Below, one piece after another: positions 1-46,847 of a stretch of DNA of 46,847 bases. A program made the position numbers and the translations under genes. Source of the DNA: a virus (taxonomy: Duplodnaviria > Heunggongvirae > Uroviricota > Caudoviricetes); IMG/VR virus record IMGVR_UViG_2923318301_000001, positions 1-46,847 of that record. The stretch is one strand, 5' to 3'. Position 1 is the first letter of the stretch, and every line of letters begins with the position of its first letter. The notes below the pieces were generated by a model. The model searched no databases. It had not been told where the DNA came from and saw only the letters and a list, made by a program, of their open reading frames with translations.

Positions 1-1053
1 CTAGTAGTAATGGTCATAACCTCCGCTTTCTCTTCTGGCTCTGGATGCTCTCACTCGTGCTTTTCTTAACATCCTTAACAGCGGGTGGGTTTGTACTTTG
101 TTCGAGTTTATTGTCTGTGAGGATAGTAACTCCCTGCGCTCTGTCTCTGCCTCTTTGGTGACCGCTATCACTGATAAATCCCAATCGTGTTTGCTAATTA
201 ACGGTGCTTGGAACGGGGTGATTGGTGAGCGATTTATGTCTTGTCGTTTCAATGTACGCTGTATCTGTCGCTTAACTTTGTAGTTGTCTTTCCTTGATGC
301 CTGAATGGCTTTTAGTATGCGTCTTACAGCATGAAAGCCAGTGATAGAAAGTGTTTCTTTTTTTATCTCATGCCGCGCCCAGCCATTCGAATAACCCCAA
401 ACGTTGGCATCTGACCAATCATATAGGCTCTTGCTCGCCTCTCTATTAAAGTCATTTAACTTAGTTTCGGGTTTTGCCATGTAATCAATCTGTTTACCTA
501 TACACCTTGTAGGCTCTGAATATTGCTGACCTTTCAAATCTAGATCCCACTGGGGAGGAACATTTGATGGGATTGCATTGTTTGCCAGTGTTACCCATTT
601 GCTGACAATTTTGCCTGCTTGCCCATTAATGCTTCTTTCGTTCACCATAATTATTGCGTGTACATGCGGCTCTGACTGGTGTTGAGCCCACTCCATGACG
701 TAAACCCACTGATTGCCTTTCGAAGTCAACCATCTGGTAAGTGCCTTTAACGCTTTGTTGAATTTCTCTGGCGTTGTTCCCTTAACGGGTCTGAAGGTAA
801 AGGAGTAGGGGATACCACTAGTTGATTCGACATCCAGAGTAAACAAAGCTCGCCTCATTGTACGCCATTTCTTCTTTGTCCAAGCTGGTGGTATGCAGTG
901 GTTAGCCTTTGATGATTGGCGTTTATTCTCCGCCTTTAATTCATTACGTTTGTGCGTAACTGATCTCACATAAGCTAATGTGCGACCATTGATGTGATTG
1001 ATTACGGCTTGTGATTTTGTGGATAGACTCGCGTCTTTATCGTATAATTCCAT
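1..1053 (-). CDS. Replication initiation protein, probable HUH-type rolling-circle initiator
   Basis: 350-aa ORF with stop at window position 1..3; H-x-H motif (PHVHAIIMV) typical of HUH endonucleases; last gene of the alpA-led operon. Family assigned by motif only. Confidence 0.55.
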   Translation of the reverse strand: MELYDKDASLSTKSQAVINHINGRTLAYVRSVTHKRNELKAENKRQSSKANHCIPPAWTKKKWRTMRRALFTLDVESTSGIPYSFTFRPVKGTTPEKFNKALKALTRWLTSKGNQWVYVMEWAQHQSEPHVHAIIMVNERSINGQAGKIVSKWVTLANNAIPSNVPPQWDLDLKGQQYSEPTRCIGKQIDYMAKPETKLNDFNREASKSLYDWSDANVWGYSNGWARHEIKKETLSITGFHAVRRILKAIQASRKDNYKVKRQIQRTLKRQDINRSPITPFQAPLISKHDWDLSVIAVTKEAETERRELLSSQTINSNKVQTHPLLRMLRKARVRASRARRESGGYDHYY

Positions 1054-1121
1054 GTGTAAAGTTCATATATTTCAATTGCTTCAAAGCCGACTCTCGCAAA
1101 GTCGGCTTTCTGCTTTGTCAA

Positions 1122-1508
1122 TCACAGGTATTTGGTTTCAATACCCTTGTAAACAGTTCTAAGCGTGTCTTCAGGCACTTTACCCACCAGCCCACGCAAC
1201 AACGACAACGTTATGTTTACCTTACGCAATGTCTTTACATATCTGGCGTTCGTCCTCCAGATCTTCAATGTTTCGTCTTTATCGCTGTGGTATGCTTCTA
1301 AATTGCGTTCTGTGACGTGATACGCCTCTGTTTTAAACTGCTCAACAGGAATTCCCCAATCGTTGCGTAACAGCGTTAAAACGCGACTACGTTCGTGATT
1401 TCCGGCTTTCCTTAATATGTCGTCAAACTCTTTTGGGGTAAGCTTCCTGCCACTTAGTAGGATATCGCGTATATTCGCGGCGACCTGAGAGCGTGTAAGA
1501 GTGCTCAT
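1122..1508 (-). CDS. Hypothetical protein (island operon)
   Basis: 128-aa ORF co-oriented with flanking genes; 4-bp overlap with the upstream ORF (1505..1508) suggests translational coupling; no recognisable motif. Confidence 0.55.
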   Translation of the reverse strand: MSTLTRSQVAANIRDILLSGRKLTPKEFDDILRKAGNHERSRVLTLLRNDWGIPVEQFKTEAYHVTERNLEAYHSDKDETLKIWRTNARYVKTLRKVNITLSLLRGLVGKVPEDTLRTVYKGIETKYL

Positions 1509-1699
1509 TTTCGTCCCCCCAGAAATCTGTCGGCAAATTGATCAAGGCTGGAGGCAAGCCACACCCGGCGCTTGCGTCCATTGATGGTCTGATTTATATA
1601 GGGAGGAAAGCTTCGGATATATCGCTTTAACTGATAGAAGCGTGACAGACAGACGCCAAGATATTCTGCTGCGTCTTTAGCGGTCAGGTAATTAATCAT
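1505..1699 (-). CDS. Small helix-turn-helix DNA-binding protein (AlpA/excisionase-like fold likely)
   Basis: 64-aa basic ORF; N-terminal LTAKDAAEYLGV resembles HTH_17-type excisionase/regulator proteins. Confidence 0.5.
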   Translation of the reverse strand: MINYLTAKDAAEYLGVCLSRFYQLKRYIRSFPPYINQTINGRKRRVWLASSLDQFADRFLGGRK

Positions 1700-1780
1700 T
1701 TTATTCCCTTACTGTTGTACCAAAATGTAATATGGAGGAGACTTCCTGTCTCCCCAAATTACTCTACAATTTTTGTGCGA

Positions 1781-1972
1781 TTAAATCAGATCTATTACTA
1801 AGTAATCATCGCCAGAGGCAATGCCGATAGCTTTTCCACCGCTGGTGGATTTCACATCATAAACCCAGGTGCTGGTGCTCACCTTTTGTGGCTCTGATCT
1901 AATCAGTGCCGCGAAGGTTTCAAAATCAACATGGGTTACGTTCAGCTTTTGATTGGTAGGTTTCAACTGCAT
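1781..1972 (-). CDS. Hypothetical small protein
   Basis: 63-aa ORF co-oriented in the island operon; no motif; could be spurious. Confidence 0.35.
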   Translation of the reverse strand: MQLKPTNQKLNVTHVDFETFAALIRSEPQKVSTSTWVYDVKSTSGGKAIGIASGDDYLVIDLI

Positions 1973-2020
1973 TCTTAATACCTAATAACGTATTGTTTGT
2001 ATCCTGTTTGTTTCTGTTCT

Positions 2021-2212
2021 TTAGTTACTACGCGATTCGGCTATACGTTGATCGATCCAGTCATCGATCTCGCTTTCAATAAAAGCTATTGCGCGAGCAC
2101 CAATCTTGACTGATTGGGGGAATTGTCCTCGGCTCATCAGAGCATATACCCACGCCTTGCTATAGCCAGTGCGTTTCAAAACCTCAGATAGCCGAATCAG
2201 CGACTTTTTCAT
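2021..2212 (-). CDS. alpA: AlpA-family transcriptional regulator
   Basis: 63-aa protein MKKSLIRLSEVLKRTGYSKAWVYALMSRGQFPQSVKIGARAIAFIESEIDDWI is a textbook AlpA sequence; ATG at 2212 preceded by GAGGT ribosome-binding site. Confidence 0.85.
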   Translation of the reverse strand: MKKSLIRLSEVLKRTGYSKAWVYALMSRGQFPQSVKIGARAIAFIESEIDDWIDQRIAESRSN

Positions 2213-2368
2213 ATCTACCTCGTAATACGTTGCTTGACTATGTGAGATAGTAAATCATTGTTTTTTTAAGTTTTCTGTGAATTTGGAGAAAAAATTTTTG
2301 GGAATAGAATTACCCCAAATTGGGCGTTATTTTTTAGTTCTAACGCACAATTTGGGAACATCCTTCCT

Positions 2369-3124
2369 TTATTTTGGACGCTTTTTGGTTGCTTTTTTCT
2401 TAAATTTGGGGGCGTACTTATCCAAAGCGTTCGTTAGCAATCTCCGAAATGTATCTGGGTGGGTATCGCTGTCTTCATCGTTCCCGAATATTATGTTGTT
2501 TTCTATTACTTGGGCACTAACCCTATTGATACTAAGGTTTCCTCCACTATGGAAATCTTTGCTTGATTCAAATAAGGCAATCGCCATTCCGGCGATCATC
2601 TTTAAAGCCGTATCTTTTCCTCTCCAGTTTTGTTCTCTTTCTACTTTTTTTGACAGTGCTCCAATTTCTGGTTCGTTATCTGGAACATTCATATCCAGTT
2701 CTGGGAAGAAGTTCACAACCTCGGAGCGCTTGAAATAAAACGAATCGTAAGACCCATACCAATCATCCTCATCATCGTGATATAAAAAGTCTTCCCCTTT
2801 CCTAACGTTGAAAGTCCCTTCTTCCCCCGGTATCGGGCTCTCCCTGTATTCATGCCCCATAGCCAGAAGACCTAAAAACTCCACACACTGCTTTTCAAAG
2901 TCGTCATTAGTTGTAAAACCTGATACCCAATCGAACTGATAAAAGCCCAGCCCCCCTAAAGTATCTGGTTTAGCTTTGCTCAATCTGTAGTTACTTAAGA
3001 TAGCGGCAGCGATCATTCTTTCATTTTCATTGTTTAGTCTTGCCAGTTCGCTGATCAGATTACCAAACCAGATTTTATCTTCTGACTCGTTATAAAACGC
3101 ATCTAGTCCTGTCATCTTAGTCAC
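2369..3124 (-). CDS. Hypothetical acidic protein, island cargo gene between int and alpA
   Basis: 251-aa ORF; start is GTG at 3124 or ATG at 3115, either within 8 bp of the int stop (3117..3119); acidic clusters (DDEDDWYGSYDSFYF, NDEDSDTHPD), lysine-rich C-terminal tail; no domain I can name. Confidence 0.65.
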   Translation of the reverse strand: MTKMTGLDAFYNESEDKIWFGNLISELARLNNENERMIAAAILSNYRLSKAKPDTLGGLGFYQFDWVSGFTTNDDFEKQCVEFLGLLAMGHEYRESPIPGEEGTFNVRKGEDFLYHDDEDDWYGSYDSFYFKRSEVVNFFPELDMNVPDNEPEIGALSKKVEREQNWRGKDTALKMIAGMAIALFESSKDFHSGGNLSINRVSAQVIENNIIFGNDEDSDTHPDTFRRLLTNALDKYAPKFKKKATKKRPK

Positions 3125-4403
3125 GGCGTGTTCTCCTTCCGAACTCGTAAGGGCTTATATGTATTTCTCGATTGGCGTCCAGATAATCTGCCCACCATTG
3201 AAGCATTAGTTTGCGCTCTTCTAAGTAATCAGCCTTGTGCTTGTAGGCTCTTTTAACGTCTTTATATTCTTTGTGGCTCATCTGGCGCTCTACTGCGTCC
3301 TCCTGCCACAAACCGGACTCCATCAGGGAACTACAGGCTGTGGCACGGAATCCATGTCCAGTTACGTCCTCTTGCGTGTTATAGCCCATTAAGCGTAATG
3401 CCTTGTTTACCGTGTTTTCACTCATCACGCCTTTGGTGTTTCTTTCATTCGGAAACACAACATCGTAGCTTCCGCTTAGTTCTCTCAACTGCTTTACAAT
3501 AGAAACAGCCTGACGGCTAAGAAGCACGATATGTTCGTCTTTTCCCGTTTTTGTGCCACGGGTGGAAAACCTCACACCATCGATAGGCTCTCTTTTTTTA
3601 GGGATAATCCACTCAGCCCGATCAAGGTCAAACTCTTTCCAACGGGCAAACCTTAACTCGCTTGAACGAACAAATGTCAACATGGTTAGCTCAATGGCAA
3701 GGCGGGTAAGAGGATTACCTTTAAAGCTGCCCAATCGAGTGAAAAAGTCTGGTAAATCTCTGGGATGTAGTGCGGCATGATGCTTAGTTTCATATTGCAT
3801 TAACCGGACATCGAGATCATTCGTGATGATTTCTGTCTTAATGCCGCTCAGACGGGCGCTATGTATGATGTCCTTAACTCGTTGTTTAAGTCGGTTGGCT
3901 GTATCGTGTTTCCCGGCGTCATCTACCTTCTTAAACAAAGGTAAAATTGTCATCGCCTCCAGTTTGCGAATATCCGAAGTGCCAATGTGAGGGAAAATAT
4001 ACATTTCAAGGCTTCTAAGTACGCGTTTTCGTTGGTCTTCGTTCCACATCTGGTGGCTTTCAACCCATTGACGTCCTATTGTCTCAAAAGTGAATGCGCC
4101 TTTTTCTTCTGCTTTTGCTGCTCTTTGCTCTGCTTTGGGATCTATCCCCTTGACTAACAACTTTTTGGCGTTGTCTCGTTTTTCTCTGGCGTCTTGTAAG
4201 CTAATGGTTGGATATACACCAAAAGCAAGTCTGTCTTCTTTCTTATCTGATGGGCGGCGATACTTCATTCGCCAATACTTCGACCCGGTCTGGGATACTT
4301 CAAGATAAAGACCACCACCATCAGACAATTTATAAGTTTTGTCTCGTGGCTTAGCTGCTTTGCACTGACGGTCTGTTAATTTGTTGAGGGTATTTCTGGA
4401 CAT
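3117..4403 (-). CDS. int: Tyrosine site-specific integrase (P4-type)
   Basis: 428 aa; N-terminal arm-binding-like region, C-terminal catalytic region with HGFRAT motif and downstream Tyr; start 164 bp from the att repeat. Confidence 0.9.
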   Translation of the reverse strand: MSRNTLNKLTDRQCKAAKPRDKTYKLSDGGGLYLEVSQTGSKYWRMKYRRPSDKKEDRLAFGVYPTISLQDAREKRDNAKKLLVKGIDPKAEQRAAKAEEKGAFTFETIGRQWVESHQMWNEDQRKRVLRSLEMYIFPHIGTSDIRKLEAMTILPLFKKVDDAGKHDTANRLKQRVKDIIHSARLSGIKTEIITNDLDVRLMQYETKHHAALHPRDLPDFFTRLGSFKGNPLTRLAIELTMLTFVRSSELRFARWKEFDLDRAEWIIPKKREPIDGVRFSTRGTKTGKDEHIVLLSRQAVSIVKQLRELSGSYDVVFPNERNTKGVMSENTVNKALRLMGYNTQEDVTGHGFRATACSSLMESGLWQEDAVERQMSHKEYKDVKRAYKHKADYLEERKLMLQWWADYLDANREIHISPYEFGRRTRRD

Positions 4404-4566
4404 GTTGGGGGCACATATACAATCGAACCAGCAATGCCCCTAATTATGCCCCATAGATTTACTTGATTTCAATAGACGGAAATGGACGTCATGAGAATAA
4501 AATCTCTTTATTTTTATATGTTTACATGGGATTTATAGACAATGGTAGACGTTGGTGTACAGCGGG

Positions 4567-4582
4567 ATGGTGTCCCCTGCAG
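4567..4582. repeat. att core repeat (attR of prophage, shared with island to the left)
   Basis: atggtgtcccctgcag is identical to the 3' end of tRNA-Arg at 45764..45779. Confidence 0.75.
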
Positions 4583-4655
4583 ACATCTACTTGAAGCGGC
4601 AGGGGATTGATTGGAATGGTGTTTTTTAGATGTGAGAAATATTTTACCCGCTATT

Positions 4656-4856
4656 TTACCCATTGGCGCGGCTTAAGAGCTTATTTTTGAATTCACAATG
4701 GTCACGATATAACCATCTTGCTCGACCGTGGATAACTTTGGCTTTTGGCAGGTCGCCGGACTTAATCCGGTCGTAGATGAAGGTTTTACCGAAGCCAGTA
4801 TCGGCCATGATGAATTTCAAATCAACCAGTGAATCAGGCTGTAGTTCGTGTTGCAT
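4656..4856 (-). CDS. torI: Recombination directionality factor / excisionase TorI
   Basis: 66-aa protein MQHELQPDSLVDLKFIMADTGFGKTFIYDRIKSGDLPKAKVIHGRARWLYRDHCEFKNKLLSRANG matches my recollection of E. coli TorI; GGAG ribosome-binding site upstream. Confidence 0.85.
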   Translation of the reverse strand: MQHELQPDSLVDLKFIMADTGFGKTFIYDRIKSGDLPKAKVIHGRARWLYRDHCEFKNKLLSRANG

Positions 4857-4875
4857 GAGTGCTATCTCCGAATAG

Positions 4876-4891
4876 GGAATCGAACCTGCAA
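4876..4891. repeat. Second tRNA-Arg-derived fragment (T-arm segment)
   Basis: ggaatcgaacctgcaa is identical to tRNA positions 45779..45794, i.e. the segment immediately adjoining the att core in the intact tRNA. Confidence 0.55.
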
Positions 4892-4900
4892 ATCAGGCAA

Positions 4901-4921
4901 TAAAAAACCGCATTGATGCGG
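4901..4921 (-). terminator. Putative intrinsic terminator of the early-left operon (read on minus strand)
   Basis: On the minus strand: stem ccgca / tgcgg with 4-nt loop followed by TTTTTT; lies just downstream of the yfdT-like gene. Confidence 0.45.
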
Positions 4922-4987
4922 CGATGGTAGGTCTGGATATCTTGATAAATGAAAATGCCTCATCGAGTGTGAGGCTGTATGGCTCCA

Positions 4988-5293
4988 TTATTTCACCTCT
5001 TGCTGTGACATTGTTGAAAAATGGATACCAGCTCGTTGCTGCCAGACGATCCAACCGAGAGTCATATCCCATGCCATGTATTCGTTATTGCCGTTTTTTG
5101 CTCTCCGACGATCTACTAAGTCACCGAAACGCTTTTCCATGAATAATTCATAAGCTTCGCGTTCATCTGGTTCTACTTCCAGAGATAGGAGTGCGATTTC
5201 ATAAGCACGGCGCTCAATATCGTCTCGCACGTCAAGGCTGCTGATACGCTCTTTAATTTCTTTAATCAGTTCTTTGTCGGTAAAAGTGGTCAT
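4988..5293 (-). CDS. yfdT: Phage early protein, YfdT-like
   Basis: 101-aa ORF; length and position (next to torI) match my recollection of CPS-53 YfdT; 1-nt overlap with upstream gene. Confidence 0.6.
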   Translation of the reverse strand: MTTFTDKELIKEIKERISSLDVRDDIERRAYEIALLSLEVEPDEREAYELFMEKRFGDLVDRRRAKNGNNEYMAWDMTLGWIVWQQRAGIHFSTMSQQEVK

Positions 5294-5655
5294 TATGCTC
5301 CAGCCTCCGGTGCTTTTGGCATTACTGCCCAGTGAGTGATATTGACGTTTTCAAGGTCCCCGACCTGAAATGTCCACTGCCATTCTCCGGTTTCTTTTTG
5401 TCCCCAGGTGTACCAGAGAGAACGCCAGCCAATTAGCCAGCCTTCTCCGTTAGCATCGAATAACAAAACACTTTCATTTGCTGGTGGCAGTTCAGTTGAC
5501 ACTGGTATTACTTTGTTTTCCTGTGCTGCACATTTAGCTTCAAGCGCATCGAATTTACGCACTAGGTATTCAGCATCTGTTTCATTTACTTTCAGATCTC
5601 GCGGTACACATCTCCCACGAAGAAACCCTTCCATTTCGAAAACATTCATGCGCAT
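5293..5655 (-). CDS. yfdS: DUF551-like phage protein, YfdS-like
   Basis: 120 aa; C-terminal ITHWAVMPKAPE resembles the DUF551 signature. Confidence 0.65.
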   Translation of the reverse strand: MRMNVFEMEGFLRGRCVPRDLKVNETDAEYLVRKFDALEAKCAAQENKVIPVSTELPPANESVLLFDANGEGWLIGWRSLWYTWGQKETGEWQWTFQVGDLENVNITHWAVMPKAPEAGA

Positions 5656-6182
5656 TTGCGTAACTCCGATAACTCGTTAAAGCGTTCCATAAACATCCCG
5701 TAGGCATGGCCCGGAGCCAGTGGAATCACGTTGAACATCTCTGTTGCCGGGATACCTTCCAGTACAGGCCAGAAAGAGCCATCATCAAGCCCGAGATCGC
5801 GGCGTTCGGTTGCCAGCATGATGAGATCGGCATATTTCACGGGCGTACTCATAACTGGGGGTAACCCGTATTTCTCACGGATTACGGCGTCTATTTTTTC
5901 TTCCATTTGTTTATAGTCAGGAAGAAGGCGTTTCAGTGGTGCGGGAATGTCCTGGCAATACGCTTCTGTTGCATCATGCATTAACGCTTCAAAAGCAAAT
6001 TCCTGCGGCACCAGCTGGCTGCAAAGAACCGCATGTTGGGCGACGCTGTAGAAGTGCGAAAGATGACCGGCAAAGCGACAGATATTTGAAAGGGAAACCG
6101 CGATATCGTTAATATCGATGTCGTCTTTATTTATCCTGTCATAATAAAAATGCTTCCCGGAAAAAGTTTTAATAAATGACAT
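5646..6182 (-). CDS. yfdR: HD-domain phosphohydrolase, YfdR-like
   Basis: 178 aa from MSFIKTFSG (track ORF extends 9 codons upstream to 6209); His/Asp-rich motifs (HxxHD...D) consistent with HD hydrolases. Confidence 0.7.
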   Translation of the reverse strand: MSFIKTFSGKHFYYDRINKDDIDINDIAVSLSNICRFAGHLSHFYSVAQHAVLCSQLVPQEFAFEALMHDATEAYCQDIPAPLKRLLPDYKQMEEKIDAVIREKYGLPPVMSTPVKYADLIMLATERRDLGLDDGSFWPVLEGIPATEMFNVIPLAPGHAYGMFMERFNELSELRKCA

Positions 6183-6309
6183 TTTGTTCTCCACGTATAT
6201 GCGCTGCACCGCGCTGAATTCTGGTAAAAAGAATCCCTCACCATCCGGCGATTATTGAGTAAATTACGTTTCCATAAATGCCCCCGCAGGGGCATTTGCA
6301 GTAATGAAA

Positions 6310-7134
6310 TCAGGCGGTGAAAGTACCAATAAAGGTTTCTACTTTGCTGTCCTTGAATTTCTCAACAAGCAGATCACGAAATTCGTTAGCCATTTCTTCC
6401 TGCACCGCCTCCAGCTGAATAATGCGCAGAACCAGTACAGGACGATCGCCAGTGATAATACTGAGGCGTAATTTAAACGGACGTTCTTTCAGACCTTCAA
6501 ACGGAACGCATTTAAATTCAAATGCCACTGGCATAATGTCTTTGGTCTTCGCTTCGACAGACTCCATCAGGGAGCGTTTGCCGCTGAAGTCATTATCTTC
6601 AAAATCAGCGGTCTGGTTTGCTTCAATCGTGATTTTACGGACAGCCGCAGCCGCTTTTGTTGCCTGAATAGCGTCACCATTAGCATCAAAGCCCACAAGA
6701 TAGTCGGCCCAGTCTTCAATCCATTCTGCCAGTGACTTCTGGGAGTTACGCTCGCCGTTAACAGACAACAGAGCAGAGAACGGTGCTGTCTTTTTCAGTT
6801 TGAGTGTGGCGGTGTTATCTGCGTGACCTGGTTCATCAATAGTACCCAGGTTAAGCACACTGACGGCACGCATATTATCAGCATCGATAAAGCAGCGGGT
6901 GCCTTCATCTGCAAGATCTTTAGAATAACGGGTAAAGTCATCGATGCTGGCAGTGGAAAGCGCACCACGGAAACGGAAGCGATTTAAATTAAATTTTTCC
7001 AGATCATGAATGCGGAAATTCTCAGGCAATGCCACAGCATCGGCACCAATCTTACTGATAATTTCATTAACACCCTGAGCAGAAATAAGGGCATGGATTT
7101 GATTAATTGCGGTTGCGTCTAAGTTCTGAGACAT
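6310..7134 (-). CDS. yfdQ: Phage early protein, YfdQ-like (DUF2303-type)
   Basis: 274-aa ORF; sequence and length match my recollection of CPS-53 YfdQ. Confidence 0.7.
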
Positions 7135-7199
7135 AATAAGTCCTCACTATATAAAGATATTCAGTGATGAGATAAATAATCAGTTAATTAAAAACGATA

Positions 7200-7562
7200 T
7201 TAACGACCTGCTGCGCGGAGTTTTCCGTCAGGTTCACCGGCAAGAGTCAGTAACTGTCCCTGGTCTTCCTGCAGAATAGTCAGGCGACCACCGCGATTGA
7301 CATACATCGGCGTTTCGGTGGTGTCTTCTTCGGAAATTTTCCCGCGGTTAGTCGGGCGAACATATGAGAGTTTGTGTTTGATTTTCACTCGGTTCTCATC
7401 AAACGGTTCGATTTCCAGGTTGAGCGAGACCTTACCTTTGGTTTTCGTGTTCATCACACCGGAAGCGACTTCACTGAGAACTGCGCCGATTTTGGTTTCA
7501 AATACGCCGCCGTCCAGCTCCCCGATAAATGCCTGCACATCAGTACTGCGTTCGCTAGCCAT
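7200..7562 (-). CDS. yfdP: Phage early protein, YfdP-like
   Basis: 120 aa from ATG at 7562 (MASERSTDVQ...), GAGGAG ribosome-binding site upstream; the track's 226-aa extension runs into a GC-rich structured region and reads Arg/Pro-rich, so rejected. Confidence 0.7.
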   Translation of the reverse strand: MASERSTDVQAFIGELDGGVFETKIGAVLSEVASGVMNTKTKGKVSLNLEIEPFDENRVKIKHKLSYVRPTNRGKISEEDTTETPMYVNRGGRLTILQEDQGQLLTLAGEPDGKLRAAGR

Positions 7563-7599
7563 TTTGCTGCTCCTCATCATATCGACCCTGCAAGGTCGG

Positions 7600-7860
7600 T
7601 TAGTTTCTCCACAAAACAGAGAAGAACACCTGCGGTGACTGCCGCCCGGATGGATTGGGTTATGAGCCCGTCGTCCGGTGATGCTCTTCTCTGTTTTGTA
7701 AAAAGGACGGTACCAGCCGGAAGCAAGGGTACAAGCTGGTACCGCCAAGACTACACACAGCATAAAGTTGTGGTGCCGGGTGCCTCCCGGTGCCTGGCGA
7801 AGGTTGCACACCAGGCGGGTGGGTATCCACAGAAGGTCGACTGTCAGCCTCAACCTTAAC
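7600..7860. other. GC-rich, highly structured non-coding block (candidate structured RNA or regulatory element)
   Basis: Perfect 15-bp inverted repeat 7611..7625 / 7685..7699 enclosing 59 nt; 10-bp inverted repeat 7708..7717 / 7735..7744; further stems at 7776..7790 and 7792..7816; visibly GC-rich against AT-rich neighbours; every overlapping ORF reads as low-complexity. Confidence 0.35.
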
Positions 7861-8030
7861 CCGCGTGCGCTGAGCCGCATTCACCACAACGCTAAGGATT
7901 CTCTCTGGTTGAAAATACTTAGCTGTTATGTGCCTGCTTTTAGCCACATCAGGCGAGGTGGACCTAGTTATTCCCCAACAACAAGGATTCGGTTAATCTG
8001 GTTATCCCCAACAATGCAAAAGGAAAAGAA

Positions 8031-8465
8031 ATGTCCGGTAATATCTATACGCTGTACAAATCCCACTGTGAAAATGTTGGAAAGTATCGGGGCATTGAAA
8101 TCAGTGGGGTAGTGTCATCAGTCGAAATAAGCAAAGTTGAATCAAGGGCAACATTACTTACTCTTTTGGACCTTGTCTTACATGAGCACCGGAAGAAATT
8201 CGGCACTCCCTATAATCAGTTGAATGGGAAAAAGGCTCTGGTTCACCTTATTCTGATGAAGCATCACTGGATGCCAAAACAGATTAATGAGATGAAATTT
8301 GATGAACTTCTTCTTTCAATTCAGGATGAACTCACACTTGATAAAATAAGCGTAACCGCCCAGAAATTTTTAGATTATCGAGACTGGAGATCACAAATTC
8401 ATCACTTTGATGATTTTGACGAAAATGAATGGGATCCTAATTTGTCTGCACAATATCTAAAGTAA
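8031..8465 (+). CDS. Hypothetical protein, AT-rich gene in the immunity region (position of rex/sieB in lambda)
   Basis: 144-aa ORF; AAGGA ribosome-binding site before ATG; opposite orientation to the early-left operon; AT-rich; no transmembrane segment or motif recognised. Confidence 0.6.
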   Translation: MSGNIYTLYKSHCENVGKYRGIEISGVVSSVEISKVESRATLLTLLDLVLHEHRKKFGTPYNQLNGKKALVHLILMKHHWMPKQINEMKFDELLLSIQDELTLDKISVTAQKFLDYRDWRSQIHHFDDFDENEWDPNLSAQYLK

Positions 8466-8640
8466 CATCCTGTGATAAAACCGTGATTTCCTGATCCAGT
8501 TTTTTTAAGGAGTCTATTGTTTCCTGTCGATAAGACAGCACTTCACGAAGCTGGTTTATAGCTGCCAGCTTCTTTGTCATCCACTCATAAATTTCCTCAT
8601 CTGTGTAGCCAGGCGCGACGATTTTGGGTTCTGTTTTGTG
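8437..8640 (-). CDS. Hypothetical small protein, first leftward gene after the cI-distal operator region
   Basis: 67 aa from second ATG (MHKTEPK...), AGGAGA ribosome-binding site 7 nt upstream; 3' end overlaps the convergent 144-aa ORF by 29 bp. Confidence 0.45.
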   Translation of the reverse strand, partial: HKTEPKIVAPGYTDEEIYEWMTKKLAAINQLREVLSYRQETIDSLKKLDQEITVLSQDVTLDIVQTN

Positions 8641-8703
8641 CATTTCACATCTCCTCAAGTTATCAGTTACTTGTTGATGGGGACCAGATTGTTAAAGAGC
8701 TAA

Positions 8704-8725
8704 GCGTCCTGTAGGGCGCTTTTTT
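8704..8725 (+). terminator. Putative intrinsic terminator (plus strand)
   Basis: Stem gcgtcc / gggcgc with loop tgta followed by TTTTTT. Confidence 0.5.
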
Positions 8726-8804
8726 GTTGCTAACGAATCATCCTGGACTTCATATGCCCCAGGCGGCTACTTCGTGGGCGTCCTGCCTGTTCGTTATCTT
8801 TGAT

Positions 8805-8880
8805 ATAAAATCTAACTTAACTTAGTTATTATGGCAAGAGAAAACACCAAACTTTTCTTAGTTCGGTGCCTTAGTTAGAG
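8805..8880. promoter_or_regulatory. Putative OL/PL operator-promoter region
   Basis: Repeated CTAA..CTTAG half-site motifs (ctaacttaacttag, cttag x2) matching the motif seen in the cI-cro intergenic region; lies downstream of the cI stop. Confidence 0.4.
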
Positions 8881-8890
8881 AAGAGAGGTC

Positions 8891-9517
8891 TTAGAGTTCG
8901 TATTGAACTCCTTTGACTACACCAATGATAAGGCAATTACCATTGATAGGGATGTTGGGATACCGAGGATTTAATGGCACTAAAAACTTTTGAGGGCCAT
9001 CGATGACTAATTTTTTTACTGTAGCTTCGTTTGTTCCATCAAGTCGAGCGATGACTATTTTTCCATGACGAGGTTCTGCATCTGGATCTACAATCACTGT
9101 TGCGCCTTCTGGTATTGTTGGGAGGCCATTAGGGTTAGTCATGGAGTCACCTTTAACCTCTAATGCAAATGAGTTATCACCAATCTTTAATGATGTATCT
9201 ACCCACTTGTCCACTTCACTAAACACTTCTGCTGCCCTGCACTCAGTAAACTGCCCAGCCTGAACCCACGATATTACAGGAACTCTGCGCATGTTTGTGA
9301 CGAGTTTGCCTTCAAACTCAGCACCATAAAGAATGTAATCTATTGACGTATTGAAGAACTTCGCTAATTTCGAAAGTGCCTCCCCACCAGGGGTATTGAT
9401 GTCTTTCTCCCAGTACCCCACAGCAACGTCGCTTACTCCACAAAATTTACCCAATTCTTTCTGGGACGTTCCGGTAACTCTTCTCAGAGCTTTTATACGC
9501 TGACCAACCGTTTCCAT
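8891..9517 (-). CDS. cI: CI-like prophage repressor (HTH domain plus S24 LexA-type autopeptidase domain)
   Basis: 208 aa; N-terminal XRE-type HTH (QKELGKFCGVSDVAVGYWEK), C-terminal S24 motif GDSM and downstream Lys; divergent from cro. Confidence 0.85.
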   Translation of the reverse strand: METVGQRIKALRRVTGTSQKELGKFCGVSDVAVGYWEKDINTPGGEALSKLAKFFNTSIDYILYGAEFEGKLVTNMRRVPVISWVQAGQFTECRAAEVFSEVDKWVDTSLKIGDNSFALEVKGDSMTNPNGLPTIPEGATVIVDPDAEPRHGKIVIARLDGTNEATVKKLVIDGPQKFLVPLNPRYPNIPINGNCLIIGVVKGVQYEL

Positions 9518-9539
9518 AGGAGCACCATTTCTTGAATTG

Positions 9540-9600
9540 CTAAGTAATCTTAGTTTTTATTGACCAAAGATAGATTTGTAATTAGCATCTAATAAAACTT
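9540..9600. promoter_or_regulatory. Putative OR operators with PR/PRM
   Basis: 14-bp inverted repeat ctaagtaatcttag (9540..9553), attagcatctaat (9581..9593), TTGACC -35-like hexamer at 9559..9564; sits between divergent cI and cro. Confidence 0.45.
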
Positions 9601-9614
9601 AGTTTGGAGGGCGT

Positions 9615-9815
9615 ATGACAACTGACGATATCGAAAGCTACTTCGGCAGTATTGAGAAAGTTGCTGCTTTTTTCGGCATAACAACTGAAGCCGTTTATCA
9701 GTGGCGAAACCGTCCGGGCCAGTTAATTCCAAAAGGACGTGCAGCAGAAGCTGCATATAGAACTTGCGGACGGTTGCCATTTAAACCTGAGCTTTATGAA
9801 AAATCTAATGGATAA
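9615..9815 (+). CDS. cro: Cro-like HTH regulator
   Basis: 66-aa HTH protein divergent from cI; GGAGG ribosome-binding site. Confidence 0.7.
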   Translation: MTTDDIESYFGSIEKVAAFFGITTEAVYQWRNRPGQLIPKGRAAEAAYRTCGRLPFKPELYEKSNG

Positions 9816-10404
9816 ATCGATTAACAGAAACCACAGAACGATGAGGCTAACCGTGGGTAAGCATCACTGGAAAGTAGAAAAACAGCCTGAGTGGTACGTG
9901 AAAGCTGTCAGAAAAACTATCGCAGCGTTGCCGGGTGGTTACGCTGAAGCAGCTGACTGGCTGGATGTAACAGAAAACGCATTATTTAACCGCCTTCGTG
10001 CCGATGGCGATCAGATTTTCCCGCTGGGATGGGCAATGATTTTGCAACGTGCTGGTGGAACTCACTTCATTGCTGACGCTGTGGCGCAGTCTGCAAATGG
10101 CGTCTTTGTGTCTCTTCCTGACGTCGAGGATGTGGACAACGCCGATATTAACCAGCGCCTGCTGGAAGTCATTGAACAGATTGGCAGTTATTCCAGACAG
10201 ATTCGTTCGGCAATCGAAGACGGTGTGGTGGAACCGCATGAGAAGACAGCAATTAACGACGAGCTGTATCTCTCAATTTCGAAGCTGCAGGAGCATGCAG
10301 CACTGGTCTACAAAATCTTTTGCATTTCAGAAAGTAATGACGCCCGCGAGTGTGCAGCTCCGGGCGCCGTGGCGTGTCGTGACTGTGGAGAAACTAACGC
10401 ATGA
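9808..10404 (+). CDS. Hypothetical early regulator (CII-position protein, C-terminal CxxC)
   Basis: 198 aa from ATG at 9808, overlapping the cro stop (ATGGATAA); track start at 9739 rejected because it overlaps cro; family uncertain. Confidence 0.55.
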
Positions 10405-10739
10405 ACAGTTTAACAACACACTACCGTCGCTCGCAACTGATTGCGCTTCCTGTACCGGGTGGAAAAGCGAAGGTGGAGTATTGCTATGCAGTAAATGTAC
10501 CAGGTGGCAGGGTAATTGTAACCCACAGCTTTGCAGAGTGGGCTGTGGGTGATTTTAACCGGCAAAAGGAGACAGTCCTTTGCGACAAGTTAACCGCTGG
10601 TTCAAAGATCACTACGGAGTACCCGTCAGAGTCATTCGTTGGGAGCCGGAAACACAACGGGTTATCTACCTCCGCGAAGGCTATGAGCATGAATGCTTCA
10701 GTCCGCTCGAACAGTTTCGTCGTAAATTCAGGGAAATAG
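10401..10739 (+). CDS. Hypothetical protein (uncertain; an alternative 60-codon ORF 10580..10760 in another frame may be the real gene)
   Basis: ATGA overlap with upstream stop supports coupling, but the TTG-initiated ORF at 10580..10760 has a AAGGAG ribosome-binding site and a more protein-like sequence and ends in an ATGA-type overlap with the O-like gene. Confidence 0.35.
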
Positions 10740-10748
10740 AGGTCGGTC

Positions 10749-11690
10749 ATGAGCACTAAATTAACCGGCTATGTATGGGATGGTTGCGCTGCGTCAGGCA
10801 TGAAATTATCCAGCGTGGCAATTATGGCCCGCCTGGCTGATTTCAGTAATGACGAAGGTGTGTGCTGGCCATCAATTGAAACCATTGCCCGTCAGATTGG
10901 CGCGGGGATGAGTACCGTCAGAACGGCTATCGCACGGCTGGAAGCAGAAGGCTGGTTAACGCGTAAGGCGCGTCGCCAGGGTAACCGCAATGCGTCGAAT
11001 GTTTATCAGCTTAACGTTGCGAAGCTTCAGGCAGCGGCATTTTCTCAACTGTCAGATTCTGACCCGTCAAAATCTGACGCATCAAAATCTGACCCGTCAA
11101 AATTTGATGCGTCGAAATCTGGCAAAAAAGCGGGTTTTCACCCGTCAGAATCTGGCGGGGATCCGTCAGTAAAATCAAAACATGATCCGTCAGATAAAAA
11201 ACCTTCTCGTCCGGACGCTTCGCAACCGGACACGCAGACGGCTGAACAGGATTTTTTAACTCGCCATCCTGATGCGGTTGTATTCAGCCCTAAAAAGCGC
11301 CAGTGGGGGACGCAGGATGATTTGACCTGCGCACAGTGGCTCTGGAAAAAAATCATCGCCCTGTACGAGCAGGCCGCCGAATGTGACGGCGAGGTGGTTC
11401 GTCCCAAAGAACCGAACTGGACAGCCTGGGCAAACGAAATTCGCCTGATGTGTGTGCAGGATGGTCGTACTCACAAACAAATCTGCGAGATGTACAGCCG
11501 CGTCAGCCGCGATCCGTTCTGGTGCCGTAACGTGCTCAGCCCGTCGAAGCTGCGGGAAAAATGGGATGAGCTTTCCCTGCGCTTATCGCCGTCCGTCAGC
11601 ACGTACACAGAAAAACGCGAAGACCCGTACTTCAAAGCCAGTTACGACAACGTGGACTACAGCCAGATCCCGGCAGGATTCAGGGGGTGA
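10749..11690 (+). CDS. Replication initiator, lambda O-like
   Basis: 313 aa; N-terminal winged-helix-like region; internal 5-aa periodic repeat (SDSDPSKSDASKSDPSKFDASKSGKK) encoded by DNA iterons, as in lambda O. Confidence 0.8.
   Translation: MSTKLTGYVWDGCAASGMKLSSVAIMARLADFSNDEGVCWPSIETIARQIGAGMSTVRTAIARLEAEGWLTRKARRQGNRNASNVYQLNVAKLQAAAFSQLSDSDPSKSDASKSDPSKFDASKSGKKAGFHPSESGGDPSVKSKHDPSDKKPSRPDASQPDTQTAEQDFLTRHPDAVVFSPKKRQWGTQDDLTCAQWLWKKIIALYEQAAECDGEVVRPKEPNWTAWANEIRLMCVQDGRTHKQICEMYSRVSRDPFWCRNVLSPSKLREKWDELSLRLSPSVSTYTEKREDPYFKASYDNVDYSQIPAGFRG
11049..11210. repeat. Putative replication origin: tandem ~15-bp iterons inside the O-like gene followed by an A-rich tract
   Basis: Five consecutive units 11064..11123 (ccgtcaaaatctgac, gcatcaaaatctgac, ccgtcaaaatttgat, gcgtcgaaatctggc), with further degenerate copies to 11210 ending in ataaaaaacc. 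Confidence 0.55.
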
Positions 11691-11692
11691 TC

Positions 11693-12181
11693 ATGAGTCT
11701 TTTGAATGAAGTTCAGAAATACATTGAAGCCCATCCGGGGTGTACTTCCGGAGACATTGCGGATGCTTTTGCAGGTTACTCACGGCAGCGCGTTCTGCAG
11801 TCAGCAAGCAAGTTACGTCAGAGTGGGCGTGTGGCTCACCGTTGTGAAGGAGATACACGCAGACATTTCCCACGCCTGACTGAGAGAGCGCAGGAGCCGG
11901 AACCACAACCAGTTCGTGAAACCAGACCTGTGCGCAATTTCTATGTCGGCACTAACGATCCCCGGGTGATTTTGTGCCTGACCCGCCAGGCGGAAGAACT
12001 GGAGTCCAGGGGCTTATACCGTCGTGCTGCAACGGTGTGGATGGCGGCATTCCGTGAAAGCTACTCCCAGCCAGAACGAAACAATTTTCTGGCGCGTCGT
12101 GAACGGTGTTTACGGAAAAGCAGTAAGCGGGCTGCATCAGGTGAAGAGTGGTATCTGTCAGGGAATTACGTGGGGGCTTAA
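11693..12181 (+). CDS. Hypothetical protein in the lambda P position (possibly YfdN-like)
   Basis: 162 aa from ATG at 11693, immediately after the O-like stop; basic, Arg-rich; not obviously a DnaB loader. Confidence 0.55.
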   Translation: MSLLNEVQKYIEAHPGCTSGDIADAFAGYSRQRVLQSASKLRQSGRVAHRCEGDTRRHFPRLTERAQEPEPQPVRETRPVRNFYVGTNDPRVILCLTRQAEELESRGLYRRAATVWMAAFRESYSQPERNNFLARRERCLRKSSKRAASGEEWYLSGNYVGA

Positions 12182-12507
12182 TGACGACGTTAACTCAATG
12201 CCAGCAGCAGGTGCTGGATATGCTGATTTCTTACCAGAAAGAACGTGGCTTCCCGCCAACCAATCAGGAGGTGGCAACCATGCTGGGATACCGTTCGGTG
12301 AATGCAGCGGTGGAGCATCTTCGCGCACTGGAGAAAAAAGGCGTCATCACGATAAAGCGTGGCGTGGCCCGGGGGATAACGCTTCATACCGCGGTGAAGG
12401 ACGACGACAGCGAGGCTGTCGGGATTATCCGCTCACTGCTTGCCGGTGAGGAAAACGCAAGGCTGCGTGCAACCCACTGGCTACATGAGAGAGGCCTGAA
12501 AGTATGA
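12181..12507 (+). CDS. LexA DNA-binding-domain-only protein
   Basis: 108 aa; MTTLTQCQQQVLDMLISYQKERGFPPTNQEVATMLGYRSVNAAVEHLRALEKKGVITIKRGVARGI parallels the LexA N-terminal winged helix; no S24 peptidase domain follows. Confidence 0.65.
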   Translation: MTTLTQCQQQVLDMLISYQKERGFPPTNQEVATMLGYRSVNAAVEHLRALEKKGVITIKRGVARGITLHTAVKDDDSEAVGIIRSLLAGEENARLRATHWLHERGLKV

Positions 12508-12893
12508 AACTGATCCTGCCTTTCCCGCCCAGCGTGAATACGTACTGGCGACACCCTAACAAAGGGGCGTTTGCTGGTAAAAGCCTGATAAGCACGGCGG
12601 GGCGCAAATTCCAGAGCGCGGCGTGCGCAGCAATAGTTGAGCAGTTACGTCGTCTGCCGAAACCAACGTCGGCACCTGCTTCAGTGGAGATCGTGTTGTT
12701 TCCTCCGGATAACCGGATCCGCGATCTGGACAACTATAACAAGGCACTGTTTGACGCCCTGACCCACGCGGGTGTGTGGGAAGACGACAGTCAGGTGAAA
12801 AGAATGCTGGTGGAGTGGGGACCGGTTATCCCGGAAGGGAAGGTCGAGATCACTATCAGTAAGTACGAGAAAACGGCGGGTGCAGCCGCCTGA
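12504..12893 (+). CDS. rusA: Holliday junction resolvase RusA
   Basis: 129 aa; RusA-like motifs (PPSVNTYW, RDLDNYNKALFDAL, VWEDDSQV). Confidence 0.85.
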   Translation: MKLILPFPPSVNTYWRHPNKGAFAGKSLISTAGRKFQSAACAAIVEQLRRLPKPTSAPASVEIVLFPPDNRIRDLDNYNKALFDALTHAGVWEDDSQVKRMLVEWGPVIPEGKVEITISKYEKTAGAAA

Positions 12894-12912
12894 TTAAGAG
12901 GAGAAACGAAGT

Positions 12913-13722
12913 ATGAATAATCTGATGGTCATTGATGGTATTGAAGTTCGTCGTGATGCTTATGGACGTTATAGCCTGAACGATCTGCATCGCGCAGCAG
13001 TAGCATCTGGTGCAAATGCCAGAACCAAGGAGCCAGGAAAGTTTCTTTCCAGCCAACAAACTGTTGAGCTTGTTCATGAATTGACCAACACCCAGAATTT
13101 GGGTGTTGACCCGGTGAGTGTGATTCATGGGGGAAATGAACGGGGAACGTATGTCTGTAAGGAACTGGTGTATGCCTATGCAATGTGGATCAGCCCGTCA
13201 TTCCATCTGAAGGTGATCCGTACTTTCGATATGGTAACCAGCGCACCGGAAAAATTATCCGGGCAGGCTGCTGACAAGATGCAGGCTGGAGTGATTCTGC
13301 TGGACTTTATGCGCAGGGAGTTAAACCTGTCTAACTCATCTGTGCTTGGGGCCTGTCAGAAACTCCAGGAGGCTATTGGCTTACCGAATCTGGCACCGCG
13401 TTATGCCATTGATGCTCCTGCTGACGCGCCTGATGGCTCAAGCCGCCCCACGCTGTCACTGAGTGCACTGCTGAAGCAGTATGGTATCCGCCTGACGGCT
13501 AATCAGGCATATCACCAGATGGCGAAGCTGGGGATCGTCGAACAGCGCGAACGATACAGCCGTACAGCGATTAACAACATCAAAAAATTCTGGTCGCTGA
13601 CAGCGAAAGGCTGCATGTTCGGCAAGAACATCACCAGTCCCGCAAATCCGCGCGAGACGCAGCCGCATTTCTTCGAATCCCGATTCCCTGAGCTGTTAAA
13701 GCTGCTCGATACCGTTCATTGA
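12913..13722 (+). CDS. KilA-N domain protein (antirepressor-like)
   Basis: 269 aa; N-terminal KilA-N-like region (IDGIEVRRDAYGRYSLNDLHRAA...). Confidence 0.7.
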   Translation: MNNLMVIDGIEVRRDAYGRYSLNDLHRAAVASGANARTKEPGKFLSSQQTVELVHELTNTQNLGVDPVSVIHGGNERGTYVCKELVYAYAMWISPSFHLKVIRTFDMVTSAPEKLSGQAADKMQAGVILLDFMRRELNLSNSSVLGACQKLQEAIGLPNLAPRYAIDAPADAPDGSSRPTLSLSALLKQYGIRLTANQAYHQMAKLGIVEQRERYSRTAINNIKKFWSLTAKGCMFGKNITSPANPRETQPHFFESRFPELLKLLDTVH

Positions 13723-13723
13723 G

Positions 13724-14719
13724 GTGACCGTGAGAGCACTACTGACCCCTGAAATTGCCCCGCGTATGGGGATCGTATTGTTCAGGCCAGGTTCAGAGCT
13801 GATGCCCCTGTTTATGCAGGGGCGTGTCCTGCTGGAGCCTGAGCCGGAACGTTATTCATCTTTCGCCAGTGGTGCCGTTCCGGCGGCATCACAACCGCTG
13901 GCGGATGATCCTGCCGTTCGGGCCGTGTTCCGCAATGAGGCAGTGATCCGTCGTGCTGGTGGCGTGGAATGTCTTGAAAGCTGGTTACTTCGTGAAAAAG
14001 GCTGCCAGTGGCCTCATTCCGACTGGCACAGCGAGAACATGACCACAATGCGACACGCTCCGGGTGCAATCCGTCTGTGCTGGCACTGCGATAACCAGCT
14101 GCGCGATCAGTTCACGGAACGGCTGGAATCAATGGCAACGGATAACTGTGCCCGCTGGGTGTTGTCTGTTGTGCGTCGGGATCTCGGTTTTGATGACAGT
14201 CACGTTGTGACAATGCCGGAACTGTGCTGGTGGCTGATTCGTAATGATCTGGCGGATGCCTTACCGGAAAGTGCAGCCCGTAAGGCACTGAGATTACCGA
14301 AGCCTGTTGTGCCGTCTGTTACCCGGGAAAGTGACCTTGTGCCTTCGGTTCCTGCCACCAGCATCATCCAGGATAAGGCGAAAAAGGTGCTGGCGCTGAA
14401 AGTGGATCCGGAGTCGCCGGAGTCTTTTATGTTACGCCCAAAACGTCGCCGCTGGGTTAATGAAAAGTACACGCGCTGGGTTAAGACACAGCCGTGTGCA
14501 TGTTGTGGAAAGCCCGCTGATGATCCCCACCACCTGATAGGTCACGGTCAGGGTGGAATGGGAACAAAAGCGCATGACCTTTTTGTGTTGCCTTTGTGCA
14601 GAAAGCATCACGACGAGCTGCATGCAGATACCGTGGCATTTGAAGAGAAGTATGGCTCCCAACTGGAGCTGATATTTCGTTTTATCGATCGTGTGCTGGC
14701 AATTGGCGTACTGGCCTGA
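13724..14719 (+). CDS. DUF968-type phage protein with HNH-like Cys/His motif
   Basis: 331 aa (GTG start at 13724, or ATG at 13766); C-terminal CACCGKPADDPHHLIGHG...LCRKHHDELH. Confidence 0.7.
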   Translation: MTVRALLTPEIAPRMGIVLFRPGSELMPLFMQGRVLLEPEPERYSSFASGAVPAASQPLADDPAVRAVFRNEAVIRRAGGVECLESWLLREKGCQWPHSDWHSENMTTMRHAPGAIRLCWHCDNQLRDQFTERLESMATDNCARWVLSVVRRDLGFDDSHVVTMPELCWWLIRNDLADALPESAARKALRLPKPVVPSVTRESDLVPSVPATSIIQDKAKKVLALKVDPESPESFMLRPKRRRWVNEKYTRWVKTQPCACCGKPADDPHHLIGHGQGGMGTKAHDLFVLPLCRKHHDELHADTVAFEEKYGSQLELIFRFIDRVLAIGVLA

Positions 14720-14736
14720 TTTTGTGGAGAAAGTTG

Positions 14737-15099
14737 ATGCGTGATATTCAAATGGTTCTGGATCGTTGGGGAGCATGGGCGGCGAGTGATAGTTCAGGAG
14801 TTGACTATTCTCCTATAGCTGCTGGGTTTAAAGGGCTTCTTCCCTATACAAGCAAAACACGTCAGGCTTGTTCAGATAGTGATGCATTAATTCTTGAAGG
14901 TTGTCTTGCTCGTCTAAAGCAAAAAAGGCCGGACGAACATTCGCTTCTTGTTGCCCATTACCTATTCGGTATCTCTAAAAGAAAGCTCGCCAAGGCTCGT
15001 AAAAAGGATGAGAAATTAATACGCATTGAGATACAGATGGCTGAGGGATTTATCGATGGTTGCCTTAGTATGCTCGATATACGTTTAGAATGTGAATAG
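14737..15099 (+). CDS. Late-gene antiterminator Q-like protein
   Basis: 120 aa from ATG at 14737 with GGAG ribosome-binding site (track uses TTG at 14722); sits between the nin-type region and the lysis genes; followed directly by a terminator. Confidence 0.6.
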   Translation: MRDIQMVLDRWGAWAASDSSGVDYSPIAAGFKGLLPYTSKTRQACSDSDALILEGCLARLKQKRPDEHSLLVAHYLFGISKRKLAKARKKDEKLIRIEIQMAEGFIDGCLSMLDIRLECE

Positions 15100-15103
15100 A
15101 TAC

Positions 15104-15134
15104 AACAACGGCTCTTAGAGAGCCGTTGTTTTTA
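15104..15134 (+). terminator. Intrinsic terminator immediately after Q
   Basis: Perfect 11-bp stem acaacggctct / agagccgttgt, loop ttag, then TTTTT. Confidence 0.65.
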
Positions 15135-15303
15135 GAAACTGTTTTTTATGACTGAACCTGTGGTGCAACTTAAAAAGTTACTGTAGCCATTGACGCCATT
15201 GTTGCTTGTTTTTTGAGCAGTGGATGGAATGCTTGCTGGCTTAGGCGCAGCTGTAGTTGTATGCCTGTTAGTATAGACTACAAAGTTACCTGTAGATGAT
15301 TTG

Positions 15304-16299
15304 TTATCCATGTCGAGCCCACCCCTCTGAGATAAGGTTATGATTTATGCCGAACTGACCTGGGACGCCTGGAACTTGCAAACGCTGTAACATCCCCTCA
15401 GTGCGGAATTGATATGAAAACGTGTCTGGAGCCTCTAAAATGCTTCTGACAGATACGTACGATGCCTGGTTAACTGTTCCTAAGATAGCATTTGGGTCAA
15501 AAGGTTCACCCAGATGCATCTCAGTTTTGAAATCTTCATAAATTTCTTTGATCAGACCGTAAAGGTGCTCATCTGGTTTTTCCACCGTAAGACCTAAATC
15601 GTTTACCGCTTCAATCCTATTTATAGTGTAGTCATGGCTACCAGAATCACTACAAAGGAAACTTACAATTTTCTCAATGCTTTCACTATCAGTGAGTTGG
15701 TGAGACAGTAGTTTTCTTGCGAGCATTTGAATCTGCGCTTTAGCTCGATAGACTTTTCCAAGTACCAAGGGATGAACCTTTTCACTTAATGCAAGGAGGA
15801 TCTGTGCAAGTGAGGCATCATCTTTGATACTCAAATCATGCTTAACTACTTCAAGATAGCCATTGATTTCTTCAACACTGACTGGAAGTTGAAGTGGCTG
15901 CCCATTGATTATGACCGAAGGGTTAAGTGGTGTATTCACACTTGGATCGATTGGCCCTAAGGTTGCCTGCTTGGTCATAACCAAGTTGTTCGCGCCAAGG
16001 CACATTATCGTCCCAGAACTATGGCATTTTGATGGGATTATGATTTCGAGTTCTTTACAAAACTGACGAAGCAGGTTTACAAGGCTCCATGCTGTTAAAG
16101 TGTCGCCGCCTCGCGTATAGAGCACGAGGCTAATTTTTTGAACATCACCTATCACATCAAGATGATTGACGAACAGATCGAATACATCAGCGCTGATTTG
16201 AGCTTCTTGGTTTGGTCTATCACCTGTTACATAGCATAATACTTTTGAATTGCGTGCTTGTTCCAGTTGCGCATACAGGGCTTTACGCTGCTCAAACAT
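15304..16299 (-). CDS. ClpP/S49-fold serine protease-like protein, reverse-oriented insertion between Q and the lysis cassette
   Basis: 331 aa; LVLYTRGGDTLTAWSLVN ... SKCHSSGTIMCLGAN ... ATLGPIDPS parallels the ClpP/SppA pattern (INSPGG ... GxASMG ... MIHQP); opposite strand to the flanking late genes. Confidence 0.7.
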   Translation of the reverse strand: MFEQRKALYAQLEQARNSKVLCYVTGDRPNQEAQISADVFDLFVNHLDVIGDVQKISLVLYTRGGDTLTAWSLVNLLRQFCKELEIIIPSKCHSSGTIMCLGANNLVMTKQATLGPIDPSVNTPLNPSVIINGQPLQLPVSVEEINGYLEVVKHDLSIKDDASLAQILLALSEKVHPLVLGKVYRAKAQIQMLARKLLSHQLTDSESIEKIVSFLCSDSGSHDYTINRIEAVNDLGLTVEKPDEHLYGLIKEIYEDFKTEMHLGEPFDPNAILGTVNQASYVSVRSILEAPDTFSYQFRTEGMLQRLQVPGVPGQFGINHNLISEGWARHG

Positions 16300-16753
16300 T
16301 CAGATGTCCTTATGTTAAGAATTTTCAAACCAAGAGGTAACATTCATTCAGAACTTACCACACAAGTGGTTAGATTCTATCGGCAAAAAAAGTCCAAAAA
16401 TTAGCGCATTTACAAAACTCAAAGAGAGCAATGAGATTTTGCAAACGTACAGTGTGGATAACTTATGTGCAAAGTGGCGTTGATTTTACTCATTCGCTTC
16501 AAAAAAACCATAGTTTTCCTCACGCGGTCCGCATTTTATCGTGTAATCTGTTAAGAGTGGTTACTTCGCCACACAGCTTAAACCTGCCGTCGAGCGGGTT
16601 TTGTCATTTCTGGGCCTTGGTATTCGTTGGGCTTGGTCTATCTAGCACTTATCCATTGGCTCGGCTTCTTTTACGTTTCCGCTTCTGGTTTGCGGTTCGT
16701 GGTACTCCCTCAATTTGCACCTCCTGTATCGGCGAGGTGAGAGATAACTACAA

Positions 16754-17080
16754 ATGCCTCATAACCCAAATACCTGGCTGGAGTTGGTCCAGAGCTGGTG
16801 GCGTGGAGACACACCGCTGGGCGCAGTGATTATGTCGATCGTTATGGCTGGCTTGCGCATTGCCTATTTTGGCGGTGGTGGTGGCTGGAAACGAAAAACG
16901 CTCGAGATTTTGCTCTGTGGTGCTCTGACGCTGACTTTTGCATCCGCTCTTGAGTATGTCGGATGGCCTAAATCTCTTTCTGTTGCCATTGGTGGCGGCG
17001 TTGGGCTGATCGGGGTCGATGCTATTCGTGGGGCTGCAATGAGAGTAATCGGTAATAAGTTTGGTGGCTCTAAGGAGTAA
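16754..17080 (+). CDS. Holin
   Basis: 108-aa protein with hydrophobic segments and charged C-terminus, immediately upstream of the endolysin. Confidence 0.7.
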   Translation: MPHNPNTWLELVQSWWRGDTPLGAVIMSIVMAGLRIAYFGGGGGWKRKTLEILLCGALTLTFASALEYVGWPKSLSVAIGGGVGLIGVDAIRGAAMRVIGNKFGGSKE

Positions 17081-17083
17081 TTT

Positions 17084-17560
17084 ATGCAGGTACTAAATTC
17101 CCAGCGTAAAGCTTTCCTGGATATGGTGGCATGGTCAGAAGGAACGGATAACGGGCGACAACCGACACGTAACCACGGTTATGACGTTATTGTCGGTGGC
17201 GAACTCTTCACTGATTACTCCGATCACCCTCGAAAACTTGTCACGCTAAACCCGAAACTCAAATCAACAGCCGCAGGCCGTTATCAACTTCTTTCACGCT
17301 GGTGGGATGCTTACCGCAAGCAGTTAGGGCTGACAGACTTCTCTCCTAAAAGCCAGGACGCTGTTGCATTGCAGCAGATTAAGGAGCGTGGCGCTTTACT
17401 AATGATTGATCGCGGTGACATCCGTCAGGCAATCGACCGTTGCAGCAATATCTGGGCCTCATTGCCGGGCGCTGGTTATGGTCAGTTCGAGCATAAGGCT
17501 GACAGTCTGATTTCAAAATTCAAAGAAGCAGGCGGAACGGTCAGAGAGATTGAGGCATGA
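17084..17560 (+). CDS. R: Endolysin, lambda R-type lytic transglycosylase
   Basis: 158 aa; near-identical to my recollection of lambda R ([56 protein letters not shown]...). Confidence 0.9.
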
Positions 17561-18018
17561 GCAGAGTCACCGCGATTATCTCCGCTCTGATAATCTGCAT
17601 CATCGTCTGCCTGTCATGGGCTGTTAATCATTATCGTGATAACGCCATTACCTATAAAGAGCAGCGCGACAAAAACGCCAGAGAACTGAAGCTGGCGAAC
17701 TCGACAATTACTGATATGCAGCTTCGCCAGCGTGATGTTGCTGCGCTCGATGCAAAATACACGAAGGAGTTAGCTGATGCGAAAGCTGAAAATGATGCTC
17801 TGCGTGATGATGTTGCCGCTGGTCGTCGTCGGTTGCACATCAAAGCAGTCTGTCAGTCAGTGCGTGAAGCCACCACCGCCTCCGGCGTGGATAATGCAGC
17901 CTCCCCCCGACTGGCAGACACCGCTGAACGGAATTATTTCACCCTCAGAGATAGACTGATAATAATGCAGAAACAACTAGAAGGGACTCAGCAGTATATT
18001 AAGGAACAGTGCAGATAA
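17557..18018 (+). CDS. Rz: i-spanin Rz
   Basis: 153 aa; N-terminal transmembrane segment, coiled-coil body; closely resembles lambda Rz; overlaps the R stop. Confidence 0.85.
17777..17959 (+). CDS. Rz1: o-spanin Rz1 (lipoprotein, embedded in Rz in +1 frame)
   Basis: 60 aa; lipobox LVVVGC, proline-rich; matches lambda Rz1. Confidence 0.8.
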
Positions 18019-18049
18019 AGTTGACCATATTGATGGGCAACTCATGCAA

Positions 18050-18343
18050 TTATTGTGAGCAATATACCCGTGCTTCCAGCGGAGTATAAATGCCAAAAGT
18101 GATGAAACCGAGCAATCCATTTACGAATGTTTGCTGGGTTTCTGTTTTAACCACATTTTCTGCACCACCACAAATTTTTGCTGCATCGACAGTTTTCTTC
18201 TGCCCAATTCCCGAAACGAAGAAATGATGGGTGATGGTTTCCTTTGGTGTTACTGCTGTCGGTTTGTTTCCAACAGTAAACGTCTGTTGAGCACATCCTG
18301 TAATAAGCATTGCCAGCGCGGCAGAAAACAACATTTTTTTCAT
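18050..18343 (-). CDS. bor: Bor lipoprotein (serum-resistance moron)
   Basis: 97 aa from MKKML; lipobox LITGC; closely matches lambda Bor; opposite orientation to the late operon. Confidence 0.85.
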   Translation of the reverse strand: MKKMLFSAALAMLITGCAQQTFTVGNKPTAVTPKETITHHFFVSGIGQKKTVDAAKICGGAENVVKTETQQTFVNGLLGFITFGIYTPLEARVYCSQ

Positions 18344-18838
18344 CTTATTATCCTGCATTGTTAAAAACGGCAGAATCCTATGTGACAACAATTAAACGAT
18401 AGTTAAATGGATTGATGAAAATTAAAACTATATAGGTGTACGCTCAGACTATTGGAGGAAGTTGGGGACACTCAGAATCCTGTGGAATGAAATAAACCGC
18501 TCTATCTGTCCTTTACCCTTTTAACTGCGCTGTATCGTCGCCGTATTCCCGTATTAACAGAGACCGTAGCCCGATGGGGAACTCCTTCTGCGCGAGTGTG
18601 AGGGAATAATCAAAAACGATGCACACTGGGTTTTTACCGCGTTTATGGTTCGCGGGTTTGTCCCTCATGCTCGCCAGTCCTGTGCGGGGGTGGAAGAAAC
18701 AGGACACTTACACAGATTCTTGTGGGCACGATGCTATGCCTTTCTGGATTATCCCGATGCCATTCATGCAAGGCGTTGTATCAGACGTTCGTCAGAGCTG
18801 TCAGGCTGACGGGTCCTCCCGGTGGGGTGGCCTGCCAC

Positions 18839-18856
18839 GGGGCGGGAGCGTCGCGG
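18839..18856. other. Candidate cos (cohesive-end) site
   Basis: ggggcgggagcgtcgcgg resembles the lambda cosN region GGGCGGCGACCTCGCGG; lies ~180 bp upstream of the small terminase gene. Confidence 0.3.
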
Positions 18857-19035
18857 AAAAAGGCTAGTTTTTGCATTTCCATGGCGGCGGCAGCATGTTT
18901 GGTAATTTATTGATAATTAAAAGTTATTTCTCTTTTCACCTGTACAATATTTTTTTCTCCCTGTCATTAGACCAGTTTGCAATTAATTGAAATATATAAA
19001 TAAACCTGATTTTTACCTGCCAGATGGAGTTGCTT

Positions 19036-19563
19036 ATGTCAAATGTGAGCGGGATCGGTGATGCTTATTACTGGAGTGTTTTTAAAATCGCCGAGGCCTT
19101 TGGGCTTCACCGGGACACAGTAAAAAAACGGCTCCTCGCGGCCAACACTCCTGTGGCTGCGACTGTCAGGGGGAACCCCGTTTACGCCCTGCAGCATGTC
19201 GGGCCTGCCCTGTTTAGTGTGAGGCATGAGGCAGCAGACTCTGTTCATGATCCATCCCGTATGGAGCCGAAAGAGAGAAAGGACTGGTACCAGTCTGAAA
19301 ATGAAAGGATCAAGCTGGAAAAGGAGCAGCGAAAACTCATCCCCGTTGATGAAGTAGTCATCGTCTATTCGTCCATGAGAAAGGCTGTCGTCCAGGTTCT
19401 GGAGACAATTCCGGATGTTCTTGAACGCGATTGCGCCCTGACTCCTCAGGCCGTCGGCGTTGTACAGCAGGCCATTGATGACCTGCGATACACTCTTCAG
19501 GAAAAATCCTACGAGGCTTGTGCTGCTGAATTAATTCCTGATGAGGAAGGAGAGAGTCTCTAG
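19036..19563 (+). CDS. Terminase small subunit (Nu1-like)
   Basis: 175 aa from ATG at 19036 (GGAG ribosome-binding site); HTH-like N-terminus; directly upstream of the large terminase. Confidence 0.7.
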   Translation: MSNVSGIGDAYYWSVFKIAEAFGLHRDTVKKRLLAANTPVAATVRGNPVYALQHVGPALFSVRHEAADSVHDPSRMEPKERKDWYQSENERIKLEKEQRKLIPVDEVVIVYSSMRKAVVQVLETIPDVLERDCALTPQAVGVVQQAIDDLRYTLQEKSYEACAAELIPDEEGESL

Positions 19564-19571
19564 GAGGAATA

Positions 19572-21671
19572 ATGGGTTTTTCATCAGCCCGAAATTTGGG
19601 AAGGGACATATCGGCAGGATTTTCCCCACCACGTCGCATGCCGATTTCGGAGGCTGTTAAAAAATTCATGCGTGTTCCCAAGGGGGCTGGTAACTCGGTG
19701 CCATGGGATCCTGAACTGACACCCTACATCATTGAGCCCATGAACTGCCTGGCATCGCGTGAATACGATGCGGTGATTTTTGTTGGTCCTGCGCGAACAG
19801 GGAAGACCATTGGTCTGATCGATGGATGGATTGTCTATACCATCGTTTGCGATCCTTCGGACATGCTCGTTGTGCAGATGACCGAAGATAAGGCCCGCGA
19901 GCATTCTAAAAAGCGCCTCGACAGAACGTTCAGAAGCAGTGCGGCGGTAAAGAAAAGAATGAGTCCACGTCGTAACGACAATAATGTTCATGATAAGACG
20001 TTCAGGGATGGCTCGTTCCTTAAAATTGGTTGGCCCTCGGTCAACATTATGTCGTCGTCGGATTACCGGTTTGTCGCCTTAACCGATTACGACCGTTTTC
20101 CGGAGAATATCGACAGCGAGGGTGATGGTTTCTCCCTGGCCTCAAAACGTACCACCACATTTATGTCCGCCGGGATGACTCTGGTGGAGAGCTCGCCGGG
20201 ACGTGACATCTGCGACAGCAAATGGCGACGTAAGTCGCCTCATGAAGCGCCACCGACGACTGGTATTCTTTCCCTTTACAATCGTGGTGACCGCCGCCGC
20301 TGGTACTGGCCATGTCCGCACTGCGGTGAATATTTTCAGCCAGCCATGGATGCCATGACCGGCTACCGTAATGAACCGGATCCCTTTAAAGCCAGTGAGG
20401 CGGCGTATCTACTTTGCCCGCACTGCAGCGGCATTATCACTGCGGAGAAAAAGCGTGAGCTCAATAGTGCAGGAGTCTGGTTGCGTGAAGGTCAGGTCAT
20501 TGATCGTAACGGCAACGTTTCCGGTGAACCGCGCCGCTCCCGTATCGCCAGTTTCTGGATGGAAGGGCCAGCTGCTGCGTATCAGACCTGGGCGCAACTG
20601 GTTTACAAATTACTGACTGCAGAACAGGAGTATGAAGCGACAGGAAGCGAAGAAACACTCAGGGCGGTTATCAACACCGACTGGGGATTGCCTTATCTTC
20701 CTCGTGCCAGCATGGAGCAACGAAAAAGTGAACTGCTTGAGCAGCGGGCAGAGCCAGTTCCTTCCCGCAGTGTTCCGGATGGCGTTAATTTCCTTGTGGC
20801 GACAGTGGATGTGCAGGCGGGACGTCATCGCCGTTTTGTGGTTCAGGTAACGGGCTATGGCAGCCGTGGCGAACGCTGGATTATTGATCGTTACAACATC
20901 ACGCAGTCATTGCGCAGTGACTGCGACGGGGAGAGCCAGCGAATTGATCCGGCCAGCTATCCGGAAGACTGGGATGTCCTGCTGACGGATGTTTTTCATA
21001 AAAGCTGGCCGCTGGCCTCCGATCCTTCTCAACAAATGCGACTGATGGCAATGGCGGTGGACTCCGGCGGTGAAGACGGGGTCACTGATAATGCCTATAA
21101 ATTCTGGCGTCGTTGCCGTCGTGATGGCCTTGGTAAACGTATTTACCTGTTTAAGGGTGACAGCATCCGGCGCGCAAAACTGATCAGCCGTACATTCCCT
21201 GATAACACCGGACGAACGGGCCGCCGGGCGCAGGCCGCAGGTGATGTGCCGCTCTGGCTTCTTCAGACGGATGCCCTGAAAGACCGGGTGAATAACGCGT
21301 TATGGCGTGACTCGCCAGGTCCAGGCTATGTGCATTTCCCTGACTGGCTGGGGAGCTGGTTTTACGACGAACTGACGTATGAAGAGCGGAGCAGTGACGG
21401 GAAATGGAGTAAGCCGGGTCGCGGTGCCAACGAAGCTTTTGACCTGATGGTGTATGCCGAGGCGCTGGTCATTCTGCATGGATACGAAAAGATCCGCTGG
21501 CCGGATGCACCGGAGTGGGCGAGCCGGGAAACCTGGCTGGAGTGTGTCCCGGACAGTACCGAACCGTCACCCTCACCGGAGCCGGTATCCACGCCTGTTA
21601 AAAAACAAAAACGGAAGAAAACAGTAACTGACGATGTTAACCCCTGGCTGACTTCCGGAGGATGGTTATGA
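19572..21671 (+). CDS. Terminase large subunit (lambda gpA family)
   Basis: 699 aa; Walker-A-like VGPARTGKT, Zn-ribbon CPHCGEYF ... CPHCSG, nuclease region. Confidence 0.9.
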   Translation: MGFSSARNLGRDISAGFSPPRRMPISEAVKKFMRVPKGAGNSVPWDPELTPYIIEPMNCLASREYDAVIFVGPARTGKTIGLIDGWIVYTIVCDPSDMLVVQMTEDKAREHSKKRLDRTFRSSAAVKKRMSPRRNDNNVHDKTFRDGSFLKIGWPSVNIMSSSDYRFVALTDYDRFPENIDSEGDGFSLASKRTTTFMSAGMTLVESSPGRDICDSKWRRKSPHEAPPTTGILSLYNRGDRRRWYWPCPHCGEYFQPAMDAMTGYRNEPDPFKASEAAYLLCPHCSGIITAEKKRELNSAGVWLREGQVIDRNGNVSGEPRRSRIASFWMEGPAAAYQTWAQLVYKLLTAEQEYEATGSEETLRAVINTDWGLPYLPRASMEQRKSELLEQRAEPVPSRSVPDGVNFLVATVDVQAGRHRRFVVQVTGYGSRGERWIIDRYNITQSLRSDCDGESQRIDPASYPEDWDVLLTDVFHKSWPLASDPSQQMRLMAMAVDSGGEDGVTDNAYKFWRRCRRDGLGKRIYLFKGDSIRRAKLISRTFPDNTGRTGRRAQAAGDVPLWLLQTDALKDRVNNALWRDSPGPGYVHFPDWLGSWFYDELTYEERSSDGKWSKPGRGANEAFDLMVYAEALVILHGYEKIRWPDAPEWASRETWLECVPDSTEPSPSPEPVSTPVKKQKRKKTVTDDVNPWLTSGGWL

Positions 21672-21880
21672 ATCAGAATGATATTGAAGCCATGATTCAG
21701 CGTTATACGGAAGCTGAAATGGCGGTGCTGGACGGAAAATCCGTCACTTTTAATGGTCAGCAGATGACCATGGAAAACTTATCTGAGATCCGGCAGGGAC
21801 GGCAGGAGTGGGAGCGCCGCCTTGCGGCTCTGATTTCACGACGACGGGGGCATCCCGGGTACCGGCTGGCGAGGTTCTGA
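21662..21880 (+). CDS. Head-tail connector protein, gpW-like
   Basis: 72 aa between terminase and portal; overlaps both neighbours at start/stop codons. Confidence 0.6.
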   Translation: MVMNQNDIEAMIQRYTEAEMAVLDGKSVTFNGQQMTMENLSEIRQGRQEWERRLAALISRRRGHPGYRLARF

Positions 21881-23355
21881 TGGCAATTCTTGATGATGTG
21901 ATTGGCGTTTTTTCACCAGGATGGAAAGCGGCAAGGCTGCGTTCCCGTGCGGTGATTCAGGCTTATGAGGCCGTAAAAACGACGCGGACACACAAAGCCC
22001 GACGGGAGAACCGAACTGCCGACCAGTTAAGCCAGTACGGGGCCGTGTCGTTACGTGAGCAGGCCCGTTACCTTGATAACAACCACGATCTGGTCATTGG
22101 TGTATTTGACAAGCTGGAAGAACGGGTGGTGGGGAAAAACGGGATTATTGTCGAGCCACATCCGGTATTACGCAATGGGGCCATTGCCCGTGATCTGGCA
22201 GCGGAGATACGCACCCGATGGAGTGAATGGTCTGTCAGTCCGGAAGTCACCGGGCAGTTTACCCGTCCGATGCTGGAACGTCTGATGCTGCGTACCTGGC
22301 TGCGCGATGGTGAGGTGTTTGCCCAGATGGTTTCCGGGCGCATAAACAGCCTGACGCCTTCTGCCGGTGTTCATTTCTGGCTGGAGGCGCTCGAGCCGGA
22401 CTTTATTCCCATGACCAGTGATGAGAGCAACAGGCTGAATCAGGGCGTGTTTGTTGATGACTGGGGGCGTCCCGAAAAATATCTGGTGTATAAAAGCCGT
22501 CCCGTATCCGGGCGGCAGATGGAAACCAAAGAAGTGGATGCAGAGCGAATGCTGCATCTTAAATTTGTTCGCCGTCTGCACCAGATGCGCGGGACGTCTT
22601 TATTGTCCGGTGTGCTGATCCGCCTCAGCGCCCTGAAAGAGTATGAAGATTCTGAGCTGACTGCAGCAAGGGTCGCCGCTGCTCTGGGGATGTACATCCG
22701 CAAAGGCGACGGACAGAGCTATGAAACGGATGGTAATGACAGCAAGGAGAATGAACGCGAGCTTACCATTCAGCCAGGCATTATTTACGACGATCTGAAA
22801 CCCGGCGAAGAAATCGGAATGGTGAAGTCGGATCGCCCAAATCCTAACCTTGAAACTTTTCGTAATGCTCAGTTGCGTGCCGTGGCGGCGGGCAGTCGTC
22901 TGAGTTTTTCCAGTACAGCGCGCAACTATAACGGCACTTACAGCGCCCAGCGTCAGGAGCTGGTTGAATCCACTGATGGCTACCTGATCCTGCAGGACTG
23001 GTTTATTGGTGCCGTCACCCGCCCGATGTATCGTGCCTGGCTGAAACAGGCTGTGGCATCCGGTGTTATCAGGCTACCCCGCGATCTTGACCGTTCTTCA
23101 CTGTATACCGCGGTGTATTCCGGACCGGTGATGCCGTGGATTGACCCTGTTAAGGAGGCTGAGGCCTGGAAAATCCAGATTCGTGGTGGAGCGGCGACAG
23201 AATCAGACTGGGTACGTGCAGGTGGTCGTAATCCGGATGATGTCAAACGTCGGCGCAAGGCCGAAATTGATGAAAACCGCAAGCTGGACCTGGTATTTGA
23301 TACCGATCCGGCCAGTGATAAAGGAGGCAGCAGTGCCGCAACGAAACGACAGTAG
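21880..23355 (+). CDS. Portal protein (lambda gpB family)
   Basis: 491 aa from ATG at 21880 (TGATG overlap with W stop); the track's 21808 start is an in-frame extension overlapping W. Confidence 0.85.
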   Translation: MAILDDVIGVFSPGWKAARLRSRAVIQAYEAVKTTRTHKARRENRTADQLSQYGAVSLREQARYLDNNHDLVIGVFDKLEERVVGKNGIIVEPHPVLRNGAIARDLAAEIRTRWSEWSVSPEVTGQFTRPMLERLMLRTWLRDGEVFAQMVSGRINSLTPSAGVHFWLEALEPDFIPMTSDESNRLNQGVFVDDWGRPEKYLVYKSRPVSGRQMETKEVDAERMLHLKFVRRLHQMRGTSLLSGVLIRLSALKEYEDSELTAARVAAALGMYIRKGDGQSYETDGNDSKENERELTIQPGIIYDDLKPGEEIGMVKSDRPNPNLETFRNAQLRAVAAGSRLSFSSTARNYNGTYSAQRQELVESTDGYLILQDWFIGAVTRPMYRAWLKQAVASGVIRLPRDLDRSSLYTAVYSGPVMPWIDPVKEAEAWKIQIRGGAATESDWVRAGGRNPDDVKRRRKAEIDENRKLDLVFDTDPASDKGGSSAATKRQ

Positions 23356-23401
23356 CCGCAGTACACCGACGACCAGTCCGAAGAATAATTCCTGGTTCAG
23401 G

Positions 23402-25360
23402 ATGCAGGCTGGTCACCAGAGTGACGCGGATATTTATATTTATGACGAGATTGGTTTCTGGGGTGTTACAGCGAAGCAGTTTATCAGTGATCTGAATGCA
23501 CTGGGCGATATCACCCACATTAATCTCCATATCAATTCACCGGGTGGCGATGTCTTTGAAGGCATCGCCATTTTTAATGCGCTGAAAACACATGGTGCGT
23601 CCATTACCGTTTATGTCGACGGTGTGGCGGCATCAATGGCGTCGGTCATTGCGATGGTGGGAAACCCGGTCATTATGCCGGAAAACACCTTCATGATGAT
23701 TCATAAACCATTTGGCTTTACGGGCGGTGATGCGGAGGACATGCGCACCTATGCCGACCTGCTCGATAAAGTTGAGGCGGTTCTGTTACCCGCTTATGCA
23801 CAGAAAACCGGGAAAACCACCGATGAAATTGCTGCCATGCTGGCGGATGAGACCTGGATGTCCGGTGCCGAATGTCTGGCACAGGGATTTGCTGATCAGG
23901 TGACACCAGCCGTTAAGGCAATGGCATGTATTCAGTCAAAACGTACAGAGGAATTTAAAAAGATGCCGGAATCCATTCGAAACATGATTACTCCGCCACG
24001 CAACAGTGCTCCACGCGTACAGGATGATGAACCTGCAGCCTCCCGGACGCCAGTGCAGGCAGCAGCACCCGTGGTGGATGAAAACAGTATCCGTGCGCAG
24101 GTACTGGCAGAGCAAAAAGCGCGTGTAAACGGTATTAATGATCTGTTTGCCATGTTTGGCGGGCGTTATCAGATGCTGCAGGCCCAGTGTCTTGCCGATC
24201 CTGAATGTTCGCTGGAGCAGGCCCGTGAAAAGCTGTTGAACGAGATGGGGCGCGAGTCCACGCCATCCAATAAAAATACCCCGGCTCATATTTATGCCGG
24301 TAACGGTAATTTTGTGGGGGACGGGATCCGCCAGGCGCTGATGGCGCGTGCCGGATTTGAAAAAAACGAACGTGATAATGTCTACAACGGGATGACCCTG
24401 CGTGAATATGCCCGTATGTCACTAACTGAACGGGGTATTGGGGTTTCCGGTTATAACCCGATGCAGATGGTCGGTGCGGCGTTCACACACAGTACGTCTG
24501 ACTTCGGTAATATTCTGCTGGATGTTGCGAACAAAGCCATTCTGCAGGGCTGGGAAGATGCCCCTGAAACCTATGAACAGTGGACGCGGAAAGGTCAGTT
24601 GTCTGATTTTAAAATTGCCCATCGTGTGGGTATGGGGGGCTTCAGTGCTCTGCGTCAGGTGCGTGAAGGGGCGGAATATAAATACGTCACCACCGGAGAT
24701 AAACAGGCCACTATTGCACTGGCGACCTATGGCGAGCTGTTCAGTATCACCCGTCAGGCCATTATCAATGATGATCTGAATATGCTGACCGATGTCCCGA
24801 TGAAACTGGGCCGTGCGGCGAAATCCACTATTGCCGATCTGGTTTATGCCATTCTGACGTCTAACCCGAAAATCTCCACAGATAATGTAAGTCTGTTCGA
24901 TAAAGCGAAACATGCAAACGTACTGGAGAGCGCTGCAATGGACGTGGCATCGCTGGATAAAGCCCGCCAGTTGATGCGCGTTCAGAAAGAGGGGGAGCGT
25001 CATCTGAATATTCGTCCTGCGTTCGTACTGGTACCGACGGCGATGGAGTCTGTTGCTAACCAGGTCATTCGCTCCTCAAGTGTCAAGGGGGCTGACATTA
25101 ACGCCGGTATTATTAACCCGGTGAAAGATTTTGCGACCGTTATTGCAGAGCCTCGTCTTGATGATAACAGCCAGACCACCTTCTACCTGGCTGCGTCAAA
25201 AGGCTCCGATACGATTGAAGTGGCTTATCTCAACGGTGTGGATACGCCATATATTGATCAGATGGAGGGCTTCAGTGTGGATGGCGTGACAACGAAAGTG
25301 CGTATTGACGCCGGTGTCGCGCCAGTTGATCACCGCGGTCTGGTGAAATGTACGGCGTAA
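23402..25360 (+). CDS. Prohead protease - scaffold - major capsid fusion protein
   Basis: 652 aa from first ATG after the portal stop; N-terminal ClpP-like protease motifs (INSPGGDVFEG, SMASVIAMVG, MIHKP), central linker, C-terminal HK97-fold-like capsid region. Confidence 0.8.
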   Translation: MQAGHQSDADIYIYDEIGFWGVTAKQFISDLNALGDITHINLHINSPGGDVFEGIAIFNALKTHGASITVYVDGVAASMASVIAMVGNPVIMPENTFMMIHKPFGFTGGDAEDMRTYADLLDKVEAVLLPAYAQKTGKTTDEIAAMLADETWMSGAECLAQGFADQVTPAVKAMACIQSKRTEEFKKMPESIRNMITPPRNSAPRVQDDEPAASRTPVQAAAPVVDENSIRAQVLAEQKARVNGINDLFAMFGGRYQMLQAQCLADPECSLEQAREKLLNEMGRESTPSNKNTPAHIYAGNGNFVGDGIRQALMARAGFEKNERDNVYNGMTLREYARMSLTERGIGVSGYNPMQMVGAAFTHSTSDFGNILLDVANKAILQGWEDAPETYEQWTRKGQLSDFKIAHRVGMGGFSALRQVREGAEYKYVTTGDKQATIALATYGELFSITRQAIINDDLNMLTDVPMKLGRAAKSTIADLVYAILTSNPKISTDNVSLFDKAKHANVLESAAMDVASLDKARQLMRVQKEGERHLNIRPAFVLVPTAMESVANQVIRSSSVKGADINAGIINPVKDFATVIAEPRLDDNSQTTFYLAASKGSDTIEVAYLNGVDTPYIDQMEGFSVDGVTTKVRIDAGVAPVDHRGLVKCTA

Positions 25361-25383
25361 ACGTCGCAGACAACAACTCTGAT

Positions 25384-25403
25384 GGCCCGTAAGGGCTTTT
25401 TTT
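25384..25403 (+). terminator. Weak putative terminator after capsid gene
   Basis: 4-bp stem gccc / gggc, loop gtaa, then T7; a second 7-bp hairpin at 25415..25433 has no T-tract. Confidence 0.35.
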
Positions 25404-25446
25404 GTACCTGAAATCAGCCCCTGAACGGGGCTGTGCGGAGACAGTT

Positions 25447-25770
25447 ATGGCAAAGAATTTTGTAGAAGAAGGAAAAACGGTGGCGATTGTTGCCAGTGCA
25501 GCCATCAGCAGCGGAGATCTGGTGCAGGTGGGCGATGTTTTTGCGGTGGCGCTGACCGATATTCCACAGGGTGAAACAGGCGACGGCATGACCGAAGGTG
25601 TGTTTATGCTGCCTAAGCTGAAAACGGATGACATGAAAACGGGTAAGAAGGTTTATCTGAAGTCCGGAAAAGTTCAGCTGACTAACAGCGGCTCTGATCC
25701 GCTGGTCGGGGTTGTCTGGGCAGATGCCGGAACCAGTGCAGAAGAAGTGCCGGTAAAACTCAATGTCTGA
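25447..25770 (+). CDS. Head decoration / DUF2190-like protein
   Basis: 107 aa from ATG at 25447; position directly after the capsid gene; family recalled, not verified. Confidence 0.5.
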   Translation: MAKNFVEEGKTVAIVASAAISSGDLVQVGDVFAVALTDIPQGETGDGMTEGVFMLPKLKTDDMKTGKKVYLKSGKVQLTNSGSDPLVGVVWADAGTSAEEVPVKLNV

Positions 25771-26038
25771 TCCCTTTTCCCGGCTGGCAGCGCGTATGGA
25801 TGCTATCACGGTTAGAAAGATGGGAAAGACAGCCTCGATTAATGATGTCGATATGACTGTGATCCCGGGAGAAACACTGGCAGAGCTGAATGCTCTGTCC
25901 GGACCTGCGGTCTCTCTGGTGGTGTTTTCTTCGGGATACCGCCCACGGCGCGGGGATCGCGTTGTTTATGACGGACAACAATGGACGGTCACACGGCATG
26001 AACGTTTTAACGGTAAGCCAATGATCTTTATTGAGTAA
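25763..26038 (+). CDS. Head-tail joining protein (FII position)
   Basis: 91 aa; position between head genes and the Z-like gene. Confidence 0.5.
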   Translation: MSDPFSRLAARMDAITVRKMGKTASINDVDMTVIPGETLAELNALSGPAVSLVVFSSGYRPRRGDRVVYDGQQWTVTRHERFNGKPMIFIE

Positions 26039-26049
26039 AGAGGTGTGGG

Positions 26050-26628
26050 ATGAAGGGGCTTGAGAATGCCATCCGTAATCTGAACAGCCTTGATACCCGT
26101 ATGGTGCCACAGGCCAGCGCATGGGCGATAAACCGTGTGGCACAGAAAGCGGTCTCGGTCGCCACCCGGCAGGTTGCCGGGAATACCGTTGCGGGAGATA
26201 ACCAGGTGAAAGGGATCCCCCTGAAACTGGTACGTCAGCGTGTCCGGGTGTTTAAAGCCAGTCCGTCAGGAAAAATGACGGCCAGGATCCGCGTTAACCG
26301 GGGCAATCTGCCCGCTATTAAGCTGGGGACAGCCCGGGTCAGACTGGCCCGGCGTGGTGGAAAACTGCAGTACCGTGGCAGTGTGCTGAAGGTGGGTAAA
26401 TATCTTTTCCGGGATGCGTTTATTCAGCAACTGGCGAATGGTCGCTGGCATGTGATGCGGCGTATTGATGGCAAAAATCGTTACCCCATTGATGTGGTGA
26501 AAATCCCGCTGTCCGGACCGCTGACACAGGCATTTGAAGATGCCCGCGACCGCATCATTGCTGCGGAAATGCCGAAACAGCTGGGGTATGCACTGAAACA
26601 ACAACTGAGGTTATGGCTGACCCGATGA
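26050..26628 (+). CDS. Z: Tail completion protein, lambda Z-like
   Basis: 192 aa, same length and position as lambda Z. Confidence 0.65.
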   Translation: MKGLENAIRNLNSLDTRMVPQASAWAINRVAQKAVSVATRQVAGNTVAGDNQVKGIPLKLVRQRVRVFKASPSGKMTARIRVNRGNLPAIKLGTARVRLARRGGKLQYRGSVLKVGKYLFRDAFIQQLANGRWHVMRRIDGKNRYPIDVVKIPLSGPLTQAFEDARDRIIAAEMPKQLGYALKQQLRLWLTR

Positions 26629-27026
26629 ACCGACATACACAAATCCGCCAGGCCGTACTGGCACGCCTTCGGGAACAGTGTGGAGACAGCGCCACGTTTT
26701 TTGACGGGCTTCCGGCATTTGTTGATGCGCAGGAACTGCCTGCCGTGGCGGTGTGGCTGAGTGATGCTCAGTACACCGGAAAAATGACGGATGAAGATGA
26801 CTGGCAGGCTGTTCTGCATATTGCTGTCTTCATCCGGGCACAGGCACCGGATTCAGAGCTGGATATGTGGATGGAGAGCACCATTTTCCCGGCCCTGAAT
26901 GATGTACCGGCACTTTCCGGACTCATCGACACCCTGATCCCACTCGGTTTTAACTATCAACGTGATAATGAGATGGCCACCTGGGCGATGGCGGAAATCA
27001 CGTACCAGATCACGTACACGAATTAA
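26613..27026 (+). CDS. U: Tail terminator protein, lambda U-like
   Basis: 137 aa; shares ATFFDG, PAVAVWL, DSELDMWMES, ITYQITY-type blocks with lambda U. Confidence 0.8.
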   Translation: MADPMNRHTQIRQAVLARLREQCGDSATFFDGLPAFVDAQELPAVAVWLSDAQYTGKMTDEDDWQAVLHIAVFIRAQAPDSELDMWMESTIFPALNDVPALSGLIDTLIPLGFNYQRDNEMATWAMAEITYQITYTN

Positions 27027-27036
27027 GGAGGTGGCA

Positions 27037-27780
27037 ATGACCACACCAAATCCACTGGCAAAAACGAAAGGTGCGGGAACGACGTTCTGGATGTACACCG
27101 GCAAGGGCGATGCGTTTGCGAACCCTTTATCGGACACTGACTGGCTGCGTCTTGCGATGGTGAAGGATCTGCAACCTGGCGAAATGACCGCTGATGCAGA
27201 AGATGACACTTATCTCGATGATGAAGATGCAGACTGGAAAACGACAACCCAGGGGCAGAAATCCGTCGGTGATACTTCGGCGACGCTGGCCTGGCGTCCG
27301 GGTGACAGCGGGCAGAAAAAACTGGTTCAGTTGTTCGACTCCGGTGAAGTCTGCGCGTTTCGTATCAAATATCCCAACGGTACTGTTGATGTTTTCCGTG
27401 GCTGGCTGAGTTCACTGGGTAAAACCATTGCCTCAAAAGACGTGATGACCCGCACCGTGAAAATCAGCGGTGTGGGGCGTCCATATCTGGCAGAGGAGGG
27501 CACTGAAACTGTGGGCGTTACCGGGCTGACGGTGGCACCGGCATCCGCCAGTGTCAATGTGGGAGCAACCACCACGCTGACCTTTACAGTAAAACCTGAC
27601 GGAGCCAGTGACAAAGCGATCAGTGTGCATTCGACAGATCCACAGACTGCCACTGTGACCCTGAACGGACTTGTGGCCACGGTGAAAGGCGTGAAGCAGG
27701 GCAGTGTCAGCATTGTGGGCATGACTTCTGACGGCGATTTTGTGGCAGTGGCTACGGTGGCTGTCAGCGCCGCAGGTTAA
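27037..27780 (+). CDS. V: Major tail protein V (with C-terminal Ig-like domain)
   Basis: 247 aa from ATG at 27037 (AAGGAGG ribosome-binding site); KGAGTTFWMYTG, FRGWLSS blocks match lambda V; track start at 26962 rejected. Confidence 0.9.
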   Translation: MTTPNPLAKTKGAGTTFWMYTGKGDAFANPLSDTDWLRLAMVKDLQPGEMTADAEDDTYLDDEDADWKTTTQGQKSVGDTSATLAWRPGDSGQKKLVQLFDSGEVCAFRIKYPNGTVDVFRGWLSSLGKTIASKDVMTRTVKISGVGRPYLAEEGTETVGVTGLTVAPASASVNVGATTTLTFTVKPDGASDKAISVHSTDPQTATVTLNGLVATVKGVKQGSVSIVGMTSDGDFVAVATVAVSAAG

Positions 27781-27800
27781 CAGGATGATACTCATCATTT

Positions 27801-27826
27801 GCCCCGGTTATTCGGGGCTTTTTTGC
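27801..27826 (+). terminator. Intrinsic terminator/attenuator after the major tail gene
   Basis: Stem gccccg / cggggc, loop gttatt, then TTTTTT. Confidence 0.6.
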
Positions 27827-27837
27827 AGGTGGAGAAT

Positions 27838-28227
27838 ATGATGTTTCTGAAACAGGGCACGTTTAATTATGAAAAACAGTCCGTGGTGCTCAGTGAGCTG
27901 TCCGGGCTGCAGAGAATTGAATATCTGGCGTTTGTTCAGCAGCGAACGGCAAAGTTTGATGCCGGGGAGGGAGAACTGCCGGAGGCTGAACGACAGATTG
28001 CTTTTCTGCGGATGGGGATGGATATCAATGCCTGGCTGGTTTCCCGCTCACTGTGGAATGCGGATCAGTCTAAGGATGTAGAGACGCTTTGCGCATCCGT
28101 TATTACAACATGGTCGTATGATGCCCTGGGTGCGGGGGCGGAGATGGTTCTGTCGCTGAGCGGTATGGGGGCCATTGATAATGCCGGGGATGATGAGCAT
28201 GAGGCGCTGACGCCGGAAAAGTCCTGA
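27838..28227 (+). CDS. G: Tail assembly chaperone G
   Basis: 129 aa from ATG at 27838; lambda G-like (SELSGLQRIEYLA); ends just after a putative slippery site. Confidence 0.8.
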   Translation: MMFLKQGTFNYEKQSVVLSELSGLQRIEYLAFVQQRTAKFDAGEGELPEAERQIAFLRMGMDINAWLVSRSLWNADQSKDVETLCASVITTWSYDALGAGAEMVLSLSGMGAIDNAGDDEHEALTPEKS

Positions 28228-28565
28228 CGCGGGAAATGCAGTTTGTCATGCGGCTTGCCCGGGAGTTCCGGCGGGCAGACTGGCGGCGGATGCTGTCGGA
28301 AATGTCGGCCACTGAGCTTGGTGAGTGGGGCGATTATTTCCGGATGCAGAGCTTCAGTGATGTGTGGATGGATGCGCAGTTTGCCTCGCTGAAGGCATTG
28401 ATCGTGAGAATGGTGTCCGGCAGCAGTGATGCTGCGGTGGCTGATTTCAGCCTTTTACCGGAAGAGAACGGGATACCGGAGCGAACGGACGAAGAACTGA
28501 TGCATCTTGGAGAAGGTATTTCCGGAGGTGTGCGTTATGGACCAGATAGCCAACCTGGTCATTGA
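28215..28565 (+). CDS. T: T segment of the G-T tail chaperone, expressed by -1 frameshift from G
   Basis: Open -1 frame from 28203 to 28565 with no own ribosome-binding site; heptamer GGAAAAG at 28215..28221 one base different from lambda GGGAAAG. Confidence 0.65.
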   Translation, partial: GKVLTREMQFVMRLAREFRRADWRRMLSEMSATELGEWGDYFRMQSFSDVWMDAQFASLKALIVRMVSGSSDAAVADFSLLPEENGIPERTDEELMHLGEGISGGVRYGPDSQPGH

Positions 28566-31500
28566 TTTGGGGATTGATGCGGCAGAGTTTAAAAATGAAA
28601 TTCCCCGTATCAAAAACCTTCTGAATGGTGCCGCCAGCGATGCAGAACGGTCTTCTGCCCGTATGCAGCGTTTTATGGAGCGTCAGACTCAGGCCGCCCG
28701 GCAGACAACGCAGGCGGCTTCTTCGGCTGCAACAGCCGCCTCCGTCCATGCGCAGACGGTGGAGAAGAACGCACAGGCTCATGAACGCATGGCTCGCGAG
28801 GTGGAGAAAACCCGCCAGCGCATGGAGGCGCTGAGCCAGAAAATGCGCGATGAACAGGCGCAGGCCATGGCTCTGGCGGAGGCTCAGGATAAAGCGGCTG
28901 CTGCGTTTTATCGTCAGATTGACAGTGTGAAACAGGCCAGTGCGGGGCTGCAGGAATTACAGCGTATTCAGCAGCAGATCCGACAGGCCAGACACAGTGG
29001 CGGGATTGGTCAGCAGGATTATCTGGCGCTGATTTCTGAGGTTACGGCGAAAACCCGTGTTCTTACACAGGCTGAGGAAGAGGCTACCCGACAGAAAGTG
29101 GCGTTTATCCGTCAGCTTAAAGAGCAGGCAACCCGCCAGAATCTTTCTTCTTCTGAGTTGCTTCGTGCTAAGGCTGCCCAGCTGGGGGTAAGCAGTGCTG
29201 CAGAAGTGTATATCCGCAAAATGGAGCAGGCAGGAAAAGCCACGCATTCGCTGGGTCTGAAAAGTGCAGCGGCCCGCCAGGAGATAGGCGTTCTGATAGG
29301 TGAACTGGCTCGCGGCAATTTAGGTGCGCTGAGGGGATCCGGGATAACGCTGGCTAACCGTGCCGGATGGATAGACACACTGATGTCACCGAAAGGCATG
29401 ATGCTGGGCGGGGTTATTGGCGGTATTGCCGCGGCCGTCTATGGTCTGGGTAAAGCCTGGTATGACGGTCAGAAGGAGGGGGAAGAATTTAACCGCCAGT
29501 TGTCGCTGACGGGGCATTATGCCGGAGTCACTGCCGGGCAGCTGTGGACGCTTAGTCGTGCTATTTCCGGGAATGGTATCACGCAACATGCTGCAGCCGG
29601 TGCGCTGGCTCAGGTGGTGGGGAGTGGTGCATTTCGTGGAAACGATATCGGTATGGTGGCGAGAGCTGCCGCACAGATGGAGCGATCGGTTGGCCAGTCG
29701 GTCAGCGATACCATAAATCAGTTTAAGCGGCTGAAGGATGATCCTGTAAATGCCGCGAAGGCTCTGGACAATGAGCTGCATTTTCTTACTGCCACTCAGC
29801 TTGAGCAGATACGTGTCCTTGGGGATCAGGGACGGTCCAGTGATGCTGCACGGATAGCCATGTCTGCACTGGCAGAGGAAACCGGTCGGCGTACTGCGGA
29901 TATTGATAATAACCTCAATGCGCTTGGCAGTACGCTGAAGTATCTGTCTGATTTGTGGAGTCGTTTCTGGGATGCGGCCATGAATATTGGTCGTGAAGAC
30001 TCGCTGGATGAACAGATTGCCGCTTTACAGGAGAAAGTGTCGCGGGCGAAAAGACTCCCCTGGACGGCATCATCTTCTCAGGTTGAATACGATCAGCAGC
30101 GTCTTAACGATCTTCAGGAGAAAAAACGCCAGAAGGATTTGCAGGATGCAAAAGAGCAGGCAGAGCGGAATTATCAGGAGCAACAGAAACGACGTAATGC
30201 TGAAAATGCTGCACTGAACCGGATGAATGAAACGGAAGCAGCACGACATCAGCGTGAAATTGCGCGTATTAATGCCATGCAGTACGCCGACCAGGCTGTC
30301 AGGGATGCGGCGATACAACGTGAAAATGAACGTTACGAGAAAGCCCTGGCATCCGGTAAGAAAAAAACACGCGAAACCCGTAATGATGAGGCCACCCGGT
30401 TATTGCTGCAGTACAGTCAGCAACAGGCACAGGTGGAAGGGCAGATTGCTGCTGCAAGACAGTCAGCAGGCATTGCCACTGAAAAGATGACAGAAGCGCA
30501 TAAACAGCTTCTGGCTCTGCAGCAGCGCATCAGCGACCTGGACGGGAAAAAACTGACGGCAGATGAAAAGAGTGTGCTGGCCCGTAAAGATGAACTGATT
30601 CAGGCACTGACGCTGCTGGATGTAAAACAGCAGGAGCTTCAGAAACAGACGGCACTCAACGAGCTGAAGAAAAAAACAATTCAGCTGACCAGTCAACTGG
30701 CTGAAGAAGAGCGCGCTCAGCGTCAGCAACATGACCTGGATATCGCCACGGTGGGTATGGGTGATCAGCAGAGGCAGCGATATCAGGTACAACTGAGTCT
30801 TCGCCAGAAATACCAGCAACAGCTGGAGCAGTTGAGGCGGGATAGTGAGCAGAAAGGGACATATAACACGGATGACTACAGAAAGGCCGAGCAGGCGCTG
30901 ACGGAGAGCCTGAACCGACAACTGAATGAGAATCGCCGTTATTGGCAACAGCTTGAAATTGCTCAGGGTAACTGGAAAAACGGTGCTATGCGGGCGTTTC
31001 AGAATTTCACGGCAGATGCGGATAATGCGGCAGGCACTGCTGAGCAGATGCTTACAGCGGCATTTAACAGTGCAGGTAATGCACTGGCAACGTTCTGTAC
31101 TACCGGAAAACTGAACTTCAAATCTTTTACCGCCTCGCTCCTTTCTGATCTGGCAAAAATCATGGCTCAGATGTCCATGATGCAGGCAGTTAAGGGGATT
31201 GGTTCGGCGTTTGGCTGGGGGAGTGCAGCAACTGCCAGTGTGACGCCCAATGCTGATGGTGGTGTTTATCAGTCTGCTGATTTGAGTCGCTACAGTGGCA
31301 CGGTGGTTAACCGTCCGACGTTTTTTGCTTTTGCAAAAGGTGCAGGTGTGATGGGGGAAGCTGGGCCTGAAGCCATTCTGCCTCTGCGTCGTGGTGCTGA
31401 CGGTAAGCTGGGGGTTGTGGCGGATATTGGTGGTTCAGGTATGGCGATGTTTGCCCCGCAGTACAACATCGAGATCAATAACGATGGCACGAACGGGCAG

Positions 31501-31611
31501 ATAGGTCCGGCTGCCCTGAAGGTGGTTTATGACCTCGGGAAAAAAGCAGCAGCGGACTTTATGCAACAGCAGTCCCGTGATGGTGGTCTGTTCTCCGGAG
31601 GTGGACGATGA
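28537..31611 (+). CDS. H: Tail tape measure protein (lambda H-like)
   Basis: 1024 aa from ATG at 28537 (GGAGG ribosome-binding site); long coiled-coil Q/A/E/R-rich body, glycine-rich C-terminus. Confidence 0.9.
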   Translation: MDQIANLVIDLGIDAAEFKNEIPRIKNLLNGAASDAERSSARMQRFMERQTQAARQTTQAASSAATAASVHAQTVEKNAQAHERMAREVEKTRQRMEALSQKMRDEQAQAMALAEAQDKAAAAFYRQIDSVKQASAGLQELQRIQQQIRQARHSGGIGQQDYLALISEVTAKTRVLTQAEEEATRQKVAFIRQLKEQATRQNLSSSELLRAKAAQLGVSSAAEVYIRKMEQAGKATHSLGLKSAAARQEIGVLIGELARGNLGALRGSGITLANRAGWIDTLMSPKGMMLGGVIGGIAAAVYGLGKAWYDGQKEGEEFNRQLSLTGHYAGVTAGQLWTLSRAISGNGITQHAAAGALAQVVGSGAFRGNDIGMVARAAAQMERSVGQSVSDTINQFKRLKDDPVNAAKALDNELHFLTATQLEQIRVLGDQGRSSDAARIAMSALAEETGRRTADIDNNLNALGSTLKYLSDLWSRFWDAAMNIGREDSLDEQIAALQEKVSRAKRLPWTASSSQVEYDQQRLNDLQEKKRQKDLQDAKEQAERNYQEQQKRRNAENAALNRMNETEAARHQREIARINAMQYADQAVRDAAIQRENERYEKALASGKKKTRETRNDEATRLLLQYSQQQAQVEGQIAAARQSAGIATEKMTEAHKQLLALQQRISDLDGKKLTADEKSVLARKDELIQALTLLDVKQQELQKQTALNELKKKTIQLTSQLAEEERAQRQQHDLDIATVGMGDQQRQRYQVQLSLRQKYQQQLEQLRRDSEQKGTYNTDDYRKAEQALTESLNRQLNENRRYWQQLEIAQGNWKNGAMRAFQNFTADADNAAGTAEQMLTAAFNSAGNALATFCTTGKLNFKSFTASLLSDLAKIMAQMSMMQAVKGIGSAFGWGSAATASVTPNADGGVYQSADLSRYSGTVVNRPTFFAFAKGAGVMGEAGPEAILPLRRGADGKLGVVADIGGSGMAMFAPQYNIEINNDGTNGQIGPAALKVVYDLGKKAAADFMQQQSRDGGLFSGGGR

Positions 31612-31937
31612 AAACCTTCCGCTGGAAAGTGAAACCCGGTATGGATGTGGCTTCGGCCCCTTCTGTAAGAAAGGTGCGCTTTGGTGATGGCTATTCCCAG
31701 CGAGCGCCTGCCGGGCTGAATGCCAACCTGAAAACGTACAGCGTGACGCTTTCTGTCCCCCGTGAGGAGGCCACGGTACTGGAGTCGTTTCTGGAAGAGC
31801 ACGGGGGCTGGAAAGCCTTTCTGTGGACGCCGCCTTATGAGTGGCGGCAGATAAAGGTGACCTGCGCAAAATGGTCGTCGCGGGTCAGTATGCTGCGTGT
31901 TGAGTTCAGCGCAGAGTTTGAACAGGTGGTGAACTGA
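31608..31937 (+). CDS. M: Minor tail protein M
   Basis: 109 aa; lambda M-like; ATGA overlap with H. Confidence 0.85.
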   Translation: MKTFRWKVKPGMDVASAPSVRKVRFGDGYSQRAPAGLNANLKTYSVTLSVPREEATVLESFLEEHGGWKAFLWTPPYEWRQIKVTCAKWSSRVSMLRVEFSAEFEQVVN

Positions 31938-32635
31938 TGCAGGATATCCGGCAGGAAACACTGAATGAATGCACCCGTGCGGAGCAGTCGGCCAGCGTGG
32001 TGCTCTGGGAAATCGACCTGACAGAGGTCGGTGGAGAACGTTATTTTTTCTGTAATGAGCAGAACGAAAAAGGTGAGCCGGTCACCTGGCAGGGGCGACA
32101 GTATCAGCCGTATCCCATTCAGGGGAGTGGGTTTGAACTGAATGGCAAAGGCACCAGTACGCGCCCCACGCTGACGGTTTCTAACCTGTACGGTATGGTC
32201 ACCGGGATGGCGGAAGATCTGCAGAGTCTGGTCGGCGGAACGGTGGTCCGGCGTAAGGTTTACGCCCGTTTTCTGGATGCGGTGAACTTCGTCAACGGAA
32301 ACAGTGACGCCGATCCGGAGCAGGAGGTGATCAGCCGCTGGCGCATCGAGCAGTGCAGCGAACTGAGCGCGGTGAGTGCCTCCTTTGTACTGTCCACGCC
32401 GACGGAAACGGATGGCGCTGTTTTTCCGGGACGTATCATGCTGGCCAACACCTGCACCTGGACCTATCGCGGTGATGAGTGCGGTTATCACGGTCCGGCA
32501 GTCGCGGATGAATATGACCAGCCGACGTCCGATATCACGAAGGATAAATGCAGCAAATGCCTGAGCGGCTGTAAGTTTCGCAATAACGTCGGCAACTTTG
32601 GCGGCTTCCTTTCCATTAACAAACTTTCGCAGTAA
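31937..32635 (+). CDS. L: Minor tail protein L
   Basis: 232 aa; lambda L-like with C-terminal Cys cluster. Confidence 0.85.
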   Translation: MQDIRQETLNECTRAEQSASVVLWEIDLTEVGGERYFFCNEQNEKGEPVTWQGRQYQPYPIQGSGFELNGKGTSTRPTLTVSNLYGMVTGMAEDLQSLVGGTVVRRKVYARFLDAVNFVNGNSDADPEQEVISRWRIEQCSELSAVSASFVLSTPTETDGAVFPGRIMLANTCTWTYRGDECGYHGPAVADEYDQPTSDITKDKCSKCLSGCKFRNNVGNFGGFLSINKLSQ

Positions 32636-32639
32636 TCCC

Positions 32640-33383
32640 ATGACAGAGACAGAATCAGCGATTCTGGCGCACGCCCGGCGATGTGCGCCAGCGGAGTCGT
32701 GCGGCTTCGTGGTGAGAACGCCGGAGGGGGAAAGATATTTTCCCTGCGTGAATATCTCCGGTGAGCCGGAGGAGTATTTCCGGATGTCGCCGGAGGACTG
32801 GCTGCAGGCAGAAATGCAGGGTGAGATTGTGGCGCTGGTCCACAGTCACCCCGGTGGTCTGCCCTGGCTGAGTGAGGCCGATCGGCGGCTGCAGGTGCAG
32901 AGTGATTTGCCGTGGTGGCTGGTCTGCCGGGGGGCGATTTACAAGTTCCGCTGTGTGCCACATCTTACCGGGCGGCGCTTTGAGCACGGGGTGACGGACT
33001 GTTACACGCTGTTCCGGGATGCTTACCATCTGGCGGGGATTGAGATGCCGGATTTTCATCGCGAGGATGACTGGTGGCGTAACGGTCAGAATCTCTATCT
33101 GGATAATCTGGAGGCCACAGGGCTGTATCAGGTGCCGTTGTCAGCGGCGCAGCCGGGCGATGTGCTGCTGTGCTGTTTTGGTTCATCGGTGCCGAATCAT
33201 GCCGCCATTTACTGTGGTGACGGCGAGCTGCTGCACCATATTCCTGAACAACTGAGCAAACGAGAGAGGTATACCGACAAATGGCAGCGACGCACACACT
33301 CCCTCTGGCGTCACCGGGCATGGCACGCATCTGCCTTTACGGGGATTTACAACGATTTGGTCGCCGCATCGACCTTCGTGTGA
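32640..33383 (+). CDS. K: Tail assembly protein K (NlpC/P60-JAB-like)
   Basis: 247 aa from ATG at 32640; HSHPGG motif; lambda K-like. Confidence 0.85.
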   Translation: MTETESAILAHARRCAPAESCGFVVRTPEGERYFPCVNISGEPEEYFRMSPEDWLQAEMQGEIVALVHSHPGGLPWLSEADRRLQVQSDLPWWLVCRGAIYKFRCVPHLTGRRFEHGVTDCYTLFRDAYHLAGIEMPDFHREDDWWRNGQNLYLDNLEATGLYQVPLSAAQPGDVLLCCFGSSVPNHAAIYCGDGELLHHIPEQLSKRERYTDKWQRRTHSLWRHRAWHASAFTGIYNDLVAASTFV

Positions 33384-33922
33384 AAACGGGGGCTGAAGCC
33401 ATCCGGGCGCTGGCCACGCAGCTTCCGGCGTTTCGCCAGAAACTGAATGATGGCTGGTATCAGGTGCGCATTTCCGGGCGTGATGCAGGCGAAAACGAAT
33501 TATCTGCCCGTCTTAATGAGCCGCTGGCAAATGGTGCCGTGATCCACATCGTACCGCGTCTGGCGGGTGCCAAAAGTGGCGGTATTTTTCAGGCAGTGCT
33601 GGGTGCGGCGCTAATTGCTACGGCAATCTGGATGCCGGGGCTTAGTATTGTTGCAAGTAATCTCATGTTCTCTCTTGGGGCAGGTATGGTTTTAGGCGGT
33701 GTTGCGCAGATGCTGGCACCGAAAGCCAAAACGCCTAAAGTGTCAGCCACTGATAACGGTAAGCAAAATACCTATTTTTCCTCATTGGATAACATGGTTG
33801 CCCAGGGCAATGTCCTGCCTGTTCTGTACGGTGAAATGCGCGTGGGGTCACGTGTGGCATCTCAGGAGATCAGCACGGCAGATGAAGGGGATGGTGGTCA
33901 GGTTGTGGTAATTGGGCGGTAA
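33281..33922 (+). CDS. I: Tail assembly protein I
   Basis: 213 aa; N- and C-terminal blocks match lambda I (MAATHTLPLASPGMARICLYGDLQRFGRRIDL ... NVLPVLYGEMRVGSRV); overlaps K as in lambda. Confidence 0.8.
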   Translation: MAATHTLPLASPGMARICLYGDLQRFGRRIDLRVKTGAEAIRALATQLPAFRQKLNDGWYQVRISGRDAGENELSARLNEPLANGAVIHIVPRLAGAKSGGIFQAVLGAALIATAIWMPGLSIVASNLMFSLGAGMVLGGVAQMLAPKAKTPKVSATDNGKQNTYFSSLDNMVAQGNVLPVLYGEMRVGSRVASQEISTADEGDGGQVVVIGR

Positions 33923-33994
33923 TATTATTTACTCATGTTCTAACTGATTTAATATTTATATCGAACACTGATAATTATTCTGTTGGTTAGCTAT

Positions 33995-34333
33995 ATGAAC
34001 AAAACGATTTTATTCTGCACGATTATTGCCTTAACAGGATGTAAATCTTTGGATTACGTAAAATCCGGCAAGCCTGTAATGGAAGGTAATTCATTAAAAA
34101 ATATTGATGAATTGTCAGGCTGCATATCCAGACAATGGGCTGGTAATGGAACACCTATAACATCCATTCCTATTGAGAATGGGGTAAGCCTTTTAGTTCC
34201 ACAGGCTATGGGTGGGTATGATGTTGTGCTTGATATCAAAAAAGCAGGAAATGGCAGTAGTTTTACTCTTTATGAACGCGTACCAGCATTAACGCCAAAA
34301 ATTTTTGCTGATAGTGTTAATGCATGTAAATAA
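33995..34333 (+). CDS. Lipoprotein moron inserted between I and J
   Basis: 112 aa from MNKTILFCTIIALTGC (signal peptide plus lipobox); AT-rich gene with its own upstream AT-rich region and downstream terminator. Confidence 0.65.
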   Translation: MNKTILFCTIIALTGCKSLDYVKSGKPVMEGNSLKNIDELSGCISRQWAGNGTPITSIPIENGVSLLVPQAMGGYDVVLDIKKAGNGSSFTLYERVPALTPKIFADSVNACK

Positions 34334-34357
34334 TAGTTAATCCTGCCGTAACTCATG

Positions 34358-34387
34358 AGCCGCCTTTTGGGCGGCTTTGTTGTTTAT
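34358..34387 (+). terminator. Intrinsic terminator after the lipoprotein moron
   Basis: Stem agccgcc / ggcggct, loop ttttg, then T-rich tttgttgttt. Confidence 0.55.
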
Positions 34388-34399
34388 GGAGTGTGAGGA

Positions 34400-37300
34400 A
34401 TGGGTAAAGGTAGCAGTAAGGGGCATACCCCGCGCGAAGCGAAGGACAACCTGAAGTCCACGCAGCTGCTGAGTGTGATCGATGCCATCAGCGAAGGGCC
34501 GGTTGAAGGTCCGGTGGATGGATTAAAAAGCGTGCTGCTGAACAGTACGCCGGTGCTGGACACTGAGGGGAATACCAACATCTCCGGTGTCACGGTGGTG
34601 TTCCGTGCCGGTGAGCAGGAGCAGACACCGCCGGAGGGGTTTGAATCCTCCGGCTCCGAGACGGTGCTGGGTACGGAAGTGAAATATGACACGCCGATCA
34701 CCCGCACCATTACGTCTGCAAACATCGACCGTCTGCGCTTTACCTTCGGCGTGCAGGCACTGGTGGAAACCACCTCAAAGGGGGACCGGAATCCGTCGGA
34801 AGTCCGCCTGCTGGTTCAGATCCAGCGTAATGGTGGCTGGGTGACGGAAAAAGACATCACCATTAAGGGCAAAACCACCTCGCAGTATCTGGCCTCGGTG
34901 GTGGTGGGTAACCTGCCGCCGCGCCCGTTCAATATACGGATGCGCAGGATGACGCCGGACAGCACCACAGACCAGCTGCAGAACAAAACGCTCTGGTCGT
35001 CATACACCGAAATCATCGATGTGAAACAGTGCTACCCGAACACGGCACTGGTCGGCGTGCAGGTGGATTCGGAGCAGTTCGGCAGCCAGCAGGTGAGCCG
35101 TAATTATCATCTGCGCGGGCGCATTCTGCAGGTGCCGTCGAACTATAACCCGCAGACGCGGCAATACAGCGGTATCTGGGACGGAACGTTTAAGCCAGCA
35201 TACAGCAACAACATGGCCTGGTGTCTGTGGGATATGCTGACCCATCCGCGCTACGGCATGGGGAAACGTCTTGGTGCGGCGGATGTGGACAAATGGGCGC
35301 TGTATGTCATCGGCCAGCATTGCGATCAGTCGGTGCCGGACGGTTTTGGCGGCACAGAGCCGCGCATCACCTGTAATGCGTACCTGACCACACAGCGCAA
35401 GGCGTGGGATGTGCTCAGTGATTTCTGCTCTGCGATGCGCTGTATGCCGGTATGGAACGGGCAGACGCTGACGTTCGTGCAGGACCGACCGTCGGATAAG
35501 GTGTGGACCTATAACCGCAGTAATGTGGTGATGCCGGATGATGGTGCGCCGTTCCGCTACAGCTTCAGCGCCCTGAAGGACCGCCATAATGCCGTTGAGG
35601 TGAACTGGATTGACCCGAATAACGGCTGGGAGACGGCGACAGAGCTTGTGGAGGACACGCAGGCCATTGCCCGTTACGGTCGTAACGTCACGAAGATGGA
35701 TGCTTTTGGCTGTACCAGCCGGGGGCAGGCACACCGCGCCGGGCTGTGGCTGATTAAAACAGAACTGCTGGAAACGCAGACCGTGGACTTCAGCGTGGGT
35801 GCCGAAGGGCTTCGCCATGTACCGGGCGATGTCATTGAAATCTGCGATGATGACTATGCCGGTATCCGCACCGGCGGGCGCGTGCTGGCGGTAAACAGCC
35901 AGACCCGGACGCTGACGCTCGACCGTGAAATCACGCTGCCATCTTCCGGCACCACGCTGATAAGCCTGGTTGACGGGCAGGGGAGTCCGGTCAGCGTGGA
36001 GGTTCAGTCCGTCACCGACGGCGTGAAGGTGAAAGTGAGCCGTGTTCCTGACGGCGTTGCTGAATACAGCGTATGGGGGCTGAAGCTGTCGACGTTGCGC
36101 CAGCGCCTGTTCCGCTGCGTGAGTATCCGTGAGAACGACGACGGCACGTATGCCATCACCGCCGTGCAGCATGTACCGGAAAAAGAGGCCATCGTGGATA
36201 ACGGGGCGCACTTTGACGGCGACCAGAGCGGCACGGTAAATGGTGTCACGCCGCCAGCGGTGCAGCACCTGACCGCAGAAGTCACCGCAGACAGCGGGGA
36301 ATACCAGGTGCTGGCGCGCTGGGACACGCCGAAGGTGGTGAAGGGCGTGAGCTTCCTGCTTCGCCTGACCGTGGCAGCGGATGACGGCCGTGAGCGGCTG
36401 GTCAGCACGGCCCGGACGACGGAAACCACTTACCGCTTCACACAACTGGCTCTGGGGAACTACAGGCTGACAGTCCGGGCAGTAAATGCGTGGGGGCAGC
36501 AGGGCGATCCGGCGTCGGTATCGTTCCGGATTGCCGCACCGGCAGCGCCGTCGCGGATTGAGCTGACGCCGGGCTATTTTCAGATAACCGCCACGCCGCA
36601 TCTTGCGGTTTATGACCCGACGGTACAGTTTGAGTTCTGGTTCTCGGAAAAACGGATTGCGGATATCAGGCAGGTTGAAACCAGCGCGCGTTATCTTGGT
36701 ACGGCACTGTACTGGATAGCCGCCAGTATCAATATCAAACCGGGCCATGATTATTATTTTTACGTTCGCAGTGTGAACACCGTTGGCAAATCGGCATTCG
36801 TGGAGGCTGTCGGTCGGGCGAGCGATGATGCGGAAGGTTACCTGGATTTTTTCAAAGGCAAGATAACCGAATCCCATCTCGGTAAAGAGCTGCTGGAAAA
36901 AGTTGATCTGACGGAGGATAACGCCAGCAGACTGGATGAGTTTTCGAAAGAGTGGAAGGACGCTAACGATAAATGGAATGCCATGTGGGGCGTCAAAATT
37001 GAGCAGACCAAAGACGGCAAACATTATGTCGCGGGTATTGGCCTCAGCATGGAGGACACGGAGGAAGGCAAGCTGAGCCAGTTTCTGGTTGCCGCTAACC
37101 GTATCGCGTTTATTGACCCGGCAAACGGGAATGAAACGCCGATGTTTGTGGCGCAGGGCAACCAGATATTCATGAACGACGTGTTCCTGAAGCGCCTGAC
37201 AGCCCCCACCATTACCAGCGGTGGCAGTCCTCCGGTATTTTCCCTGACATCAGACGGAAAGCTGACCGCTAAAAATGCGGATATCAGTGGTAGTGTGAAT

Positions 37301-37813
37301 GCGAACTCAGGAACGCTCAACAATGTCACGATTAACCAGAACTGTACGATTAAGGGCATGCTGGAGGCGACCCAGGTCAGAGGGGATTTCGTTAAAGCTG
37401 TATCAAAAGCCTTCCCGAAAAAAGTCGGTACGTGGGGTAACACGGAAACACCAAACGGTACGGTTACAGTCACCATCAGCGATGATCATAACTTTGACCG
37501 CCAGATTATTATTCCGCCCATTATTTTTAACGGTATAGCGTATGACGATCCGGGGAGCGGAAATAACCCAGGAGGCACGCGATACACGGGTTATGGTTTT
37601 GAAGTTCGCAAAAACGGCGTATTAATCGCATCCAGAGAAACTAAAGGGGCCATTCCCGGTAGTTACAGTGCAGTTATTGATATGCCGAGTGGCAGGGGAA
37701 GCGTCACTCTGGAGTTTAAGATTTTCCAGAAAGGCAATCAGGGGGCAGGCAATATCACCGACTGTACGGTGATTGTGACCAAAAAAGCCGCTTCCGGCAT
37801 CAGTATTCGTTGA
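34400..37813 (+). CDS. J: Central tail fibre / host specificity protein J
   Basis: 1137 aa; collinear with lambda J in length and recognisable blocks. Confidence 0.95.
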
Positions 37814-37883
37814 AATATTTATAACCCCAATAAAGGGCGTCAGGAATGACGCCTTTTTTATTGCAGAAAAGCGAGAGGTAATT

Positions 37884-38483
37884 ATGCGTAAAGTTTGTGC
37901 AGCAATTTTGTCCGCAGCCATTTGTCTGGCCGTATCCGGTGCGCCTGCATGGGCGTCTGAACATCAGTCCACGCTGAGCGCGGGGTATCTTCATGCCTCG
38001 ACGAACGTCCCCGGCAGTGATGATCTGAACGGGATTAACGTGAAATACCGTTATGAGTTTACGGACACACTGGGGCTGGTGACGTCATTCAGCTATGCAG
38101 GAGACAAGAATCGCCAGCTGACCCGTTACAGCGATACCCGCTGGCATGAAGATTCCGTTCGTAACCGCTGGTTCAGCGTAATGGCGGGGCCGTCTGTGCG
38201 CGTAAATGAATGGTTCAGCGCGTATGCGATGGCGGGTGTAGCTTACAGCCGTGTGTCGACTTTCTCCGGGGATTATCTTCGCGTAACTGACAACAAGGGG
38301 AAAAAGCACGATGTGCTGACCGGAAGTGATGACGGTCGCCACAGCAACACGTCTCTGGCGTGGGGGGCTGGCGTGCAGTTTAACCCGACCGAATCCGTGG
38401 CCATTGATATTACTTATGAAGGCTCCGGCAGTGGTGACTGGCGCACTGACGGTTTCATCGTGGGTGTCGGTTATAAATTCTGA
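37884..38483 (+). CDS. lom: Outer membrane protein Lom (Ail/Lom family)
   Basis: 199 aa; signal peptide, beta-barrel pattern, C-terminal GYKF; lambda Lom-like. Confidence 0.9.
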   Translation: MRKVCAAILSAAICLAVSGAPAWASEHQSTLSAGYLHASTNVPGSDDLNGINVKYRYEFTDTLGLVTSFSYAGDKNRQLTRYSDTRWHEDSVRNRWFSVMAGPSVRVNEWFSAYAMAGVAYSRVSTFSGDYLRVTDNKGKKHDVLTGSDDGRHSNTSLAWGAGVQFNPTESVAIDITYEGSGSGDWRTDGFIVGVGYKF

Positions 38484-38510
38484 TTAGCCAGGTAACACAG
38501 TGTTATGACA

Positions 38511-38536
38511 GCCCGCCGGTTCAGGCGGGCTTTTTT
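38511..38536 (+). terminator. Intrinsic terminator after lom
   Basis: Stem gcccgcc / ggcgggc, loop ggttca, then TTTTTT. Confidence 0.7.
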
Positions 38537-38547
38537 GTGGGGTGAAT

Positions 38548-41500
38548 ATGGCAGTAAAGATTTCAGGTGTACTGAAAGACGGCGCAGGTAAACCGGTACA
38601 GAACTGCACAATCCAGCTGAAAGCAAAACGTAACAGCACCACGGTGGTGGTGAACACGGTGGCCTCAGAAAATCCGGATGAAGCCGGGCGTTACAGCATG
38701 GACGTTGAGTACGGTCAGTACAGCGTTATTCTGTTGGTGGAAGGCTTCCCGCCATCGCATGCCGGGACCATCACCGTGTATGAAGACTCACAACCGGGTA
38801 CGCTGAATGATTTTCTCGGTGCCATGACGGAGGATGATGCCCGTCCGGAGGCACTGCGCCGTTTTGAGCTGATGGTGGAAGAAGTGGCGCGTAACGCGTC
38901 CGCGGTGGCACAGAACACGGCAGAGGCTGCTATTTCTGCCTCTCAGGCCGAAGAGTTCGCGAGCAATGCTTCTGAATATGCGCTGAATAAGTTCACGTTC
39001 TATAAAACGCCGAGCGATCCGGACGGTACAATTGCAGGCCTTGCTGCTACTACCAGCGGGCAGTCTTTCCGTGTAGCGGAAGGCCCGGGAGCAACAGCGG
39101 CATTCAAAACCTACGAGAACCAGGATGGCGTGGCTATACTACAGGCTTCTCAGCCAGGCACAGCTGCTATAACAGGGACAATCCGCGAATTTCCCACGCT
39201 GGAGGCGGCACAGGCTGATGCAGACGCTGGCAATATTCTTTCTGGTTCAAAATGCTGGGTAACCAGTGCTATAAATACCTCGCTGGCTGACGAGTATGTA
39301 AATACATCCGGGGTTATGACTGCAACCGGGAGAACAATTATTTCCCAGTACAGCCTATCTTCGTCTATATCAAGAGAAGCAACTAGAAGAAAAAATGGTG
39401 ATTATCAGGATTTGATTGAATTCAAATCTCTTGATGATACAGCACTACCATTACCGGAAAATTCAGTATTAGAATTTTTGTCTCTGGCAACCACTACGGA
39501 TGTAAACACAAACTTCTATCGCCTTGTTTTTTCTTCGCTGGGTTCTGAGGTTGCGTCACTGGTTTTTCCTGGGACGAACACCCAGTATTCTGATGGTAAA
39601 TTCTGGTCAGCGTATCGCCTGTTCCGATTTCAGGATTTGAAGTATGTTTCCATTCTGGAAACGACCAGTAGTGTAGTTCGGGTTCGCTATGACCTGCCGG
39701 CTGGGTTTGGTGTTCCGGTAGCAGGCTCAAACTATATTGCACTTGATATTACAGGCAAGTTTTATCCGGCGCAGGCAGGCTCAGTTAACTCCGTCACAAG
39801 GAAGTCAATATCCGGGACAGCAATTGCCAACGCCATTCAGTTCGTGGTTACCATCGCTGAACTTACGGCTGCTGGTTATACGGCGTCGACCGTTGTTGAT
39901 TACATCAACTCAATAGCGCCAGATTGCCTCTTTGCGGCATATGCGGCATATGATACGACGATTGCCCAGACAGGGTTTGAAGATTTTTTCAGGATTCAGT
40001 TACCTGCTGGTGATTATACCGTTAGCCGTGATGGCTTTGCGCCTTCAGGACTGGCAGTGTTACCTGCCGGTGCGTATTCGGTATGGCGTAAAAAGCCTGT
40101 AAGGCAGGTATTTGTTGGAAACTTCCTGAGAAATGTTGCTGATGTTAAAAATCTGCTGTCGGCAGAATATAAAAACTATCCCGTTGAGCTTAAGGTGTCG
40201 TTTGGTCCCGGCGAAGTGCCAGACTCCGATGCGCTGAAGGTGATGGACGCTGACGGCAACGTGTTTGACTGCCAGTTTGCGGATAACGTTTATCCCAATC
40301 CACGCCTGAAATCGAACACCGGATACCATGCCGACGGCTCCCTGGCATCAGGGTCTGTGTTCATCACCGATACCCTGGCATCAGGACAGCAGAAATATTA
40401 CGAACTCAGGGCATACAATCGTCGCCGCCAGGACCTGGCCTCAGAGTCCTTCCCGCAGCTCGTGAGGGTGGCTGACGGGTTCACCGTTACCGTGGGCGGG
40501 TATGTGTATTTTTTCCAGCGCCAGAACAGCCTGGGGCTGACCAGTATCACCGACCCGGCAGGACAGACGCACAGTTTTGCGCATTCCTGTTACTGTACCG
40601 GGATTGTCTCCGGCGGATCCTCAAGTAACAAGATGGTGCTCGGTGCATCACTGCGCATGGTTAATACCGGGCCGGTCTTTACTGAGCTGGAGCTGACCGT
40701 CAGAAACCGGACCATCGGAACACTGGCTGAAGGGGCGTTACAGTCCACAGTACGCTACCGGATTTTCAAAAATGGCAAGGTGCTTATCCGGGTCATGACC
40801 ACGGCTACGCAAGATATTCCGGCTGGAGTATTATTTGGTGCATATTCCCGTCTGAACCTGAATGATGGTGCATATACCTTTGATGCCGCTAGAGCACTGA
40901 CGTACTGGACGGATTCAGTCACCGGCAAGCGATTTACGGCCACGACGGTCTTTGCTAATGGGGATATCCACCGAGATGGCCCTGCTTATGGGCCAACGCG
41001 CCCGATACGGGCAACGGCGCTGCAACCCACAGGCACAACAACTCGGCTGGACGCGGGATGGCTTTTCGTTGACCTGAATGACGATTCATTCCTGAACTGG
41101 CCTGTGCCAAAAAACTGGACGTGGACACATGAGACATGGATTGACTGCGACAACACCATCACCAGTTCCACCTCAGAGGTTAATGCACTGCTGGTAAGTC
41201 AGGCTAACAACCGCCCGGTAGGGTTCATGGGTGATTGCAGTTATGCAGGTGTTCTGCGGCTGGACATGCTGGAGAAAATCGCCTGTCACGTCAGGGGATC
41301 CGTTGAGTGGTGGAAAAGCACTGACGCTACTGTTTATGGTGGCGGACCCGATGTGAAAACGCAGTTCTATTGCCACATGGCAGAGATTTTTCTGTTAGAA
41401 AAGTATGGCATCAGCACGCTGAACACAGTGTATACGAATTTTAAATCGTACATGAGGGGATTTGGCGGCATAACTAATCCAGGTATTATGTTCACTGATG

Positions 41501-42282
41501 GATGGTGGGGGTTGCAGTTCCAGTCGCGTCTGAGTATTCCGTGCTATGAGTGGCTCTACAAAATGGCGGTGAAGGCCGGAGATACAGCCAAACAAACCGA
41601 GCTGAAGGCGGGGATTAAATCCCTCGCGGATGCCGTCATGGTGTCATATAACACCTATGGTGGCGTGGCTCTGGTGGGGACAGCCACAAACTCAGGAAAC
41701 AGCAACTCTAACGCGACAGCCATGCGCGTGCTGGCGCTGGCGATTTATATGGGGCTGGATACCGGCGGGACGTACCTTGCTGCATTCAATGCGCTGGAGA
41801 CCTTCATCACGAACTCAGCGACATTCATGAAAGCGGAAAACATTATTCTCGATGGCCCGTCGGATTCCACGCTGAAGAGCATGTACCTGCCGTACATGGT
41901 TTACGCCACTAATAACTACCTGCTGGCCTGCAAGCTGCTTAACCGGACACCAAAGTTTGACCTGGTGAATTTTATCCTGACAGCGTCAAACAGCGCGGGA
42001 GGATTCAGTGAGGTGGATTACTGCATCTCTGAAAGCCGACGTGGTGGCGCGAACACTATCGCGTTTGCGTTACTGCCGCTGTTTCAGTCCGCCAGGCCGT
42101 CAGCAATGATTGCCGCAAAATCGCTGTTCGGAATTTTTGAGACGCAGTACGGGCCGAAACCGGGACTACCAAAGCGCTTCTTTGATTTTGACGGCAGCAG
42201 TGCGGCTGGCAGCACGATGTATGACCCGTGCTTTGTGGCGTCAACGCTTGCCGACCTTTGGCTGTCATATGGCTACAATTAA
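38548..42282 (+). CDS. Side tail fibre / tailspike-like protein with lambda Stf N-terminal anchor and divergent large C-terminal region
   Basis: 1246 aa; first ~120 aa near-identical to my recollection of lambda Stf (MAVKISGVLKDGAGKPVQNCTIQLKAKRNSTTVVVNTV...), remainder unrelated to the Stf repeats. Confidence 0.8.
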   Translation: MAVKISGVLKDGAGKPVQNCTIQLKAKRNSTTVVVNTVASENPDEAGRYSMDVEYGQYSVILLVEGFPPSHAGTITVYEDSQPGTLNDFLGAMTEDDARPEALRRFELMVEEVARNASAVAQNTAEAAISASQAEEFASNASEYALNKFTFYKTPSDPDGTIAGLAATTSGQSFRVAEGPGATAAFKTYENQDGVAILQASQPGTAAITGTIREFPTLEAAQADADAGNILSGSKCWVTSAINTSLADEYVNTSGVMTATGRTIISQYSLSSSISREATRRKNGDYQDLIEFKSLDDTALPLPENSVLEFLSLATTTDVNTNFYRLVFSSLGSEVASLVFPGTNTQYSDGKFWSAYRLFRFQDLKYVSILETTSSVVRVRYDLPAGFGVPVAGSNYIALDITGKFYPAQAGSVNSVTRKSISGTAIANAIQFVVTIAELTAAGYTASTVVDYINSIAPDCLFAAYAAYDTTIAQTGFEDFFRIQLPAGDYTVSRDGFAPSGLAVLPAGAYSVWRKKPVRQVFVGNFLRNVADVKNLLSAEYKNYPVELKVSFGPGEVPDSDALKVMDADGNVFDCQFADNVYPNPRLKSNTGYHADGSLASGSVFITDTLASGQQKYYELRAYNRRRQDLASESFPQLVRVADGFTVTVGGYVYFFQRQNSLGLTSITDPAGQTHSFAHSCYCTGIVSGGSSSNKMVLGASLRMVNTGPVFTELELTVRNRTIGTLAEGALQSTVRYRIFKNGKVLIRVMTTATQDIPAGVLFGAYSRLNLNDGAYTFDAARALTYWTDSVTGKRFTATTVFANGDIHRDGPAYGPTRPIRATALQPTGTTTRLDAGWLFVDLNDDSFLNWPVPKNWTWTHETWIDCDNTITSSTSEVNALLVSQANNRPVGFMGDCSYAGVLRLDMLEKIACHVRGSVEWWKSTDATVYGGGPDVKTQFYCHMAEIFLLEKYGISTLNTVYTNFKSYMRGFGGITNPGIMFTDGWWGLQFQSRLSIPCYEWLYKMAVKAGDTAKQTELKAGIKSLADAVMVSYNTYGGVALVGTATNSGNSNSNATAMRVLALAIYMGLDTGGTYLAAFNALETFITNSATFMKAENIILDGPSDSTLKSMYLPYMVYATNNYLLACKLLNRTPKFDLVNFILTASNSAGGFSEVDYCISESRRGGANTIAFALLPLFQSARPSAMIAAKSLFGIFETQYGPKPGLPKRFFDFDGSSAAGSTMYDPCFVASTLADLWLSYGYN

Positions 42283-42296
42283 TGGAAAATAGAAAT

Positions 42297-42324
42297 CAAA
42301 AGGCCTAAATAATACGGCCTTTTG
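42297..42324. terminator. Hairpin after the Stf-like gene (possible terminator)
   Basis: 9-bp stem caaaaggcc / ggccttttg with 10-nt loop; A-tract before and T-tract within/after. Confidence 0.4.
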
Positions 42325-42779
42325 ATTTGCGGGGGTATATATGGCGCTTAAGCTATTAGCCAATAATAACGCAAAGAGTGTTCTCGCTGCGGGTATTAGC
42401 GCGTCCGCTACCGTTATTACCGTGGGTACCGGAGCGGGGGCTTTATTCCCTTCCCCTGTATCTGGACAGAGCTATTTCAAATTAACGATAACCGACGCGG
42501 CCACGAAAACAATATCTGAAATTATGCACGTCACGTCTGTATCCGGTGACGTGATGACAGTAATTCGTGGTCAGGAAGGAACTACGGCACGCGTATGGTC
42601 AACGAATGACATTGTCGCGAATTTAATGACCGCCGGATCATTGTTATCTTTCCTGCAGATCAGCAATAACCTGTCAGAAATTAAAGATGCCGGTGAGGAT
42701 GCGATAAATGAAGCCCGTTATAACCTCGGAATATCTGATTCCTCTGGTTTTGTCGGGCGTTCACTTGGCGCTCCAAAAG

Positions 42780-42788
42780 CTTTCTATG
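42780..42788. repeat. IS903 target-site duplication (left copy)
   Basis: ctttctatg, identical to 43846..43854. Confidence 0.85.
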
Positions 42789-43845
42789 GGCTTTGTTGAA
42801 TAAATCGAACTTTTGCTGAGTTGAAGGATCAGATCACGCATCTTCCCGACAACGCAGACCGTTCCGTGGCAAAGCAAAAGTTCAAAATCACCAACTGGCC
42901 CACCTACAATAAAGCCCTCATCAACCGTGGCTCCATAACTTTCTGGCTGGATGATGAAGCTATTCAGGCCTGGTATGAGTCAGCAACACCTTCTTCACGA
43001 GGCAGACCTCAGCGCTATTCTGACCTTGCCATCACCACCGTTCTGGTCATTAAACGCGTGTTCAGGTTGACCCTGCGGGCTGCACAGGGTTTTATTGATT
43101 CCATTTTTTCTCTGATGAACGTTCCGCTACGCTGCCCGGATTACAGCTGTGTCAGCAGGCGGGCAAAGTCGGTTAATGTCAGTTTCAAAACGCCCACCCG
43201 GGGTGAAATCGCACACCTGGTAATTGATTCCACCGGGCTGAAGGTCTTCGGTGAAGGCGAGTGGAAAGTCAAAAAGCATGGCCAGGAACGCCGCCGTATC
43301 TGGCGTAAGCTGCATCTCGCCGTTGACAGTAAAACACATGAAATCATCTGCGCTGACCTGTCGCTGAACAACGTTACGGACTCAGAGGCCTTCCCCGGGT
43401 TAATCCGGCAAACCCACCGGAAAATCAGGTCAGCCGCCGCCGATGGCGCTTACGATACCCGGCTCTGTCACGATGAACTGCGGCGTAAGAAAATCAGCGC
43501 GCTTATCCCTCCCCGAAAAGGTGCGGGTTACTGGCCCGGTGAATATGCAGACCGTAACCGTGCAGTGGCTAATCAGCGAATGACCGGGAGTAATGCGCGG
43601 TGGAAATGGACAACAGATTACAACCGTCGCTCGATAGCGGAAACGGCGATGTACCGGGTAAAACAGCTGTTCGGGGGTTCACTGACGCTGCGTGACTACG
43701 ATGGTCAGGTTGCGGAGGCTATGGCCCTGGTACGAGCGCTGAACAAAATGACGAAAGCAGGTATGCCTGAAAGCGTGCGTATTGCCTGAAAACACAACCC
43801 GCTACGGGGGAGACTTACCCGAAATCTGATTTATTCAACAAAGCC
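42789..43845 (+). mobile_element. IS903 (IS5 family), intact
   Basis: 1057 bp; 18-bp terminal inverted repeats ggctttgttgaataaatc (42789..42806 and reverse complement at 43828..43845); single transposase ORF; 9-bp direct target duplication. Confidence 0.85.
42866..43789 (+). CDS. IS903 transposase (DDE)
   Basis: 307 aa from GTG at 42866 (track ORF starts at TTG 42821); IS5-family transposase features. Confidence 0.8.
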   Translation: MAKQKFKITNWPTYNKALINRGSITFWLDDEAIQAWYESATPSSRGRPQRYSDLAITTVLVIKRVFRLTLRAAQGFIDSIFSLMNVPLRCPDYSCVSRRAKSVNVSFKTPTRGEIAHLVIDSTGLKVFGEGEWKVKKHGQERRRIWRKLHLAVDSKTHEIICADLSLNNVTDSEAFPGLIRQTHRKIRSAAADGAYDTRLCHDELRRKKISALIPPRKGAGYWPGEYADRNRAVANQRMTGSNARWKWTTDYNRRSIAETAMYRVKQLFGGSLTLRDYDGQVAEAMALVRALNKMTKAGMPESVRIA

Positions 43846-43854
43846 CTTTCTATG
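43846..43854. repeat. IS903 target-site duplication (right copy)
   Basis: ctttctatg, identical to 42780..42788. Confidence 0.85.
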
Positions 43855-44442
43855 CAAACGGAACCTATACGCGATCTCCTCTGGCCCGTTATGCAAAAGT
43901 AACGTTGACCGGCGCCGGTGGTGGCGGTGGCGGCTGCCAGGCCTCCAACAATACAGAAACCTTCTCCGGTGCCGGCGGCGGTGCGGGTGCGACCATTATC
44001 GTATGGGTTGACCTGTCTGCTGCCAGTTCTTACGCGATTACTGTCGGCAAGGGTGGTAAGGGCGGAGTTGGCGCAGTAAGTGGTGCGGATGGTGGTGCTA
44101 CCTCGTTTGCCAGCCTGTTCTCAGCTCCTGGCGGGAAAGGCGGCGTGAAGTCAGGCGTGTCCAATACCGCCGGCGGCGCCGGAGGTACGGCGGCGACCGG
44201 AGATATCAGGATCAACGGTGGTACCGGCTCAGATGGACAGACAGGCTCAAGCCTTCTGACGGGCAACGGCGGGGCGTCGTATTTTGGCGGCGGTGGCCGG
44301 GCGGGTTCTCAGGCCGGTATTGCTGGCGCAGCTCCCGGATCCGGTGGTGGTGGCGCGTATGACCTTGGGTTTACCGGTACGGCATTTACCGGTGGTGATG
44401 GTGCTACTGGCATGGCGATCGTGGAAGAATTCGCGTAATGGC

Positions 44443-45603
44443 TTACACTCCTGCACGACCATCGATGTAATCAGCCCACCACTGCATCATTTCTCTGCGC
44501 TTATCGAGATACTGAGCATGATTGTAAATTCCACGCACAGATCCGCCGTTGGCATGTGCCAGTTGCACTTCAATAGCATCAGCGGGCCATTCGTTCTCGT
44601 TCATAATCGTGCTGAATTCATGCCTGAATCCGTGACCGCTTTCCAGCCCCTCATAGCCGATTTGTTTGATCACAAGCAATACCGCGTTCTCGCAGATTGG
44701 TTTCTTCTTATCGTTGCGCCCGGCAAAAACAAACTCTGAGACTGGTTTGGTGATTGAGCTTAGCGTAGTGAGAAGTTCAACCACCTGGTCTGACATAGGA
44801 ACCACATGAATTTTGCGTCCCTTCATCACACTGGCGTCGATGGTGATAATCCTGTTTTCAAAATCGACGTTCTTCCATAGCATGGAACGAAGCTCTTTCG
44901 TTCTTAGGGCTGTGTAGCGTAAAACTTTGGTCGCAATGAGCGATACGATACTTCCTGAAAATGTTGCCAGTGCTTTATTGAATGCCGGGATCTGGTCTGC
45001 AGGAAGAAACGGGAAGTTCTTCTTGCGGTATCCCTTCATGGCGTCAGCAAGGTCAGGTGCTGGGTTATATTTAGCCCTTCCGGTGACAATAGCGTAACGG
45101 AAAACCTCTCCGCATCTTCTGCGGGCTTTGTTGGCTCGCTCCATTGCACCGCGATCTTCGAATCTTCGGATTACTTCCAGCAGTTGCATCGGCTCAATAT
45201 CCTGAATCTCAAGACCGCCGATGATGGGTAAAATGTCGTCATCAAACATTTTGGCAAGTTCAGTTGCATAGCCTACTGACCAGACTTGCTTCTTGTGCTC
45301 GTACCATTCCTTGTAAATCGCACTAAAGGAATTGTTGTTAGACGAAGCCTTTTTCGCCTTTACCGGATCGATGCCAGCCGAGATGTCTTTCCTCGCAGTC
45401 CATGCCTTATCCCTTGCCTCCTGCAAAGTCATAAGTGGATATTTTCCGACGGTCAGGATTTTCTCCTTACCGTCAATCTTGTAGCGAAGCTGCCATACCT
45501 TTTTCCCGGATACAGGAACATAAAGGTACAGGCCATTACCATCGAGAAGGCGGTATGGTTTTTCTTTCGGCTTTGCTGCTTCAATCTGCTTAACGGTGAG
45601 CAT
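44443..45603 (-). CDS. intS: Prophage integrase IntS (tyrosine recombinase)
   Basis: 386 aa from MLTVKQIEAAKPKEKPYRLLDG (track start at 45639 adds 12 codons); matches my recollection of E. coli IntS; adjacent to argW. Confidence 0.9.
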   Translation of the reverse strand: MLTVKQIEAAKPKEKPYRLLDGNGLYLYVPVSGKKVWQLRYKIDGKEKILTVGKYPLMTLQEARDKAWTARKDISAGIDPVKAKKASSNNNSFSAIYKEWYEHKKQVWSVGYATELAKMFDDDILPIIGGLEIQDIEPMQLLEVIRRFEDRGAMERANKARRRCGEVFRYAIVTGRAKYNPAPDLADAMKGYRKKNFPFLPADQIPAFNKALATFSGSIVSLIATKVLRYTALRTKELRSMLWKNVDFENRIITIDASVMKGRKIHVVPMSDQVVELLTTLSSITKPVSEFVFAGRNDKKKPICENAVLLVIKQIGYEGLESGHGFRHEFSTIMNENEWPADAIEVQLAHANGGSVRGIYNHAQYLDKRREMMQWWADYIDGRAGV

Positions 45604-45763
45604 GGGTAAAAATCCGGTGGGTAAAATTATTTTATCCACTTTTTACCCGTCATGGAGTGCGGCTGTCAACGATCTGACGCGAACCATGACGAACCGTGAA
45701 TATACGGAAGGCTTGATATTCAGGGGATTTTGCGGACTGGTACGGATGGGAGCGAACTGATAA

Positions 45764-45779
45764 ATGGTGTCCCCTGCAG
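45764..45779. repeat. att core at the tRNA (attL)
   Basis: atggtgtcccctgcag, identical to 4567..4582; covers the tRNA 3' acceptor end. Confidence 0.75.
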
Positions 45780-45839
45780 GAATCGAACCTGCAATTAGCC
45801 CTTAGGAGGGGCTCGTTATATCCATTTAACTAAGAGGAC
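45765..45839 (-). tRNA. argW: tRNA-Arg (anticodon CCU)
   Basis: 75-nt reverse-strand sequence with 3' CCA, T-arm GGTTCGATTCC and anticodon loop CTCCTAA; matches my recollection of E. coli argW. Confidence 0.9.
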
Positions 45840-45914
45840 AATGCGGCATGAGTATACCCGCTAATGGACTGCGGGGTAAGTACGCTGCCGCTCGATTGCT
45901 TAAACCCTCGCCAT

Positions 45915-46847
45915 TTATGCCGGGTTTTTATCATTTTTCTTAATGTTTTCCGCACGTTCTGCTTTTTGGCGTGCTTCTGCTTTGCGCTTGTTGCTCATGT
46001 CGTTGCGGATCTGTGCATGACTCATTAACGCGAAGATAAAGGTGCCGCCGCAGATGTTCCCCGCTAAAGTAGGTAGTGCGAAGGGCCAGATGAAATCGCT
46101 CCAGTGCAGCGTACCGTTAAACACCAGATAGAGGATTTCAACAGAACCGACAACGATGTGAGTGGTGTCACCCAGGGCAATAAGCCAGGTCATCAATATA
46201 ATCACCACAATCTTTGCCGCACCCGCTGCAGGAAACATCCATACCATAGTGGCGATCAGCCAGCCGGAAATGATCGCGTTGGCAAACATCTCGCTGGGGG
46301 TGTTCTTCATCACATCCATGCCGATTTTGACAAATGCATCGCGAGTTTCTTCATTGAAGATTGGCATATATTCAAATGCCCACGCCGCAATACCTGTCCC
46401 GAGAATATTACCCAGCAGCACGACGCCCCATAACCGCATAAGTAAGCCAACGTTGCTCATTGTCGGTTTTTGCATGACGGGTAGTACCGCAGTCACGGTG
46501 TTTTCGGTAAATAATTGCTGGCGGGCCATAATGACGATAATAAAACCAAAGGTATAACCGAGATTCTCCAGCAAGAAGCTGCCCGGCACGCCTTCCAGTT
46601 CGACATGAAATATCCCTTTTGCCAGTAGCGAAGCGCCCATCGACAGACCCGCCGCAATGGCTGACCACAGTAGTGCCATTGCGTCGCGTTCCAGCTCTTT
46701 TTCACCATCCTGGCGGATATGCTCATGAATTGCCATCGCCCGGGAGGGGAGTCGGTCTTCATCTATTTCTATTTTTTTGCCGCGCTCTTTTTCTTCGCTC
46801 TCAACTTCAATTTCGTCGCTGTGTTGATCAATTTTGTCGTTGTCCAT
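45915..46847 (-). CDS. yfdC: Inner-membrane formate/nitrite transporter family protein YfdC (host gene)
   Basis: 310 aa with multiple transmembrane segments; start codon is the last 3 nt of the window; its position next to argW is as I recall for E. coli K-12. Confidence 0.8.
   Translation of the reverse strand: MDNDKIDQHSDEIEVESEEKERGKKIEIDEDRLPSRAMAIHEHIRQDGEKELERDAMALLWSAIAAGLSMGASLLAKGIFHVELEGVPGSFLLENLGYTFGFIIVIMARQQLFTENTVTAVLPVMQKPTMSNVGLLMRLWGVVLLGNILGTGIAAWAFEYMPIFNEETRDAFVKIGMDVMKNTPSEMFANAIISGWLIATMVWMFPAAGAAKIVVIILMTWLIALGDTTHIVVGSVEILYLVFNGTLHWSDFIWPFALPTLAGNICGGTFIFALMSHAQIRNDMSNKRKAEARQKAERAENIKKNDKNPA

Follow-up and report, generated by a model that had tools for sequence, protein, structure and literature searches.

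A putative glycine-rich tail-fibre gene at the end of a lambda-type E. coli prophage is split by a complete copy of the insertion sequence IS903B, which very probably transposed into the two-module fibre gene of this lambdoid prophage at argW and left a stub without the receptor-binding head, the loss being perhaps that of a silent passenger. The window, which is the whole stretch of DNA that was analysed (46,847 nucleotides of the IMG/VR record IMGVR_UViG_2923318301_000001), provides the positions given throughout. A comparison with public genomes showed that the insertion was a single recent event in one prophage lineage that was then inherited clonally. It is an ordinary gene knock-out, which was already present, unremarked, in public genomes; a literature search that combined IS903B, prophage and tail fibre returned no report of this event. 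The features of the insertion are as follows.

42341..42788, plus strand: 5' part of the fibre gene, codons 1-149 and the first base of codon 150
42341..42799, plus strand: interrupted ORF as it stands, 152 aa, with a TGA stop inside the left inverted repeat
42780..42788, no strand: left CTTTCTATG of the 9-bp target-site duplication; the empty site has this sequence once
42789..43845, plus strand: complete IS903B (IS5 family), 1057 bp, best full-length match 99.9% to a PGAP-annotated IS903B copy
42789..42806, plus strand: left terminal inverted repeat GGCTTTGTTGAATAAATC
42866..43789, plus strand: transposase ORF, 307 aa, with a GTG start at 42866
43828..43845, minus strand: right terminal inverted repeat
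43846..43854, no strand: right copy of the target-site duplication CTTTCTATG, 9 bp, exact
43855..44438, plus strand: 3' part of the fibre gene, from the rest of codon 150 to codon 343 and the stop

The GGCTTTGTTGAATAAATC inverted repeats of the element are perfect over exactly 18 bp, and no copies of this 18-mer were found in the window beyond the two IS ends. A length of 1057 bp and terminal inverted repeats of 18 bp are the canonical values of the IS903 group. The transposase, whose ORF is complete, matched the Pfam families DDE_Tnp_1_5 and DDE_Tnp_1 as well as NCBIfam NF033579 (transpos_IS5_2), the latter with 357 bits at a cut-off of 140 and across profile positions 1-289 of 289. The DDE triad is present as D121, D193 and E259 in the 307-aa frame, which follows the numbering of the catalytic residues in the IS903 literature. 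PGAP uses a different start, a TTG at 42821, which gives 322 aa. The protein is identical to the CDS at the same site in SCEC020023 (WP_000654804.1), annotated by PGAP as ‘IS5-like element IS903B family transposase’. Judging by its sequence, the element can be assigned to the IS903 group of the IS5 family (IS903, IS903B or IS102), and the isoform name IS903B is the RefSeq/PGAP label, which is used here without separating it from IS903 or IS102. The best-matching public copies listed, which are annotated as IS903B, all align across the full 1057 bp with 99.8-99.9% identity, and elements of this kind (at least 80% coverage) occur in 1536 of 5426 complete E. coli genomes. An earlier note on this DNA had described an intact 1057-bp IS903; its length and perfect 18-bp repeats hold, while the name becomes IS903B as in RefSeq. 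The 9-bp duplication that it reported is likewise real, with exact copies on both flanks, and the chance of a 9/9 match at these fixed positions is approximately 4e-6. A 9-bp target duplication is typical of IS903B (PMC13618097). The DDE transposase of the element would have made a staggered 9-bp cut in the target, and its repair would have left CTTTCTATG duplicated.

When positions 42341-42788 were joined to 43855-44438, that is, when the IS and one duplicate were removed, 1032 nt were obtained that comprise 343 codons and a stop, with the junction ...APKAFYANGTYTRSPLARYAKVTLTGAGGGGGG..., which is the restored frame that had been proposed from the sequence. The truncation, which had been placed at residue ~150, follows codon 149, at the start of the distal domain and within its first strand. 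The 5' part encodes the N-terminal anchor domain, the helical neck and this first strand. The stub of 152 aa consists of 149 native residues followed by Gly-Leu-Cys from the IS end, and this product would lack the whole receptor-binding head. For the 3' fragment, the starts used by PGAP are a TTG at 43905 and an ATT at 43833 within the right inverted repeat, and a further ATG, at 43852, lies in another frame than the fragment. A promoter and terminator scan of positions 42000-44700 gave counts at or below the shuffle expectation and supported no outward promoter able to express the 3' fragment. A functional C-terminal product of this fragment was also considered and was rejected, as it has no credible start codon or anchor domain. 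The allele would be null for this fibre.

The reconstructed gene occurs uninterrupted in four complete E. coli genomes with 100% nucleotide identity, so that the two segments, which the earlier note expected to align contiguously to an intact homologue, do so without a single difference, and the exact 343-aa protein was found on 127 contigs in public data. Moreover, the empty site that it suggested looking for in populations was detected in the same argW prophage (J-lom-Stf-fibre-intS-argW-yfdC) of two complete genomes, ECSD228 and 23CRST030, with a gapless alignment and one CTTTCTATG. ECSD228 differs from the window prophage at 4 of 12,441 nt, and the 1.9 kb surrounding the site is free of differences. 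The insertion is recent, as had been supposed, given that its flanks do not differ from those of the empty allele. The occupied site was found in two of the 5426 complete genomes, SCEC020023, which belongs to ST617 (PMC6392093), and strain 961; these carriers come from China and Houston. Additionally, the exact 152-aa stub is encoded on at least 23 public contigs, and the insertion junctions were identical in all ten places that were fetched, nine of them draft contigs. The insertion is, therefore, not private to the window and is inherited by a lineage. At seven positions the window differs from SCEC020023, two of them inside the IS; relative to the IS that occupies this site in SCEC020023 and strain 961, the window IS has two synonymous differences. 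The same two substitutions are seen in other IS903B variants, one of which is carried by a SCEC020023 plasmid, and they reflect either an assembly-version or polishing difference or a conversion between IS copies. No full-length copy identical to the window IS was found in the complete genomes, and the window would, therefore, represent another isolate or another assembly version.

The recipient would be a full-length, KplE1/CPS-53-like lambdoid prophage at argW, whose relevant features are listed here.

4567..4582, no strand: 16-nt copy of the tRNA-Arg 3' end (ATGGTGTCCCCTGCAG), left prophage end
34400..37813, plus strand: intact gpJ central tail-fibre gene, 1137 aa (PGAP: phage attachment tail tip protein J, complete)
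38548..42282, plus strand: intact Stf-like side-fibre gene, 1244 aa from the ATG or 1246 aa from a GTG at 38542
42293..42328, plus strand: perfect 13-bp hairpin with a T-rich 3' arm, between the Stf-like stop and the fibre start
44443..45603, minus strand: intS prophage integrase, convergent with the fibre gene, 4 nt past the fibre stop
45765..45839, minus strand: tRNA-Arg (CCU), argW attachment site, right prophage end

The torI (xis) gene lies just inside the left prophage end, and the fibre gene is the last late-operon gene of the prophage. The hairpin looks like a terminator, although it was not among the calls of the simple terminator scan. Apart from the split fibre gene, the prophage is complete; the only genes that PGAP marks are a frameshifted early gene and, in error, the Stf-like gene, which it calls a partial pseudogene. 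The view that J and the Stf-like protein were spared is borne out by the complete ORF and PGAP protein of the former and by the whole ORF of the latter, whose exact protein is recorded at NCBI (WP_247820300.1). Three parts can be told apart in the Stf-like protein: the collar domain of lambda Stf, a module at residues 117-298 that is shared with other proteins, and ~950 aa at the C-terminus. PF08400 was found at residues 3-136, PHROG 20877 spans residues 124-1243, and the collar matched the Ur-lambda Stf collar (PDB 9e7m/9mgh, PMC12617516) with an E-value of 1e-51.

Sequence matches and a predicted fold give good support to the target being a modular tail fibre, putatively a receptor-binding one, in line with the identity that had been suggested at first reading. 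The sole Pfam match of the reconstructed protein is PF21722 Gly_rich_2 at residues 153-340 (52.5 bits, gathering threshold 24.3), and the PHROG search returned tail-fibre families. The top PHROG bears the label ‘tail fiber assembly’, but its profile, matched at positions 309-604, has 690 positions, which is the size of a fibre and not of a chaperone. Since the gene at this place in lambda encodes the Tfa-type assembly chaperone, such a chaperone was considered; this candidate was rejected, as neither Pfam nor PHROG searches revealed similarity to Tfa (Caudo_TAP). Residues 7-105 match PDB 8jov_1, which its depositors labelled ‘putative tail fiber protein’ and which may come from the Ralstonia podophage GP4; a search of the literature on PDB 8JOV returned nothing relevant. 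An AF2 model was built from a 39-sequence alignment on P0001, a cluster representative that is 95% identical to the reconstructed protein, and not on the exact sequence. Its pLDDT exceeds 90 across most of residues 141-343, while the N-terminal domain has low confidence and no fold is claimed for it. When this model was compared with the PDB using Foldseek, the matches were the Pam3 fibre (7ypx, E 1.1e-9, and also 7yfw) and the Bxb1 tail tip (9d93, E 2.1e-9), within an E-value range of 1e-9 to 1e-7, together with a weak match to the ALK glycine-rich domain. Residues 1 to ~130 would form the N-terminal virion anchor and helical neck, and residues ~141 to 343 would form a glycine-rich distal domain of the receptor-specificity kind known from Pam3 gp24 and from TFP_Y of a Klebsiella phage. 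By analogy with these two proteins (PMC9608196, PMC12671077), the fibre may be a virion component that binds a receptor. The N-terminal domain is also seen on fibres with other C-termini, and either module is found with other partners.

The usual home of the fibre gene is a different tail type, from which it appears to have been grafted together with intS onto the lambda-like prophage. The homology to the other phage type begins 9 nt before the fibre ATG and extends 93 nt into intS, and none of the 55 IMG/VR loci with the fibre N-terminal domain has J or a Stf collar within 10 kb upstream. As the fibre would have been grafted from another tail type, it may have been lost without effect. Neither the production of virions nor infection through J should suffer, just as laboratory lambda copes with its stf frameshift; side fibres are dispensable in lambda (PMC12617516). 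We infer that the effect on the host range would be small or nil, because the fibre was probably a passenger that came in with the intS end of another type of phage. Two small ORFs that lie upstream of the fibre in the RothC-type phages, of 79 aa (23 of the 55 loci) and 105 aa (35 of the 55 loci), were considered as its structural partners; this is unlikely, and both are absent from the window. The RothC record labels the corresponding small ORF UmuD.

The use of the fibre by this lambda-type virion is, however, uncertain, and it is possible, if rather unlikely, that the fibre is a working secondary receptor-binding protein docked on the Stf-like module 117-298 to give a branched fibre, in which case the IS would narrow or alter the host range. 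Over this ~180-aa module, the Stf-like protein shares 74% identity with tailspikes from the phage type in which the fibre is usually found; these are SGNH-hydrolase tailspikes of RothC/PDP110-type prophages, and the fibre that accompanies them is 98-100% identical to the one in the window. Of the 55 IMG/VR loci, 36 have the module 3-4 kb upstream of the fibre, and the pair of the Stf-like and fibre genes is conserved in 17 complete genomes, 13 of which have only a short integrase 3' remnant after the fibre, which hints that the pair travels together. However, among the 29 loci that bear the module and continue for at least 5 kb downstream, only ten have the fibre, and in seven loci a similar N-terminal domain is fused directly before the module, as a tail anchor would be rather than a module binder. 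Moreover, an identical Stf-like gene exists without the fibre (locus L077), and the 55 viral loci offer no lambda-type context. In L077, an apparent remnant of the Tfa C-terminus was recognised by eye after the Stf-like gene. A more elaborate form of docking, in which a branched side fibre combines an Ur-lambda-like collar with a docking module and a ~950-aa enzyme-like domain, both borrowed from RothC/PDP110-type tailspikes, and the portable 343-aa fibre docks on that module as a second receptor-binding protein, seems doubtful to us.

Returning to the loss of a passenger, it is very improbable that the insertion was adaptive, with fibre loss being selected, or that it is a switch reversed by precise excision between the 9-bp repeats. 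The frame is exactly restorable and other disrupted alleles exist in the gene family (P0138, P0010 and the frameshifts P0012-P0015), but these differ in position and kind and some may be sequencing errors. Furthermore, complete E. coli genomes gave 73 records with the fibre, of which at most three lack one continuous match, two of these being the IS-bearing genomes, and nothing points to an excision polymorphism in the lineage. We give next to no credence to an assembly artefact in which the repeat was misplaced by the assembler. IS903B is multicopy, with nine matching places in the SCEC020023 chromosome, and the two-SNP patch that the window IS shares with the SCEC020023 plasmid copy suggests polishing across copies; yet the same junctions and duplication occur in two independently assembled complete genomes, nine draft contigs cross from the fibre side 28-127 nt into the left inverted repeat, and a perfect duplication of 9 bp is what genuine transposition leaves behind. 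We give just as little credence to two real genes of 152 aa and 177 aa that have the IS between them by accident, even though PGAP calls a ‘hypothetical protein’ and a ‘glycine-rich domain-containing protein’ and no pseudogene, since the continuous gene stands at full identity in the four complete genomes and its exact product on the 127 contigs, the 152-aa ORF terminates in three IS-encoded codons, and the Pfam domain and the confident fold both start upstream of the 177-aa ORF.

The finding matters little outside annotation. In several RefSeq genomes, two PGAP calls are the halves of one IS-disrupted fibre gene, and the ‘partial pseudogene’ next door is an intact 1244-aa side-fibre gene. The insertion can also serve as a lineage marker, one of its two complete carriers being ST617. 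Additionally, ECSD228 or 23CRST030 compared with SCEC020023 or strain 961 form natural isogenic pairs, which are suited to asking whether a widely exchanged glycine-rich fibre acts on a lambda-type tail. If the branched fibre were real, the IS903B insertion would be a natural, exactly reversible knock-out of one dual-receptor arm, with isogenic empty-site strains at hand.

Among known systems, the insertion of IS903B into cirA of Klebsiella pneumoniae (PMC13618097) shares the element name, a complete IS, a 9-bp duplication, a truncated ORF and clonal inheritance. In that case, however, a host receptor gene is hit, whereas in the window it is a prophage fibre gene with no known phenotype or selection. 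The prophage resembles KplE1/CPS-53 of E. coli K-12 in the same argW site, in intS beside tRNA-Arg(CCU) and yfdC, in torI (xis) at the opposite end and in yfdP-yfdT. KplE1/CPS-53 is a defective argW prophage, a ~10-kb remnant, whereas the window prophage has ~41 kb with head, tail and lysis genes.

The head of Pam3 gp24 and of TFP_Y from the Klebsiella phage SCNJ1-Y carries the receptor specificity, which is for LPS in TFP_Y, and the predicted structure of the window fibre has the same TNF-like and glycine-rich head fold (Foldseek probability 1.0; PMC9608196, PMC12671077). The distal domain of the window fibre has GGGGxGG-type motifs and Gly_rich_2, as does the head of these proteins. The anchor differs, as the window fibre matches the fibre of PDB 8jov while the Pam3 fibre has a helical shaft; the tail context of Pam3 and TFP_Y is also not that of the window, and Pam3 gp24 needs the chaperone gp25, whereas no chaperone gene follows the window fibre gene. 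The stf frameshift of laboratory lambda was reportedly described by Hendrix and Duda in 1992. In lambda PaPa, as compared with Ur-lambda, an accessory fibre was lost by a simple lesion while J-mediated infection remained intact (cited in PMC12617516), and the window Stf-like protein has the collar domain in common with the Stf of Ur-lambda. However, the lesion in lambda PaPa is a frameshift in stf itself, whereas in the window the IS lies downstream, at the position of lambda tfa, and the Stf-like gene is intact.

The earlier note had described an intact IS903 inside a tail-fibre gene, and its structural elements were all present in the window:

42789-43845, IS element of 1057 bp, bounded by perfect 18-bp inverted repeats GGCTTTGTTGAATAAATC
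42780-42788 and 43846-43854, target duplication CTTTCTATG, two exact 9-bp copies flanking the IS

When the whole window was searched, the 18-mer GGCTTTGTTGAATAAATC was confined to the IS ends, and the chance of a 9/9 match at the fixed positions of the duplication is approximately 4e-6. The one long ORF of the element matched Pfam DDE_Tnp_1_5 and DDE_Tnp_1 and covered the full profile of the NCBIfam equivalog NF033579 (IS5 family transposase; 357 bits, cut-off 140). Started at GTG 42866, it encodes a transposase of 307 aa in which D121, D193 and E259 are present, numbered as in the IS903 literature. The kind of element was recognised correctly in the earlier note, and its name is corrected here to IS903B because PGAP names the identical transposase at the occupied site (WP_000654804.1) 'IS5-like element IS903B family transposase'; this designation would not set it apart from IS903 and IS102 by reference sequences. 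Duplication of 9 bp has been reported as the signature of IS903B (PMC13618097), and the element transposed by the standard DDE mechanism, with a staggered cut of 9 bp. Elements of this kind (coverage of at least 80%) were found in 1536 of 5426 complete E. coli genomes, in which full-length copies with 99.8-99.9% identity are common.

Joining 42341-42788 to 43855-44438, that is, removing the IS and one duplicate, restored a 1032-nt ORF of 343 codons with the junction ...APKAFYANGTYTRSPLARYAKVTLTGAGGGGGG... exactly as previously written. The reconstructed fibre protein consists of two modules, and its PHROG matches are overwhelmingly tail-fibre families. The proximal module aligns through residues 7-105 with the N-terminus of chain 1 in PDB 8jov, a 'putative tail fiber protein', and the N-terminal 130-170 residues are elsewhere fused to tail-collar (PF07484), gp53-like (PF21882) or T-even-type repeat C-termini. 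The distal module matches Pfam Gly_rich_2 at residues 153-340, the same domain in which P2-type fibres with PF12571 and PF03406 end; in an AlphaFold2 model made on the 95%-identical cluster representative, pLDDT was >90 over most of residues 141-343. Foldseek matched this domain to the solved Pam3 fibres (7ypx, 7yfw) and to tail-tip chains of mycobacteriophage Bxb1 (9d93) with E values of 1e-9 to 1e-7 and, weakly, to the ALK/LTK glycine-rich domain. In gp24 of the cyanophage Pam3, receptor binding has been proposed for the head, which is TNF-like plus glycine-rich (PMC9608196). The homologous TFP_Y of Klebsiella phage SCNJ1-Y recognises LPS and has host-range mutations in its glycine-rich domain (PMC12671077).

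The insertion point, after codon 149, is a few residues inside the distal domain as confidently modelled and roughly 15 residues beyond where homology to other N-termini begins. The present ORF (42341-42799) encodes 152 aa, of which 149 are native, in line with the claimed truncation near residue 150, and these are followed by Gly-Leu-Cys from the inverted repeat and then TGA. This stub retains the anchor and neck and has lost the head completely. No ATG lies in frame in the 3' fragment (the PGAP starts are TTG or ATT), and its product would have no anchor. The IS-bearing allele is either null or truncated. Because the next gene, intS, is convergent, there is no downstream target for polarity. 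Other fibre homologues are also disrupted: P0012-P0015 are frameshifted exactly at the poly-glycine codon tract GGTGGTGGCGGTGGCGGC (43909-43930), while P0138 (214 aa, at least 34 contigs) and P0010 (Raoultella) are truncated elsewhere. These could represent true decay or sequencing errors in G-rich repeats.

In the population, both segments of the reconstructed gene aligned contiguously to uninterrupted homologues, with 100% identity along the full 1032 nt in four complete E. coli genomes and 94-99% identity in approximately 65 further ones. Among these four, ECSD228 (Shandong) and 23CRST030 (Ecuador) have the empty site in the same prophage and location, with the gene order J-lom-Stf-like-fibre-intS-tRNA-Arg-yfdC, and both aligned without gaps to the window minus the IS; ECSD228 had four mismatches in 12,441 nt, all of them outside the 1.9 kb that surrounds the insertion site. 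The occupied site was found in two of the 5426 complete genomes, SCEC020023 (Sichuan), which is ST617 (PMC6392093), and strain 961 (Houston). Moreover, the exact 152-aa stub, including its IS-encoded tail, was present in at least 23 contigs of a larger protein collection. The junction between the fibre gene and the inverted repeat was identical in all ten places that were fetched, nine of which were draft contigs ending 28-127 nt into the IS; short-read assemblies typically break at repeats. Taken together, the empty-site alleles and the junctions shared by the carriers show that the insertion is real, single and recent; it is passed on within a lineage and not confined to a single isolate. 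The recency that was proposed earlier holds, and the scope of the event is corrected to that of a lineage marker.

The window differs from SCEC020023 at seven positions across 46.8 kb, and neither complete carrier genome is byte-identical to it; most simply, the window comes from a third isolate or represents the assembly in another version or state of polishing. Two of the seven differences, at 43483 and 43510, are synonymous changes in the transposase relative to the same-site copy in both complete genomes. No identical full-length copy of the window's IS was found among the complete genomes. The two bases recur in other IS903B variants, one of which is on plasmid NZ_CP025944.3 of SCEC020023, and reflect either gene conversion between IS copies or an assembly in which polishing mixed them.

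The host element is related to the KplE1/CPS-53 prophage of K-12 and is of full length. At its right end, intS adjoins tRNA-Arg(CCU) and yfdC, the left end carries torI (xis) and the yfdP-yfdT genes, and the interior holds immunity, replication, Q, lysis, head and lambda-type tail modules, all complete. A second small integrative element sits in tandem at argW (1-4582) and extends past the left window edge:

4567-4582, 16-nt copy of the tRNA-Arg 3' end, at the left prophage end, boundary to the tandem second element
3117-4403, minus strand, tyrosine recombinase of the second element
1-1053, minus strand, 'rolling circle replication-associated protein' of the second element

The prophage also carries lom after J and, on the opposite strand, an 'SDH family Clp fold serine proteinase' gene after Q (17304-18299 of the compared locus L006, about 15304-16299 of the window) and iss, for the increased serum survival lipoprotein, 3' of the lysis genes (L006 20050-20343, about 18050-18343).

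The central tail-fibre gene J (1137 aa) and the Stf-like side-fibre gene (38542-42282; 1244/1246 aa; exact protein WP_247820300.1 in NCBI) are both intact, so the statement that they were untouched was correct. Over its first 94 residues, the Stf-like protein matches the collar of Ur-lambda Stf (PDB 9e7m/9mgh, E 1e-51; PMC12617516). PHROG 20877, whose function is unassigned, spans residues 124-1243 and was the sole match of the C-terminal part of approximately 950 aa in the Pfam, NCBIfam, PDB and PHROG comparisons. In at least five complete genomes (including loci L002-L005), PGAP calls this gene a 'partial pseudogene, missing C-terminus' and annotates only its first 445 nt, leaving about 3.3 kb of coding sequence unannotated.

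Neither J nor a Stf collar was found within 10 kb upstream in any of the 55 IMG/VR loci encoding the fibre's N-terminal domain. All 55 have a different tail end, of the Klebsiella phage RothC and PDP110 types, in which the fibre is likewise the last late gene and adjoins the integrase. Among 72 complete E. coli genomes carrying the fibre gene, 17 have the Stf-like gene upstream, and in 13 genomes what comes after the pair is a short remnant of an integrase 3' end, which PGAP labels 'integrase'. Homology between the window and the RothC-type copies runs from 9 nt 5' of the ATG to 93 nt past the stop, inside the 3' end of intS. Additionally, the IMG/VR contig 2737471824_000005 (L077) has the Stf-like gene at 99% identity without the fibre downstream. 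The simplest explanation is that the fibre-plus-intS end of an argW phage of another tail type recombined onto this lambda-type prophage. Compared with L001 (NZ_CP185938.1, bio/ybhB locus) over 42332-44531, the fibre gene acts as a portable cassette. L001 has a 100%-identical fibre gene with a wholly different tail module at another attachment site, and a second copy in NZ_CP185938.1, 97.7% identical, lies at argW. A perfect 13-bp hairpin with a T-rich 3' arm (42293-42328) separates the Stf-like stop codon from the fibre start codon; similarity to RothC-type loci begins close to it, at 42332, and similarity to L077 seems, by eye from ORF translations, to stop near it. In the fibre's place, L077 has, at the locus listed as 13664-15040, a putative Tfa C-terminal remnant (by eye), followed on the opposite strand by a 458-aa ORF that looks reverse-transcriptase-like by eye and could be a candidate defence gene.

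Contrary to a pure 'orphan' fibre, the Stf-like protein could offer a docking site through the following module, which sits as a graft behind its lambda Stf collar domain:

38890-39435, shared module of approximately 180 aa, Stf-like residues 117-298, 42-86% identical to RothC/PDP110-type tailspikes

Residues 140-261 are 74% identical to the tailspikes of these phages, and 36 of the 55 IMG/VR loci have the module upstream of the fibre. However, among the 29 module-bearing loci that extend far enough downstream, only 10 have the fibre, and in seven IMG/VR loci (e.g., L137, L138 and L152) a domain like the fibre N-terminus is fused directly before the module. Fibre truncation as such is supported, while the absence of J and the Stf collar from the 55 loci lowers the certainty of a phenotype.

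Overall, the observation made in the earlier note is confirmed and its interpretation supported. The knock-out of a prophage accessory gene by an IS is a routine phenomenon, the element and gene family have been catalogued before, and RefSeq already contains the locus, annotated as separate genes. We infer that the effect of fibre loss would be limited to adsorption or host range, and there may be no effect at all if this tail does not accommodate the fibre. Virion production and J-dependent infection would presumably be unaffected by the IS, for which laboratory lambda provides a model of a disrupted fibre with unimpaired J infection: its stf frameshift removes the side fibres and leaves plaque counts unchanged (PMC12617516).
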